Assembly (NCBI GenBank): GCA_002269645.1
Contig: NIVC01002962.1
Coordinates: 1 to 64,000, forward strand
From: Macrostomum lignano
Taxonomy: Eukaryota
Direction: 5' to 3'
DNA: 64,000 nt
In this document: positions 1 through 64,000 of the stretch, one piece after another
Numbering within the stretch: the stretch's first letter is position 1
Layout of the letters: each line of letters opens with the position of its first letter
Position numbers and translations under genes: made by a program
The notes under the pieces: model-generated
Databases searched by the model: none
Told to the model about the DNA's origin: nothing
The model's input: the letters and a program-made list of their open reading frames with translations, nothing else

Positions 1-2805
1 GTCCAGCCACCATTGGAGCGAAGTTCCAATTAATGGCGGAGTGCCAATTTTTAGCGACCTAAAATTTTATAAGAAAAAAGGAGATAAAGAATGGTAAAAT
101 AAAAAGAAAGATAAACGTCAAAGACGTCAAACTTACAGATCTTTATCAAACTGTTCTTCTCCACTAAGACAAGCTTCGCTATCCTGATAATTTCCCAATG
201 GTTTCCCAGCATCCTTCATCCGACTTTTTTCTTCGGCCTCATCGTTGCGAAACACAATCATGGAGTCGGATTGCTCCATTTTAGCAGAATTAGTCGCCGA
301 AGAAGACTTCGAAGACGATATGGACGTTGAAGTCGAAGACGAAGACGTTTCTGATGGCAGCGAATCGCCTCTGGCTTCGCGTTCGCTCTCGCTCAGACTG
401 GTCACTCGGCGCCGAAGGCTGCGCCTCTGGGGTGGGTCAGGATGGGATTTTTAATTGTGGGTCAAGATGGGAATTTTATAATTGTGGTCAAGATTGGAAT
501 TTTTAATTGTGGGTCAAGATGGGATTTTTAATTGTGGGTCAAGATGGGGATTTTATAATTGTGGGTCAAGATTGAATTTTTTAATTGTGGGTCAAGATGA
601 GGATTTCTCATTGATGGGTCAAGATGGGGATATCTGAGAGTGGGTCAAGACAAGATGGGAATATCTGAGAGTGGGTCAAGATGGGATATCTGAGAGTGGG
701 TCAAGATGGGATATCTGTGTGCGTGTGTCAAGATGGGGATATCTGAGAGTGGGTCAAATGGGATTTCTAAGAGGGTCAAGATGGGACATTTAAGAGTGGG
801 TCAACATGGTGATTTCTCTTTTATAGGTCAAAATGGGGATTTTTTGTGAGTGAGAGTTATTGAGAGTTTCTGACAGCAAACTAACTCACTTAGGCAGTAT
901 CTCAGTCCAAGAAGCGTGATATCGAACAATATTGCGATGATCTAATCGACAAAGCGTGGCCACCTCTCGATGAACTCGATGCAGCTCAGTTAGATCAAGC
1001 CGTCGAAGGCGAATTTTCTTAATAGCATAGAGACCGCCATCGGTGAGGTTCTTCGCTCGATGGACGACACCGAAAGCGCCACTGCCCAATCGAGCTTGCT
1101 CTTCAAAGTTGCTCTGATACCAGTTAGGAGTGTTGTCCAGTCTGAATAAATTTTATGCAATAATAATTAACTACTATTAGTAATACACTGGCATAGGGAG
1201 GCAAAACAGTAAAGTTGTTGCCAATCTAGCGCCACAGACTCGAGACTCTAAGCGGCCAATCTAGCACCATAAACGAGACTTTAAGCGCCAATCTAGCGCC
1301 ACAGAAGAGACTCTAAGCGCCAATCTATGCGCCATTGGCGAGACTTTAAGCGCCAATCTATGCGCCATTGGCGAGACTTAAGCGCCAATCTAGCGCCATA
1401 GGTGACTATAAGCGCCAATCTAGCGCCACGTGAGACTCTAAGCGCCAATCTAGCGCCACTGGCGAGACTTTAAGCGCCAATCTAGCGCCATAGGTGACTA
1501 TAAGCGCCAATCTAGCGCCATAGGTGACTATAAGCGCCAATCTAGCGCCACGTGAGACTCTAAGCGCCAATCTAGCGCCACTGGCGAGACTTTAAGCGCC
1601 AATCTAGCGCCATAGGTGACTATAAGCGCCAATCTAGCGCCATAGGTGACTATAAGCGCCAATCTAGCGCCATAGGTGACTATAAGCGCCAATCTAGCGC
1701 CACGTGAGACTCTAAGCGCCAATCTAGCGCCACTGGCGAGACTTTAAGCGCCAATCTAGCGCCATAGGTGACTTAAAGCACCAATCTAGCGCCATAGGTG
1801 ACTATAAGCGCCAATCTAGCGCCATAGGTGACTATAAGCGCCAATCTAGCGCCATAGGAGACGCTAAGCGCAAATTTAGCGCCGTTTAGATCGTCAAAAA
1901 AGTTTTTTTTGATAAAAAATCAATAAGAAAATCAACAAGAGGCTTACGAAAGTCTTCGAGGAACGTCATCGCAGTTGAGTTTCGGTATAACTATTGAGCA
2001 CTGGGAAGACTGAAAAAGAAACAAAAAGATAAAATTTAAGTATTAAAATACAGTACAATTTCTTAAGTTTCGTTCAAACAAAAAATACGATACTACTACT
2101 TACCAACACCCCGACAGTAGTCTGTTCAAACAATCGGGCAAACGCACTTTCAAAAAGCGGATTTACGGTTAGAAAATTCTTCATAGCCTTAGTCTTCCAG
2201 CGAAGTATGCCGTTAGCGCGTAGCATGCGAAATACGGCTGAAATTGGGTTATTTGATGGAAAAAATACTTGTAAAGTCCATTTCTCTTACTAACAGTAGG
2301 GCGTACAGTATTGGCGCGCTTCTACCTGTTTGCAATCCCTATTCTGCCAGTGCCATGACGTAACTTTTAGACAAAAACAGATGGATAGAACACAAGGTAA
2401 CACTCACTCTGAAATTTGACATCAGCTTCATAGTCGTTACTGCTAGACAGTCGGCAAATATGCTTAATAGCTACAGAGCATAGCGTTAATAATCGATAAT
2501 TATCCTGATCGATTTTGCCATCGCCTTGATGTCTAATACTGACAGCTGATGTTGGATCCACTGAGGCGGAGCTTTCAGCGGAGCCAGGGGTGGCCAATGC
2601 AAAAGTGGCATTGTCATCTAGTGTACGACCGCTCGCTGATGACAGCAGAGTACCCGCTGGGCGCTCCAGTGGATCTTCAAATCAGTTAGGAGTGACAGCA
2701 AAATTATAACACAGTAATTTACAACTAATTACCATAGTTACTATATAAAATATAAAATTTTAGGCAAGAACTTAACTACTCACCATCAAACTGCAGAATT
2801 GGCAT
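1..2805 (-). CDS. EIF2AK1: eIF2-alpha kinase, HRI-like; 5' portion (exons 2784-2805, 2408-2674, 2104-2237, 1948-2009, 890-1141, 137-418, <1-58), continues beyond window start
   Basis: All introns are GT-AG with matching phases. The product contains WYQSNFEEQARLGSGAFGVVHRAKNLTDGGLYAIKKI...HREVATLCRLDHRNIVRYHASWTE (kinase subdomains I-IV, eIF2-alpha kinase style) followed by a Ser/acidic kinase insert (SDSMIVF). The short N-terminal helical region (LLTLCSVAIKHICRL...VKFQTVFRML) resembles HRI and shows no sign of the GCN2 RWD or PERK luminal domain. Confidence 0.8.
440..830. repeat. intronic tandem repeat, degenerate unit around GTGGGTCAAGATGGG
   Basis: More than a dozen copies of gtgggtcaagatggg with variable spacers fill the kinase intron 419-889. 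Confidence 0.85.
1231..1885. repeat. intronic minisatellite, 29-31 bp unit (TAAGCGCCAATCTAGCGCCATAGGTGACTA and variants)
   Basis: About 20 tandem copies are directly visible; they explain the spurious ORF 1528..1722. Confidence 0.95.
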
Positions 2806-3189
2806 ATTAGCCACTAATTGCCTTCTCATTTTGTTAGTGCCATTGTTAGAATTTATTGGTACTGTTGACTCGGCCTGAAAATAATCGATTTTCACTTTTG
2901 AAATTTGAAAATAGTGGCATACTGAAGTTAAATATAAGTGTAGTAGGGGATTATAACAAAGTTATATTTTATTACAATAATAATTAACTTAATTTATTTT
3001 AACTATAGAACCAGGACCCACATCCTACGAGTAAAAATAAATATTTGAAAATTCAAGTTAGATTAATAAATAATTAGTGTTTTAAAACAAATTTGCTAAA
3101 GTTGTATACTGCATACATTAGGGACACCTTTTCTGTAACAAAGATGGCCTTTGCTCTTGTTTTGCACCAAGAACTACTCAAGTAGAAGA

Positions 3190-3960
3190 GTAGGAAACTA
3201 TGCTTTTTGGAAAATTGCAAAGGCAGTTTTTTTTTAAATTTAGTAATGCAGATAAGAATTTTTTCAGTTTGTAATTGTTATTGCTTTCATTAGGAGGTAG
3301 ATCCAATTCTTGTCTTTTGATATGTTTTTTCTTTCTTATACATATAGTTTTATCGATTTTTGTACAGCTATTTATTTAGAAAATTAGGACTTTGTTTTAT
3401 TAAATATCTTACATATTAAATCTTACATATTTATCAACATTGAAAAGTTGCCATCACAGAACAGAAGATTTAGTCTATGATTATGATTTTCACTTTTGAG
3501 AGTGCAGGTAAAGTCTCTCAACTTTTGCAAATGTGTTGTGATACAACTTAGCTATGCCATAGCAGGTTGAAGTTATGTGGTTAAATATAAATGTCAATGT
3601 CCTATATTTAAAAATAAAAAAATGCATTGCACAGCTTAATCCATTGGTTTTATAAATATATTTTACCATCTCTGTTACATAATTTGGTAAATTCAGCTAA
3701 AATGATCATATATGTCAGATTCATTAAATTTCACATTATTAAGATATTTTTAAGGTTTTTAGATATAGGACATATATAATTATACATAGAAAAAATAACA
3801 TAGAAACCCTAATTTTTTAAACAAAAGCTTGATAAACATAAATAAAGCTATAAGAAAAACTAAAATAAAAAATATGAACATTAGGTCTACTTCCTATTAA
3901 AAGCAATAACAAATTTTTATAGTGAAAAACAAAGCACTTATTAGGCACTTAGGTAAATGT
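3190..3960. mobile_element. old degenerate relative of the long-TIR element at 11161-11858
   Basis: 3260-3420 resembles the left TIR (aattgttattgc..taggaggtagatcca..tcttttgatatg..agaaaattagga) and 3790-3930 resembles the right TIR. Boundaries are approximate. Confidence 0.6.
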
Positions 3961-4379
3961 GAAAATATTTGTAGTGTTATAATTTCTTGTTATGCTCGTA
4001 GACTTATATTTTTGTTTTTTTTTTGTTTGCTTCTTTGATCAAATTGACATTGTCATAAATGTTAAAAATGAAGTTTTCATTAACTCACAAAACTTGATGC
4101 AAAAATCTTTATGGCAGCCTGTTAATGTTAATAAAAACTCTTAGTCTTAATGCTTATTAACACTTATTAACAGACTGGTGCCCAATACTATACATTAGAT
4201 TGCTATTATAATATATTAAAACAATACTATGGTATAGATAAAGAGTTCTAAGAGTGTTGCAAAGAAGATTGTTAGAAAATTGGGAGCAATGATTTCATGC
4301 AAAAGGGAGTACTAAGAGTAAGTGCTGTGACCCTCTAATCTCGGTAATGCCTAGACAAGAGGATTGTATATATAGTTAC

Positions 4380-5520
4380 CAACAACAACAACAACAAAAT
4401 ACACAACCCTGCATGCAAAGTTAGAGCAGGGTGCATCAGATGGCGCGCTGCAGAGCCTAGGAGCAAACAAAGTCAGCTCCATAGGCAGTGTTGGGCGCCC
4501 TAGCATTGCACAGCAGGCAGTCCACATATCGATGGGTTTGGGCCTGACCCTGCCTGAATGGACCCTGCAAGGTGAGCAGCAGTGACCTCTTGAACAGGTT
4601 GGGGGCAGTAGCCCTCAGCCTGGATCACATAACCCACCAGTTGAAGTCACCACTGGTGCAAAATGGTGGATGGGCGCTTAGTTACCAGTAAGACAATTTA
4701 GGCCAAATCTACTAAGAATGCTACCAGAATGCTACCAGAATAGTATTAAAAATTAAAAATTAGGACAATAGGATTTAGTACAACTTTAGTGGCTTTACAG
4801 TAAGATAGAAGTTACCCCTGACAACTTTGGTGGCATTAGTGGGATTTCTTATTGTGTAGGAACCAGTGCTACAACACTTATTATGAATTTTTATTGTAGC
4901 ACAAAGGCATTACATGCAATCAAGTCATTTAAAGTTTTGTGCGTTGGTCCATTTATCAAATTGCAGCCATTTGTTGTCTTGGTGTCTTTTTTTCTAATTG
5001 TTAAGTAGCATTTTCAGGGTTGCTAGAAGATTATCATTGATTCTAAATTGGAGTCTTGGTGGTCTCAAGCAAGTCTGGGCCAGTTTTTTGTGCTAGGGCA
5101 TGCTAACCCTGTCCAAGGCCAAGATGACAGAGGTGCAGTGCCTCCCCACCTAGTTGCTTTGAGATGCTAAATGTGGCAGCCACCACTGGCAACTTGCGGA
5201 AAGACCCAGTCTGGACCCAGAAGGTTGTCCAAGCTACTATGGCAGTCCACCAGCTGGCAGTTGAGACTGTCTGCCGGATAGTAACCACTTGCGCTGGCTA
5301 GATCCAGGGCACCCAGTGGCCAATAGCCAATGCCTTCTTGTGGCATGCCGGGGCATGCCTGGCACCTGATAGCCTGCCGCTGGCCTTGCTACATGCAACC
5401 CTGCAGGCCTGCCAAGTGGGCTCTAGCTGTACCACCCACCAACTGGCTAAGGCCCCCACAGCAACATGGCATAGCCTGCTGCTAGGACAAGCGCTAAGTA
5501 AGATACTAGCCATTGTATTT
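4380..5520. mobile_element. GC-rich decayed transposon-like remnant, family not identified
   Basis: GC-rich coding-like islands (4380-4680, 5090-5520) with CpG depletion and stops; no recognisable intact domain. Confidence 0.3.
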
Positions 5521-7700
5521 AGGACTTTTTAAATTTTTTGTTGGCTTGCAGGGGATTTAGTAGGCATGGCCTCTACTAGTCCCACCAAATGTAATTTTAT
5601 TTTCCTCTATGTGGATTTTACTCACCAAATTAACATTATACATGCTGACATCATTTCTCTATGTGGAAATCCCCTTTTTTTCTTAGTGTATTTTGGGCTC
5701 CCACTCCTTATAACTTTTGTTTTATTGTGTAAGTAGTAGGGTACACCCAGTATTTACTTGTCACCACCCAATGTACCTGATCATTTTCTATTGCACATCA
5801 TGCTCTTCTTACCCAGGGTAACCCATTTCCTCTTAGTGGCTCATGAGAGCTCATTTAAGAGTTTGCACTCTTCTCTCCCAGCTAGACTCTTGTTTGGAAT
5901 TGCCCCTCTTGTTTTGGAACCACCCAACTCTTGTTTAGGACCCTAGCAGACTCTTTTGCAGCCCCATTCCAGACTTCAAGATACAAGGGGACCCTATGTA
6001 TAAAACTGAAATCCCAGACCTGACTAGCTCTTCCCAATTTGCCAATTTAGCATTTGCTTATCAAGTAACCTTGCTTAACCACCAAAACAACAATAATAAC
6101 TATATCTAATAGCAAATCTGATTAATAACTGCCAATTTAACTTTTTTAATTTAATTACAGCAGTACTTACAGCAAACTACTACTTACAATAACACACTTA
6201 GCAAATTAGTCTATTTTAAGTTTCCTTATATTGGCTATACTTGGCTATACTCCTCATCCAAATAGCAATACTAGACCACTCAGCCACAACCACAGTTACC
6301 CTCCCACTGAACCTGAGGAATGCAACAGCTGGAGCTCCCCATTATTTGCACCCAAGATTTTTGCCCAAGTTTTTGAATTGTCAGGAATCACACCAATTTG
6401 AATGGCCCAAAAAGCAGTATGTGGCAAAACAAACCAACTGACAACAAAACCCCCATCCTCAGTAACAAGTCAATTTGCCAAAAGTTAATTTGCTAAATTA
6501 TGATTCACCAAAATGAGTTTGTTTTGCAAAAGTTGTTTTTTTAACAAATAAACAATGCAAAAATATAAGAGTAAACCCAAGACATCCAGATTGGAATGAA
6601 ATTGGGAATATTGCAATAAAATTGAAATAATTTCAATAATTACAATTTTATTTCCCAAAAATTAGTTAAATTGCAATTTGCTTTTGCAAGTCACTTGTAA
6701 TTATTGCAATTCTAGTCAAATGTTTTACTTTCCACTTACAGTAGAATACTTAGAATATTAAATTGTACAGATTACAACTTGATTATGAATTTTTATATAT
6801 TATATATATAGTATATCAGTATATATCTATATCATAGAGTTGGTGTAGTGACTTGGCTTGTATTGTTTGGGTTGCTAAGGGGGTTGCTGCGTACACTTTA
6901 CCATTGTGCTCTAACTCTCCTTTGCTTGTTCTTTTGTGCATATGTGCACGTGACTAATATAATATGTCAATTTTGCAGTTCCAAAATTATTGATCAGTTA
7001 AAATACTATTTTGACAAATACATTTATAAATGATTTTATCATGCTATCACATAAGCATCTCTCTGCCACACAAACTAAGTGAAGTTTTTACAGTGGGCCT
7101 ATTGTATAGACTATAGATCAGATAGAGGTGGCATGTAAGCCTGGCCCTATAAGATTTTACCTCACCTATAAATGTAATTTAACTTAGTTAGCTATGGTAG
7201 CACACTTGCCTCAGGCCTATTGCTTTGTGATAGTGTAATATATTTCAGTAAATATACTATATGTAACATATACTTTTTTACATATAGGCCTACTAAATGC
7301 AAAAAAGCAATCATAAATTGTTGCAATTGGCATAAATTAGTTTTGTTTTTTAAACTTGTTTGTTATTTTCTAATAGGCAAGCATGTATTTATATGCATAA
7401 GGAAAATCCATAAACCATGTATTCTATAAAACATAAATCAATGCAGTATATTACTGTGATGAATTGAGATTGAGACAAAGTGATTGAATTGGCTTGAGCT
7501 GCAAGTTGTAGACAGCGTTTCTAAACTGATGTTTTGGTCCTTTATATTGTATTATAGAACTGAGTACATATAGTTAGGACGAACAATGTACATTGCGAAG
7601 AAGTACTATATGCATAAATAGAAATCGATCAGTTCAGTGCAGGGGGAGGGTCTACAATGGTAAGCTAAAATTGAGCAGCCAAGCGCACAAAGCAGTATAG

Positions 7701-8488
7701 GGCTCATTCCATATAAGCATGGTCGTAACATGACAGGTTATTTTTACTTATAAAATGAAATCTAATAATAGAATATACTAAGCCAATATTTTAAATGAAA
7801 GATTATTTTGTCTAGAATATATGTATAGAGTTTCATATAGATATCATCATTAGTATAGATGCTATTAAACCTTAAATGACACTTATGGTCGTAACGACAG
7901 GATTTTTGACATATAGAAACTAAAAGGTAAAAGTCTTATAACATTTTTCATTTTTGATATTTTGCAATTACATTTTTAAAATTTGACTAAGAACATCTTT
8001 AGAAATCATACTCTTTTTATTAGAATATATAAACTCAAAAGGCAACAAAGATACAAAAGAAAAGGCAGCCTTATGGTCGTAACATTATGGTCGTAACATA
8101 TTTTTTTCTGTCAATTCAGTAACTTTGAGGTACTAATACATTAAAAATATAATAGATTATTTGGTCACCAATGCTTTTATCTGATGATGCAAGTACTATA
8201 CTTTTATCTATAGTTTGTTTCAACCTTCAAAAGCTTTCTATTTGTTTTTAAAAGGTACAAAATCTTAATGATGTCTTTTGCTTCGAAAAATGTCCAAATT
8301 TTTACAAAAATGACTTTTTGCCAATTGATAACATACTAATCCAACATTTTACCATTCCTTTATTCTTAGATTGTATATATTGCACAATATAAACATTTGG
8401 TAAAAAAATAGGCTAATTAGGCAATGGCAAGCAAAAATATTGACTTTTTTCTATTTTCCAAATATGTCCATCTTATATGGAATGAGCC
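7701..8488. mobile_element. non-autonomous DNA transposon (MITE) with 4-bp TSD ATAG
   Basis: TIR GGCTCATTCCATATAAG at 7701 and CTTATATGGAATGAGCC ending at 8488; ATAG on both flanks; internal repeats of ATGGTCGTAAC. Confidence 0.75.
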
Positions 8489-10363
8489 ATAGTTCAAATC
8501 GGTATAAGACAGCCAATTCATAATTACTTGTATATATTACTAGTAACAGCAAGATAAAAAGAAAAATTACAAGCAGAATTACTTAAGCAAGTTAAAATTT
8601 GATTGCCAATTAAATTGTAATTGTCACAATTGTAATCTAATTATAATCTGCTTGTTGAGATTGAAATTTAAATATATTTTTTTTATCAAGATTGACAATC
8701 AATTGCCATTGCCAATTAATTTGCAATAATTTCCCAGTTTAGTTAACTCAATTGTAATTAATGTTCAATTATCACAATTTTAGGCATCTTTAAAATAAAC
8801 AGCAAACAATGTATATTTATGATATCTAATATATGTTTACTTGTTTTTTTTTAAATTGCTGTTTAATAATCTGGAAATCCCTTTACCCTGTGCATAGCTG
8901 CTATTTAGTCAATCCGGCAATAGGACAAATCCAGCAACAAACAATCCTTAAAGAATGTTTATATTTTAGGATTGTCGAATTTTAATTTAAGTTTTAACAA
9001 TTTAAGTATTTGTGCAAGTGTCTGTTGATATATATTGGTTCACCTACTATAGCCTATATAAGTGACAAGATGTTGCACAAGAAACTATATATTGTCTTTA
9101 TATTTCTTATAAAAATTGCATTTTAGCAAAAATAAGAATTCTGTAGTGCCTAATCAATCATGAATTAAAATAATTCTTAGCAATGAAAACTAATTAATAG
9201 AACTTTTAGGACCTTTAGCACATTAGGCCTACCAATCAAGTTTTTAGTGAATTGATTTTTGGCAAAAAAAGCATTTGACAAATGGGTATTGGACCAGACT
9301 AATTGTTTGCCTTTGCTAGCTATCCATCTACAGGCAAAAGAATGGTCCAAATTGAAAAGTTTTAAAATTTTCAAGACATGCTGCACTAATAAGCAATAAG
9401 ATCCTAAAATGTTTTTTAATTATTCACTTATATTCTAGAATTTTTTAAAATAAAGAAAAAGTTGACTTAAAAGTACATACTTTTTCAGAATTTGTTTGTG
9501 AAATGCATATATACATGTACATATGTTATATATTTGTCATATAAATGTAGAATTATAAATATCTCAGAGCAGCAATATAATATAATAAGTTCAAGTTGAA
9601 TGTGCCATTATTTTGGGGATAGGCCTATTGTTTGGTAAAATACGATATTTGCTAGTTGCTTATGCGTTATGCCAAACTTAATGAGTGACATAAATGACTA
9701 AAAAAAAGTTAGGAACTCTACTTACTAGGCCTTTGCTTGCTATAAGTTACTACAATGTCTGTACTCTGTTGCCAATATGACTTATTGCTCAAACAACTAT
9801 TGTCAAAGCATCTTGTCACTATGTCTTGAATAGTAGAAACCTAACCTAAGTTGGTTAAGGCCTACTACATCCACTATTTAGCACTGACAGATGAATAATA
9901 GTCCACTGGCCAATTGCCTAGGGCAGAGGAATAGTCTAGCAGACATATTGACTTTTGGCAAAAAGGTTTTTGGCAAATTATCTAGCATTTATTTTATTTA
10001 AAAATCTAGGGGGCCTAATTTAATTAGATTGCGAGGACTTAGCACACAATAAGATGTGCATAGGCCTAGTTAATCGTCTTATTTATCTAATTATGCAAAA
10101 AATTAAAAAAAATCTTTTTCACTTCCAGCACAATTTTTATTACGGATATATGCTACCTTACCCCTGGCCCTACCTACTTGTACGCCATTTTATTTACTAG
10201 GCTCACAGTTTTTAAGCAAATAAAAAAGAAAAAATTGGCAAGTAGGGATAGCAACGTCCTACTGCTTGTTTTAAAAAGGATTATTATCATTATCTAATCT
10301 ATTGCTTTTATTTAACAAGTAAAAAATCCGAAACAGATATGCTAAATCCAATCACAATACACT

Positions 10364-10633
10364 GAGGCTTTTCATATTACCAATTCCAGAATCAGAATCG
10401 GTTCGGATCTTCCAAGAAAAACAGCAGTAACTAGGCCTATTTAATTTTGTTGAATGTTTGACTGACTTAACAACCTCACTTAGCAAAATTTTTCACTTTC
10501 TTCTTGGCGATTGTCATTCAATAATAAAAACTTTATAGCACGTATCTCCCTCTAGTTATGGAGACAAAAGTTATACTTCACATCACAAATTGGTTCTGGT
10601 TCTGCAACCAGAACAAGCAATATGAAAAGGCTC
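10364..10633. mobile_element. PIF/Harbinger-like MITE, copy 1 (3-bp TSD ACT)
   Basis: Ends GAGGCTTTTCATATT and AATATGAAAAGGCTC; ACT on both flanks; closely similar to 10655-10922. Confidence 0.7.
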
Positions 10634-10654
10634 ACTGAGGACGATGACGAAACA

Positions 10655-10922
10655 GGGCCTTTTCATATTACCAATTCCAGAACCAGAATCGGTTCGGAAT
10701 TCCAAGAAAAACAGCAGTATAACTATTAAACTCTGTTAATATTTGACTGCCTTAACAACCTAACTTAGCACAATTTTTCACTTTCTTCTTGGTGATTGTG
10801 ACATTGTCATTCAATAATAAAAACTTTATAGTACGTATCTCCCTCTAGTTATGGAGACAAAAAGTTATACTTCACAAATTGGTTCTGGTTCTGGAACCAG
10901 AGCAAGCAATATGAAAAGGCCC
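10655..10922. mobile_element. PIF/Harbinger-like MITE, copy 2 (3-bp TSD ACA)
   Basis: Ends GGGCCTTTTCATATT and AATATGAAAAGGCCC; ACA on both flanks. Confidence 0.75.
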
Positions 10923-11160
10923 ACAGACAATCGTCATCAGTTAGTAAGCAGCGTCGTCACTTGCAAGCAGGCATACCATGGGATTTAAATCTTAAGATGA
11001 AATAATATTAACTAAGCAAAAAAATTTAAGGATAAAATAATAATAAGTTAAAGACAAATTTTTTGAAGTAGCTTCAAATTGTTTTTTTTGTATTTAAATT
11101 AAAAACAAAAAAGCTAATTTTTGCTTACGACTTTAGTTTTCGGTTTGTAGTAGGCAGTTC

Positions 11161-11858
11161 CAAGGACGACTTAAGTAGAAGGACGGGAAACCTCGTTTCT
11201 TAGAAAAGTTTTGAAGGCACTTTTTCCCGAAAAAATACACTACGGAGATAGGAAGTTTTCATTTTTTCAGCACAAAAATTGTTATTGCGTTTGATAGGAG
11301 GCAGATCCAGTGTTCATCTTTTGATATGTTGTGCCTTTTTTATTGCTCTATCGATATTTATAAAGCTTTTCGTTCAGAAAATTAGGATTCTATGTTAATT
11401 TTTTATTCTACGTATATTTTCGCGTGTCTTGTGCTTGAAATACATTAGAATGCCACGGCTCGGCTCTTTAGCTTCATGAGTCTTTTTTATCATTCTTACC
11501 CGACTGTGTAGCAAATATTTGTAACAGAGATGATAAAATAGGTTCATAAAACCAAATATTGGAGCTGTGTCATGCATTTTTGTGATTTTTAGATACAGGA
11601 AATATACGTAGAATAAAAAATTAACATAGAATCCTAATTTTCTGAACGAAAAGCTTTATAAATATCGATAGAGCAATAAAAAAGGCACAACATATCAAAA
11701 GATGAACACTGGATCTGCCTCCTATCAAACGCAATAACAATTTTTGTGCTGAAAAAATGAAAACTTCCTATCTCCGTAGTGTGTTTTTTCGGGAGGAAGT
11801 GCCTTCAAAACTTTTCTAAGAAACGAGGTTTCCCGTCCTTCTACTTAAGTCGTCCTTG
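11161..11858. mobile_element. young non-autonomous long-TIR DNA transposon, P-element-like (CAAGG...CCTTG ends, 8-bp TSD GGCAGTTC)
   Basis: Nearly perfect inverted repeats of about 260 bp (11161-~11419 and ~11600-11858); GGCAGTTC at 11153-11160 and 11859-11866. CANRG termini with an 8-bp TSD are typical of the P superfamily. Confidence 0.85.
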
Positions 11859-11980
11859 GGCAGTTCTTTAAATTTCAATGCCGTGTTAAATAAGACTGCT
11901 CGGCCGTCCGTCTGTCCAGATAAACTTTAGCTGTTGTTAGTGATTTTATCCCGCTAATTTCGTTCATTTGAGTTAAATCA

Positions 11981-14900
11981 ATGGATATCACCGGGTTTTT
12001 TGACCCCGTCAAGCATGGACTGAAGTCTGACTTCCGACTTACCAAGTTGTCAGATCTAAAAGGATGAGGGTGTAAAGTTCCTCAGGCAGTGTTGCACACA
12101 CTGCTAGAGGAACTAAAGAATGAGCCCGTTTCTTCTAATAAAAATGCTGAAGGTACTGTAGATTCAACTAATCATAATGGTTCTTTTAATTCTTCAAATA
12201 AACCAATAATTGGTAAGCAACTTATGTTATGCCTACATATAAAATTAAACTTAAGAAAATAATTTATTGTTCTTTTGTTCATCATTGTCATTGACCTAAG
12301 GTTCTACATATAGACATCAGACAGGATCCCAATCCCAAAATCTCAGGATCCTGAGGAAAATTGGATTCCCACAGGACTAGGATCCCAACCCTAAAAAACT
12401 TAAGAATTGGGAATAGGTCTTTTATAGTTTTGATTAAAAATTTATAGAATTAGTGATTACTTGAATGTATTTTGTTTTAACTTGCACTCATTACATTATT
12501 ACTTTGTTGGTTATAAAACTTTGCATCCATTTTGTTATGTTTTACTTTTTGATTTTGACATTTTTGCTCAATTTTGTTTAATTTTATATGGACCAATAGT
12601 CAGGAAGGTAGCATAGTGTGTGCCAGAATAATTTTTGGGAGAGGGTCTATGCACCTTTTGAATGTGGTTTGTATGCTGTTTATGTGCTCTCTATGCATTG
12701 CTTCTAGTTCTATTCTACATGATAATAAATTATAATTAATGAAAATGTTGATAAATATATTTTTAATAAATTATAATAACTAAAAACATTGCTCTGAAAC
12801 ATTTAAAAAAAGGAATAAAGTGAGCATTTTTTGTTTTAAACTATAACTTAATTCTCTAAAAAGAATTACTTAGAAAAGTTTTTTTATCAAGATGGCCACA
12901 GCTTTTAATGGCTAAATCAATAATGATAAACCTAGGTCTTTATATTTTATTTATTTCTTATTAATAGTAGTTTATGTTAGGTTTAGGTCTTCAAGTCTTA
13001 AGGAGATAGATACTGTAATAGAACTATATTACATAATAATAATTTCTTTTAGCTTCAACTTTTATTGTAACCTGACCTATGGATATTTATCCACTAAATA
13101 AAGCAAGTACATAGCCTAGTACAAAATGAAAACCTTATTATATGTCTATCTTATTTTTGCATAGCATTACCACTAGCAATGGTATCTTGATAAACTAATA
13201 AATGTAACAATAGAGAATAAATTGGTACAAACATAGAAAAAGATTAAAGTTTTTGTATTATAGATAATTAGTTTCAAATCTATTATTGTTCCAGTATTTA
13301 TGAATATGATTGATTAAAGATGTATAATAATTAATATAATAATAGCTATTAAGTTTCTAAATTAATGGTAAAGAGTAAGTAGATATAATAGAGATTCAAT
13401 ATTGTGGCTATCTTGGTCTTACATCTTATGTCCTAGCTATATTATTATTACTATAGTGCATTTGTAGTGCATTACTATAGTGCTCTTACATAGTAGTACA
13501 ACTATAAATTTGTTTGAGGGGTGGATTCTAGAGGGTAAAGAGTTGGGAGAAGGGGATAAAGGAATGGCTTTATTTTTGGTGAAAATTCACTTGAAAATTT
13601 ACAAATTCACCCCTTTGATTTTTTAGACATTCATCTAAAGAGTGCAAAAATTGCATAGATAGGAATAGGTCTATATATTTTTCCTATCCCACCATAGGCA
13701 TCACCAGTGTTATTTCTATTGCACTATTGGCTCTGCCTCTAATTGAGATAAGATATTTAGAACATTTGGATAATAGTTTTAAATATTTCATTGTGCCAGT
13801 GTTTTTAAAATTATAGTAACATTCTTTTTCAATAAAATAGCCATTTTGGTAATAACCACTTCGGTAAAAAATCATGACTAATTTGGTAACAGCTGCTTTT
13901 GGTAACAAATGCAATAAATGAATAATTAGGTTGGACAATATTGAATTTTCAAGATTTTTGAGATTTGATTTTTTCAACTAAACAATATAAGATTTGATCA
14001 AGTTTTTAAGATACTTAATTCAGATAAAACAAAGCTAAAGACTGAAAAAAACTGTTTTATTGGTACAAATTTTATATACTCAAAATAAGTATAAACTTCA
14101 TGCACTTTTGTTAAAAATCACAACCTTTAATTTGTAAAAAGCATAGAAATTTTAGGTGCATTATTTTTCCAAACATGGCTAAATCCTAAATGCCTTAATA
14201 TAGGTAACACTGATGACAATGAGTTAATTTTTTGGCAATAATTTGATTCATGTAGAATTTAATGCATTTATATTGATGTCTAGGTAATCTATGCTATCCA
14301 TTCAAAAGATTAGTATTCAACCTTGGGCTCTTTGTTTTCCTTTATAAGAATTCTTTATATATAAATTATTTATTATTTAATCTAAAGTTAGACTCACTAC
14401 AAAACTTTGTATATAGAGATTCAGATAAAGGTTAAAGTAGAGTTAAGGCTGAAAGTTATGAGAGATATACAACAAACAAAATGAAATAAATTTGTCTTAA
14501 GTAAGATTTTAGGCGCATGACCAAGACCGCCACATACCAAGACTACCACATACCAAGACCGCCACAGCTCTTACTGACTATTGGAATTGAGGGGAAGTTA
14601 CCAATCTTCTAGCATTGCTATTGGTTATGATGGGTTGTGGAGTTAGATGAGGAGGAAGTGACCCAAGATTGGTCACTAATAAGATGAATAAGTGGCCCAA
14701 AATGATTTCAAGTCAACCAGGGCAATTTTAACAATTCAAATTAAATGAAAAAAACAAGGAGCCTGGCTCACTCACCTACCTGGCCAGGCTGGCCTGCTCA
14801 CCAGTTCCTCTCTCGTGGCTTTGTCTTGCTGGCTCTCCCCATCTCACCCTTCATCAGCACTATCCAATAACATGGCAAGCCAAATTCCTCCCTCCTAGCT

Positions 14901-17900
14901 CTCCCAAGTGTGGCGGTCTTGGTCCTACACCAGATTTTATGCATTTGAATTTTTCTCTTTTCTCTTTTCTCTTTTTCTCCTTTCTTATCTTATCTTATCT
15001 ATCATCTCATCTCTTTCCTTTGTTATCTTTTATCCTTTCTTATATCTTCTTTATCCTCTTTTTTACCCTTTGATTCTTTAGTTGTAGGTGGTTCTAGGCA
15101 TCAAGATGCAATAAGGTATAGCTGTCTATTCTGCTAACCTCTTAAGTCTTCTCTCTATTTTCTATTCTCTTGTTTTTTCTTCTCTAGTCTATCATTTTGC
15201 TTCTCTTCTCTTCTTTTTTTCTAGACTATCATTTTTTCTTTCCTTTTTTTCCTCTCTTCTCTTTTCTCTTTACTCTCTCATTTCCTCTCTTTAGTCTTAT
15301 CTCTTCTCTTTTTTTAACATAAAGAAATAATTATATGTTACTCTTATAAGGTAGTAGCTTTGATCAGATGTTTATCATATACTCATATAAGCTATTAAGG
15401 CTAAGTGCTAACTAATTAATTGTAGTGAGTTATCTATAAGCAGGATTGTAATTATGGCTACCAACCAATAAAGAGAAAAAGAGAGATTAGAGATTTGAAA
15501 CAGAGATAAAAGAGGAAATAAGTTTTAAAGAATTTGAAGGTCATAGATAAAGGCAAAGGCCAGAGTTTGCCAATGTATGTTTTAGACAAAATTTGCAAAT
15601 TCTGATTAGTACCCCAGCCTATGTTATCATTTGTCTCAATATTATTTTAGCACAAATTTGCTCCATTTCTTACTCAATTTTTGTTTAGTATGACCATGAA
15701 TGTGCAAAAATAGTTCTAGAGTTTTTTTTCAGCAGATCCTATGCCTGGCTACATGTATGTAAATAAACTTGATACATATCTGAACTTGTAATGCATTTTC
15801 CTGCTTGTGACAGTGTCCTTTTAAGTAAATTGAGTGCATTAAATTTAATTAGACTTTGAATGTAAATGCTAGTATATCATAGCTTGGCTGGACACTGACA
15901 GGTAACTGTTACTTTTCAATTATATCATGTTAATTAATTAATTAATTTTTAGGAATTGGCTTGGACTCGTGTGTTATACCTCTTCGACATGGCGGACTGC
16001 ATCTGATTCAAACTACGGACTTTTTCTATCCTCTAATTGATGATCCATACACTATGGTAAATGCTTAGCTTATCTCTTACTTGTTTTAAGTCTGTGTGTG
16101 CATTTGTTTGAAGATTCATTTTTTCTGTCAAATACTAAAATATAAAACCAGAATGCTAGCTAGTCAAAAATTTACTCTGACCAGGGCTGGGCGAGTATTG
16201 GTTCTGTGACTGGCCGAGTACTTTGTGTGTGGCTTCTTTTTGAAAGTTGATTAGCTGCCTTTTCTGGGAAAGAAAATCGTTAATATTCCAATCTGGGGGA
16301 TGCTTGTGTGCTAGGCCTCTTGGCTCTGTCTTATAAAGTCCTAATTCTGAGCCTCTGCCTAGTCCTTATGCTGCCACCAAAGTTGTCAAAGGGCTAAACT
16401 CCTGCTTTATAAATGTTGGTAGCTGCCACCAGGATTATCCTATTAATAAATTATGAGTTTATCAATCTTAGAATAATCCGAGAAACGTTTCTTAGAATTG
16501 ATCTGAGTATATATCTTAGTATTTAGTCTGAGTATTTAGTCTGAGTATTATTCTTGGAAACTATTAGCCCTTAAAGATTTTATTCCTCTGTTATTCTGGT
16601 AGCGTTTATTCGGATTCCGGTAGCGTTTGCTGTACTTTTGGCCTGAGTGGTCTATTGGCTATACTGGTATATGTATTCCATGTACTTTGCAAGTCCTTGG
16701 GCGTTACCGAGATCAGAGGGTCACAGCCTCCGGTTATTCTTACACGTATCACTTCAGATCTACTTCGTATTCTCTTACTACTCAATACTGCTGCTTCTCA
16801 ATAGTATGTACTGTATACGCTTCAGTCTATTTCACTCTTACTTCTTAAAAGGAATTAACACAGAAAACACTTCTTCAAATTCTTATTTTCTCGGAACTCT
16901 TACTATTCGCTATCAATCACTTATTGCGGAACCGCGATGCGCAAGGTAGAAGGTTAGTTCCTCTTTCGCCGGAATCGCTTTTATTTATACTAAAATTTCC
17001 TATAGTTTTAAACAAAAATTCGTTAGCGCAAAATATTATAGAAAATAAGAGTATTAAAACAAAATATCTTTCTTAGTTTTGGCGTGAATTCAAATAGACT
17101 AAACGGTGACTATTTTATAAAGAAATCGGGAGGGGCCTGCACACTTGCTATCTGCGGGATGCTTGCTGTCTTGGGGATATGTTTTCTATTTAGGTAGAGT
17201 GTCTGTTATCTTTGTGAAGGCTTTATTTTGTTGTCTTTTTGTTACTTTTAGAAAACAGACATTCATAGCAAACAATTTTACCATGATAATTTTACTCGAA
17301 TAAAGTGATTTATAAAACTGAAGAAGGAATTGGTTCTTAAGAAAATGTGCTTCCTAATGGATTTGCATAAATAATTTTTGCTCCTTTCTTATTGGTCGCC
17401 TCGAAGAGGGGCACTAAATTGCTAGTTACTTTTCTAATAATCATCAAAACTTGATTCTAAACGAGTACTGAGTGCCAAATACCCAATACCCAGTACAATA
17501 CCTAGGGCCGTTTCTGACTCTGAGAAGTTGCAGAAGTCTTCTCCAGACTCTATGTTTTTAGGCATTGACAGAGAGAAAATTGATAAAAGCCTTTAAATCT
17601 TAAGAATCACAATAAAATGAAATATAAATTAATAATAATATCAAACGAATCGAATGGTATCCAAATTTAAAAACTTACACTAGTGCCGAAGTTGATGTGT
17701 CATGACATACGCTGTTTCACAACAAAACCTATCATCAGAGAACAATTTTAATAACAAACTCTAAAATAAGACAATAACAACATATACAGGGTCGCATCAC
17801 ATGTGCCAATGTTCTAAGCGACCTATACGCTATGGGAGTGACCGAATGCGACAACATGCTAATGCTGCTTGGCGTTAGCAACAAACTGTCTACGGACGAG

Positions 17901-20404
17901 AAGGAGATTGTTGTTAAATTAATTATGCAAGGATTTCGCGACTGCGCACTGGAAGCTGGTACATCGATTCAAGGCGGTCAGACTGTTGTGAATCCTTGGA
18001 TGGTGATTGGCGGTGTGGCTACGTCTGTTTGTCTGCCTAGCGAGTACTGCCAGCCTGATGGCGCCGTGCCTGGCGATGTGTTAGTTCTTACTAAAGCTCT
18101 GGGGACGCAGGTATGTGAATAATTTGCATTGTATTAATTGTACATGTAGTTTGCTAGCTTCTGCAGCTAATGTCAATAGAAGTTGCTTTAATCTTAAGGA
18201 TGGTAGCGATTCATTCTTGTGACCCTGTTTCACTCCATGAGTCTCTTCAGGTGTACTGTCGCTCTTCCGTAGTCTCTACAGGTGTAGTGTCACTCTCTTC
18301 CTTAGACTCTTTAGGTGTACTGTCACCTGGGTTTTTTTGTGCGAATGGGTGCGAATAGCATCCTGGTCTTAAAAATTGCACCCTGAAATTTGACTCAGGG
18401 TGCGAAAAGCGCACCCAAATTTTTGCAAGGATGTGATGCGGGTTTTACAATTTAGTGTTTTACTGTTATGGACATCTTAAGTCCGTAACTTCGTATTCTT
18501 AGAATTAGCCAGTAATTTTTTGAATCTTTAATTAATGTAAAGCAATTAAGTTAAGCATTTGGAATTTGGAATTTGGATCATCATTGGATGGTTTGGATGG
18601 ACAAAAACTTTGAAACACTATTAGTATTAGACCAGTTTTTGTCTGCAGCAGTGCAGCGCATCCTGGTCTTGAAAATCGCACCCTGAAATCTAGCACAGGG
18701 TGCGAAATCGCACCCAAGTTATGGACGAAAAAAAAACCAGACTGTCACTCTCTTCCTTAGACTCTTCAGGTGTACTGTCACTCTCTTCCTTAGTCTCTTT
18801 AGGTGTACTGTCACTCTCTTCCTTAGTCTCTTTAGGTGTACTGTCACTCTCTTCCTTAGTCTCTTTAGGTGTACTGTCACTCTCTTCCTTAGACTCTTCA
18901 GGTGTACTGTCACTCTCTTCCTTAGACTCTTCAGGTGTACTGTCACTCTCTTTCTTAGTCTCTTTAGGTGTACTGTCACTCTCTTCCTTAGTTTCCTTAG
19001 GTGTACTGTCACTCTCTTCCTTAGTCTCTTTAGGTGTACTGTCACTCTCTTCCTTAGTTTCCTTAGGTGTACTGTCACTCTTCCTTAGTCTCAACAGGTG
19101 TACTGTCACTCTTTTTCTTAGTCTCCACAGGTGTACTGTCACTCTTTTCTTTAGTCTCTATATTAGCTACCTCTCCTACATTCCTAGGTACCTTAATATT
19201 GGCTGCACTCACTTCCTCTTCTCATGCTGAATCTGCTAAAAATGTTTGAAACACTTCCAAAATACAGGTAGCAGTGAATGTACACCAGTGGCTAATTGAA
19301 CAGTCGGATCGTTGGCGTCAGGTATCAACGGTGCTCACTGAGCAGCAAGCACGTCAGGCTTATCAGTCAGCAACCAGACAGATGGCTCGCCTTAATCGCA
19401 CCGCGGCCCGTCTGATGCGGCAGTACAATGCTCACGCGTGCACCGACGTGACCGGCTTCGGACTGTTAGGGCACGCCAACAATTTGGCAGCTTGCCAGAA
19501 AGCCGACGTGTCTATGGTGGTGCATAATCTGCCAATCATTGCCGGTATGGCGGCTGCTAGCGCTCATCTGGGCGGTGCTTTCGGTTTGTTGCGAGGCACT
19601 TCGGCTGAGACTTCCGGCGGATTGTTAGTTGCTATGTCTAGAACTGATGCGGCAGAGTATTGCAAGGTGAGGATCATTTCTTTATGTATTGTATTTATTT
19701 AGCATTTTAATTGTAAATTGATTACACCTGCCCCAATCGCAGCTATTGCGCAGCGCATCTGAAAGCTGCGTACGGCTGTTCAGTCCACGGACTGGGGGTC
19801 GGCACACACCCTCAGTTACCCCAGCTAAATGCTGGCACCCATTTTACAACTGGATGAACTGAAGCAATACAGAGTTAAGTGTCTTGCTTAAGGACACAAA
19901 TTGCTCCGATTGTGGGATCGGGAATCGAACCCTCGACCTTCAAGTTGCGAGTCAAATCAAATCAAATCAAAATTAGTATATCGATAGATTTTGCACTGTT
20001 TGTCTGCCTGTGTAATTCATTTTTTCAAGAATCATCTGGCGAAGAAATAATAGCCGATATGTATCGTTTGTCGATCTGCTTGGAACAATTTGTGTCCTTG
20101 AGCCAGACACTTAACTCTGCATTGCTTCAATTCACCCAGCTGTAAAATAGGTGCCAGCCATTTAGGTGTCTATGGCGACCCCTCCAGTCGTTGGACTGAA
20201 CAGTTACTATGTTCTATCCTATTAATAAAATCTAAAAGATAATCATTTCCAAATTCTATTTCAAAGGCTCTCGAAGCCACGTCAAGCTCTGACGGCGGCG
20301 GTGCAGCATGGATTGTTGGTGTTGTTGAAGCTGGCAGTCGGTCAGCTGTCATTGCTGACAAGCCGCGTATTATTGAAGTCAATGCCGCTGGTAATACCGA
20401 GTAA
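11981..20404 (+). CDS. SEPHS2: selenophosphate synthetase (SelD/SPS), about 397 aa, in-frame TGA at codon 29 (SPS2-type); exons 11981-12212, 15953-16056, 17790-18110, 19268-19666, 20267-20404
   Basis: The joined exons give [34 protein letters not shown]...[51 protein letters not shown]...GGQTVVNPW...GTQVAVN...[12 protein letters not shown]...[11 protein letters not shown]...[10 protein letters not shown]. All introns are GT-AG and phase-consistent; TGA at 12065-12067. Confidence 0.95.
14512..14931. mobile_element. MITE with 8-bp TSD AGATTTTA (MULE- or hAT-like) in SPS intron 1
   Basis: GGCGCATGACCAAGACCGCCACA versus TGTGGCGGTCTTGGTCCTACACC as inverted ends; AGATTTTA at 14504-14511 and 14932-14939. 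Confidence 0.7.
18225..19150. repeat. 33-bp minisatellite (GTGTACTGTCACTCTCTTCCTTAGTCTCTTTAG) in SPS intron 3, interrupted by a MITE
   Basis: Tandem copies are visible; they produce the 11-aa repeat ORFs 18690..19230. Confidence 0.95.
18327..18740. mobile_element. 414-bp non-autonomous DNA element with 8-bp TSD ACTGTCAC, inserted in the minisatellite
   Basis: Ends CTGGGTTTTTTT and AAAAAAAAACCAG; ACTGTCAC at 18319-18326 and 18741-18748; internal direct repeat gcatcctggtctt..gcaccctgaaat..cagggtgcgaa. Confidence 0.7.
19726..19945 (-). mobile_element. tRNA-derived SINE-like element
   Basis: The minus strand has a B-box-like GGTTCGATTCC followed by TTGTGTCCTTAAGCAAGACACTTAACTCT; related copies at 20080-20215 and about 25490-25660. 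Confidence 0.7.
20080..20215 (+). mobile_element. partial SINE-like element, same family as 19726-19945
   Basis: tttgtgtccttgagccagacacttaactctgcattgcttcaattcacccagctgtaaaataggtgccagc is the reverse complement of the core of the upstream copy. Confidence 0.7.
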
Positions 20405-21334
20405 AATTTATTTTCAATAGTTGAGGCAGTAGAATCAGTCCGTTGTTTTTGTGTGCAGTCCTCAAAGTTGACTATCTGTGCTGAATTTTAACAAAAGCCT
20501 TTGCATCCTTGAATTGCTTTATGGCAATCGGTTCTTAAGAGCAGACTATTGAATTTTTTCTTAGAAAGAGGAGTCCAAGCCTATTCCAAGTTGTTTTTGC
20601 CAATTTTACCCGACTTATTCATTGCTGTCATGTTTTGATTATCAATCCATTTGTCTGATGATTTTTTCTGGTACTCTTTCAGATCGATAAACACAGGAAC
20701 GTTTTTTCATTAGAAATTCAAATATAGAAAATTACGCAAATAAATCAGTGGTTTAAATCTGACACTTAATAAGCGTACTTTAAGATTTTGAAGCTCGAAA
20801 GTTTACTAGCTCGAAACTTCATTAAGCTCAATTTTTGACAATTTCAACGACAAACCTGATTGCATACCATTTCAACCTACTATTTTTATATTAGCACAAT
20901 TGATTTAGCTTCGCGGCCTTCAAATTATGCTGTAAGTCCGGTGAATGGTGCTTAAGGTGATCAATGTTTTTGGGCTGAAAGCTTACAAACAGGCTGAAAT
21001 GGTATGCAATTAGTTTTGTGTGAGGCAGATTTCAGTGCAATACCTTTCTACCTCGTCGATAGTTTTCAACAATACAGATGACTTTCAAGATGTGACTGCA
21101 AAATCGTAAAATCAAAGTTTGCCCTTGTGAAAACGTTTCTGTGTTTGGTTAAGAAGGCTACTAGTTTTGTCCTAATTGTTAATGTCATTTATGATTTCCT
21201 GTAGCTAACAACACACGATATTAATTCAAGTCAGTAAAATTGTTGTTTCATTTCAAGAATTCGGGAATTCAATCGTAGCAAAATGGTACGCTCTTTTTAT
21301 AGGTCTATGCATTGCGATTCGGACAGTAATAAAC

Positions 21335-21390
21335 ATGACGATACAGTTTGAAAATCAGTTCGTTGTTAAAACTGACCGACTGTGTCCGAA
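21335..21390 (+). promoter_or_regulatory. candidate type II SECIS element in the SPS 3' UTR
   Basis: AUGAC core; 11-bp helix II GAUACAGUUUG/CCGACUGUGUC with 10 of 11 pairs (two G-U); unpaired AAAA; apical helix UCAGUU/AACUGA; 3' CGAA. Helix I is weak. Confidence 0.7.
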
Positions 21391-21619
21391 TAGAAGATGG
21401 AGGAATGCCTCCCTTATCCGATCGCATTGCTTTGACTGGGGCTGTGTGATTTTAAAAACAAGTTGCTGTGGTTCTTTGTTTTTTTTCAAATCTAGCTTGT
21501 AGAAGTTGTAAAGCTTTTTCTTGAAGTTAAGTTCAATTTATATTTATTTAGCCAACAGCTATGAAGTTTTAAAGAAATACTGGAAAATATTGTTTAGTGA
21601 CTAATTACTAAATGAGAAT

Positions 21620-21960
21620 CAGAAGTGACTGTATGTGACTGTATGATGAGGATTAGAAGTTTCTCTATGATGAGGATCATAAGCGACTCTTTAGTGAGGA
21701 TCAAGAGTGACTTTAGGGAGGAATAATATTGACTTTTTAGTGAGGATCAAAAGTGACTCTTTAGTGAGGATCAGGATTGACTCTATGGTGAGGATGAGGA
21801 GTGACTCTGGTGAGGATCAGGAGTGACTCTACGGTGGGGATCAGGAGTAACTATGGTGAAGATCGTGAGTGACCCTACGGTGGGACTCAGGAGGGACTCT
21901 AATGAGGAATAGGTTAACTCTTATGAGGATCAGGAGTGACTCTCCAATAAGGATTATGAG
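21620..21960. repeat. degenerate tandem repeat, unit about 24 bp (GACTCTATGGTGAGGATCAGGAGT-like)
   Basis: Repeated gtgaggatca/gtgactct motifs. Confidence 0.8.
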
Positions 21961-22231
21961 TAAATACTTAAGTTAAAATTTCAAATGTGCTCTTTTAGGT
22001 GAAAAATTATTAATCAATAAAGCATTTGTTTACGTGCATTGCTTCTACTTAGCTAGGCATATATACAAGCTAATTAAAACCTCACGTATTGAATCTGCTA
22101 GTAAACTGAGCTAACTAGCACAGTAGCGAAGATTTGCTTGATATCTTTGTATTTTCGTTCCAGAGCTCATAAGTCAATCGATATTCTGTCAATCTTTGAA
22201 TAAAACATCAAGTAAGATAAAAAACGTAAAA

Positions 22232-23890
22232 ATGTCGAATACTGAACAAGAAGCAACCAAATGCATCTCGCGGTTTTGCGAACGGACAGCTGATGGCGAA
22301 AGTCCCTTCTCTGGTTTTCCTTTGTGCCAAGAACATCTTGACGAAGATTTGCAAAGATGTGAAAATCGAAAGGCTGATATTCTTGAAAAGCTCGATAAGC
22401 TCTCTTGCAAGTTGGGGAGACAGTCGCTTCAGTTAGAGAAGCAGGCTTTGGCTATAGAAATCCAGGAGATTGCCGATATGTTCGATTCCATTCAAGAAAA
22501 TCTACAGCAGTGGAAAGAAAAACTTATTTCGAGTGTGCAGAACGTGCACGATGGTGTGTCTGACAGGCTTGAAATTGCATCTGAATCAGACGTATGCGCC
22601 AAAGACATAGCTACAGTGTCTAACTCTGGGAATATGCGCGACCTGATACAGCTTACAGTGTCCATGGAATCCTGGCTAGATGCTGCCACTAGAAAAACTG
22701 CTGAATTTGATCAAAAAAGAGCTCAGTTGCGACAGCGACAGAACAATAATTTTGGTATTCGTTCTGTCGGAGATGTCGCTGCTGGTGTCCAGCACTTGCA
22801 AAATTTGTTTGACAGGCATCTGAACGACGTGATGAAGACTTGCTGGCTTGATGATGGGGAAACTAAACCAACAGGAATGTTAGAGCAGGATTCTGAAATA
22901 GGCGATTTAACGAGCAAACCAACACATGTTGCAGCGTGCACTAACACTGCTGGATTTTTCGGCGATGCCTCAGGTCGGGTAGTTCGAGCTGACTCAGTTT
23001 GGCATGAAATCTCCCAAACGTTGCCACAGCCTTGTATTTTTGTGGCCTTTGAAAATCAGAGCGCCGACCATCTATTGGTACTGTCACTTGATGGTTCGGT
23101 GAGACTTAAATGTCAAGGTGAGTCAGTCAGCGGTCAAACCGCTATCAAAGGATTCGAGTGCGACAGTAGACGCCAGCTGTTGTATGTTGGCCGTGCAAAT
23201 CTTGTTTCTGTTGCTGACTTAAGTGGCACTCTGCTTCATACTATAGACGGTGAACGTATCAAGCGTCCTTTTGGTACCGTTCACGGCATGACAGCCAACT
23301 CTGATAAGTTGTTTATGCTTTGTGCGACGACAGGCGGCTTATTTTCAAGCAGTATCAAACAGTTAATGTGTATTAATAAAGATTCACTTCTAGTCGACTC
23401 CGAAATCAGATCTAGAGTATTTAACTGTTTAACATCTGCCTCTGTTGGAGTCGGACTACATGGCGGTAAAATTATACTATCGGATGCAAAATTGGTGACT
23501 CAAGGAAAAACTAGGAAGTACAAAACTTCGGTCTACAAGATTTGCAGTGTCAGTGGCGAACTAATTTGTTGCGTTAATTTTGTGAGTTCTTTGCTTGATG
23601 AAAATAGACACATGTGCCAAGTTTCGGTCTCTAACACTGGCTTCTTATTCTTGTGCAACTTGCCAACATTGAGAGTTTTATCTGGTTACAATTTTGAGAG
23701 TTTAGCTTCTACTTCTCACTCGGAAGCACCAAGCGATCTGGCTCTGCTGCAGTCGCAGATTATTGTGACAAGTACCGGTACTAATGTATTCTCGAGTCGG
23801 TCAAAATTGCACTGTTATAAGTTTCATGGTGAGTTGAAAATTATGCATGTATGTAAAATCCTCCACGGTGAAAATTTCAAGAACAGCTAA
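22232..23890 (+). CDS. RING-less TRIM-NHL-like protein, copy 1 (zinc finger, coiled coil, divergent beta-propeller)
   Basis: Single ORF; first ATG shared in position with paralogues at 22232. CISRFC-x15-CQEH, LEKQALAIEIQEIADMFDSIQENLQQWKEKL and IRSVGDVAAGVQHLQ align with five downstream paralogues. Confidence 0.85.
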   Translation: MSNTEQEATKCISRFCERTADGESPFSGFPLCQEHLDEDLQRCENRKADILEKLDKLSCKLGRQSLQLEKQALAIEIQEIADMFDSIQENLQQWKEKLISSVQNVHDGVSDRLEIASESDVCAKDIATVSNSGNMRDLIQLTVSMESWLDAATRKTAEFDQKRAQLRQRQNNNFGIRSVGDVAAGVQHLQNLFDRHLNDVMKTCWLDDGETKPTGMLEQDSEIGDLTSKPTHVAACTNTAGFFGDASGRVVRADSVWHEISQTLPQPCIFVAFENQSADHLLVLSLDGSVRLKCQGESVSGQTAIKGFECDSRRQLLYVGRANLVSVADLSGTLLHTIDGERIKRPFGTVHGMTANSDKLFMLCATTGGLFSSSIKQLMCINKDSLLVDSEIRSRVFNCLTSASVGVGLHGGKIILSDAKLVTQGKTRKYKTSVYKICSVSGELICCVNFVSSLLDENRHMCQVSVSNTGFLFLCNLPTLRVLSGYNFESLASTSHSEAPSDLALLQSQIIVTSTGTNVFSSRSKLHCYKFHGELKIMHVCKILHGENFKNS

Positions 23891-24949
23891 ACCATAAATT
23901 TAGCCGTTATTCATGGCTTTATTAGCTTAATTAGCTCGTAGCACGCTGTGTTTTAATAATTTGTGTTTTTACACTTCTGATAAGAAATTATGTAACACAC
24001 GCTTATGCAATTAAAGTAGTCTGTTCATCAAGTCAAGAGCTTCTGTTAACATTTGATTTAATGGAACATTGAATGATTTCGAATCTTTGTTGTCTATAAA
24101 GTTTCGAAGTTGTAAAGATGGGGATATTGTTGTTTTTATTTATTTCTAATTACAGTTTGATTATTTGTTCTTTTTAAGTGATTCAATTGAGTTATACGAG
24201 CCGTATTTATGTTAGTCGTAGCCCGCTATTGTAAATTATACGTTTAAGTGCCCAGGAATAGAAAAAAGGTAGTCGCTGATGTGTAGCTGTCTATACTCAG
24301 CAACATTGGAAAATTGCCATCACAGAAGATTCCGTCTGTGGTCGCCACTTTTCAAAGTGTAGGTAAAGTCTCTCAATCTTGCGAGTGACGCAACTTACAT
24401 GTAGCTACGCCACGCGACAACATTTAGGTTGAGGAATGAAGTGGGGGAATCTCGGTGTGCGAGGATTAGACGGATTAAAGCTACCCCTCAGTTTTATCGT
24501 ATCATTTATTTCAGAATTGTCAAAGATAAATGCTCACTGGTGCATATAGTGACGACTTTTCAATGTTGCTGAGTATACTTAATAGTTATTTATTATTCTA
24601 TACTGGGGTGGGATATTGGGATATTACAGGTTGTAGCTGTTACAGGGGTGTTTATTTATAGTTTAATCCTACTGTTTTGCTACCAAATTGTGACGGGCCT
24701 CTTTTGGGGAAATTATACTGCTGCTGTCTAATTTGTTATAAGGGGGGGGGGCGGGTCGGGGTTACTGGCTTTTACAAGAATTATTTTGGGAATTTCGTAG
24801 GATTTGGGGAGAATATGCAATTTCTACTACTAAAAGGAGTATGCTTTAAAGTTACTCCTGGTGGCGTGAGTGTCCGAGCGGCAAGACACTATATTTCTAC
24901 TCAGTCCGGATATCTAAGGAGGGGAAGGGGAATAAGGGCTTCGCGGTCG

Positions 24950-25290
24950 AAAAATCACATCGTCGAAAAGCATCCACCATCACAAGCTCGAAAAGTCATA
25001 AGCTCGAAAAATCATATCGTCGAAAAGTTTAGCAACCACCATCACAAGCTCGAAAACTCACAAGCTCGAAAACTCACATCGTCGAAAACTGATTTAGCAA
25101 CCACCATCACAAGCTCGAAAAATCATATCGTTGAAAAGTTAAGCAACCACCATCACAAGCTCGAAAAATCACATCGTCGAAAACTGATTTAGCAGCCACC
25201 ATCACAAGCTCGTAAAGTCATAAGCTCGAAAAATCACATCGTCGAAAAGTTTAGCAACCACCATCATAAGCTCAAAAAGTCTTAAAGAAT
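24950..25290. repeat. tandem repeat of ACCACCATCACAAGCTCGAAAAATCACATCGTCGAAAAGTTTAGCA-type units
   Basis: Several imperfect tandem copies; explain ORF 24677..25192. Confidence 0.8.
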
Positions 25291-25489
25291 TAATTATTTA
25301 TATTTATATTTATTCATATTTAAAGAATAAAAGTTGCTCTTAGAATAGTCTATGGCAAAAACTCAAGCCCTACTTATCACAGCTTCACAACAAGAGTAGG
25401 CTGGTGTGATTTCAATTCTTGCACCGATTTTTTAAACAAAAATGCTCGAATCGGCATTCTGTGTATATTCTGTGATTGTCGACCCACTC

Positions 25490-25660
25490 AGAACAATTTG
25501 TGTCGTTGAGCAAGACGCTTAACTCTGCATTGCTTCATTAACTATTAGCTTTAAAATGGATGCCAGCATTAGTTAGGGCAGTTGAAAGTGTGTGTCACCC
25601 CCAGTCCTTGGACTGACAGCCGTATGCAGCCTTCAGATGCGCTGCGCAAAAGCTGTGGTA
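25490..25660 (+). mobile_element. SINE-like element, same family as 19726-19945
   Basis: tttgtgtcgttgagcaagacgcttaactctgcattgcttc...cagtccttggactgacagccgtatgcagccttcagatgcgctgcgca matches the SINE body. Confidence 0.65.
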
Positions 25661-27411
25661 AAATCAGGTAATAGAAAGTGGTAAAATCAATTATTAGGGG
25701 TATAGGGGTGAAGTTATGTGTGATTATACGAGAGTTGACAAAAAACAAATATACAACTTTAAGCGAGAGGGGAGAGAGCGCAATCTGTGTCATACTGCCA
25801 TAAAAGTCAGAAAAAATAATAATTCTAATAATAATAATAAATAACAATTATTTTCATCTGGTATATTGTTTATTATTACAGCTATATCAACATCCATCCT
25901 CCATTACACAGCCGAGTGTTTTTTCGTTTCAAGCCGTAGCCAGCGGATGAGTTTCACTCTCATGGACAGACGCGGAACAAGCATATTTGAGCACTTACTC
26001 GTATTCACGTGTAAGCTAAATACGAGTAACATTTTTATTGACTCGGTTGAATTTTTTATCGAAGTGTATACAAACTATACTAATGACCCGTGTCCTTAAT
26101 GAAGTTTTCGTCTTAATAGTCTTAATTTAAGCTTTGTGTCCTCTGTTGCCTCCTTATCTTCATTTGTAAAGAATATTAGAATATCCAATTAAGTGAGCCT
26201 GTTCAAGTATTTTACTCTTAGCACTGAACTGATCAAATAAAAAATAAGCTCAGATATGCAAGCAGATAGCTTAGTAAGTTACTCGTTGCTAGTTAATAAG
26301 AAGGTAACGTTCGTTACTTCGTTACCGCTTATCAAAAAATTACCGATATATTGAAATTATATTAGTTAAAATGATCATAAAGTTTTTTTGGTAGCAGAAA
26401 AAGAAACAAAGCTTATTTTCAATTTCAAGTCAACTAAGGTATCCTATTTTATTTACTGCTCTACAGATTCGATTAAACGTACAGAAAGAAGCTTGTTTTG
26501 CCTACTGAAAGCAGCTAGTAGACTTGTTAGCATCGTGTTTTAATCGATCTCAATCAAACGGAAAAGTAACTCTAAAGTAACAAGTACTTATCGCTACTTA
26601 GTTTCTGGCACCGATAATAGAATGACTAAGGTATGCCACTCAAAAAATGCGCTCATTTACTCTCTAAGTATAGCGACAATAGTTTTTGCACTTAAACTTG
26701 TAAAACTAATAAATTTTACAAGACTTCTGACTTTCTGTAAGCAGAGTCTCACCAAACCCATTAATTGTCCTAGATTCTAAGTGATTTTTTATGAAATCCT
26801 AAAGGTCTTAAAGACTGAAGATAGCGCTCTTGATACCAGCAAGGCTGATGAAATTGTTACCTTATTTTCCTACTATTGTTTTTGTTGACGTTTATTTTCC
26901 TAAGAATTTATGTCATAAAATGTTGCTACTTCGTCCATCTCTGATACATGTATACGCGATTGCGATTTTTATGTATCCATTGATATGTTATACTATATGT
27001 TATATGTTATATCAACTCAACAGTGACATGAAAAGTTTTTAGTTCAGACTATTCTGAACATTTTTCTTTAAATTTTATTAGTAAGCATTAGTAGCGGAAA
27101 GTTAAGTTGATACTATGCTTAGTTTTGTGTTTATGATTTTATTTTATGTCGTAGCTTAACCTTTTCATGTAACGTTTTTTGCGTCTTGCATGCAGCCTTC
27201 TACATCTCTGTCAGATTCTTACAATAAATATGCCGCGCACAGCTGAATGAGTATCTACTAAATTCAATAGAAAAATTAATTGGTTCATTTTTGATGTCAT
27301 TTTTTTTCATATAAAACTAGTATAATACTCGTAATAATAAAAAACTGATTTACCTGACCAACTGCCCGGAAAGTGCCCGTCAACATAAGCTCATAAAGTT
27401 CATAAGCTCAT

Positions 27412-27697
27412 GAGCCCGAGTAGCCTATGCACAAAAATGACACGTCATTCTGCTCACAGTAATACCGGGAAGCTGGGTTTGGCAATAAGAGGGACACAAA
27501 TTGGACTTAAGAGAACGAGCAAGGGGATGGTTAGGGATTATTATGTCAACCTAAGCTCATAAAGTAGAGTCCCTAATTATCCCATTGCTTGTTTTTTCCT
27601 ATCCCAAGTCGAATTTGCATCGCTCTTTTTGCCAAACCTAGCTTCCTAGTGTCATTGTCAGTAGAATATTATTTGTGTACATAACTTACTCGGGCTC
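27412..27697. mobile_element. foldback or MITE-like inverted repeat
   Basis: GAGCCCGAGTA/TACTCGGGCTC and GGAAGCTGGGTTTGGCAATAAGAG/CTCTTTTTGCCAAACCTAGCTTCC pair; no clear TSD. Confidence 0.55.
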
Positions 27698-28162
27698 CAC
27701 TTTATGATCCTAAGTTAACAGCCCATTTAAAGTGCCAAATGGAAAGATGTGTAAATTTTTATGCAGCGTTCTAGCCTACTTTTCAAGCTTTGAAGTACGT
27801 ATAGGTTTTAGTTCAGCCAATTTGCCAAGAAAATGAGCCCACGAGCGTATATTTTGTCCTTATTAGGTATACAATGTATACGCAGTTTGCTAGGGACGAT
27901 TTAAAGCCGTTCTTTCTACGTTGTTGATATACGAGCTATTACAACTGCTGTGTAAAGTAATTTCGATGGCATATGATATAGAAAATTCATAAAGCTGCTG
28001 AAGCTTCTTAAATCCAAGTAGTGATGTTTCTTTTGATAGTTATTTTCTCTTTAATATTTGGTAGGATTTGTTTATAGATTTCTCTAGCAACTATTGAACA
28101 CATATGGGTATTAATTTCAATAAATTGAAGGCTAACCGGTTGCTTTAAATTGTTTTCTTTGC

Positions 28163-29761
28163 ATGCCGAAAATGTCAAGTGAACAGCAAATCTGCATTGC
28201 TAGATCCTGCGATCGTCCGGCTGAAGACACGAGTCCATACTCTGGTTTTGCTTTCTGTCGGCAGCATCTTGCCACTGAGATTCAGCGTCTAGAGAAACGA
28301 CAACAAGAACTGCTAGATAAGCTTGACAAACTTAGCAACTGTTCAGAAAGACAGGCAATGCGTCTTGGTCAACAAGTTTTGATTGTTGAGATGCAGGAGA
28401 TTACAGACATGTTTGAAGCTGTTCATAATAGACTGCACCAGTGGAAGGATCGGTTGGTGTCGCATGTGCAAAAGATCCATGACAATATTGCTACCACGCT
28501 TAAGGATGTAGACGAGGCCGATGCTTGTAAGCAGGAACTAATGCAGGCTCGGGATTCGGGACAGCTGCGCAAAGTGATGGAGCTTGTTGTTTCCATGGAA
28601 TCATTCGCTGATGACGCTATGGACCGATTGCCAGAGCATGAAGAACTTCGAGCCGAATTGAAGCAAGATGCTCCCAATCGAATCATTGGCGATGTGTCAG
28701 TTGGAGTACAGCAGCTTCAGTTCAAGATCGATCGACATTTCACAGATTTGACACAGCACTGTAAGCTTAAAGACATGCCTTCTGATGACTCACCGCAGTG
28801 CAATGTGTGCAAGTTCGATAGCACTGTCTCCGAGCTTCCAAGTGGACCTCGGTACATAACTTTGTGTCAAAACACGAAAAATTATGCTGCCAACCATACA
28901 GGAGTGATTATTCCTGCTAAACAAGCTGATAAGAGAAGTTTAGAACTGCCAGAACAGTGCTTATTTATAGCATTTGATAGGAACAAGGCGGATTATTTGT
29001 TGGTGATATCACTAAACAGACGTGATTCTATCGATGAGCTAAAGTATCGCTGCGAACAGTTTAACTGGAGCAAGGACATATATGGCATTCATTGCGACAG
29101 CAATCGGCAGCAGCTGTTTATAGCTCAGGATCACGCTGTGACAGTGACAGACCTGTGTGGCCGAATTGTTAGAGTGGTGACTTCTGATCTGTTCGGTTGG
29201 CCTGTTGGAAAGATTTCTGGAATCTCTTGCAACGGAGACAAAGTTTTTGTGCTAGTGTTGGGCAGCCGCAACCAGAAGGTGCATTCATTTAGCAAGAACT
29301 CCGGAAATTTGGAGTCCAGCCTTGATTTAAAAGGCCATTTTGATGGCGACTTGCGCAAAATCTGCCTGCAAGAGAGCAAGATTTGGCTAGCTGATTGGAA
29401 ATACCCGAAAGTTTACAAAGTTTGCGGCATTTCTGGGAAGTTAATTGAAACCATTGATTGCATTGAATCATGTGTTGGTGATATTAAGAAAACGAAATTT
29501 TCGCCAATACACATTTGCACTGATGACAGAGGCCTTTTGTTTGCTAGCCTGATGTCGGCAAATAGCGTAGAAATTTTTGTTGGAGATTCCGTTATTATTA
29601 AGTTTCTGGTAGATTTCAACATCGAAGGCGAAGAAAACGACGACTGCTTTGATCGCCCGGCAGACATGATCATTTTTAACGACGAGACAAAGAACTGCAA
29701 GAAGTTAATAGTTTGCGATTATGCTAACGAGAGGCTCTGTATTTTCTTGCTTTCCACTTAA
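28163..29761 (+). CDS. RING-less TRIM-NHL-like protein, copy 2 (532 aa)
   Basis: Intronless ORF; CIARSC-x15-CRQH, coiled coil, and a C-terminal NHL-like blade FDRPADMIIF...LIVCDYANERLCIF. Confidence 0.88.
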   Translation: MPKMSSEQQICIARSCDRPAEDTSPYSGFAFCRQHLATEIQRLEKRQQELLDKLDKLSNCSERQAMRLGQQVLIVEMQEITDMFEAVHNRLHQWKDRLVSHVQKIHDNIATTLKDVDEADACKQELMQARDSGQLRKVMELVVSMESFADDAMDRLPEHEELRAELKQDAPNRIIGDVSVGVQQLQFKIDRHFTDLTQHCKLKDMPSDDSPQCNVCKFDSTVSELPSGPRYITLCQNTKNYAANHTGVIIPAKQADKRSLELPEQCLFIAFDRNKADYLLVISLNRRDSIDELKYRCEQFNWSKDIYGIHCDSNRQQLFIAQDHAVTVTDLCGRIVRVVTSDLFGWPVGKISGISCNGDKVFVLVLGSRNQKVHSFSKNSGNLESSLDLKGHFDGDLRKICLQESKIWLADWKYPKVYKVCGISGKLIETIDCIESCVGDIKKTKFSPIHICTDDRGLLFASLMSANSVEIFVGDSVIIKFLVDFNIEGEENDDCFDRPADMIIFNDETKNCKKLIVCDYANERLCIFLLST

Positions 29762-32245
29762 ACCGATGGATCAAGCTTAGCTCAAGTAAAGCGGTTATTG
29801 ACCGAAGAATGTGAATATCGTAACTCGTCGTTTGTAACAGTTTTCTCAAAACACATTCTTTTACTTGAAGATATATGTATACCTAATATTTCATTTATAA
29901 ATTTTATAAATATTTATATTAATCTTAATTTTGGTGCTTGCTTATCTTAAATCTTTTTAATTGCAAGCAGAATGTTCAATCGCCATAGCGTACAGAATTT
30001 TTCACGTTTTTTGCTACGCTGCATTTTTACATATCTATTGTACTTTCAGTACCGCATGGCAAGTGTTTGTCGTATTTAACAGTTAAAATTTATTTCTTTA
30101 TTTATTAGTAATCGTTACACATTGTTTTTTGGTTCCAAGTAGCTCGTACTTATACTCAGCAGCAGTCAAAAGTGCTATCCAACTTCCACTTCTCAATTAA
30201 AATTCAACCCACGAGTTTTACGTAACTATGTAGCCAAGTCAAGGGACAGTAACAGGGTAACAGTCTATCTCAATAGAGTGCTTTATTTTTAGTTTTTTTC
30301 GGTAATGTAGGAAAATAGCCAAATCAATTTGCAAAATTACCGATTCGGAGTTACCAAAGACCAAGTTAAGTGCATCATAGTTAATTTAAGTAGCAGAATC
30401 GTTTGGTTCTGTATACTTTTTATGCCCATGTACTCTGCCAAGCGCAGGCAGTCTTCTCTTTGCTCAAGTGCGTCTTTCAATCGCTGCTTAATCCTCAGCG
30501 GATATTCTGGCTCGGGCGGCAGCCATTTACTGTTGAGTTGGCATTGTCCCACCAGGTTTGGCCTTTTGTATCCATCGTTGTCACTGCGCAACAGATTAGC
30601 GCTCTTATTGGCTAATTTACAATTTGAACTGGTGTTTGCACTTGACTTGGTTAGATAATTAACTGGTTTTTGACCTTGCATTGTTATAGTATCCTCAGGA
30701 GAATTTTTATAACAAAAAACATCAGCCCTAAAGGCCAGCTATATCGCCTAAGATATCTGTATCTCCTTTGAGCTTTGGCATCAACGCCTCCCTTTAGGCC
30801 ATTATTTAATCCTATTTCTCCCTTCGATCTACCTTTGGCTTGGCCTACCAAAAACTTCAAAATGAACCTTCTAAATGAAACTTCCAAATATCTCATTAAC
30901 ACTCCCTAAACCGCCACAGCATTTCAGCAATTCCCCCATAAGCTTTGACATGTCAGGGATCCTCCCTGAGAGCCTCAGCAGATTTGGCTATTTGCCAGAT
31001 AAACTGAATTTTATGCATTTGGGATGTGGAACTTAAGTTGGATATAGTACTACGTGACCGAAAATGCCTATAAAGTGTGTACAGTTTTTGTAAGCTATCT
31101 AAAGTGCAAAATTTTCGACTTGCGTGAAGGGTAGCACTAGCACTTTTGACTATTGCTGAATATACGCGCCAGAAAATTCAAGATTTTCTGTCGTTGTGGT
31201 GCTACTAAACTTAAGACACAATAAGTACGTCGTAAAATATTAGACTCATTTACTCGCCATATATTTTTGTAGGGTCCCACCTCGAGAACAAACTCTATGT
31301 GCCTTGCGTCCTATTGTCATGCAACTATATAGTCCATTGTGTAATAATTTACGCATGCTCAACATCTGCATCGTAGCTCTCGTCATTGAGGCACAGTGCT
31401 TTTCGAAAGCTGTAAATCTTACACTGCGTCCCATTGCTAGCCGTGTGTGCAGGCCTAAGTTGTCTCGTCTTGTTTGTGGGGTTGTTTGAAAGGCTCATTT
31501 ACAGGTATATAACTTTAAGTGAGTTGTGCGTACTTTTACGCTTAGAATTCACTCGTAATTAAAATAAAGCAAGTGTATCTTGCTTCTCTTGCTTGTATTT
31601 TTTGTGTGCTTATTATTGTAAAATTAATTCTTTTGGCGCTTTTGCAGCATGTTTAATAATAATTTGATAAGTTTAATACCGAGTGAAAAAGTTTGCTTAA
31701 AAGTTCGGAATGCTTGTGCTTTTATTTTGATTCAACTCCAAACTTCTTTAGCTGTGTATTTCAACATCTAGCTAGGTTATTGCAATATTAAATGAAGTTT
31801 TAGTATATGTTTGCCTTTATAATAGATCGTCCACTGAAAAGTTGCAAAGATTTACTTTGATACCTTAACTAATTGTAGCTCGTATCTAACTGATAGCTAA
31901 ATAGAACTTCCAATGTGTGTACTAAACTTGTGTGCTTCGAACGGTTAAGACCAAAAGGACTAAAAACTGAGAAACTGTTTGTGGCCTATTGCAAGGTCTA
32001 AACTCACTTTAAGACTCTAATGTACGAGCTCGTAGAAGCACGCAGCAGTTCCCTGAAATTGTCTACTAGCTAGCCGCCCTGACCCCTGATCCTTGAGATG
32101 AGATACTCGTAGAGCTAGTAGAGTTGCAGTGTGGTGACAATATAAGATGTCGCCTACTGATTACTTGTACTTGCATTGGTTCAGACTAATTACAGAAAAA
32201 TGATTGAATTTTTGTTTATATGCATGCCGGACGCTAACCGCAGCC

Positions 32246-33883
32246 ATGTCCAGCGATACCCACCGCATGTGCATTGTCAGATCCTGTTACCAAGCGTCTG
32301 ATAGCGTGAGTCCTTATTCCGGATTCGCTCTGTGTCAGCAACATCTTGGTAGCGATCTTGAACGGCTTGAACAGAGAGAAACTGAAGTTTTAAATAAACT
32401 GAATACTGTCGCGGCTAATTCGGAGAAGCAAACTTTTCGACTAGAACAGCAAGCGATTCAAATAGAAATGCAAGAAATTGACGACATGTTTGAATCTGTG
32501 CAGGCGAGGCTCCAGCTGTGGAAAGAGCAGCTGGTTTCCAGTGTCCAACAGATCCACGATGCATTTGCTAGTAGGCTGAGAGATGTCGCCGATGCTGAGC
32601 ATTGTCTGAAAGACATTCATTCGGCACGGTCCAACGGGAAGTTGCGCAAAGTGATGAAGCTAATACTGTCTGTTGAAAGCTTTGCCGATGAAGCCGTCGA
32701 TAGATCGGCAATTTTTGACGACTTTCGAGCAAGGCTTCGTGAAATTACAATGGAACGCGATAAGGATAATGACTCTGATGACGATGATGGTGATGAAGAT
32801 GAAGACGAGTCTTCGAAAACTACTATCTATCGATGCATTGGTGATGTGTCATCTGAGGTGCAGATGCTACAATCACTGATTGACAAGCATATGCATAGTG
32901 TAATGGAGTATTGCCAAATTGACGGCGAATCGCCAGACAAGCCAGTTTGTCCGCCTTTAAAGCAGTCAATTACTCTTCCAGGAGAGCCGCGTTATCTAAC
33001 TCTGTGTACGAACACAAGTGGATACGTGTGCAACATGAATGACTGCGTGGTTTCGCTCAAGTCTGTTGCGAACGCCTCTTATCGAGAATTACCAATGCCT
33101 ACTATCTTTGTTGCGCTAAGGCCAGGTAGCAGTTCTTTACTGCTAGGCGTTTCTTTTAACATGCGTCGCAAGTTTAAACTAATCTGCGAAAAATTCGACT
33201 GGAACAAAGCTATTACTGGTCTTCATTGTGACAATTTGCGTCAGAGATTATTTTTAGCTCAGGAGCACGCAGTGACAGTGACTGATTTGTGCGGCCAAGT
33301 TATCAGAGTAGTTGCTACAAGCCAATTAGGCTTGACTGCAGGACGAATCTCCGGTATGTCCTGCAATGGTGACAAAGTGTTTGTAATTGTGCTGGGAACT
33401 AATCAACAAGTGCTTTCGTTTAGTAAGGCCTCTGGAGTGCTCGAATCCTGCCTCGATGTGAGCGCCTACGGCGAAGGTACATGTGGTCTGCGAAAGCTGT
33501 GTCTGCAAGAGGGCAAGATCTGGCTCGCTGACTGGAAGTCATCGAAGGTGCTAAAAGTTTGCAGCATCACTGGACAGTTGATTTCAACTGCGAAAGGCGA
33601 TTTTCGGTCTTCTATGACGGAAATAATGCCTCTGCACCTAGCAAGCGACGATTATGGTCGACTGTACGTCAGCGAGCTGAAGAATCACAGCGTTCAGTCC
33701 ATTTCAAGCGCAACTGACAATGACGAATTTTTATTTGGAAGTCCAGGCGAAGCGGGTAATAGCGAAGAAGTCTTCAATAGGCCTGCCGATGTTATTGTTT
33801 TCAACAGTGAGGCTGTTGGCTACAAGATTCTAGTCGTAGCTGATACTAACAACATGCGCTTGTGCGCTTTTCGTCTTGTTTAA
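32246..33883 (+). CDS. RING-less TRIM-NHL-like protein, copy 3, with an acidic insertion
   Basis: Intronless ORF, first in-frame ATG at 32246; CIVRSC-x15-CQQH; NHL-like FNRPADVIVF...ILVVADTNNMRLCAF. Confidence 0.88.
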   Translation: MSSDTHRMCIVRSCYQASDSVSPYSGFALCQQHLGSDLERLEQRETEVLNKLNTVAANSEKQTFRLEQQAIQIEMQEIDDMFESVQARLQLWKEQLVSSVQQIHDAFASRLRDVADAEHCLKDIHSARSNGKLRKVMKLILSVESFADEAVDRSAIFDDFRARLREITMERDKDNDSDDDDGDEDEDESSKTTIYRCIGDVSSEVQMLQSLIDKHMHSVMEYCQIDGESPDKPVCPPLKQSITLPGEPRYLTLCTNTSGYVCNMNDCVVSLKSVANASYRELPMPTIFVALRPGSSSLLLGVSFNMRRKFKLICEKFDWNKAITGLHCDNLRQRLFLAQEHAVTVTDLCGQVIRVVATSQLGLTAGRISGMSCNGDKVFVIVLGTNQQVLSFSKASGVLESCLDVSAYGEGTCGLRKLCLQEGKIWLADWKSSKVLKVCSITGQLISTAKGDFRSSMTEIMPLHLASDDYGRLYVSELKNHSVQSISSATDNDEFLFGSPGEAGNSEEVFNRPADVIVFNSEAVGYKILVVADTNNMRLCAFRLV

Positions 33884-34779
33884 ATCGTTGGATCAGTTAA
33901 GCTTTTTCGTCTGGGTGCTTACGAACACTTGCTAAATTTTACATAAAACTTTTCTGATGCGTAGATTTGACGAATTTTACTAACCTAAATTTCTTTGATG
34001 ATTCCTTTTAAAACGTTTTTACTCCTCAATTTTTTCTTTCCTGTTGCTAATATTTTTTTAAATTTCTACTGTTATTAATTTTTAGTCCTGCTTATTAAAC
34101 GATTCTGTTCTACTTGAAGATGGCGAGAAGTTAAGTTTGATGTTGCATTTCTGACCAGATGTTAAAATGTTCTTGCAAATACCTACGATTGTTTTTTTAA
34201 CAATTAGAAATTTCGATTGAATTTTTGTTCCGAATTACTGCTTAAACTTTTCTAGAAACTGACTGGTGCAGATACGAGTATATACGCTATATTTTGCTAT
34301 ACGAGTGTAAATGCAAGATTGTAAGTATTAGTCCAATAATGTGCATTTTTATAATTTATAGAACGTCTCAAACTTGCTTTTAATGTGCAATAAAATATCT
34401 GAAAGTAGATAGCTATAGCTTGTATGCTTTCAAAAATACAGTTGTAATCGTTCTAGTTTATCTAAATAAACTGGCTACTAATTCTTCCTTAAAGGAAAAC
34501 TCGACAAAGATAATTTATTTGGACGTAAAACTGTTTAACTTAATACATCTACTTTAGACGCCCTTAGAGATGTACTTTTGTGATTCAATGGTTTTGTGAT
34601 TCAACACTTTTTTTTCTAAATCATATTATAATAGTGACACAAGAGTGTTATGCCACTAAAGCGGACCACTAAAGTGGGGAAAATTCAGAACCATTTTCCG
34701 ACAGTTGATTCAAAGAGTATATAGGCTAAGAAACTTAGACTACTTTACAAGTTTCACATTGTATTTTTCTACCTCACTC

Positions 34780-36367
34780 ATGAGAAAAATGAAGCGCAAA
34801 TACTGCAGTACAGAAAATCTAAATGAAAATAAATGCTCGTCTAAATTTTGCAACCATCAAGCTATGGGTATGAGTCCACTTACTGGACTGCCATTCTGTG
34901 AACAGCATCTCACAAGTGAACTAGAAAAGGTCAAAAAGCGTCGAACAGATTTATTAGAAAAACTTGAGACCGTCATCGCTGAGTCTGAGAGACGCTCGCT
35001 GCGACTTGAGCAGCAGGCCCTGGCCACAGAGTTGCAGGAGGTCACGGACATGTTCGATGCAGCTCAGGAGCGACTGCAGCAGTGGAGAGACCGGCTGATG
35101 TCGCGTGTGCAGGAGGCGCACGATGCAGTCGCCGAGAGGCTGCGAGACGCGAGCCAAGCAGAAGTGCGCCAAGGAGGTGAAGGATGAGAACTCTCAGGTC
35201 GAGGACTGTGGAAAGCTGTTTGCCTCAGTAGAGTCGTGGCTCGACGAGGCCTGCAGTCGGTCAGAGAAGTTCAGCCAGCAACGAGACGAGCTGCGCGATC
35301 GGCAGAGCCGTCAGCTGGACGATCAGGCAGCAGCAGGTACTATTTTGCGGTGTGTGGGAGACGTAGCAGCAGGTGTTGAGCAGCTGCAGTTCGAGATCGA
35401 CAGACATCTGACAGGTGTGATGCGGCAGTGCTGGCTCGATGACAGAGAGGCGTCTCCTGTGCTCCGGCCTTCGGGCTCGATCTCGCATCTGCCGAGCGGT
35501 CCTCGGTATCTGGCCCTGTGCAGCAACACTCGGGGCTTCGCAGCCGACCCGTCGGGTCGCATAGTTCGAATCGACGCTTCGAATGAGGCGTGCGAGCCTC
35601 TGCCTGAACTTTGCGTCATTGTGGCATTCCATATAAATTCAGTTGAATATCTACAAATGATTTCACTTGATGGAGGCCTTCGACTTCCATGCGAGATTGA
35701 CTTGGATTGGAATAGTTTTATATATGGTGTCCGGTGTGACAATATTCGCCAAAATTTGTATGTAGCGCAAGGCGAAGTGGTTAGTGTCGCCGATTTGTCT
35801 GGTCGTATGCTTCGCCAGATCAGGGATACTGAAATTGCTGAAGCTAACTGCGTTATCTGCTCAATCGATTGTAACTCAGATAAACTATTTGTCCTGACAA
35901 CAACTCCGAATCGACTGGTTGGTTTTAACAAGGATTCTTGGGAGATTGAACTGTCAGTCGATATTGATTCCGTATGCCCTTCAAGCGGGGTTCACAAGTT
36001 ATCAATTGTTAACTGCAAGGCTATTTTATCTTATCAGGGTTGCTCTCGAGTTCTTCGAGTCTGTTGCATAACTGGTCAGCTATTAATGTCGTATCCAGTT
36101 GATTATCGCCTTATTAAAAAGATTCGTCGACCTATGCAAGTTGCTTTTAATAGGCGCGGCCTCCTGTTTGTGAATGAGAACCGCCAATTTGTTCGAGTTT
36201 TGACTAACGATGGAGTTTGTCTACAAGTTCTGTGTAGACCAGATGGTCTAGGCAGACAGCAGTTTAATTGTGCGATGGGTGTCCTAGTCTGCACTGAGAC
36301 CAGTCCGAACGTGCTTCTTGTTGCCGATTCTGTTGATGAGAAGCTGTATGTGTTTGATATCGTTTAA
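34780..36367 (+). pseudogene. RING-less TRIM-NHL-like copy 4 with a 2-nt deletion frameshift at about 35164 (pseudogene or assembly error)
   Basis: ORFs 34705..35187 and 35105..36367 join into one paralogue. Copy 4 reads GCAGAAGTGCGCC where copy 5 reads GCAGAAGAGTGCGCC and copy 6 GCAGAGGAGTGCGCC; no other lesion seen. Confidence 0.75.
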
Positions 36368-37953
36368 AACTTTTGTAATGTTTCAGTTTTTACAATGTAG
36401 TGAGGGTATGGAGCTAAAAATCGACAATTTTCTTATCTAGAGCGATATCCTTAGGTTTTGTGTGAAAAATTCAACATCTATGCTAAAACACATGTGACAA
36501 CAAGGAGATGGCTACTAACTTTTCAATCTAAACTGACGTAGCTACCAAACCAATTTTTCATAGAAATTGCATAGAAACTGCCCAGTCCAGGAAGTGTCCG
36601 AGTATGCGTCATGCTTGCTTGCTCGTACTTACATATACTTGACTTGGCCCGTGCCGTGAGCAGTCCTGACTCCACTTACGAAGTTACATACAAGAGTGTA
36701 GAAATACGTTAAGAAAATTAAACGCAACCTTTGCTCTGATTTTATGATTTTTAACTTTGAGTATCTTCTTTAAGATTCACAAGTTAGCAAACAGCATTAC
36801 CCATTTCGCTCCACCTGCCTTTTAATGTATCTTCCTTGGACCAATACTTTCAATACGACTGTAAATTGATTTTATATTTTAATAGCATGCGATAAAAATT
36901 TTTGTTCGCTGTAGTGTGAGCAATGATATTTTTTGTACGGTACACACTATTTTGTAAGTAGGTGGGAATCTTCCAAGTTCCAATATTGCAACAAATGTTC
37001 GTTTTAAATGTATTCAGACAAATTTTCGGCTCTAAAATCTGATGCCTGTGTGTAAATTGATTTGCTAAGTTCTTTTTTTAAGTAGCGTGCAAAAGGCAGC
37101 ATTATCAATCTATTTCTATTGGTGTACTACGAGTACAAATAAAAAGTGTATTCAGCATTCATCGCTCAGCTTCTACGATCAAGTAACGCAATAGTTATTC
37201 CTATTCTATTTGATTTGTCTTTTTCGTTTTCTAGCTTATTATACAGGATTTAGTTTAAACTTGGACTTTAAAAATATTTCTTTAATTTTTTAGGATGAAG
37301 TTGTAGAAATTATTTGCTTTATTCAATCATAAACTGTATGAGCTATGCTATAAAATAGTTTTTCAGTGCTGCCCTAATTTTTACCAGTCATTTCAAAGAA
37401 TCAAGTAAAACAAATTCCCTCAATTTTAAGAACGCGCTGTTATTTAATTATTTTGCATTTTTCATAACAGTTCCTAAACTAACGCATAAGTTATTTATCA
37501 CCAAAACTTTAAAGTTTTTTGTCACAACCTTTTGAATACTGCCTCGTTCTACTGTTTAGTTTTGCTACAGTACAAACAAACGAAACTTGCATGAAACGAT
37601 CGTCGTTCAGGAAAACGGGTGGGCTATATTAAAATTTGTGCATGTAATCATTCGCTTAAAAGTAACTTCCAATTTGATAAACCCTGGCGTAGCTAGGCCA
37701 TAATAATTATTATAAAAACCGTCTCTAAACAAAAAACAATCTGATACGACCTATCTACATTAAAAAAAGCATTTTTGTTTAGGAATGAGTCGGATTACGG
37801 GCAAATATGCATGTATTTTTGCTCTTTAGGCCAAATTAGTTGATTTTTTGGTTGCCATTTTTATTGCTTCATTTTTTAGTCTAAATAATGCATTTAAGAA
37901 AACAAATACAAGTTAAAAACGTTATAAAATCCCTTTCTGACCAAAAAGAAAGA

Positions 37954-39537
37954 ATGACCTCAACCGCCGACTCCACCGAATGCTGCTCGTCAAAATTCTG
38001 TGGTCAGACGGCAGCCGGTGTAGGCAGGCTCACCTGTCTGCCTTTCTGTGAGAAACATCTTCAGGTTGACATGAAAAGACTGGAAAAGCGGAAAACAGAT
38101 CTGCTTGAGAGACTTAAGACCGTCATCTCTGAGTCTGAAAGACGCTCGCTCCGACTGGAGCAGCAGGCCCTGGCCACAGAGTTGCAGGAGGTCGCGTACG
38201 TGTTCGATGCAGCTCAGGAGCGACTGCAGCAGTGGAGAGACCGGCTGATGTCGCGTGTCCAAGAGGTGCATGATGCAGTCGCCGAGAGGCTGCAAGACGC
38301 GAGCCAAGCAGAAGAGTGCGCCAAGGAGGTGAAGGATGAGAACTCTCAGGTCGAGGACTGTGGAAAGCTGTTTGCCTCAGTAGAGTCGTGGCTCGACGAG
38401 GCCTGCAGTCGGTCAGAGAAGTTCAGCCAGCAACGAGTCGAGCTGCGCAATCGGCAGAGCCGTCAGCTGGACGATCAGGCAGCAGCAGGTAATGTTTTCC
38501 GGTGTCTGGGAGACGTAGCAGCAGGTGTTGAGCCGCTGCAGTTCGAGATCGACAGACATCTGACAGGTGTGATGCGGCAGTGCTGGCTCGATGACAGAGA
38601 GGCGTCTTCCGTGCTCCGGCCTTCGGGCTCGATCTCGCATCTGCCGAGCGGTCCTCGGTACCTGGCGCTGTGCAGCAACACTCGGGGCTTCGCAGCCGAC
38701 CCGTCGGGTCGCATAGTTCGAGCCGACGCTTCGACTGAGGCGTGCGAGCCCCTACCGGATGTGTGTGTCATTGCTAGTTTTGAGCTAAATACTGTAGCTT
38801 ATTTACTACTAATTTCACTTAAGTCCGATGTTCGACTTCGCTGCGAGACCAATTTGAATTGGGCCCGCCGTATTTACGGGCTTCAGTGTGACAGCAAGCG
38901 GCAGCATGTGTACGTTGCGCAGGCTCAAGCTGTGACCGTGATCGACCTGTCTGGTACCGTGATTCGCAGTGTCAGCAAAGCCGATTTTGTTAGCACTGTT
39001 GGTCCAATCCGATCCATTTATTCCAGCTCAGACAAATTGTTTGTATTGGCTACTGACCCCTATCGATTATTTTGCTTCTGCAAAGATTCGTGGCAATGCG
39101 AGCTGTTGACTGATTTTTCTGAACTGACTTCTGGTTGCATGGTCAGCAGTTTTTCAGTTCATGGTAGCAAAATTCTTTTGTGCGATAGAACTTGCGGTCG
39201 GATTCTACGAGTGTGCGGAATCAGCGGTCAGCTACTAAAGTCATATACCCTATCTGGTGAAGTTGTTGACAGTTTTTACCGCACACTGCATCTAGCACTG
39301 AGCAACTGTGGCCTGTTATTTGTTAGCGATCTAAAACATCACGTTGTAAAAGTTATGAAGTCCAGCGGGCCACTTATTCAGACAGTCGGTACTCCGGGTC
39401 AGTGCGGTCAAGTAATAAATCATCAGTTTAATGGGCCTGCCGGTATTGTTATTACCGGTGACACGAGCTCGAATCAACTTTTTGTGGCTGATTCAAACAA
39501 CAAAAGAGTTTGCATTTTTGAGCTTACGTTTATGTGA
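37954..39537 (+). CDS. RING-less TRIM-NHL-like protein, copy 5
   Basis: Intronless ORF (upstream in-frame ATG at 37888); CSSKFC-x15-CEKH; NHL-like GTPGQCGQVINHQFNGPAGIVITGDTSSNQLFVADSNNKRVCIF. Confidence 0.88.
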   Translation: MTSTADSTECCSSKFCGQTAAGVGRLTCLPFCEKHLQVDMKRLEKRKTDLLERLKTVISESERRSLRLEQQALATELQEVAYVFDAAQERLQQWRDRLMSRVQEVHDAVAERLQDASQAEECAKEVKDENSQVEDCGKLFASVESWLDEACSRSEKFSQQRVELRNRQSRQLDDQAAAGNVFRCLGDVAAGVEPLQFEIDRHLTGVMRQCWLDDREASSVLRPSGSISHLPSGPRYLALCSNTRGFAADPSGRIVRADASTEACEPLPDVCVIASFELNTVAYLLLISLKSDVRLRCETNLNWARRIYGLQCDSKRQHVYVAQAQAVTVIDLSGTVIRSVSKADFVSTVGPIRSIYSSSDKLFVLATDPYRLFCFCKDSWQCELLTDFSELTSGCMVSSFSVHGSKILLCDRTCGRILRVCGISGQLLKSYTLSGEVVDSFYRTLHLALSNCGLLFVSDLKHHVVKVMKSSGPLIQTVGTPGQCGQVINHQFNGPAGIVITGDTSSNQLFVADSNNKRVCIFELTFM

Positions 39538-40241
39538 CTTAACTTGAAGACTTAAAGCAATTTATTTTGCCGCTGTTTGATAGATCAGCAACAAAGGTGC
39601 TCTTGACCTTGCGCTTTCTAGTTGAGAGCTGTGTACAATGTACAGGGTGTCAGAACGCCCACCCTATTTATACATTGCAGCTTCTAACTGCTTGCCCTAT
39701 TACATTAGGGCGAACTCAAGCCCTGCTGCAATTGTGATGTCCTTATTCAAGCGCCTGGAAAAGTTTGTTAATTTTAAGAAGTCTACTGAGATTTAGAATA
39801 TAAGAATCTGTATTCACTATGTACATTATGTTTTGTATTGAACAAATTTATTTTCATTATTCTTGCATTATTAAGCAAATGCAAATTCTCAAATTAAAAA
39901 ACTACAAGTAAGGTAGCTTTTGATAGTCTTTTGTATACCGTCTTTGTTGTCTATTTATCGATTTGTACGAGTGTAGTTGTTTAAAGTACATTGAACTTCG
40001 GTGCTGCAAGACAGGCATTCCATCTAGAGTAGCAATAAGAAATATTGTACGTACACTGGAATTGTTAAAGCAGAACATTTTTTTTTAAAACTACTTAACT
40101 GTTTCCGTTTAGTTTAAATTTCCTAGGCTTTACATTTTAACTACTGTCTACAAGATTATTTGTATGTTTGCTTCTTTCGTACGGTAATCACACATCTAAT
40201 CATATACATGTATTTCTCACGTTTCATGTGACAGATTCAGT

Positions 40242-41858
40242 ATGGAGCCAGAATCCGACAGCTCCTGTGCTGAAAACTTTGAAAGCTGTACATCAAAGTT
40301 CTGCAATCAACGGGTAACGTCGCTCTGCCCACTCACTGGCTTGGGATTCTGTGAGCAGCATTTCAGCGTTGAAATAAAGAAGCTGGAAAGGAGGAAGACG
40401 GATGTTCTAAAGAGACTCGATACGGTCATCTCTGAATCTGAAAGACGCTCGCTGCGACTGGAGCAGCAGGCCCTGGCCACAGAGTTGCAGGAGGTCGCGG
40501 ACATGTTCGATGCGGCTCAGGAGCGACTCCAGCAGTGGAGAGACCGGCTGATGTCGCGTGTCCAAGAGGTGCACGATGCAGTCGCCGAGAGGCTGCAAGA
40601 CGCGAGCCAAGCAGAGGAGTGCGCCAAGGAGTTGGAAGAGAAATGCAACGATAGATTTTGCAATAAAGACAGCGTAAAGCTTATCGTCTCCCTAGAGTCG
40701 TGGCTAGATGAGGCCTGCAGTCGATCGGAGAAGTTCAGCCAGCAACGAGTCGAGCTGCGCGATCGGCAGAGCCGTCAGTTGGACGATCAGGCAGCAGCAG
40801 GTACTGTTTTCCGGTGTGTGGGAGACGTAACAGCAGGTGTTGAGCAGCTGCAGTTCGAGATCGACAGACATCTGACAGGTGTGATGCGGCAGTGCTGGCT
40901 CGATGACAGAGAGGCGTCTCCTGTGCTCCGGCCTTCGGGCTCAATCTCGGATCTGCCGAGCAGTCCTCGGTACCTGGCGCTGTGCAGCAACACTCGGGGC
41001 TTCGCAGCCGACCCGTCGGGTCGCATAGTTCGAATCGACGCTTCGACTGAGGCGTGCGAGCCCCTACCGGATGTGTGTGTTGCTGTGTCGCTTACTGAAA
41101 AGGATGTTGAATATATTCTCCTCATGTCGCTAGATGGTAGCATTCGTTTTCGATGCCAAAGCGAGCTGGATTGGAGCAGCCGAATATTTGGTCTTCAGTG
41201 TGACAGCAGTCGTCAGCAGTTGTATGTCGCCCAGGCTAATGCAGTGACAGCGATAGATTTGTCGGGTCAGGTTGTTCATCTCATTACGAGGTCGGATTGC
41301 GGTGAAGTATTCGGCACCATTTGCTCGGTAGACTGCTCTTTGGATAAAATATTTATTCTCAGTGAAAAACCTTACTGTTTAGTTGCTTTTAGCAAAGATT
41401 CGTTTGAGTGTGAGCTAAATGTAGACATTTCTCCATTCAGTACTGTTGATGGCGTCCGCAAAGTATCACTTCAAGGTCATAAAGCGCTTCTTTGCAACCA
41501 AATCAGCGGTCAGTTGATGCGAATTTGCTGCATCACTGGTCAGCTCATAATGGCTTATCCTGTCAAATCAAATTATCAAGAAAGATTTTTTAATCCGCAG
41601 CAAGTACTTTTCAATGGTCGTGGCCTGCTGCTTTTTTCTGACTCTCACTGCGTCCGAATCATGGCCCATAATGGAGCCATCCAGCAAACTCTAGGGACTC
41701 CGACTGAACCTGGTTGTGGCGATCTGCAGTTTAAATCCCCTATAGGTACATGTATCGTGACTACAGAAAAGACGAATCCTCACAAACTTTTCTTTGCTGA
41801 TTTGGAGAACCTAAGAATTTGTGTTTTTGAATTGTATAATCCTATACTTCCATCTTAG
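40242..41858 (+). CDS. RING-less TRIM-NHL-like protein, copy 6 (538 aa)
   Basis: Intronless ORF; CTSKFC-x15-CEQH; NHL-like GCGDLQFKSPIG...LFFADLENLRICVF. Confidence 0.88.
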   Translation: MEPESDSSCAENFESCTSKFCNQRVTSLCPLTGLGFCEQHFSVEIKKLERRKTDVLKRLDTVISESERRSLRLEQQALATELQEVADMFDAAQERLQQWRDRLMSRVQEVHDAVAERLQDASQAEECAKELEEKCNDRFCNKDSVKLIVSLESWLDEACSRSEKFSQQRVELRDRQSRQLDDQAAAGTVFRCVGDVTAGVEQLQFEIDRHLTGVMRQCWLDDREASPVLRPSGSISDLPSSPRYLALCSNTRGFAADPSGRIVRIDASTEACEPLPDVCVAVSLTEKDVEYILLMSLDGSIRFRCQSELDWSSRIFGLQCDSSRQQLYVAQANAVTAIDLSGQVVHLITRSDCGEVFGTICSVDCSLDKIFILSEKPYCLVAFSKDSFECELNVDISPFSTVDGVRKVSLQGHKALLCNQISGQLMRICCITGQLIMAYPVKSNYQERFFNPQQVLFNGRGLLLFSDSHCVRIMAHNGAIQQTLGTPTEPGCGDLQFKSPIGTCIVTTEKTNPHKLFFADLENLRICVFELYNPILPS

Positions 41859-44585
41859 GAATACGTCGAAAAGCATTAGTTTATCGACGCCTAGTTGCTT
41901 TAGCTTTGTTTGTTAGTGTTTGAAGTCTAGCTTTACACTGTATACTCGTACTTTTATTAAACCTAAATATGATACTTGTACTTCGAAGCAGTGCCCTGCT
42001 GTTCCTTGACTCTGGTTGTTGTTTTTTTATTCACATTATCTGCTTCTAAGTTTAGTCCGCCAAAAATATCTAATTAGCGAAGATACTAAACAAACAAAAC
42101 AGTACTTGCGATTCTGAAAAAGATATTTAAGGCGGAATGGTTAATAAAAAGACGACTGAATGATTAATTGTTAATCGTTTATAAAAAGTATTTTGTTATA
42201 ACAAGTTAAACACACTTATTTTGATAAAAATTGTCGAACCAAGCGCCATCTGAGTGCCATTAAAAGCGCGCGAGTATGATAATTTCTGAACTTGTTTTTA
42301 GAAAACCACAGCTAACTTTCTTTAAATCTTCCAGCTAAGCGTCATGTACATCCTGGCCTATTCTATGTTGAAATATCCTTTGAATTTTACTAATAGGTTT
42401 CATTAATACCAATTCAGGCATTATATCATTATTGTTGATTTTTAGTATGAGTCGAAATCATAAGCTGCTGTATCTTGCGTTTGCTATGCATACTTGCTTA
42501 TTTACGAGCGTATTTGTTTTTTTTGTTGATCGAAAACTGTATTTTTCGCTCTTTTAGAATTAGACTATACTAACTATGGGGGGTAACCTAATAATTAAGC
42601 GTTTCCTATTTATTTTTGTTTGCTAATTAATCTTGTGTAAATTTTAATTATGGGCCCGATTTGTTAGTTTTGATTGCTACAGTACATGCTTCTATTACTG
42701 TAGCATTTAAATACATTGTGACGGGGGACTTGTGGAAAACTTCATTGTTTTACTATCATTTTTACTATTAGTAGACTACTACATAAGTGTATCATATTTT
42801 GTATGAATTCTGTGTACATTCATTGAATCGGCTTTTATATGTCGGCAAGTGATGAATTTTTAAAAAATCAATAATTTTGCCCAGCGCCCATCGTAACTCT
42901 CAGCCAATTACAATTCGCTGTATCATCTATCGTTTTATATTAACTGTTCGTTTTTCGTCGCTACTCTAAATAAAATAAAATAAACTTGGCCAACTAAGCA
43001 AGCAAAATATATCAATTCAATTGAATATTGGACTGCGCTATACTTGCATTTTTCTTCGGTCTTGTTCTGCCAAGGACTGCCAGATTAAATTGTCACAACA
43101 TATATGATTTCAACGTACGTTTTTTCACATTTTTACTGTGCACTCAAGTGCTATTACAAAGATATAGTCACTTACATGGCAGTTACATGTAAGTTTTTGC
43201 TTTGTTTAACTTTTTTACTAAACAGTTAGATAAAAATGTGCACGTACAGTTCAGTCCAGATCGATCTTGGCTCGCGCGTCCGCTCTGCAGCTTTTACCTG
43301 GGCTTCACGCTCGTACATGTAGCTATAACTCAATTCTTACCTAATTCATGCCACAGAACGACTAAATAAATAGAAATACAAGGATCATATTAAAGGATCT
43401 GAATAGGGCCGCATATATCAAATAAGCCCGCAGAAAGCACTCAGATTTTGATTGATACATCGACCTACATGTAGATTGATACGCGTACTTTTCAACTATA
43501 CAGCTGCATAAAAATGGACCAGGAAGGTGATTTAATGTGAACTTATACCGTGCCCACAACTACTGAGGAAAAAACAGCATTCTTTCTGTTTAATTACTCG
43601 TGTACATGTACAATATAAACAGCTAGTAGTTAAAGTCTGCAGAGCTCTGCTCAGTGCTTACGGTCCCAATGCCTAAATGAGTGTTAACATCACCGATTCC
43701 ATTAAAAGTGTAGGAATGGGAATAGGAATAGGACTAGTAATAAGGAATTTAGTCAGAATTATTGCTTAATCAATTATTGCACAGCTCCCCACTGCATTTA
43801 CATGATCCATGCATATGGCGACGCCAAATGATGGAGCTGAGTATTTGTTACTCGCCACACTGCACCTCACCGATCGCGTACATTATACATGTGTAAGCAC
43901 CACTGCAGTGGCAGTTTTAAAAACATTACGGTAATGCCGCCATTTTCATGCAGTTAGCACTACAAATACTCTGACATTGAAACTTATTTGATAGTATTGT
44001 AATTTTACAAGTCGAAATTAATTATTATTGCTAGTATTATAATGCATGAGTATTCTAAATGTCAAACTCTAAAGTTGGTTTACAAAATTACTGTTTTGTT
44101 AAAGTTTGTTTTTTCTTTAAGGGGTTTTTAATTTTCTTTATTTCTTATAAAATCGTGTTTCCTGTAAAGCGTTAGCAAGTGAATAGGGTAGGAAAGAATT
44201 GGAGTAGTGCACATTGTGCTTGCGCAAGCAGTGTATTTGTATTATAGGCTTCTTGTCGGGATAATTTAATTTGCCTATAAAAACTCTTTATTTGACCTAT
44301 CTAGTCTATTGTTTACCGAGTAAATTAATTAGGACATACACCGACACCGAGTCACCGACTTACTACCTATATTGAACTTGAATGAACATTAGGCCTAATT
44401 AAAATAGTAAAATATTCAATAAATCCCATATACTTAATCAAACGTAACGACGAACGGGATAATTTAAGCTGCACCTTAAATTTTTGGCTTGGTGTTTTCA
44501 GTTCTAGGATGGTTTTGTAGGATGAGTTTTTCTTTGTGACCAGTGACCACTGACCACCCAGTTAAAAGCCTTTCTGACTAGTCTA

Positions 44586-47500
44586 ATGCCTGAGCAAGTT
44601 GTTCGAATTGGTGTGACAGATTTTGTCACATATACATATGAAGATTTGCAGGATGCAACCAACAGTAGATTCATTCAAAAAATATTACAACTAAGGAAAA
44701 CTGTGGATTCAATTTCTTATGTATGTCAATTTTTTTATTGCCTAATTTTTTATATACAACCCATTTTACCTTTTTGACTATTGCCTAAGCAATAAATAGG
44801 GCCCTATCTTTTTATGACAGTATGACATGAATCCTTATTAATATTCGGCTAGAGCCTAGGTATGTTACAAATTTGAATATCAAAAGAATATGCTATTATA
44901 TGCCTGGATGGAATTCTTGCAGAAAAATCACAACGCGTTATGCAATTGAGCGAAAAAAATGCGATTTTGCATAAAAAAATCCAGAAAAAATGTGTTGCAG
45001 AATTTCAGACAAAATTTCTAATTCTTAATATATGCAAAAGTGCGCTTGAGATATTGGATTTTGCAAAAGATAATCTTACCAGCTAATATCACAAAGAAAA
45101 ATAAAAAGTAAAAACTAAATAAGGCACAAAAGTAAAAATTAAAAAAAAATTCTATAAAAAGTAGAAACTCGTAACATTCTCTAACATTCATATTTGGACA
45201 AAAATTCAAATTACTACATTATCTTAGAATGCATTTTTCATTATTGTCTTTCGTTATTTTGTTATTTCGTTATTTTGCGATGTGCTAAGTACCAAAATAA
45301 AAAATGCGACCAATAAAAAATATTTTGCGTGCCATAAAAAATCGCATAATTCCATTTGACTTAAGAAATACAAGAATTCCATCCTGGCTTATATGCTTAT
45401 TTTATTATACGCAATTTTGAATTTTTCAAAAAAAGAATTCTTGCATAAAAGTTATTATGCCTCTATGTGTGCTTTCAAATTTGTCTACAGGTGTATGTTG
45501 AAAATGGGCCTACCTGCTTGCATACTTTAAAAATATATATATAGTACTTATGTACATTTGTACAAAAAGCTATTTGCTACATAATTATAATGCATAGGCC
45601 TACAATACAGTTATAGTAATAGTAGCTTCTATATTTCTTCAGTTTACCTTGTGCTCTTGATTGTTTACTTTCTTATGAAATTTAGTCTAGACTTCTCTCT
45701 CTCCCTATTTTCATTCTGATTAGTTTTCACTTTAACTTCCTAGCCTTTTCTATCCTTTTATTCCATTTGTATAGCTAGCCCCCTTCTTTTTGTATGCTCA
45801 AATTAAAAGCCAACTTCTCAGTTCTTAATGCCCTAAACCCTAATTACTTACTTTTATTTTTAACCAAAATGTCAATATTCAAATCTTAATCTATTTTAAA
45901 TCTTTACCCTACATCAAAGTGACTAATTAATATTTCAATTATCAATTTCCAATTCTAATTCAAATTATATATTCTATTCTTAACATTAACTAGAGATGTT
46001 CCAAAATTTTGATTTAAATTTAAATTTTCTAAAATTTGCATTTTTAAAGCAAATTTTAATTTCTAAATAATTTGGAAATCAAAATTTTAGAAGTGCCTAC
46101 TTCCAAACTTCTTATCTGATGTTAGTTTTTTTAGAACTTTGTTACTGCTTTCATTAGTGATATTATTACATTTTTTACATGTAAAACTATTTGAATTTGT
46201 TAAAACTGTTCCATACATATAGAACATACATATAGGGCCGTATGCAGAAAGCTCTGTCTAGGGTAGTCCGGTCTTGAAAAGCTAGTCTGGACTTGGATTT
46301 GGTATGCAGAAATGCAAAGTTAGACCGGTCTACTATAGCAGAACTAGGGTAGCTGGACCATAGACTATAGACTGAACTACCCAAGTCTGGACTAGCTAGT
46401 CTAGACTAAGCTTTCTGCATACGACCCATAGTTTGTGGAACTGTAAATTTTTCAATTCTAATTCAAATTATATATTCTATTCTTGACATTAACTAGAGAT
46501 GTTCTAAAATTTCCATTTAAATTTAAATTTTCTAAAAGTTGCATTTTTGAAGCAAATTTTAATTTCTAAAGAATTTGGAAATCAAAATTTTAGAAGTGCC
46601 TACTTCCAAACTTCTTATCTGATGTTAGTTTTTTTAGAACTTCATTACTGCTTTTATTGGTGATATTATTACATTTTTTACATGTAAAACTATTTGAATT
46701 TGTTAAAACTGTTCCATACATATAGAACATACATATAGTTTGTGGAACTAAATTTTTGTAAATTTTGTTGCACTTTAAAGCTGTAAAAGCATCTGCTGAT
46801 ATATTGCACATTTTTGCATAATACAATACAATAATGCATATGTACATTTACCATACATGTACATGCATTATTGTTTACACAATCTCAGTTTATTGCTAGT
46901 CATGCAGTGATACATGTATATTTTAACTAAATTTTATACATGTACAACTGAGTACACGTAGTTTTTGCATTGAAAAAAGTTTTTGCATTTAAAGTGGCAA
47001 TGAGGGATTCTACTTATTTAGTGGCTAAAAAAAACTAACTTCTGCTAAACATACATATATTTTGTTTTGCATGAGCAGTAAATTTAAAGTAAAAAAGTGA
47101 GTGTTGGTTGTACTAAACTTTGTTTTTCTGAATTTTGATTTCAACTATATAGCTGCAGTATTAATTAATTATTTAAAATTGTATTAATTTGACAAATAAA
47201 TAAAATACAACTTAAGAAAAGAAAATTAAGCAATTATTTATACCTATTAAGAAGATAGTATAAAGGGGTTCTATAGTGCCAGCTGGTTATTAGGGATTGC
47301 TAATTGAGTTTGTTGATAGATGGGACCTAGTGCTATAGTATAGTTAGTCTATAGTGCTGTGGGTGATATTGCTAGTATATGTATCTTAGCTACACAAATG
47401 ATCTGATTGGATAGCTGTCTATGAGCCCATGTTGGCATAGTGTAGATTGGTTTTTTATAAGATATTATGTCATTTTTGGGAACAGTAAGGCTGCTAATGG

Positions 47501-48908
47501 GTTAGCTACATTTATTATATAATAGCAACAGCAATGCAATGAGATTAAGAAGTAATGATAGTAGATAGTGGATAATAGTGCTTTCAGGCATCTCTATTAA
47601 TAGCATAAAAGCATGTAAAACATTCACAAAGAGGCTGCTCAACATCTCATTGGACTATTTGTGGAAGGGTTTTTGTTGGTTAGTGAATAAGAGCAAGGCA
47701 ATGGTTCTTTTAGTAGGATAATTAATGGAAATTAGATTGGGGATTCAAACAAAGAAAAAGAAGAGGCATGATTTGTATCATTGTCATCATCACCATATAT
47801 TTATAGATTTGTAAATGGTTTCTAGAGTTTTCTAGAAAGATTGAATGCATCCTAACAAACTAGTTTTGACTTTTAGAAATCTAACGAAATTTTGAAAAAG
47901 TTATTAAAGTATGATATAGTAGCAGTATTCATAGAATATTTACTATGTACTAACAAGGCATTTAGGAACAATAGTCTATAATTTCTCAGTAATATTGAGT
48001 ATCTATTTATTTATTAATATAAATAAGAGCTTATCTAAGCCATATAATAATAGGCTCTTAGCATAAAAAATGTTTGCTAAACAAATATTAAAAAATAAAA
48101 TAATTTAATTATTGCCATTAGTATTTTTTGTCCATTTTTTAAATCTTGTTATTCTGTTTGAATATATAAAGTATATATAAATTTCAAAACTGTACACAGA
48201 ATCTTGTTTCAAGCACAAAGAATTGTTATTTGAGCAAATAAAAATCTAAGTTATTTTAACTGGACTCTAAGCTACAATACTATATAACCTCCTGAGTAAA
48301 TAGTCTTGTCTTCTCTGAACTTTGTCATGCTAATAAATATTTTTATAATTTAATTTTTGTTTTAATACCAAGGGTAAGATGATAGTGTATCATCTTTAAC
48401 ATGTATATATATACTCTTAACAGATTCTAAAATAGTATTTCCTCAATTCAAGACAAAAAATTCAAAGTAGAATACAAACAAAATACAAATTTTAAATAAA
48501 AAATACCTCTCATTAATAGGACTTGGACTTAGACAAAGCAGCACTGAACAAGGTTCGCAAATCAGTGAAAGCTGTTTATGGATCTGGAAAATGTAAGTTA
48601 TATTTTGTAATTTAACTACTGGCATTATTTCTCGCATAGTAACACTTGCACCCCTGTCTTGCACCTGCAGCGCACATTCAAAGCGAAAGCGATCTGTCTA
48701 ATTTGCTAGCCGAGCTGGGCAACTATGCCATCGACGAGGGCGCCGACTCTGTTGGCAGCGCGCTGTCCAAATTCTCTGTTGTTACCAAGGAAACGAATTC
48801 TTATTTTGCTAATTTGGTATGCTCTGCTGCTGGCGGTTGATGTCACTTTTTTAGTGTTTCTTAGATGGATATATATATAGATAGATAGATAGAAGGATAG
48901 ATAGATAA

Positions 48909-48958
<50 letters not shown>

Positions 48959-48964
48959 TGATAA

Positions 48965-49033
<69 letters not shown>

Positions 49034-49080
49034 AGGATTAGAAGGGTAGATAGATAGATGGATGGATAGATAGATAGATG

Positions 49081-49137
<57 letters not shown>

Positions 49138-52100
49138 GTTCATTGAAAGAAAAACAATGATGAAACTCAACAAACCGAAAAATCATTAACCCGCCCCCTC
49201 CACCAGATGCAAAACCTGTCCAACATAGTGCTAAGCCCGTTGGAAACTTTCATCAAAGTGGAAATGAAGTCCGACATGAAGAAAGGCTTCGACAAGGCAT
49301 TGAAAGAATACGAATCAAAATTCGACAAGATTCGTAAAGAAAAGATTCAAGCCGCTAAAGAGGCTGGTCACACCAAGACAGACGTGTCAATGACCGAGGT
49401 AAACAATAGATTGGACCCATTTGTCTATTTTCTTGACTTAGAAATTGAAGCTAGTCAATAAAAGTAGATTAATATCCACTGAATATCGACATCGTCTCAC
49501 AGCAACCAGGGCTGAAGCAATGCTGCCCATTCTACCGACTCTTAAGCACATTCTTGAGCACGCGCTCACACACACGCTCACATAAGGTGTACAACAGCTC
49601 CGGCTTTCTAATCGTTCAAGGCGTGTACACTCTCTGTGCTTTGGCGGTTGGCCCAAATTTGCTGTGAATCGCACGGCAACACTAATCTCCATTTTCTTAC
49701 ACACAAGCCCCGTATAAATGTGGGCCGCTCACAGAATCGAACCACGGGCCGTGTTGCAAGAGACTCAGACTCGTTTATTGAAATAAAAAAGACAAAAGCA
49801 AAGACAAACATTTAATTAATATTCATTCTTCTTAGACAACTGCTATATAAGTTCCGTGCTTAAAAAATAATTCTAGTTGTATATATGTGCACTCTAAACA
49901 TGAAAACTTTATTAATATCTATAACTTGCTTACTATAAAATGAAATGATCCGATACTAAAAAAAAACACTGCCTTGCAGATTCAAGAGGAACTTGAACGG
50001 GAACGGCGGTCCTTGCAGCTGCAACTGTGCGAGGTTTGTTCTAGTTTAATAAAACATACCTGTTACTGTTTCTTGATACTTTTGTTCACCTCTATCAAAC
50101 GCTGTTTTTTAAATACTAGAGATAATATACAGCATAGTTCTAAATAAGTGTTTTTTCACTCTGCTCATTTTTTTCTCGCAATATGGTCCAAGAAACGGGT
50201 CTATGCAGGTTTATTTTGCGTGCAAGTAAATTGCTTTGGACAGACAGATAATAATAGTAGTAGGAATAATAAGAATGCCAGCCACAATAATGTAAAATAT
50301 CCAATAAGAATGGTAAGTAAGTTTGTTACTCAGTTTAGAAAGAGTAGATATAATACAGGATCGAGTGGTCTCTCGAGTTGCTATAGGAAATGAGGAAAAA
50401 TAAGAGATATTTGTACAGAAAAAATAGTCGACAAAGCAAATTATTAAAAGCAGAGCGGCACCGAGTGTACGATAAAAATATGTGCTTTTATACATTGGTT
50501 GTAACTTGGCAGGTTGCTTTATTCTCAGATCATCAAAAGTTCGGGCCCGTTAGGCGTGGAAGCTAGATTGGCATTGAGACGGAGAGTGTATGCGTATACA
50601 ATAATAATAATATAAATTGCAGACAAGCTGGTCTGGCGTTTGATAAGAAGCTGCCTATTGATATTGCAATAATATTAATTTAGATCTTAGAATAATAATA
50701 ATAATAATAATAATGGATTAGAATGTGGAGCTGCTTTACCGAAAGAACTGTCGTTATAGAATGCAAGATATTGTGTGCTCAAAATGGATCTCACATGCAT
50801 CTGTCTCGTCTTCTTGTTGCGTCTTTCGAATGTCTCGAGTGTCTCTGTCTGCATTATGTTAGATGAATTATTTAATATTATTAAATAAACTCCGTACCCT
50901 CTAGCGGTGTGTCGAATACGCGGACCATTTGGTAGCACTTTGGTCGCCTAACATTGCCGCCTCCTACGTGTAGAATCTGGGCCTTGCCTTTTGATAATCG
51001 GCGCTTACCGATTCGTCTGCCAGTTTTATTTCCAGGCCGGCGTTGCCTTGTCGCCGATCTAGCGGAGCTTGCATTCGTTTGGCTTCCGGTTGCAACAGCA
51101 GCCTCTTGCGTTGGTACTATTGGAAGTTGTTCGTCGTCATCGGCGTCTTCTATCGTTTCGAATGCCGTATCGGTTGTTGTTATTGGCGCAATTGGTTTGT
51201 TTGTCGCTGTCCGTGTTCTTGCTGCTTTTACTTCTGCTTCTGCTGCTTGGCGTTTGAGGTCCTCTAAAATGCGGCTGTAGATATCGGCTAGAGCTGCATC
51301 CGCTGCGTTGCCTTCTAGTACGCTGCGCTCTCTTAACTGAGCAATCTGGTTTGCTAGCGTCTCTGCTACGTCTTCGTTCACATTTTGGTGGTCCTGTTCG
51401 ACTTCTTGTGCCGCCTGCCAGTGCTGGGCTTCCTGTTCCAGCTCGTCTAGTCCGACTTTGTCTTCCGCTTCGGAAACTGACTCGCACCGGATTAAGTCGT
51501 GCTCCGCAGCTATCTCATCCTCCTGCTCGGTCTCTTCGTTAGCGACGACTTTCTCTTCGTTGGCGTCTTCTGTTAGATTTTTGCGCGGGCGTCGCTTGAT
51601 CTTGACGAAGCTGACGTGGCCGGGTTTAACTGAATCGCACAGTTGAGGACTGTCGCCTTCGTTGACGAACAGATACGGGCTGTCCGAGACAGATACTAGC
51701 TGTTCAACTTGCTGCTGCTGCTGCTGGTTGGCGTCGGACGATATGTTTATATTGCTAGCATTTTTAGCATTACGACGAGCGTCGCGGTTTTTGTTGTGCT
51801 TCAACAGGGCTTGCGGATCGGCGGTTGGCGGCTTGCCTAGTCTCAGGTTTAGGTAAACGCTCTTGATGTCAGCAAGTTTCTCCATCTCGCTACGGATCAT
51901 GTAGTTTGACGCTTTTTCACTCCGATTCAGGTCCAGGATTACTCCCAACCGCACGTCTGCGAACGTGTTCTGAAGATTCGGATTTAGTTGGAAGTCGATC
52001 TCGTCAAAGCTATATGGCGGAAATTCAGCTTCCAAAAAGCGAATCAGCTGTCTGCTGTGCAACAAGACGTGATATAAAATTCCAATCAGTCGCTTTATAG

Positions 52101-55100
52101 TCCTAGCTAGAATAAGACGCTTGTTATTGGCCTTCTTAGTCGGATCAACGTGCGCATGTTTCTGCTTTTGATCGCCCTTCTGCATCTTATTTAACTTGTC
52201 AATATTGTCGAATTGCTGCTGTAGCAGATTTAACAGTAGCACGGCAGCGTTGCGCGCGTCTCGATTCTGCATTTCCACCAGCTTTTTCTTGGCCTTGACC
52301 GCATCCGGTGGCAAATTGTTGCCTCCTTTGCCTTTCTTCTTTTTGGGCGGCGGTTCAATTACAAATAAGCCGCGCTTGATGTACACGTCTACAGTGTCTA
52401 GTAGCGGTTGTAAAGGCGTCTTGTTAGCCACTTTGGCGCCAGTTTTCAGCGCGTGCAGCAGCACTCTAGTGGCTTCGGACGCATACGGCCCTGGGTCAGA
52501 GGCCGAGTTCTTGCCTTTCTTAGCCGCGGCGGCATTGTTATTAGCGTTGGCGCCGGGGTCCTCAGCCTCGTAGCCCGCATCGTAGTCTTGAGCTTGGGCC
52601 ATCACAATCTGCGGATTATAACCGTCGGCAATCATCTCTTTGATACAATTTCGAACCTCTTCGTAGCGCACTCTGGTCTGCTGATAGCTGGCGTAATCTT
52701 CGGCGATTTCCATTAACGATTTCGTGCCAATCATTCGAGCACCGTGCGGCAGGTTATCCACTTCGATTAGTCCGGTTTGAACGCGTTGATTTTCATTTTT
52801 CGGATTAACAATCGACATTGGCAAGCGTTGGAATTTGTAAAACGCCGGATCAAAAGTCATGTTATGTACGAGGCGAGCTAGCGGCAACAATGGTCGTTCG
52901 TTCATCAGCCACAGACAGTAATCTAACCAGTCCGTGAAGTAGTAGGCTCGACGTTCGTATCTCCGTCTTGCTGGCATGCAGATTGGCTCTAGTGCCTCCC
53001 ACTTGTTCATTAGCATGTCGGGCACGTATTCGTAGCAACCGCTTCGTAGAACGATCACCGACAGCGGGTAGGCGTGAAAATCTCCAGTGACCGTGTCTTG
53101 GACGTGAGTGGCGTACTGCGGCTCCTTCAACGTGTAAAGCGCATCTCCTATGGGATCTCGATAAGCCAGAGCCATTTTCACCACGTCGACCTGTGATTAT
53201 TGGGGAATTGCAGTTGTGAATATTTTAATTTAGACTTTGATATCGAGTTAGTTACCTGTGTTAACAACTATTCAATTATCGTGAGTGTCAATAATGACCT
53301 ACTTGTCAATAAGTTTATTTCCATGACACCCCATTCTCTCTATCTTATGCTCCTCGATTCAATAGATGATTAAATTTAAGTTTTAAAAAGAGACTTACAC
53401 TCTTCAGATAGAAGGCCATTCCGAGCACAGTTAGATAGATAATCGCCTGCTTGTGAAACAGACTGTTAGCAGATGGATCGGCGCTATTGTACATTTGGGG
53501 ATGGTCTAACAGTTGAAAATAGCTAGTCTTGAACGCTTCCGGTTTCAACTCCATCTTGCGTCTGATCCGATCAACGTCTTGATTTTTTAGCATGGACGCT
53601 AGCCAGCGGGTATTAGGATGATCTAGAGTATAGTACTTCGGTATGGCATAATAGAAGCACGTGTCCAAACCGTACAATGGATCCAAATAGGCCGATGGCG
53701 TTGGAAGCTTCACCATTTCTTTAATTAGTTGCTTAGCACTTAGCTAGCTAGACTGAGCGTGTAGTTGAGCTTCTGCACGAGTAGTTAAGTGCCGCAAGAT
53801 TAGTTAAAGAGAAGATGGGTGGACCTGGCTCGATCGCATTTTAGTGCCATAGACTATTAATTTTCTGACCTTTGTGAGTTGTCAGTTTGATAGTTTTTGT
53901 TATTTAGTCGATAAATTTGTTAATTCCATAATTTTTTGTTTTCAGTTTTTCATCAAAGCCAACGACGTGAAAACTAAGAAACGTTCGGGCCTGATGCAGT
54001 ATTTGATTGACTATTATACTGCTCAGATGATGTGAGAGTTTTCTCTGTTTAATTGATTGCATTTCTGGGTGATTTGAACAACTTGCTCTTTCTGAACTTA
54101 AAAAACAACCATTCTTAGCTTCATCTATACTATATGATTATATTATTCAGAGAATGTTAGGGATATGCTATCCATCAGGAATCTACCCTTCTTTTCATAT
54201 AATTTCTAACATTCTATCCGTCTAATATCTACCATTCTATCCTTCTGATATTTAGCATTCTATCCGTCTAATATCTACCATTTTATCCTTCTAATATTTA
54301 GCATTCTATCCGTCTAATATCTACCATTCTATCCTTCTGATATTTAGCATTCTATCCGTCTAATATCTACCATTCTATCCTAATATCTACCATTCTATCC
54401 GTCTAATATCTACCATTTTATCCTTCTAATATTTAGCATTCTATCCGTCAAATATCTACCATTTTATCCTTCTAATATTTACCATTCTATCCGTCTAATA
54501 TCTACCATTTTACCAGGGTATCCTTCTAATATTTACCCATTCTATCATAATATCTACCATTCTATCCTTCTAATATTTACCATTCTATCCGTCAAATATC
54601 TACCATTCTATCCTTCTAATATTTACCCATTCTATCATAATATCTACCATTCTATCCTTCTAATATTTACCATTCTATCCGTCTAATATCTACCATTCTA
54701 TCCTTCTAATATACTTTATCATTCTATCCTAATATCTCTCTTCTATCCTTTAGGGATCCTTTTTCTATCCATCACGGATCTACCATTCTATCCTTCAGGA
54801 TCAACCATTCTATCCTTCAGGGATCTACCATTCTATCTCTCAGAAATCTACCATTCCATTCTTCAGGGATATACCATTCTATCCTTCAGGATCTACCATT
54901 CTATCCTTCAGGATCTACCATTCTATCCTTCAGGATCTACCATTCTATCCTTCACGATCTACCATTCTATCCTTCAGGGATCTAACATTCTATCCTTCTG
55001 GATCTACCATTCTACCCTTCAGGGATCTACCATTCTATCCTTTAGGATCTACCATTCTATCCTTCAGGATCTACCATTCTTTCCTTCAGGGATCTACCAT

Positions 55101-58100
55101 TCTATCCTTTAGGATCTACCATTCTATCCTTCAGGATCTACCATTATATTAGTGACGCAAATATTCCAATTCAGCATATTTGCAGTGAATTTACACAATG
55201 TCAAATTATTATCAAACCTTAAAGGTACTTCGAAGAGTCGGTGAAAACTCTCAAACACCTTGGCTGCTACATGCAAGACATGGTCGGCACTGTTGAAGAG
55301 TTACGCAGCGAGCAAGACGAAGAGAGGCGAACTCTGGTACGACTGAGAGACGAACTCAGGACCGCCATGGCCGAGAAAGAGGTAAATAATTTCTCTTTGA
55401 GACTTTGCTCGTAAGCGATTACATTAACGATATGTTGCGTAAAAAACTTAATTACAGACGCATATCTTCGGTTTTTTTAATTCTAGTTTAAAAAGAGGTT
55501 TGTTTATCTACTTGTATATAAGACTGAATTGCCTGCTTTGATTGGTCAAGATAATAATTCAAAATTGAAATAAATATAGAGATAAAATCGTACAAAATAG
55601 TGATAATTATGATTTATGAGCACAGGAATATCATATGCGACATTTTTACAATGTCAATATGTGAATACAATCGCTAAATGATGATTGCGTTGACTGGTTT
55701 CAACTTTTCTTACTGACGATTTTTCTGGCATTCTTTGGCAACAATTAACAAAGTATGTTTTTAATGATAAATTAGCCATTTATAAAAAATTGCTTGAAGT
55801 ATGTTATGTATGCTGAAGTTTTTAATTGTGCTCATTTTATTTTATTATTTTCAAATCAAAATCAGCTGACTAGCCATCCCAGGAGAATGTCGTCGGTAAG
55901 ACAATAACAGATTAATTATTTATTAGTATTTTTGTTATTTTGTTTTTTTAACGTCGTTGTAACTGTGGAAATTTCGTAGCCGTGTGCTTGTCCGTTACTA
56001 TTTTTAGAAACTCTCTAAGCTGTAAAGTACATTTTCCAGGTCGTTTATGCTATTATCTGCATGGAATATCTACTATGATATCAATGCCTTATAATAAGCC
56101 ACGTGACTTCTAAGCTATTTGAAGGGTTATTCTTTTTGAATAGATAGGAATAGAAGAGCGTAGGCAACGCCCAAAATATGCTGAATAATGAAGCTGTTAG
56201 GATGTACTTTATCTACCCGTTCTCTTCAATTATGTCATATCTGTCGTCTTTGTTATCTTTTTGTAGTTTTTATGCTATTGTATTTTTTTGTTTTAAAACA
56301 ATCATATTTTGTGTTTCTGAAAGCCCAATTAGTTAGTATCGTAGATAGCCTTATCGTTTCTTTTTATTAGATACAAAAACCTTGGTGCCAACCCCATAAA
56401 TGCCAAAAATACTGATTTTAAACTCAATTAAATCCAAAGTACACACGCCAAAAGCCAATCCCCAAAGCCCCGTTCCAAATGTACACATGCCTGAAGCCAA
56501 CCCCCGAACTCCCGTCCCCAATGTACACAATGTACACACGCCTGAAGCCAACTCCCCGAACCCCCATCCCCAATGTACACACGCCTGAAGGCAACCCCCG
56601 GAACCCCCGTCCCCAATGTACACACGCCTGAAGCCAACCCCCCGAACTCCCATCCCCAATGTACACACGCCTGAAGCCAACCCCCGAACCCCGTCCCCAA
56701 TGTACACACGCCTGAAGGCAACCCCCGGAACCCCCGTCCCCAATGTACACACGCCTGAAGCCAACCCCCGAACTCCCATCCCCAATGTACACACGCCTGA
56801 AGCCAACCCCCGAACCCCGTCCCCAATGTACACACGCCTGAAGCCAACCCCCCGAACTCCCATCCCCAATGTACACACGCCTGAAGGCAACCCCCGGAAC
56901 CCCCGTCCCCAATATACACACGCCTGAAGCCAACCCCCCGAACCCCCGTCCCCAATGTACACACGCCTGAAGCCAACCCCCCGAACCCCCGTCCCCAATG
57001 TACACACGCCTGAAGCCAACCCCCGAACTCCCATCCCCAATATACACACGCCTGAAGCCAACCCCCCGAACCCCCGTCCCCAATGTACACACGCCTGAAG
57101 CCAACCCCCCGAACCCCGTCCCCAATGTACACACGCCTGAAGCCAACCCCCGAACTCCCATCCCCAATGTACACACGCCTGAAGCCAACCCCCCGAACCC
57201 CCGTCCCCAATGTACACACGCCTGAAGCCAACCCCCCGAACCCCCGTCCCCAATGTACACACGCCTGAAGCCAACCCCCGAACTCCCATCCCCAATGTAC
57301 ACACGCCTGAAGCCAACCCCCCCCGAACTCCCGTCCCCAATGTACACACACCCCGAAGCCAATCCCCTGAACCCCCTTCCCCAATATACACACGCCTGAA
57401 GCCAACTCTCTATTTAATATGCAAATCTTTTCTTTTCTACATTAAAGACAGTCGGTGTTCTCACCTCTGGCGGCTCGTTCTCCCTATCTGGCGTTGGCAA
57501 CACCGTCGCCTCCTCAGCCGGTGGTGGCGCCGTTGGCGCTGCGTCTGGCTCTGCGGCTGCCGCAGCACCGGGTGGCACGGCGAATTCCGCTTCATCGTCC
57601 TCCGGGGCGGGCTACTCTCTTCATCAGAGTCAGGGTAACCGGGCCCACGGCACCTGCAAAATCGGCTACCTAATGAAACGATCCGAAGGCAAAGTGAAGC
57701 GAGTCTGGCAGAAACGACGCGCCACCGTAGACGAAGACAGATTCCTGTTGTACCACGCCGACGAATCGAAGCCGCCAGTGTCGCTATTGCTGCTCACCTG
57801 TCAGGTGCGACAATCGCCCGAGGATCGAAGCAAACGCGCCTTCCGTTTGATATCGAATAATCGGACATATTATTTCCAGTGCGACTCAGGGCCAGAGGCC
57901 GAGCACTGGGTATCCGTGCTGAATAATGCCAAAGAGAAAGTCTTCCAGGCTGCCATGGGCGCGCCTCTGTCTAGCGGAGCCGGCGTCGATGGCTCTGACG
58001 GAGTCAGCAATCCGTCGGAGAATTTAAGGGCCGCTATAATTAGAGAGATTCGCAATCTGCCAGGGAATAATGTCTGTGCCGACTGCTGCGCGCCTGGTTA

Positions 58101-61100
58101 GTGGCTTTTTTTCTAGGGATTTCCTGTAGGATTCTCCATAGGATTCCCCATCGGAATTATTCATAGGATTCCCATCGGGATTCCCCATAGGATTCCCCAT
58201 AGGATTACCAACGGAATTCCCCATAGGATTCCCCATCGAAATTACTCATAGTATTCCCCATAGGATTCCCAACGGGATTCCTCAAAGGATTGCTAACGGG
58301 ATTCCCCATAGGATTCCAATCTGGATTCCCCATAGGATTCCAATCTGGATTCCCCATAGGATTCCTAACGGGTTTCCTCATAGGATTCCCAACGGGGTTC
58401 CTCATAGGATTGTTTCCTCATAGGATTCAAAACAGGGTTCCTTATAGGATTTCCATCGGGATTCCCCATAGGATTCCCAACGGGTTTCCTCATAGGATTC
58501 CCAACGGGGTTCCTCATAGGATTTCCATCGGGATTCTCCATAGGATTCCCATCTGGATTCTCCGATTCTATGTAATCCCTTTAACTTTCTGTTTTGATTC
58601 CACCTCGCCGCTGGGCTGTATCAACTCTTCTAGCTGTCATACTACCCTCTTTGCCGCCCTATCAGATCCGGAATGGATGAGCACAAACCTAGGCGTGCTA
58701 ATCTGTCTGGAGTGCTGCGGCATACACAGAGACCTCGGCGTGCACATCAGCCGCACACAGTCGCTGGTGATGGACGATCTGACCACTGCCCAGCTGCTGG
58801 TCAGTCGGTTTGTCGGCAACAAAATGTTCAACGAAGTATTCGAAGCTGTTATGCCCGAGAACGTGAAACCGCGGGCAGCTCTCAATAATTCTGTGGATTT
58901 GTAAGTTTTCTTTACTTAATAATGCACCCTTGATTTCACCTCTGGCGCTAAATTGTCGCTAAAGTCTCATCTATGGCGCTAAATTAGCTCCAAATTCCCA
59001 CTTGTGGTGCTAATTTGGCGCTAAAGTCTCATCTGTGGCGCTAATTTGGCGCTAAAGTCTCATCTGTGGTGCTAAATTGGCGCTAAAGTATCATCTGAGC
59101 GCTTATTTGGCGCTAAAGTCTCATCTGTGACGCTAAACTCTTATCTTTGGCGCTAAAATATTACCGGGACTCAGCCCTTCCCCTCCTAGCCAGAAATAGT
59201 TCACTTCATAGCACTGCCTTCACCCCCACCCCCGCCTCGTATCCTCAGGCAACAGCTGATGGACACTCGCAAAATATTCATCCGCGTCAAGTACGTCGAC
59301 AGGTGCTACGTATTTCGCACCGTAGAGACCAGCTCAGACTCGCCCGACTCTGTTGAAGGCCTACAATCGTTGAAAAGCGACTTATTAAAAGCTGTCCGGC
59401 ATCAGAACATGCCGCTACTGTTACAGGCATTCGCAGAAGGCTGCGATCTGCTGGCTCAGTATAGTAACGGCGAAACGGCTGTGCACATCCTGCTCAGAGA
59501 AGGCGACGAGTCCATCTGCCTAGCTATTGTAGATTTCATATTGCAGAACTCCCCAGCTAGCGCTTTGAAACGGGCCACCGTGTCAACTGGGGAGACCCTG
59601 TTGCACTACTGTGTCAATTATAACCGGCCAGATTGTTTAAAACTGTGTTTGAGAACTTCTCTGTCGGCTAGCGCTGTTGCTAGGAACCATGCCGGCCTGA
59701 CTGCGGCAGATATCTGCAAGCAGCTCAGCTTCCCCATTTGCGCCGATCTGGTCAGTGTTTTGAGTCCTTTTGAGTAGCTTTTTGTGACGTCTAAATGTAG
59801 AAAGAAACTAGTGGAAGAGCTGTGAGAAGGTTAAGGCTTTTAGAGGGAGAGCTATGGGAATGTTAAGGCTTAGAGTGGGAGAACTAATAGAAGGCTAATG
59901 CTTACAGTGAGAGAACTAATAGAAGGCTAATGCTTACAGTGAGAGAACTAATAGAAGGCTAATGCTAACAGTGAGAGAACTAATGGAAGGCTAATGCTAA
60001 CAGTGAGAGAACTAATGGAAGGCTAATGCTTACAGTGAGAGAACTAATGGAAGGCTGATGCTTACAGTGAGAGAACTAATGAAAGGCTGATGCTTACAGT
60101 GAGAGAACTAATGGAAGGCTAATGCTTACAGTGGGAGAACTAATGGAAGGCTAATGCTTACAGTGAGAGAACTAATATAGAATACTAATGCTTACAGTGG
60201 GAGAACTAATGGAAGGCTAATGCTAACAGTGAGAGAACTAATGTAAGGCTAATGCTTACAGTGAGAGAACTAATAGAAGGCTAATGCTAACAGTGAGAGA
60301 ACTAATAGAAGGCTAATGCTTACAGTGAGAGAACTAATAGAAGGCTAATGCTTACAGTGAGAGAACTAATGGAAGGCTAATGCTTACAGTGAGAGAACTA
60401 ATGGAAGGCTAATGCTTACAGTGAGAGAACTAATGGAAGGCTAATGCTTACAGTGAGAGAACTAATATAGAATACTAATGCTTACAGTGAGAGAACTAAT
60501 GGAAGGCTAATGCTTACAGTGAGAGAACTAATATAGAATACTAATGCTTACAGTGAGAGAACTAATAGAAGGCTAATGCTTACAGTGAGAGAACTAATAG
60601 AAGGCTAATGCTAACAGTGAGAGAACTAATGGAAGGCTAATGCTAACAGTGAGAGAACTAATAGAAGGCTAATGCTAACAGTGAGAGAACTAATGGAAGG
60701 CTAATGCTTACAGTGAGAGAACTATTGGAAGACTAATGCTTACAGTGAGAGAACTAATGGAAGGCTAATGGTTACAGTGAGAGAACTAATGGAAGGCTAA
60801 TGCTTACATTAAGAGAACTAATGGACGGCTAATGCTTACAGTGAGAGAACTAATCGAAGGCTAATGCTTACAGTGAGAGAACTAATGGAATGTTAAGGCT
60901 TAGAGTGGGAGAACTAATAGAAGGCTAATGCTTACGGTGAGAGAACTAATGGAAGGCTGATGCTTACAGTGAGAGAACTATTGGAAGACTAATGCTTACA
61001 GTGAGAGAACTAATGGAAGGCTAATGGTTACAGTGAGAGAACTAATGGAAGGCTAATGCTTACAGTGAGAGAACTAATGGAAGGCTAATGCTTACAGTGA

Positions 61101-62803
61101 GAGAACTATTGGAAGACTAATGCTTACAGTGAGAGAACTAATGGAAGGCTAATGGTTACAGTGAGAGAACTAATGGAAGGCTAATGCTTACAGTGAGAGA
61201 ACTAATGGAAGGCTAATGCTTACAGTGAGAGAACTATTGGAAGACTAATGCTTACAGTGAGAGAACTAATGGAAGGCTAATGGTTACAGTGAGAGAACTA
61301 ATGGAAGGCTAATGCTTACAGTGAGAGAACTAATGGAAGGCTAATGCTTACAGTGAGAGAACTAATGGAGAGCTAATGCTTTCGAGCTCCTACAATGAGA
61401 AAGTAAGTTATAAAGTTAAGGCTAAGGACAGAGTAGTTTAGTTTAGGTTAGAAGCTGGTCTCTTGATGAGCAAAACCCGATACCCAGCATAACAAGAATT
61501 GCATTTCGCTATTTTATTTTCACAGCTTCGCTCGCTAGAGAACGGCAACACCGCCATATTCGAAAACGTGACCAATTTCGAATGGCGCCTATCCGGCGCC
61601 GGCGGAGTCAGCGGCGCCGACGATATGTACCCTTCGGCCGATTATTTCTCCGACGATGAGACCGCGTCCACCGGCGCTGGAGCCGCCGCCGCCGTAGTGC
61701 CTGACGACTTCCCCCAGCTACGCACGCTGACCTCGTCGTCGGGAGCATCTGGAGGCGGTGTCGGCGGCGGCGGCTCAGCCACTCTGGCAGGCGTAGGCGG
61801 TGGTGGCAGCGGTCGGCGGCGCGGCTGGTCCTACTACCCGTCGCCTAGTAAGTCGGTTACGTCGACACCGAAAGCGACGCCGACGATGTCGTCTGCCTCG
61901 CCCATGCAGCAGCAGTCATCCGCTGCCTCAACGGCGCCCGCTGGTAGCTACGGCAGCGGATTCGTCACTTTACCGCGTCGGCCAAGCAAAGTTAAAAAGG
62001 CGCCGCCTCCGCCGCAGCAGCCGCCACCACCTTCGACATCTTCGACGGCCGCCGCAGCCGCCGCCGCCGCTAATGCTTCGTCAATGTCGATGTCGCTGTA
62101 CGGATCCGAGTCGATTTTCAAGTCGCCTCTGCCGGCCAACCCCAGTCGATCGGCTACGGCATCAGCGTCTAACGGCGGCTCCGACGCGTCAACGCATCGG
62201 CAACTACGTCGGGCCGGCTCGTACGACAATATCGACGTTATCATCGACGCCCTGATGGAGGATCCAGCCGGGGAGAACGACAACGAGGACGATGTCGATA
62301 ATGGCGAAGGAGATCGACGGCGGAAGCGGCAGCCGCAGCCGCACCCGAGGCACACGCTGCACAAGGCTGTGCCGGACTCCGACAGGACGAGCGGCGGCGG
62401 CGTCGGCGGACACAGCGACGCCAATCGCAACTGGTCGAGTCCGAAGGTGGCCCCGGCGGCTGTGAAGTACAAGCCGGCTTTGTCGAGTGTGCAACCCCAG
62501 CAGCAGCAACAGCAGCAGCAAAAGCAACAACAACAACCTGCGCCTCCGAAACGAGCTCCGAAGCCAAAGATTGACAAGTCTTTATTACTGAATTCTTCCA
62601 GTTCTAGCAGACAGTCGCAGGCAAAGCCGCAACAACAACAGCCGACGCAGCAACAGAAAGCAACATCCGGAGGTGTTGGTCATTCGGCGCCCATTGCCTC
62701 TAGCGATTCTGACGCTGAATCTGCCCGGCAGAGCAGCCTGCCGTCGTCTCCGCAGCAGGCGCAACGCCCAGCTGCTGCTGCTGCTAAGTCGACCCCTGCC
62801 GAG
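44586..62803 (+). CDS. ASAP1: ASAP-family Arf GAP (BAR-PH-ArfGAP-ankyrin-Pro-rich); exons 44586-44720, 48520-48592, 48671-48816, 49207-49398, 49980-50033, 53946-54031, 55225-55381, 55866-55895, 57448-58096, 58666-58900, 59249-59750, 61526-62803; continues beyond window
   Basis: Phase-consistent GT-AG exons. ASAP-type N-terminus [14 protein letters not shown]; BAR ...[30 protein letters not shown]; [20 protein letters not shown]; ArfGAP CADC-x16-CLEC ([37 protein letters not shown]); ankyrin [21 protein letters not shown]. The SH3 exon is not in the window, and the paralogue number is not resolvable. Confidence 0.92.
45950..46760. repeat. tandem duplication of a unit of about 300 bp; first copy carries a MITE
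   Basis: caattctaattcaaattatatattctattctt...gtttgtggaact occurs at about 45950-46445 and again at about 46453-46750. Confidence 0.9.
46235..46427. mobile_element. 193-bp PIF/Harbinger-like MITE, TSD ATA
   Basis: TIR GGGCCGTATGCAGAAAGC and GCTTTCTGCATACGACCC; the empty site CATACAT-ATA-GTTTGTGG is present in the adjacent duplicate. Confidence 0.85.
48868..49137. repeat. (GATA)n microsatellite in ASAP intron 3
   Basis: Long run of gata/taga units. Confidence 0.98.
50881..53716 (-). CDS. nested antisense gene of about 875 aa, unknown function (exons 53399-53716 and 50881-53190), possible degenerate ankyrin-like N-terminal repeats
   Basis: ORF 53345..53716 has a phase-0 donor AGT|GTAAGT at 53398, and the acceptor CAG|GTC GAC GTG at 53190 is in frame with the 767-aa ORF. 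The gene lies wholly inside ASAP intron 50034-53945. [20 protein letters not shown] resembles an ankyrin motif. Confidence 0.8.
54195..55145. repeat. 22-23 bp minisatellite (TTCTATCCTTCAGGATCTACCA / TTCTATCCGTCTAATATCTACCA) in ASAP intron 6
   Basis: Tandem array whose unit changes from the left end to the right end. Confidence 0.93.
56430..57410. repeat. about 42-bp minisatellite (CCCAATGTACACACGCCTGAAGCCAACCCCCGAACTCCCGT) in ASAP intron 8
   Basis: More than 20 tandem copies; source of ORFs 56351..57405. Confidence 0.95.
58120..58560. repeat. 12-bp minisatellite (GGATTCCCCATA) in ASAP intron 9
   Basis: Tandem copies; GNPM repeat ORFs. Confidence 0.92.
58940..59155. repeat. about 31-bp minisatellite (GGCGCTAAAGTCTCATCTGTGGCGCTAATTT) in ASAP intron 10
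   Basis: About 6 copies; reverse complement of the 1231-1885 unit. Confidence 0.85.
59875..61375. repeat. 32-bp minisatellite (GAGAACTAATGGAAGGCTAATGCTTACAGTGA) in ASAP intron 11
   Basis: About 45 tandem copies. Confidence 0.97.
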
Positions 62804-62834
62804 GTAAAATTTAGGATTTTTCAAGCTAATTTTA

Positions 62835-64000
62835 GGATTAGCTACTGTGCCATCCCTATTAGCTACTGTGCCATCCCTATTAGCTACTGTGCCATCTCTA
62901 TTAGCTACTGTGCCATCCCTATTAGCTACTGTGCCATCCCTATTAGCTACTGTGCCATCTCTATTAGCTACTGTGCCATCTCTATTAGCTACTGTGCCAT
63001 CCCTATTAGCTACTGTGCCATCCCTATTAGCTACTGTGCCATCCCTATTAGCTACTGTGCCATCCCTATTAGCTACTGTGCCATCTCTATTAGCTACTGT
63101 CCCATCCCTATTAGCTACTGTGCCATCTCTATTAGCTACTGTGCCATCTCTATTAGCTACTGTGCCATCTCTATTAGCTGCTGTGCCATCTCTATTAGCT
63201 ACTGTGCCATCTCTATTAGCTACTGTGCCATCTCTATTAGCTACTGTCCCATCTCTATTAGTTACTGTGCTATCCCTATTAGCTACTGTGCCATCTCTAT
63301 TAGCTACTGTGCCATCCATATTAGCTACTGTCCCATCTCTATTAGCTGCTGTGCCATCTCTATTAGCTGCTGTCCCATCTCTATTAGCTACTGTCCCATC
63401 TCTATTAGCTGCTGTGCCATCTCTATTAGCTACTGTCCCATCTCTATTAGCTACTGTCCCATCTCTATTAGCTGCTGTGCCATCTCTATTAGCTACTGTG
63501 CCATCTCTATTAGCTGATGTGCCATCTCTATTAGCTACTGTCCCATCTCTATTAGCTACTGTCCCATCTCTATTAGCTACTGTCCCATCTCTATTAGCTA
63601 CTGTCCCATCTCTATTAGCTGCTGTGCCATCTCTATTAGCTACTGTCCCATCTCTATTAGCTGCTGTGCCATCTCTATTAGCTACTGTCCCATCTCTATT
63701 AGCTACTGTCCCATCTCTATTAGCTGCTGTGCCATCTCTATTAGCTACTGTGCCATCTCTATTAGCTACTGTCCCATCTCTATTAGCTGCTGTGCCATCT
63801 CTATTAGCTACTGTCCCATCTCTATTAGCTACTGTCCCATCTCTATTAGCTACTGTCCCATCTCTATTAGCTACTGTCCCATCTCTATTAGCTGCTGTGC
63901 CATCTCTATTAGCTACTGTGCCATCTCTATTAGCTACTGTCCCATCTCTATTAGCTGCTGTGCCATCTCTATTAGCTACTGTCCCATCTCTATTAGCTAC
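62835..64000. repeat. 21-bp minisatellite (CTATTAGCTACTGTGCCATCT) in ASAP intron 12
   Basis: More than 50 copies, running to the window end; begins about 30 nt after the donor at 62804. Confidence 0.98.

Follow-up and report, generated by a model that had tools for sequence, protein, structure and literature searches.

The proteins Brat and C. elegans NCL-1 are RING-less members of the TRIM-NHL family, which act as translational repressors in a non-catalytic manner through their propeller. In TRIM2, TRIM3 and Thin, the NHL domains are known to bind proteins rather than RNA. The gene clusters encoding fish finTRIM and primate TRIM5/6/22/34 proteins combine B30.2/SPRY domains with a RING that was kept, and they are under positive selection. 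Here we describe a tandem array of six genes in the flatworm Macrostomum lignano, whose products can be compared to each of these systems. Like Brat and NCL-1, its products lack a RING and place an NHL propeller after a zinc-binding module and a coiled coil, both of which are predicted in the flatworm proteins. However, Brat contains two bona fide B-boxes and is encoded by a conserved single-copy gene, whereas the flatworm family displays one four-ligand finger and comprises about 27 divergent clusters with members in tandem arrays, and the NHL domain of Brat is only a weak match to the family profile (E 7e-4). The array resembles TRIM32 and Drosophila Thin (Abba) in the direct passage from the helices into a six-bladed NHL propeller without filamin domain, and the Thin/TRIM32 NHL domain is the best sequence-profile match to the flatworm propeller (E 6.8e-18) and among the top Foldseek matches, although these proteins carry a RING and a B-box where the flatworm family has a single Cys3His finger. 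The NHL domains of TRIM71/LIN-41, TRIM2, TRIM3 and Mei-P26 are alike in fold (TM-score 0.71-0.75; profile E 7.6e-14 to 2.7e-7), but their proteins contain a RING and a B-box and, in case of TRIM71, TRIM2 and TRIM3, also a filamin domain, none of which was detected in the flatworm family. With the finTRIM and TRIM5/6/22/34 clusters the locus shares tandem paralogues with a common coiled coil and a divergent C-terminal binding domain, and the variation in copy number between haplotypes of these clusters is paralleled between assembled versions of the flatworm locus. It differs from them in its NHL domains, the absence of a RING, the ancient origin of its copies and a dN/dS below 1.

Results

Organisation of the array

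The analysed window of 64,000 nucleotides corresponds to M. lignano contig NIVC01002962.1 of assembly Mlig_3_7 (100% identity). All members of the array reside on its plus strand, with copy 1 (c1), the most divergent one, located at 22232-23890 (ORF of 552 aa), copy 2 (c2) at 28163-29761 (532 aa), copy 3 (c3), which contains an acidic insert in its linker, at 32246-33883 (545 aa), copy 4 (c4) at 34780-36367, copy 5 (c5) at 37888-39537 (549 aa) and copy 6 (c6) at 40242-41858 (538 aa). An earlier note on this DNA had described six plus-strand ORFs at these positions, which we recover with the exception of c4, where the presumed single ORF is split by a 2-nt frameshift. Its 5' piece (34780-35187) encodes the finger and the first coiled-coil helix, and its 3' piece (35105-36367), in a +1-shifted frame, everything from the remaining coiled coil to the propeller including the linker, with family homology beginning at about 35165. 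The reading frame is lost around 35164/35165 by a 2-nt deletion, which has left GAAG^TGC in place of GAAGAGTGC. The remaining five of the six copies are intact in this contig (532-552 aa). In total, the window contains nine ORFs of at least 300 aa, and the longest ATG-initiated ORF in 100 window shuffles measured 194 aa.

No further family fragments were found between the six copies, and a comparison of the spacers revealed no shared similarity, in agreement with their earlier description as dissimilar. Scanning the window for Rfam families and tRNAs gave no matches. Antisense ORFs in c4 (35323-35931) and c6 (40787-41143) are not common to the copies and were therefore treated as chance. Both flanking genes are annotated as multi-exon, as had been proposed, with the upstream neighbour encoding an AIRS/AIRS_C protein and the downstream neighbour a 1264-aa BAR-PH-ArfGap-Ank-SH3 protein, whose gene starts at 44586 and extends beyond 51858; ORFs for ArfGap and Ank occupy 58290-59777.

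Gene models, transcription and versions of the locus

GenBank models are present for c1, c2, c3 and c4-c6. Models for M. lignano were built from RNA-seq assemblies alone (PMC5730564) and, since the annotation is transcript-based, the six-copy array is transcribed, as the earlier interpretation had presupposed. The annotated coding sequences of c2 (28187-29761, 524 aa) and c3 (32267-33883, 538 aa) consist of a single exon, as was claimed for all copies. In contrast, the annotated c1 mRNA contains one 3' intron: its CDS model spans 22184-26099 and encodes 600 aa, with a G|GTGAGT donor at 23828/23829. The family-conserved C-terminus of c1 stops at 23828, its last blades are degenerate and its tail is odd. 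The current models for c4-c6 are chimeras produced by the homogenised tract described below and are unusable as they stand. In the sister contig NIVC01000168.1, all six copies including c4 are intact and the CDS of c2 is identical, and in a third contig c4-c6 are absent and c3 is truncated. The assembled versions of the locus are set apart by indels and deletions, one of the latter measuring 8.5 kb, and both this deletion and the c4 frameshift may be either true alleles or artefacts of assembly. No family entries were found in the searchable part of the expression supplements among PMC5816591, PMC8629364 and PMC5730564, and scans of upstream regions and polyadenylation signals showed nothing diagnostic of trans-splicing.

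A Cys3His finger followed by long helices

Each copy proceeds from a C-x4-C-x15-C-x2-H finger through about 180 residues of long helices to a C-terminal beta-propeller, and the finger as well as the previously noted motifs LEQQAL..E.QE..DMF..Q..LQQW and RxxGDVxxGVxxLQ are found in all copies. The finger, which is located only a few residues after the protein N-terminus, is encoded at 37984-38058 in c5 (ligands C33, C38, C54, H57) and at 40287-40361 in c6 (ligands C16, C21, C37, H40). Its ligands are the sole invariant N-terminal columns among 24 family members, and the finger with the next helix was modelled by AlphaFold2 (AF2) at a pLDDT of 92. The conserved sequence pattern predicts a small zinc finger of the Cys3His type with four invariant ligands.

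The assignment of this finger as a B-box was rejected, as neither Pfam, nor profile searches against the PDB, nor AF2 combined with Foldseek returned a significant match. In Pfam, zf-B_box failed to match any of 24 isolated fingers with the E threshold relaxed to 10, and no B-box was matched in whole proteins. The N-terminal profile retrieved no TRIM protein from the PDB, all its matches being generic helical proteins such as apolipoprotein-like ones, and Foldseek with the finger model found nothing significant, with B-box1 of PML ranking 50th (E 5). A TRIM B-box contains 7-8 ligands and two zinc ions; the conserved ligands of the finger are only four. Two observations hint at a degenerate half B-box. 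UniProt calls two distant members 'B box-type', and the finger of relative P0025 shows the spacing C-x2-C-x15-C-x2-H, which is also the spacing of the site-1 ligands in B-box2.

The description of the proteins as RING-less has proven accurate, with no Pfam match to a RING in the six copies and 17 relatives. The automatic 'RING-type' names that UniProt assigns to the relatives P0162, P0163 and P0180 are without Pfam backing. In c5, AF2 predicts helices at residues 55-149, 155-199 and 211-232, with a pLDDT of only about 50 for this region in the monomer model, and both Pfam and the N-terminal profile against the PDB gave weak matches to generic coiled-coil families only. As judged from the model, the helices may be arranged like a TRIM coiled coil with fold-back linker. 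A filamin/Ig domain separating the helices from the NHL propeller was not matched by Pfam in any member, and the c5 model passes from the helices directly into the propeller.

The C-terminal propeller

The propeller of c5, the sole copy that was modelled, is encoded at 38608-39534. AF2 predicts residues 241-549 to be all beta (26 strands, pLDDT 80-94), and in the PDB Foldseek ranks highest the NHL domains of TRIM3, Thin, TRIM2, Mei-P26 and TRIM71 (E ~1e-12), which are covered over their whole length with a TM-score on target of 0.71-0.75, compared to only 0.55-0.61 for seven-bladed WD40 proteins. These matches are mirrored in the family profile, which in the PDB detects the NHL domains of Thin (6.8e-18), TRIM71 (7.6e-14), TRIM2 (1.8e-8) and Brat (7e-4), and also those of TRIM3 and NHLRC2. 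The NHL repeat PF01436 exceeds the gathering cut-off of 20 in c3 (26.2 bits, E 7e-6) and c5 (24.9 bits); the divergence of the first four blades is too great for Pfam. On the basis of the model and the profiles, the C-terminal domain is a six-bladed NHL beta-propeller, and the succession of finger, long helices and NHL-type propeller postulated in the earlier note is upheld. Across the family, a number of positions in the propeller do not vary. The net charge is heterogeneous between paralogues, with the pI of the propeller spanning 5.4 to 8.7.

Age of the copies, selection and gene conversion

The proportion of synonymous differences (pS) between copies is 0.75-0.83. Since synonymous sites are saturated between all of them, the copies are simply old and do not stem from a recent burst. 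The dN/dS of the propeller is below 1 in all comparisons, amounting to 0.16-0.27 among c4-c6, and between this contig and the sister contig to 0.06-0.12 for c3 and c4, 0.40-0.45 for c5 and c6, and about 0.6 for c1. In c1, whose constraint relative to the sister contig is weak, the N-terminal dN/dS is above 1 on very few changes. By these estimates, the array is maintained under purifying selection, and the excess of nonsynonymous change that had been anticipated in the propeller is not observed.

In c4-c6, a tract of about 900 bp over coiled coil and linker shows 90-100% nucleotide identity. It is located at 34876-35769 in c4, where it includes the first propeller strands, at 38038-38955 in c5 and at 40329-41267 in c6, where residues 134-156 form an unconverted patch. 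Its borders are sharp at both ends, with flanks of 40-70% identity, and synonymous divergence is 0.03-0.6 within the tract compared to 2 or more in the propeller. This pattern indicates gene conversion, and the apparent contrast of a conserved N-terminus next to a variable propeller in c4-c6 is a consequence of a conversion tract that spans coiled coil and linker. Selection on the propeller was rejected as cause, since the difference between the two parts is seen at synonymous sites as well. In c2 and c3, the N-terminus (50% amino-acid identity) and the propeller (48%) are equally diverged. The saturated sites, the equal divergence of c2 and c3 and the conversion tract together do not sustain the notion of hypervariable propellers.

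Distribution of the family and origin of the array

An HMM of the N-terminal region matches 42 sequences, which form about 27 clusters at 50% identity. The family has been found only in M. lignano, which accounts for all named members, and on DNA contigs of brackish microbial mats; a metagenome scan with the relative P0013 yielded no confirmed relative. A literature search found no description of the family, its locus tags, or NHL or tripartite motif proteins of Macrostomum. The family, which is TRIM-NHL-like and RING-less, is lineage-restricted and, as the earlier note had suspected, undescribed. The six copies are monophyletic in an N-terminal tree, which corroborates their local tandem expansion, and further single-exon tandem arrays are found at two unrelated loci.

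With respect to a retrogene origin, the coding sequences are single-exon in the three arrays and in a relative on an environmental DNA contig. As to a poly(A) remnant, the 1 kb following each copy contains neither an A-run of at least 8 nor an A-rich 20-mer, and no intron-bearing parent gene was found. In copies this old, as reflected in their saturated dS, traces of retroposition would no longer be preserved. Within the array, the copies multiplied through DNA duplication.

Discussion

We interpret the locus as an ancient six-copy array of finger/coiled-coil/NHL genes, whose products would be non-catalytic dimerising adaptors with propellers that most likely target RNA, and to which we assign a probability of about 0.55. 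Old local DNA duplications have built the array, purifying selection has retained its copies and gene conversion still homogenises the coiled-coil and linker segment of c4-c6. Lacking a RING, the proteins cannot by themselves function as ubiquitin ligases. They would act as adaptors, putatively dimerising through the coiled coil, with the propeller of each paralogue binding its own target. By analogy to RING-less Brat, and to LIN-41/TRIM71 and Mei-P26, this target is most likely RNA, with protein being the next possibility. The heterogeneous charge of the propellers is at odds with an RNA-binding face that is basic throughout, and the protein-binding NHL domains among the top structural matches, the low pLDDT of the helical region, the weak constraint on c1 and the broken c4 in this contig were counted against this reading.

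If these domains instead bound proteins, the family might act as adaptors or modulators, either by interacting with cytoskeletal or motor proteins, as the NHL domains of TRIM32/Thin and TRIM2/3 do, or as RING-less partners that heterodimerise with canonical, RING-bearing TRIM-NHL proteins and so redirect or block them. The best profile match to the NHL domain of Thin (TRIM32), the leading Foldseek matches to TRIM3, Thin and TRIM2, the acidic character of several propellers and the absence of a filamin domain, as in TRIM32/Thin, would all be in line with such a role. However, sequence identities of 12-18% are too low for the order of the NHL matches to discriminate, and heterodimers with canonical TRIMs are speculative because no sequence similarity to their coiled coils is detectable. 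We regard this possibility as less likely. A proposal that we consider improbable, and that corresponds to the earlier interpretation, views the array as a diversifying cluster of innate-immune or nucleic-acid receptors with propellers serving as variable recognition modules under positive selection. Its appeal lies in the lineage-restricted expansion in tandem arrays, the varying copy number and integrity among assembled versions of the locus, the different charge of the paralogues' propellers and the somewhat higher dN/dS in c5/c6 compared to c3/c4. Yet dN/dS in the propeller remains below 1 throughout, saturated dS places the copies too far back for a recent burst, c2 and c3 are equally diverged in both parts and the contrast in c4-c6 is due to a conversion tract that has homogenised synonymous sites too. 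Moreover, neither the domains of the proteins nor the adjacent genes are immune-related as far as could be seen, and we found no evidence for the identity of the array as a fast-evolving immune receptor cluster.

The frameshifted c4 of this contig, the third contig without c4-c6 and with truncated c3, and the degenerate last blades of c1 with its elevated dN/dS could also be signs of a decaying, functionless remnant consisting of transcribed pseudogenes or neutrally drifting duplicates. This appears highly improbable in light of five reading frames that have stayed open over more than 530 aa each despite saturated synonymous sites, compared to a maximum of 194 aa in shuffled sequence, six out of six intact copies in the sister contig, the family-wide invariance of all four ligands in the finger and of several residues in the propeller, and dN/dS values of 0.06-0.45. 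A further mechanism, which we consider unlikely, would be a macrostomid-specific combinatorial recognition, where coiled coils matched by conversion heterodimerise and pair anciently diverged NHL propellers into many bivalent specificities. Here, conversion would keep the coiled coil and linker of neighbours near-identical so that heterodimers form, several genes of an array may share one transcript from which trans-splicing releases the single mRNAs, and RNAs, among them those of transposons or viruses, could be the targets.

The fate of stem cells and of the germline is under the central control of NHL-propeller proteins, examples being Brat, Mei-P26, LIN-41 and NHL-2, and M. lignano is a model for stem cells and regeneration that is accessible to RNAi and transgenesis. 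In this organism, the large RING-less expansion has placed many diverged NHL propellers on a common scaffold and offers them as a naturally occurring series, and the array provides a clean case of domain-limited gene conversion, in which the coiled coil is homogenised but the finger and the propeller are not.

Organization and transcription of the array

Positions 25123-51858 of the window match NIVC01002962.1 (assembly Mlig_3_7, GCA_002269645.1) with 100% identity and in the same numbering, so that the window represents the initial 64 kb of this contig. An ORF scan recovered the six plus-strand frames at the positions given in the earlier note, namely c1 (22232-23890), c2 (28163-29761), c3 (32246-33883), c4 (34780-36367), c5 (37888-39537) and c6 (40242-41858). 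Intact plus-strand frames encode 552 (c1), 532 (c2), 545 (c3), 549 (c5) and 538 (c6) residues, and the longest ATG-initiated ORF in shuffled windows comprises 194 residues. The description of six single-exon ORFs was essentially right, but c4 is broken in the window contig by a 2-nt deletion (GAAG^TGC, compared to GAAGAGTGC in c5 and in the sister contig NIVC01000168.1), and the model of c1 carries a terminal intron. This single 3' intron has its G|GTGAGT donor at 23828/23829, directly past the family-conserved C-terminus, and in the annotated CDS (22184-26099, 600 residues) an AT-rich terminal exon (25866-26099) takes the place of the final 20 ORF residues. All quoted motifs are present, the spacers show no mutual similarity in a self-comparison of 20-45 kb, and tblastn detected no additional family fragments in the window. 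The array is flanked by an AIRS/AIRS_C gene ending near 20404 and a 1264-residue BAR-PH-ArfGap-Ank-SH3 gene starting at 44586, both multi-exon in the annotation as had been claimed.

Within the range of the latter, ASAP-like gene, a 767-residue minus-strand ORF (50881-53184, annotated product 875 residues) without a Pfam match is apparently a nested gene. Numerous minisatellites, whose repeat units measure 24-33 bp or 62/111 bp, are found at 432-815, 1220-1883, 18741-19159, 21635-21943, 24947-25285, 56351-57405 and 62585-63319. Several of them produce long but spurious ORFs in both orientations, and c1 has one such minisatellite just upstream and another just downstream. An imperfect 300-bp palindrome (27412-27697, 68% self-complementary) resides about 470 bp upstream of c2.

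Since the GenBank annotation of Mlig_3_7 consists solely of RNA-seq-derived transcripts (PMC5730564) and models cover c1, c2, c3 and c4-c6, the array is transcribed. Its single-exon coding sequences are unusual for this genome, which has a mean of 4.9 introns per gene (PMC5730564). Adjacent paralogues of about 35% identity share locus-tag prefixes (such as Mlig012638 g4/g5/g6), and since common prefixes denote transcriptional units clustered at 95% identity, which can hold several genes (PMC5730564), these names by themselves hint at a coverage of the arrays by multi-gene units.

Structural features of the encoded proteins

The C-terminal domain is an NHL-type six-bladed propeller, as indicated by the combination of a structural model, its ranking in Foldseek and profile matches. 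In an AlphaFold2 model of c5, calculated from a nine-sequence family alignment, residues 241-549 are all beta (pLDDT 80-94) and the top PDB matches are the NHL domains of TRIM3, Thin, TRIM2, Mei-P26 and TRIM71 (E about 1e-12, TM-score on target 0.71-0.75), with seven-bladed WD40 proteins ranking below. The family profile also finds PDB sequences of this type (Thin NHL 6.8e-18, TRIM71 7.6e-14, TRIM2 1.8e-8, Brat 7e-4), placing the family among the NHL propellers. The last two blades are canonical and the first four divergent; Pfam NHL repeats are weak and detected in c3 and c5 only among the six copies.

In the same model, helices are predicted at residues 55-149, 155-199 and 211-232, a layout that we take to resemble the coiled coil and fold-back linker of TRIM proteins. 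The preceding finger is modelled together with the start of the helix at a pLDDT of 92, and its C, C, C and H ligands are the sole invariant N-terminal columns among 24 family members. The label 'RING-less TRIM-NHL-like' is fair as to appearance, but TRIM membership failed at the RING and the B-box: Pfam detected no RING or filamin domain in any member examined, its B-box model matched none of the members even at an E-value of 10, the finger model has no significant structural match in the PDB, and the N-terminal family profile recovered no TRIM protein from the same database. The finger might be a degenerate half B-box, as suggested by the UniProt name 'B box-type' of two distant members and by the C-x2-C-x15-C-x2-H spacing in distant members, which is that of the B-box2 site-1 ligands.

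Distribution and origin of the family

The family is undescribed, and we found no literature reports on its expression or function. A query with c6 against 5.8 billion proteins returned four matches, all termed 'hypothetical protein' of M. lignano, and a family profile run exhaustively against 1.84 billion cluster representatives yielded about 27 full-length family clusters, the other matches being giant NHL-repeat proteins that aligned over the last blades only. All named members are from M. lignano, and those from elsewhere are located on short contigs of IMG 3300040775 (L008) and 3300040801 (L009), metagenomes obtained from the DNA of brackish microbial mats at the Etang de Berre, France (PMC8605020). 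L008 contains an uninterrupted 533-residue family ORF that was divided by a prokaryotic gene caller. As the mat proteins share just 27-37% identity with the M. lignano members, the family is present in at least one further organism.

Two other M. lignano loci each contain an array of three single-exon members, one adjoining a sulfatase and the other a kinase gene. Neighbour-joining trees place the window copies in two groups, (c2,c3) and (c1,(c4,c5,c6)), and the monophyly of the copies in the N-terminal tree indicates that the array arose by local tandem duplication. These duplications are old, since synonymous sites are saturated between all copies (Nei-Gojobori pS 0.75-0.83). The proposed retrogene origin found no support. 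The 1 kb that follows each copy contains no poly(A) remnant; a founder gene may have arisen by retroposition.

Gene conversion and selection

Between about codon 59 and codon 263, in a region that extends from the coiled coil through the linker into the first propeller strands, c4-c6 are 90-100% identical at the nucleotide level, with one unconverted patch in c6, and identity drops sharply to 40-70% on either side, including the finger. Synonymous divergence among these copies is lowest in the linker (0.03-0.09), rises to 0.3-0.6 in the partition of finger plus coiled coil and reaches at least 2 in the propeller. Homogeneity at synonymous sites cannot arise from protein-level selection, so that the tract is a product of gene conversion or recombination, and the same homogenisation led us to reject selection on the propeller as the source of the contrast between the N-terminus and the propeller. 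In c2 and c3, which are devoid of the tract, both parts have diverged equally (50% and 48% amino acid identity). Two GenBank models, P0001 (window 35123-41858, 423 residues) and P0002 (NIVC01000168.1, locus L001 10001-14504, 533 residues), are chimeras that start in one paralogue and end in another, with the switch inside the nearly identical coiled-coil/linker tract.

The sister contig is collinear with the window and contains c1-c6 in intact form. Its identity to the window is 94.5% in c1, 98.4% in c2-c4, about 95.5% in c5 and about 91% in c6. This mosaic pattern suggests that the duplicated chromosome copies of the DV1 line have recombined or undergone conversion with each other. In a third version of the locus, contig NIVC01004991.1, position 33289 of the window, inside c3, is fused at 15103-15108 to 41817 at the end of c6, and the junction shows ATTTG microhomology and a filler of 4 nt (ACAG). 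This version lacks 8.5 kb containing the 3' end of c3 (truncated to 353 residues), the whole of c4 and c5 and nearly all of c6, and is a deletion allele or else an assembly error.

In the c4-c6 propellers, dN is about 0.5 and dS at least 2, with ratios of 0.16-0.27 (Nei-Gojobori). Between window and sister contig, propeller dN/dS values, which are based on small counts, are 0.06 (c3), 0.12 (c4), 0.45 (c5), 0.40 (c6) and about 0.6 (c1), and the CDS of c2 is identical. None of these orthologous pairs suggests domain-level positive selection. The reading of the proteins as variable or immune receptors is thus unsupported, since such selection is not indicated and the contrast within c4-c6 reflects the conversion tract.

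Functional implications

Owing to the absence of a RING, no intrinsic E3 ligase module was detected in the family proteins, and with the finger at the protein start the N-terminus does not resemble a signal peptide. We infer that the proteins probably act as dimeric adaptors presenting two NHL propellers. In analogy to Brat, LIN-41 and Mei-P26, these propellers would most likely bind RNA, with protein ligands as the second possibility. The propeller pI, which ranges from 5.4 to 8.7, argues against one common basic RNA-binding face and for targets that would be specific to each paralogue.

Follow-up and report, generated by a model that had tools for sequence, protein, structure and literature searches.

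Three of six tandem genes in a 64,000-nucleotide stretch of the Macrostomum lignano contig NIVC01002962.1 (hereafter the window) share an internal tract of ~630–650 bp in which they are 92–96% identical, against ~55% in the flanks. The tract is sharply bounded, differs from its surroundings in silent-site divergence and GC content, and carries paralog-shared variants in a mosaic that changes from one contig to another. We propose that these genes (c4, c5 and c6) are old tandem duplicates in which, very probably, repeated short interlocus gene conversion homogenises the tract while the remainder saturates. As such, the locus represents a known kind of process, a clean but ordinary domain-limited conversion, in a new gene family.

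Six tandem genes with finger, coiled coil and NHL propeller

The window holds six tandem intronless paralogs (Table 1), each combining a small Cys/His finger with a coiled coil and an NHL β-propeller. Blastn found no homology between the intergenic DNA of different copies, and because this homology is gone the duplications must be old; judging from sequence, the six genes appear to be old tandem duplicates of a finger/coiled-coil/NHL family expanded in Macrostomum. Literature searches yielded neither a previous description of the family nor one of gene conversion in Macrostomum. Copy c1 shows 30–70% nucleotide identity to c4–c6 over its whole length, and the 524-aa protein of c2 starting at 28187 occurs in identical copies on three contigs.

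Table 1. Genes, conversion tracts and unconverted island in the window
Feature	Position	Strand	Basis and remarks
Paralog c1	22196–23890	+	ORF list, alignment; finger, coiled coil, degenerate propeller; outside homogenised group; tract-equivalent GC3 0.41
Paralog c2	28163–29761	+	Outside homogenised group; tract-equivalent GC3 0.44; pS to c5 0.78
Paralog c3	32204–33883 (ATG 32267)	+	Outside homogenised group; Pfam NHL E=8e-6; tract-equivalent GC3 0.43
Paralog c4	34705–36367	+	Two ORFs in the window, split by a 2-bp deletion after 35162
Paralog c5	37888–39537	+	549 aa; Pfam NHL E=2e-5; AF2 model
Paralog c6	40242–41858	+	538 aa; ORF list and alignment
Conversion tract, c4	34967–35598	+	Breakpoint fit; dS to c5/c6 0.07–0.09; GC3 0.68–0.70
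Conversion tract, c5	38117–38768 (residues 77–294)	+	Breakpoint fit, dS, GC3, AF2 model
Conversion tract, c6	40425–41080	+	Breakpoint fit, dS, GC3; two blocks either side of old island
Unconverted island in c6	40632–40692	+	61 bp including a 9-bp insertion; also in homeolog

The Pfam NHL matches of c3 and c5 both lie over the curated cut-off. A profile searched against the PDB matched Thin, TRIM71, TRIM2 and TRIM3 (E=1e-12 to 3e-7), and Foldseek with the AF2 model of c5 retrieved the NHL domains of TRIM2, TRIM3, Thin and Mei-P26 with target TM-scores of 0.64–0.68. In the same model, helices are predicted at residues 55–151, 158–199 and 210–231, with low confidence after residue 130. The finger has four invariant ligands, C-x4-C-x15-C-x2-H (C33, C38, C54 and H57 in c5), and is modelled with a pLDDT of ~76; searches with the isolated N-termini or fingers gave no match to zf-B_box or any other Pfam family even at E<=10. 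Likewise, Pfam detected no RING, and nothing RING-like lies upstream of the finger, where the alignable sequence of the six copies begins. The proteins thus resemble the TRIM-NHL proteins (TRIM2, TRIM3, TRIM32/Thin, TRIM71/LIN-41, Brat, Mei-P26) in their homologous C-terminal six-bladed NHL propeller, in the long helical region preceding it and in a zinc-finger-like motif N-terminal to that region. Unlike these, the M. lignano copies have neither RING nor filamin domain, their finger shows just four invariant ligands and no Pfam B-box match, and their genes are intronless and form lineage-expanded tandem arrays.

Edges and silent-site divergence of the tract

The first-pass annotation had placed the tract at 34968–35598, 38118–38768 and 40422–41080 and described it as more than 90% identical, richer in GC than its flanks and abruptly bounded. 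Fitting a two-rate breakpoint model to pairwise alignments (2ΔlnL 261–396) recovered nearly the same positions and confirmed the sharpness of the edges: inside and outside the tract, mismatches amount to 4.1% and 46% for c4/c5, 8.1% and 44% for c4/c6, and 7.7% and 45% for c5/c6. Depending on the pair, the tract of c5 starts at 38117 or 38122 and ends at 38750 or 38768, and that of c6 ends at 41062 or 41080. The 3′ edge is hence pair-dependent: c4 drops out at 35598, and c5 and c6 are identical for another 18 bp. The longest exact common runs measure 141, 112 and 73 bp, whereas those in column shuffles average 19 and never exceed 45, and blastn with the c5 tract as query matched only the tracts of copies 4–6 (91–95%). 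A Sawyer-type longest-concordant-run test on the three sequences was significant for c4/c5 and c5/c6 only; for c4/c6 (p=0.93) it carries no information, most variable tract sites being private.

That c6 reaches only ~92% identity over the whole tract is due to a diverged 61-bp island, in which c6 differs from c4 and c5 at the level of the flanks (pS 0.67–0.69) while pS between c4 and c5 is 0.

Silent sites set the tract apart most clearly. Among c4–c6, paralog dS is 0.069–0.094 in the tract and 2.1–2.4 in the propeller; in the 5′ (finger) part dS is undefined, with pS at 0.77–0.82. The tract thus has a silent-site divergence at least 25-fold below that of the flanks, and the equal synonymous divergence of tract and propellers that would have spoken against the first-pass reading was not found (0.07–0.09 versus >2).

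Low silent divergence could also arise without any copying if the nucleic acid, DNA or RNA, were itself under purifying selection, whether as an overlapping antisense gene, as structured RNA or as a regulatory element. Antisense ORFs of 105–202 aa do overlie the tracts, yet such ORFs are expected from stop-poor, GC-rich DNA, and their position and length vary by copy (35323–35931, 37990–38307, 40787–41143). Moreover, c1–c3 are just 45–75% identical to the tract over the equivalent segment, with pS saturated, no Rfam match was found in 34000–42500, and selection of this kind cannot yield paralog-shared variants that contradict orthology. We therefore regard it as hardly credible.

Variants across homeologous contigs

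All three tracts recur, with the same edges, on a homeologous contig (L001). In the flanks, window and L001 follow a strict ortholog grouping (orthologs 0–2% different, paralogs 42–51%). In the tract, orthologs are 2.5–3.0% apart and no closer than many paralog pairs, which differ by 2.7–4.6% outside the island. There, the variable sites comprise 12 paralog-fixed, 24 singleton and 19 orthology-contradicting sites, versus 257 paralog-fixed and none contradicting orthology in the flanks. The contradicting sites occur as short runs. Thus, c5 of L001 has c4 states at 38259/38262/38294 and at 38754/38757; at 38722–38723, c6 of the window has c4 states and c6 of L001 has c5 states; and at 38226, 38415 and 38638, c4 equals c5 within each contig but differs between contigs. 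This pattern, 19 sites in the tract against 0 in the flanks, indicates that conversion is probably recurrent and short-tracted, with several events, each well under 200 bp, that would be younger than the split of the contigs and thus of the subgenomes. Furthermore, ortholog divergence is 2.8% in the tract and 1.3% in the coding flanks (Fisher p=4e-4), an excess that is significant for c4 and c6 (c5, p=0.31). In a third haplotype, c4–c6 are all absent and c3 is truncated at 33289.

The fine mosaic derives from two contigs of a single assembly, which was built from PacBio long reads and polished by Pilon with short genomic and RNA-seq reads (PMC5730564); reads multi-mapping to 95%-identical tracts could have shifted some variants between copies. 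Taken further, the tract itself might be a collapsed or chimeric consensus or a product of short-read polishing, the real copies being as different there as elsewhere. The assembly is indeed redundant and difficult, with 36% of its length in scaffolds chimeric between subgenomes (PMC10733133), polishing did use multi-mappable short reads, and the deposited gene models are visibly confused at the locus. However, three tracts with the same edges lie on two independently assembled homeologous contigs, each copy has private variants (the 24 singletons), and the c6 island is present in both contigs. A ~650-bp tract between unique flanks was assembled here from long reads, and polishing, which corrects single bases and small indels, cannot bring divergence down from 45% to 4% across 650 bp, create sharp edges or lift GC3 to 0.7. 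An artefact is thus very improbable.

Somewhat less remote, but still quite improbable, is a single recent replacement from one donor, possibly elsewhere in the genome, with no continuing exchange. Homeolog dS is 0.046, somewhat below the paralog dS in the tract (0.07–0.09), and this would fit one event shortly before the subgenome split. Against it, a 45%-diverged target is implausible to invade without pre-existing homology, the mosaic has at least six differently patterned runs, some agreeing within a contig and differing between contigs, the 3′ edges vary by pair, and c4 equals c5 throughout the stretch in which c6 has its old island. Nor was an external carrier of the tract found among predicted proteins: searches of these with full-length c5, a family profile and the tract peptide returned this locus and its homeolog only, and other family loci are just 66–71% identical to the tract over 120–200 bp. 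As the searches covered predicted proteins, an unannotated external donor is possible.

Altogether, the silent-site contrast, the sharp breakpoints, the lack of intergenic homology and the cross-contig mosaic bear out the recurrent interlocus gene conversion proposed in the first-pass annotation. Repeated short non-allelic conversion among c4, c5 and c6 has very probably kept ~630–650 bp uniform, while finger, propeller and intergenic DNA outside the tract have drifted to saturation. The sharp edges may then be mainly mechanical: conversion requires local homology, which an escaped flank loses, so that a diverged flank would no longer be invadable and the convertible segment could only shrink. 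The 61-bp island of c6 would represent a part of the segment already lost to conversion in this way.

Base composition, domain limits and significance

The GC content is 0.61–0.62 in the tract, compared to 0.42–0.45 in the propellers, 0.36–0.51 in the 5′ parts and 0.31–0.34 in intergenic DNA. GC3 reaches 0.68–0.70 in the tract, versus 0.37–0.43 in the propellers and 0.41–0.44 in the equivalent segment of c1–c3, and the shift extends to the protein, with GARP/FYMINK residue counts of 55–58/17–18 in the tract and 34–39/36–43 in c1–c3. Private mutations, polarised by majority, comprise 15 S>W and 3 W>S changes; hence, mutation erodes the GC content of the tract and something else keeps it up. Other substitutions in the tract are unpolarisable with the saturated c1–c3 as outgroup, and W/S polymorphisms shared between copies, with allele frequencies read by eye from the site list, show no clear GC excess. 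In a singleton member of the family, GC3 of the coiled-coil core is also mildly raised (57–67%). We infer that the high GC content, which makes itself felt in the protein as well, finds its best explanation in gBGC, i.e. a GC bias in the repair of conversion heteroduplex, which would raise it in the tract. GC-biased gene conversion has reportedly been described in multigene families, namely mammalian histones and Hsp70, by Galtier 2003 and Kudla et al. 2004. As in these, concerted paralogs lie far above unconverted relatives or flanks in GC3 and new mutations are AT-biased; there, whole genes convert, whereas here an internal tract does, and composition changes abruptly at either edge.

The domain limits of the tract bear on an adaptive explanation that takes up the heterodimer idea of the first-pass annotation: selection would keep an identical coiled coil for mixed c4–c6 dimers with two different propellers, and conversions reaching the finger or propeller would be purged for diversity. 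The comparable helical region in TRIM proteins is an antiparallel dimerisation module, and most of the predicted long-helix region of c5 falls within the tract. The propellers of c4–c6, in turn, differ at 36–38% of nonsynonymous sites. Furthermore, the family has a second array (L007), with a weaker divergence dip at the same place (d1 versus d3 pS 0.18, GC3 0.60–0.73), which also peaks in identity at this coiled-coil core. However, the earlier description of the tract as covering only coiled coil and linker is just roughly right, as its edges lie off the domain borders: the first ~22 residues of the helix, predicted to begin at residue 55, are excluded, and the tract runs past three confidently predicted propeller β strands (256–278). 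Propeller dN/dS, at 0.20–0.25, does not point to diversifying selection, with the caveat that dS has reached saturation there. Between homeologous copies, dN/dS in the tract (0.42–0.64) is no lower than in the propellers (0.12–0.41); c4 of the window is frameshifted within the tract, and one haplotype has lost c4–c6 entirely. These observations do not favour strong constraint in the tract, and we consider the adaptive explanation unlikely. It is slightly more doubtful still that a selected, uniform coiled coil lets c4–c6, and more weakly the second array, form combinatorial heterodimers pairing different NHL propellers. If true, conversion would be the mechanism that keeps dimer partners compatible, and this flatworm would have a counterpart to the division of clustered protocadherins into shared-interface and variable-specificity parts.

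Conversion as such is not without parallels. Domain-restricted conversion among the variable exons of clustered protocadherins was reportedly described by Noonan et al. 2004 in Genome Research. There too, tandem single-exon paralogs are homogenised in one coding part with raised third-position GC while the specificity-determining part diverges; protein family, phylum and function are different, and here the coiled coil and first propeller strands are homogenised, in only three of six copies. CYP21A2/CYP21A1P is a conversion cluster involving a pseudogene. Similarly, the frameshifted c4 belongs to the exchanging group with its lesion inside the exchanged segment, and so might pass the lesion on or acquire it; unlike in that cluster, the 2-bp deletion is not seen transferred to c5 or c6, and it may be an assembly error. 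The homeologous copy of c4 is intact (L001 9977–11587).

Because of the tract, the deposited annotation is wrong at this locus: it contains chimeric models in which c4 is joined to c5 or c6, and in the window c5 lacks a model altogether. Two of the chimeras, P0001 and P0002, span gene ranges of 4.5 and 6.7 kb, with predicted proteins of 533 and 423 aa. We considered them as 4/5 and 4/6 fusion genes from unequal crossover and rejected this, as both loci hold c4, c5 and c6; with such long ranges for short products, they are models spliced across paralogs inside the tract. Expression or knock-down work therefore needs probes outside the tract.

In summary, the locus offers a case of partial concerted evolution with well-defined limits. 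The public assembly already contains three subgenome versions of it, two with tracts and one deletion, which provide a built-in time scale of 1–3% divergence on which conversion appears ongoing and short-tracted. If GC-biased conversion causes the composition step, the locus would be direct evidence of this process in a flatworm, where it would reshape amino-acid composition.

A homogenised tract in three of six paralogs

Six intronless open reading frames encoding paralogs with a finger, a coiled coil and an NHL propeller (c1 to c6) lie in tandem on the plus strand, separated by AT-rich spacers (GC 31-34%). The window agrees at 100% and in its coordinates with contig NIVC01002962.1 of assembly GCA_002269645.1, of which it is the beginning; a protein search also points to Macrostomum lignano, a free-living flatworm. 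Within c4, c5 and c6, sliding identity, a three-way alignment and blastn delimit a block of 91-95% identity between flanks of 45-65%. By a two-rate breakpoint model (2dlnL 261-396), this tract lies within a few bases of the position given in the first-pass annotation, and exact runs common to the copies extend to 141 bp, compared with at most 45 bp after shuffling. The tract is also, as had been observed, richer in GC than its surroundings (GC 0.61-0.62; GC3 0.68-0.70 versus 0.37-0.43 in the propeller); the homologous segment of c1-c3 has a GC3 of 0.41-0.44. In c6 it is interrupted by an unconverted island, where the proportion of silent differences (pS) from c4 and c5 is 0.67-0.69, on par with the flanks, while no silent site across the same stretch separates c4 from c5. 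The sequence feature is real and precisely located.

Coordinates of the six paralogs, the homogenised tract and the unconverted island
Feature	Position	Strand	Basis
c1	22196-23890	+	intronless ORF
c2	28163-29761	+	intronless ORF
c3	32204-33883	+	intronless ORF
c4	34705-36367	+	split into two ORFs
c5	37888-39537	+	intronless ORF
c6	40242-41858	+	intronless ORF
tract, c4	34967-35598	+	two-rate breakpoint fit
tract, c5	38117-38768	+	two-rate breakpoint fit
tract, c6	40425-41080	+	two-rate breakpoint fit
island, c6	40632-40692	+	61 bp with 9-bp insertion

Synonymous divergence in the tract, which at first reading had been taken to speak against gene conversion should it equal that of the propeller, is 0.07-0.09 among c4-c6, while the propeller has 2.1-2.4 and is saturated; the 5' part of the genes is saturated as well (pS 0.77-0.82). 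Since blastn finds no homology left in the intergenic DNA between the copies, the duplications must be old and the tract alone young. It is very improbable that the tract was conserved as a DNA or RNA element or as an antisense gene instead of being copied: the equivalent segment of c1-c3 has diverged as much as the rest of the gene, antisense ORFs overlapping the tract differ from copy to copy, and an Rfam search of the region gave no match. Judged from these alignments, the segment is not under general constraint at the DNA level.

Comparison with homeologous contigs

Contig NIVC01000168.1 (L001) carries a homeologous array that is collinear with and 95-98% identical to the window. M. lignano DV1 has three subgenomes with an SNP divergence of ~1.9-2.4% (PMC10733133). 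When c4, c5 and c6 from both contigs (six sequences) are compared, grouping outside the tract is strictly by orthology, with orthologs differing by 0-2% and paralogs by 42-51%; inside it, the difference is 2.5-3.0% for orthologs and as little as 2.7-4.6% for many paralog pairs. With the island left out, the tract holds 12 paralog-fixed sites, 24 singletons and 19 sites contradicting orthology, versus 257 paralog-fixed and 0 contradicting sites in the flanks. The contradicting sites form short runs of differing pattern: L001 c5 has c4 states at 38259-38294 and 38754-38757; at 38722-38723 c6 has c4 states in the window and c5 states in L001; and at 38226, 38415 and 38638 c4 and c5 share one state in the window and another in L001. 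Such runs, as sequence patterns, call for several conversion events, each well under 200 bp, after the subgenome split. Single shared variants could, however, reflect the Pilon polishing of the assembly with short genomic and RNA-seq reads (PMC5730564), of which the existence of the tract is independent. Orthologs, too, diverge more in the tract (2.8%) than in the coding flanks (1.3%, p=4e-4). Altogether, the proposal of recurrent interlocus gene conversion holds, backed by the low tract dS, the lost intergenic homology and the variants contradicting orthology.

The contigs differ in other respects. Between window 41375-44900 and L001 16300-20660, divergence climbs from ~1-3% to 10-26% in the final 480 bp of c6, and further downstream it is still 12-15%; upstream, c2-c4 are 98.4% identical. 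At sequence level, the degree of divergence between subgenomes is mosaic. In the window, a 2-bp deletion inside the c4 tract at 35162/35163 (GCAGA--AGTGC) yields the ORFs 34705-35187 and 35105-36367, while the homeologous c4 on L001 (9977-11587) is intact; the deletion may be genuine and pseudogenising, or else an error left in the assembly. Two further contigs, NIVC01004991.1 and NIVC01002156.1, are 99.3-99.8% identical to the window and lack its positions 33290-41816 (8.5 kb), so that c3 is truncated and c4-c6 are missing. At the junction, the c3 propeller runs into the final 42 bp of c6, with ATTTG(TG) microhomology and a 4-nt filler (15103-15108 and 3611-3616 in L003 and L006, the contigs of this haplotype). 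This is probably the version of the third subgenome.

Composition and edges of the tract

The step in composition falls at the tract edges and extends to first and second codon positions (GC12 0.58 vs 0.46), and amino-acid content is shifted (GARP/FYMINK 55-58/17-18 in the tract versus 34-39/36-43 in c1-c3). Private mutations in the tract comprise 15 from G or C to A or T (S>W) and 3 in the opposite direction (W>S); mutation thus lowers GC while the tract remains GC-rich. This is the signature expected of GC-biased conversion, a candidate cause, although these counts reflect mutational input and not a W>S bias in fixation. A singleton relative is mildly GC3-rich in the coiled-coil core, too.

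A second array on NIVC01000805.1 (L007 10001-18350) contains three more family members in tandem. Its first and third genes share 88-93% nucleotide identity along a ~120-bp stretch of that coiled-coil core, where pS falls to 0.18 versus 0.6-1.0 elsewhere and GC3 is 0.60-0.73. This dip, weaker than in c4-c6, resembles a tract in the same place that is shorter or in decay, consistent with a scheme in which the best-conserved part of a gene would keep sufficient homology and hence go on exchanging longest.

As modelled by AlphaFold (mean pLDDT 64), c5 has a small finger, helices (55-151, 158-199, 210-231) and a disordered linker, followed by ~25 strands from residue 256. The tract corresponds to residues 77-294. 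The initial description of a tract confined to coiled coil and linker is approximate: the tract covers most of the helical region, but the long helix has its first ~22 residues outside, and three strands (256-262, 268-270 and 275-278, pLDDT 75-85) lie inside. As the 3' edge also shifts by 18 bp between pairs, the edges do not follow domain borders, and loss of homology rather than selection may set them. Comparing homeologous copies gives a dN/dS of 0.42-0.64 for the tract, versus 0.12-0.41 for the propellers. Neither these values nor the c4 deletion nor the haplotype without c4-c6 supports strong selection on the coiled-coil module. Heterodimers combining a shared coiled coil with different propellers are putative, and a functional reading of the tract, with selection for such pairs, is rather improbable.

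The gene family and its deposited models

All six proteins can be aligned end to end and have four invariant ligand-like residues near the N-terminus (C33, C38, C54 and H57 in c5). The sole Pfam domain match is to C-terminal NHL repeats; a six-sequence profile matches the NHL domains of Thin, TRIM71, TRIM2 and TRIM3 in the PDB (E=1e-12 to 3e-7), and Foldseek with the c5 model retrieves NHL propellers (target TM-scores 0.64-0.68). Pfam detects no RING and no recognisable B-box in the c1-c6 proteins or their isolated N-termini. Hence, the genes are TRIM-NHL-like, but fall outside TRIM-NHL in the strict sense. The c6 island encodes KCNDRFCNK (40638-40670), a C-x4-FC motif resembling the start of the N-terminal finger of c6 (CTSKFCNQ), which may be coincidence.

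Among the assembly's called genes, the array is flanked upstream by an AIRS/AIRS_C-domain gene (18187-20404) and downstream by an ASAP-like ArfGAP gene with BAR, PH, ArfGap, Ank and SH3 domains (44586-51858). Tandem repeats occur at 18741-19159 (33-bp unit x12.8, 92% match, reading as 11-residue repeats on the minus strand), at 21635-21943 upstream of c1 (24/46/70-bp) and at 24947-25285 between c1 and c2 (49-111-bp).

Inside the tract, the deposited protein models P0001 (L001 10001-14504) and P0002 (window 35123-41858) switch from c4 to c5 and from c4 to c6, respectively, P0002 leaving c4 at or before 35341 and entering c6 at or after 40752. A UniRef model named 'Myosin heavy chain' (P0013) switches from c5 to c6, and in the window no separate gene model represents c5. 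Fusion genes were rejected as the source, since c4, c5 and c6 are all present on both contigs; the simplest explanation for the chimeras is that spliced alignments ran across identical sequence.

With sequences clustered at 50%, an exhaustive profile search yielded some two dozen relatives of full length, and those located are in M. lignano. The process is of a known kind, partial concerted evolution accompanied by a GC signature; the flatworm gene family in which it occurs here is previously undescribed.
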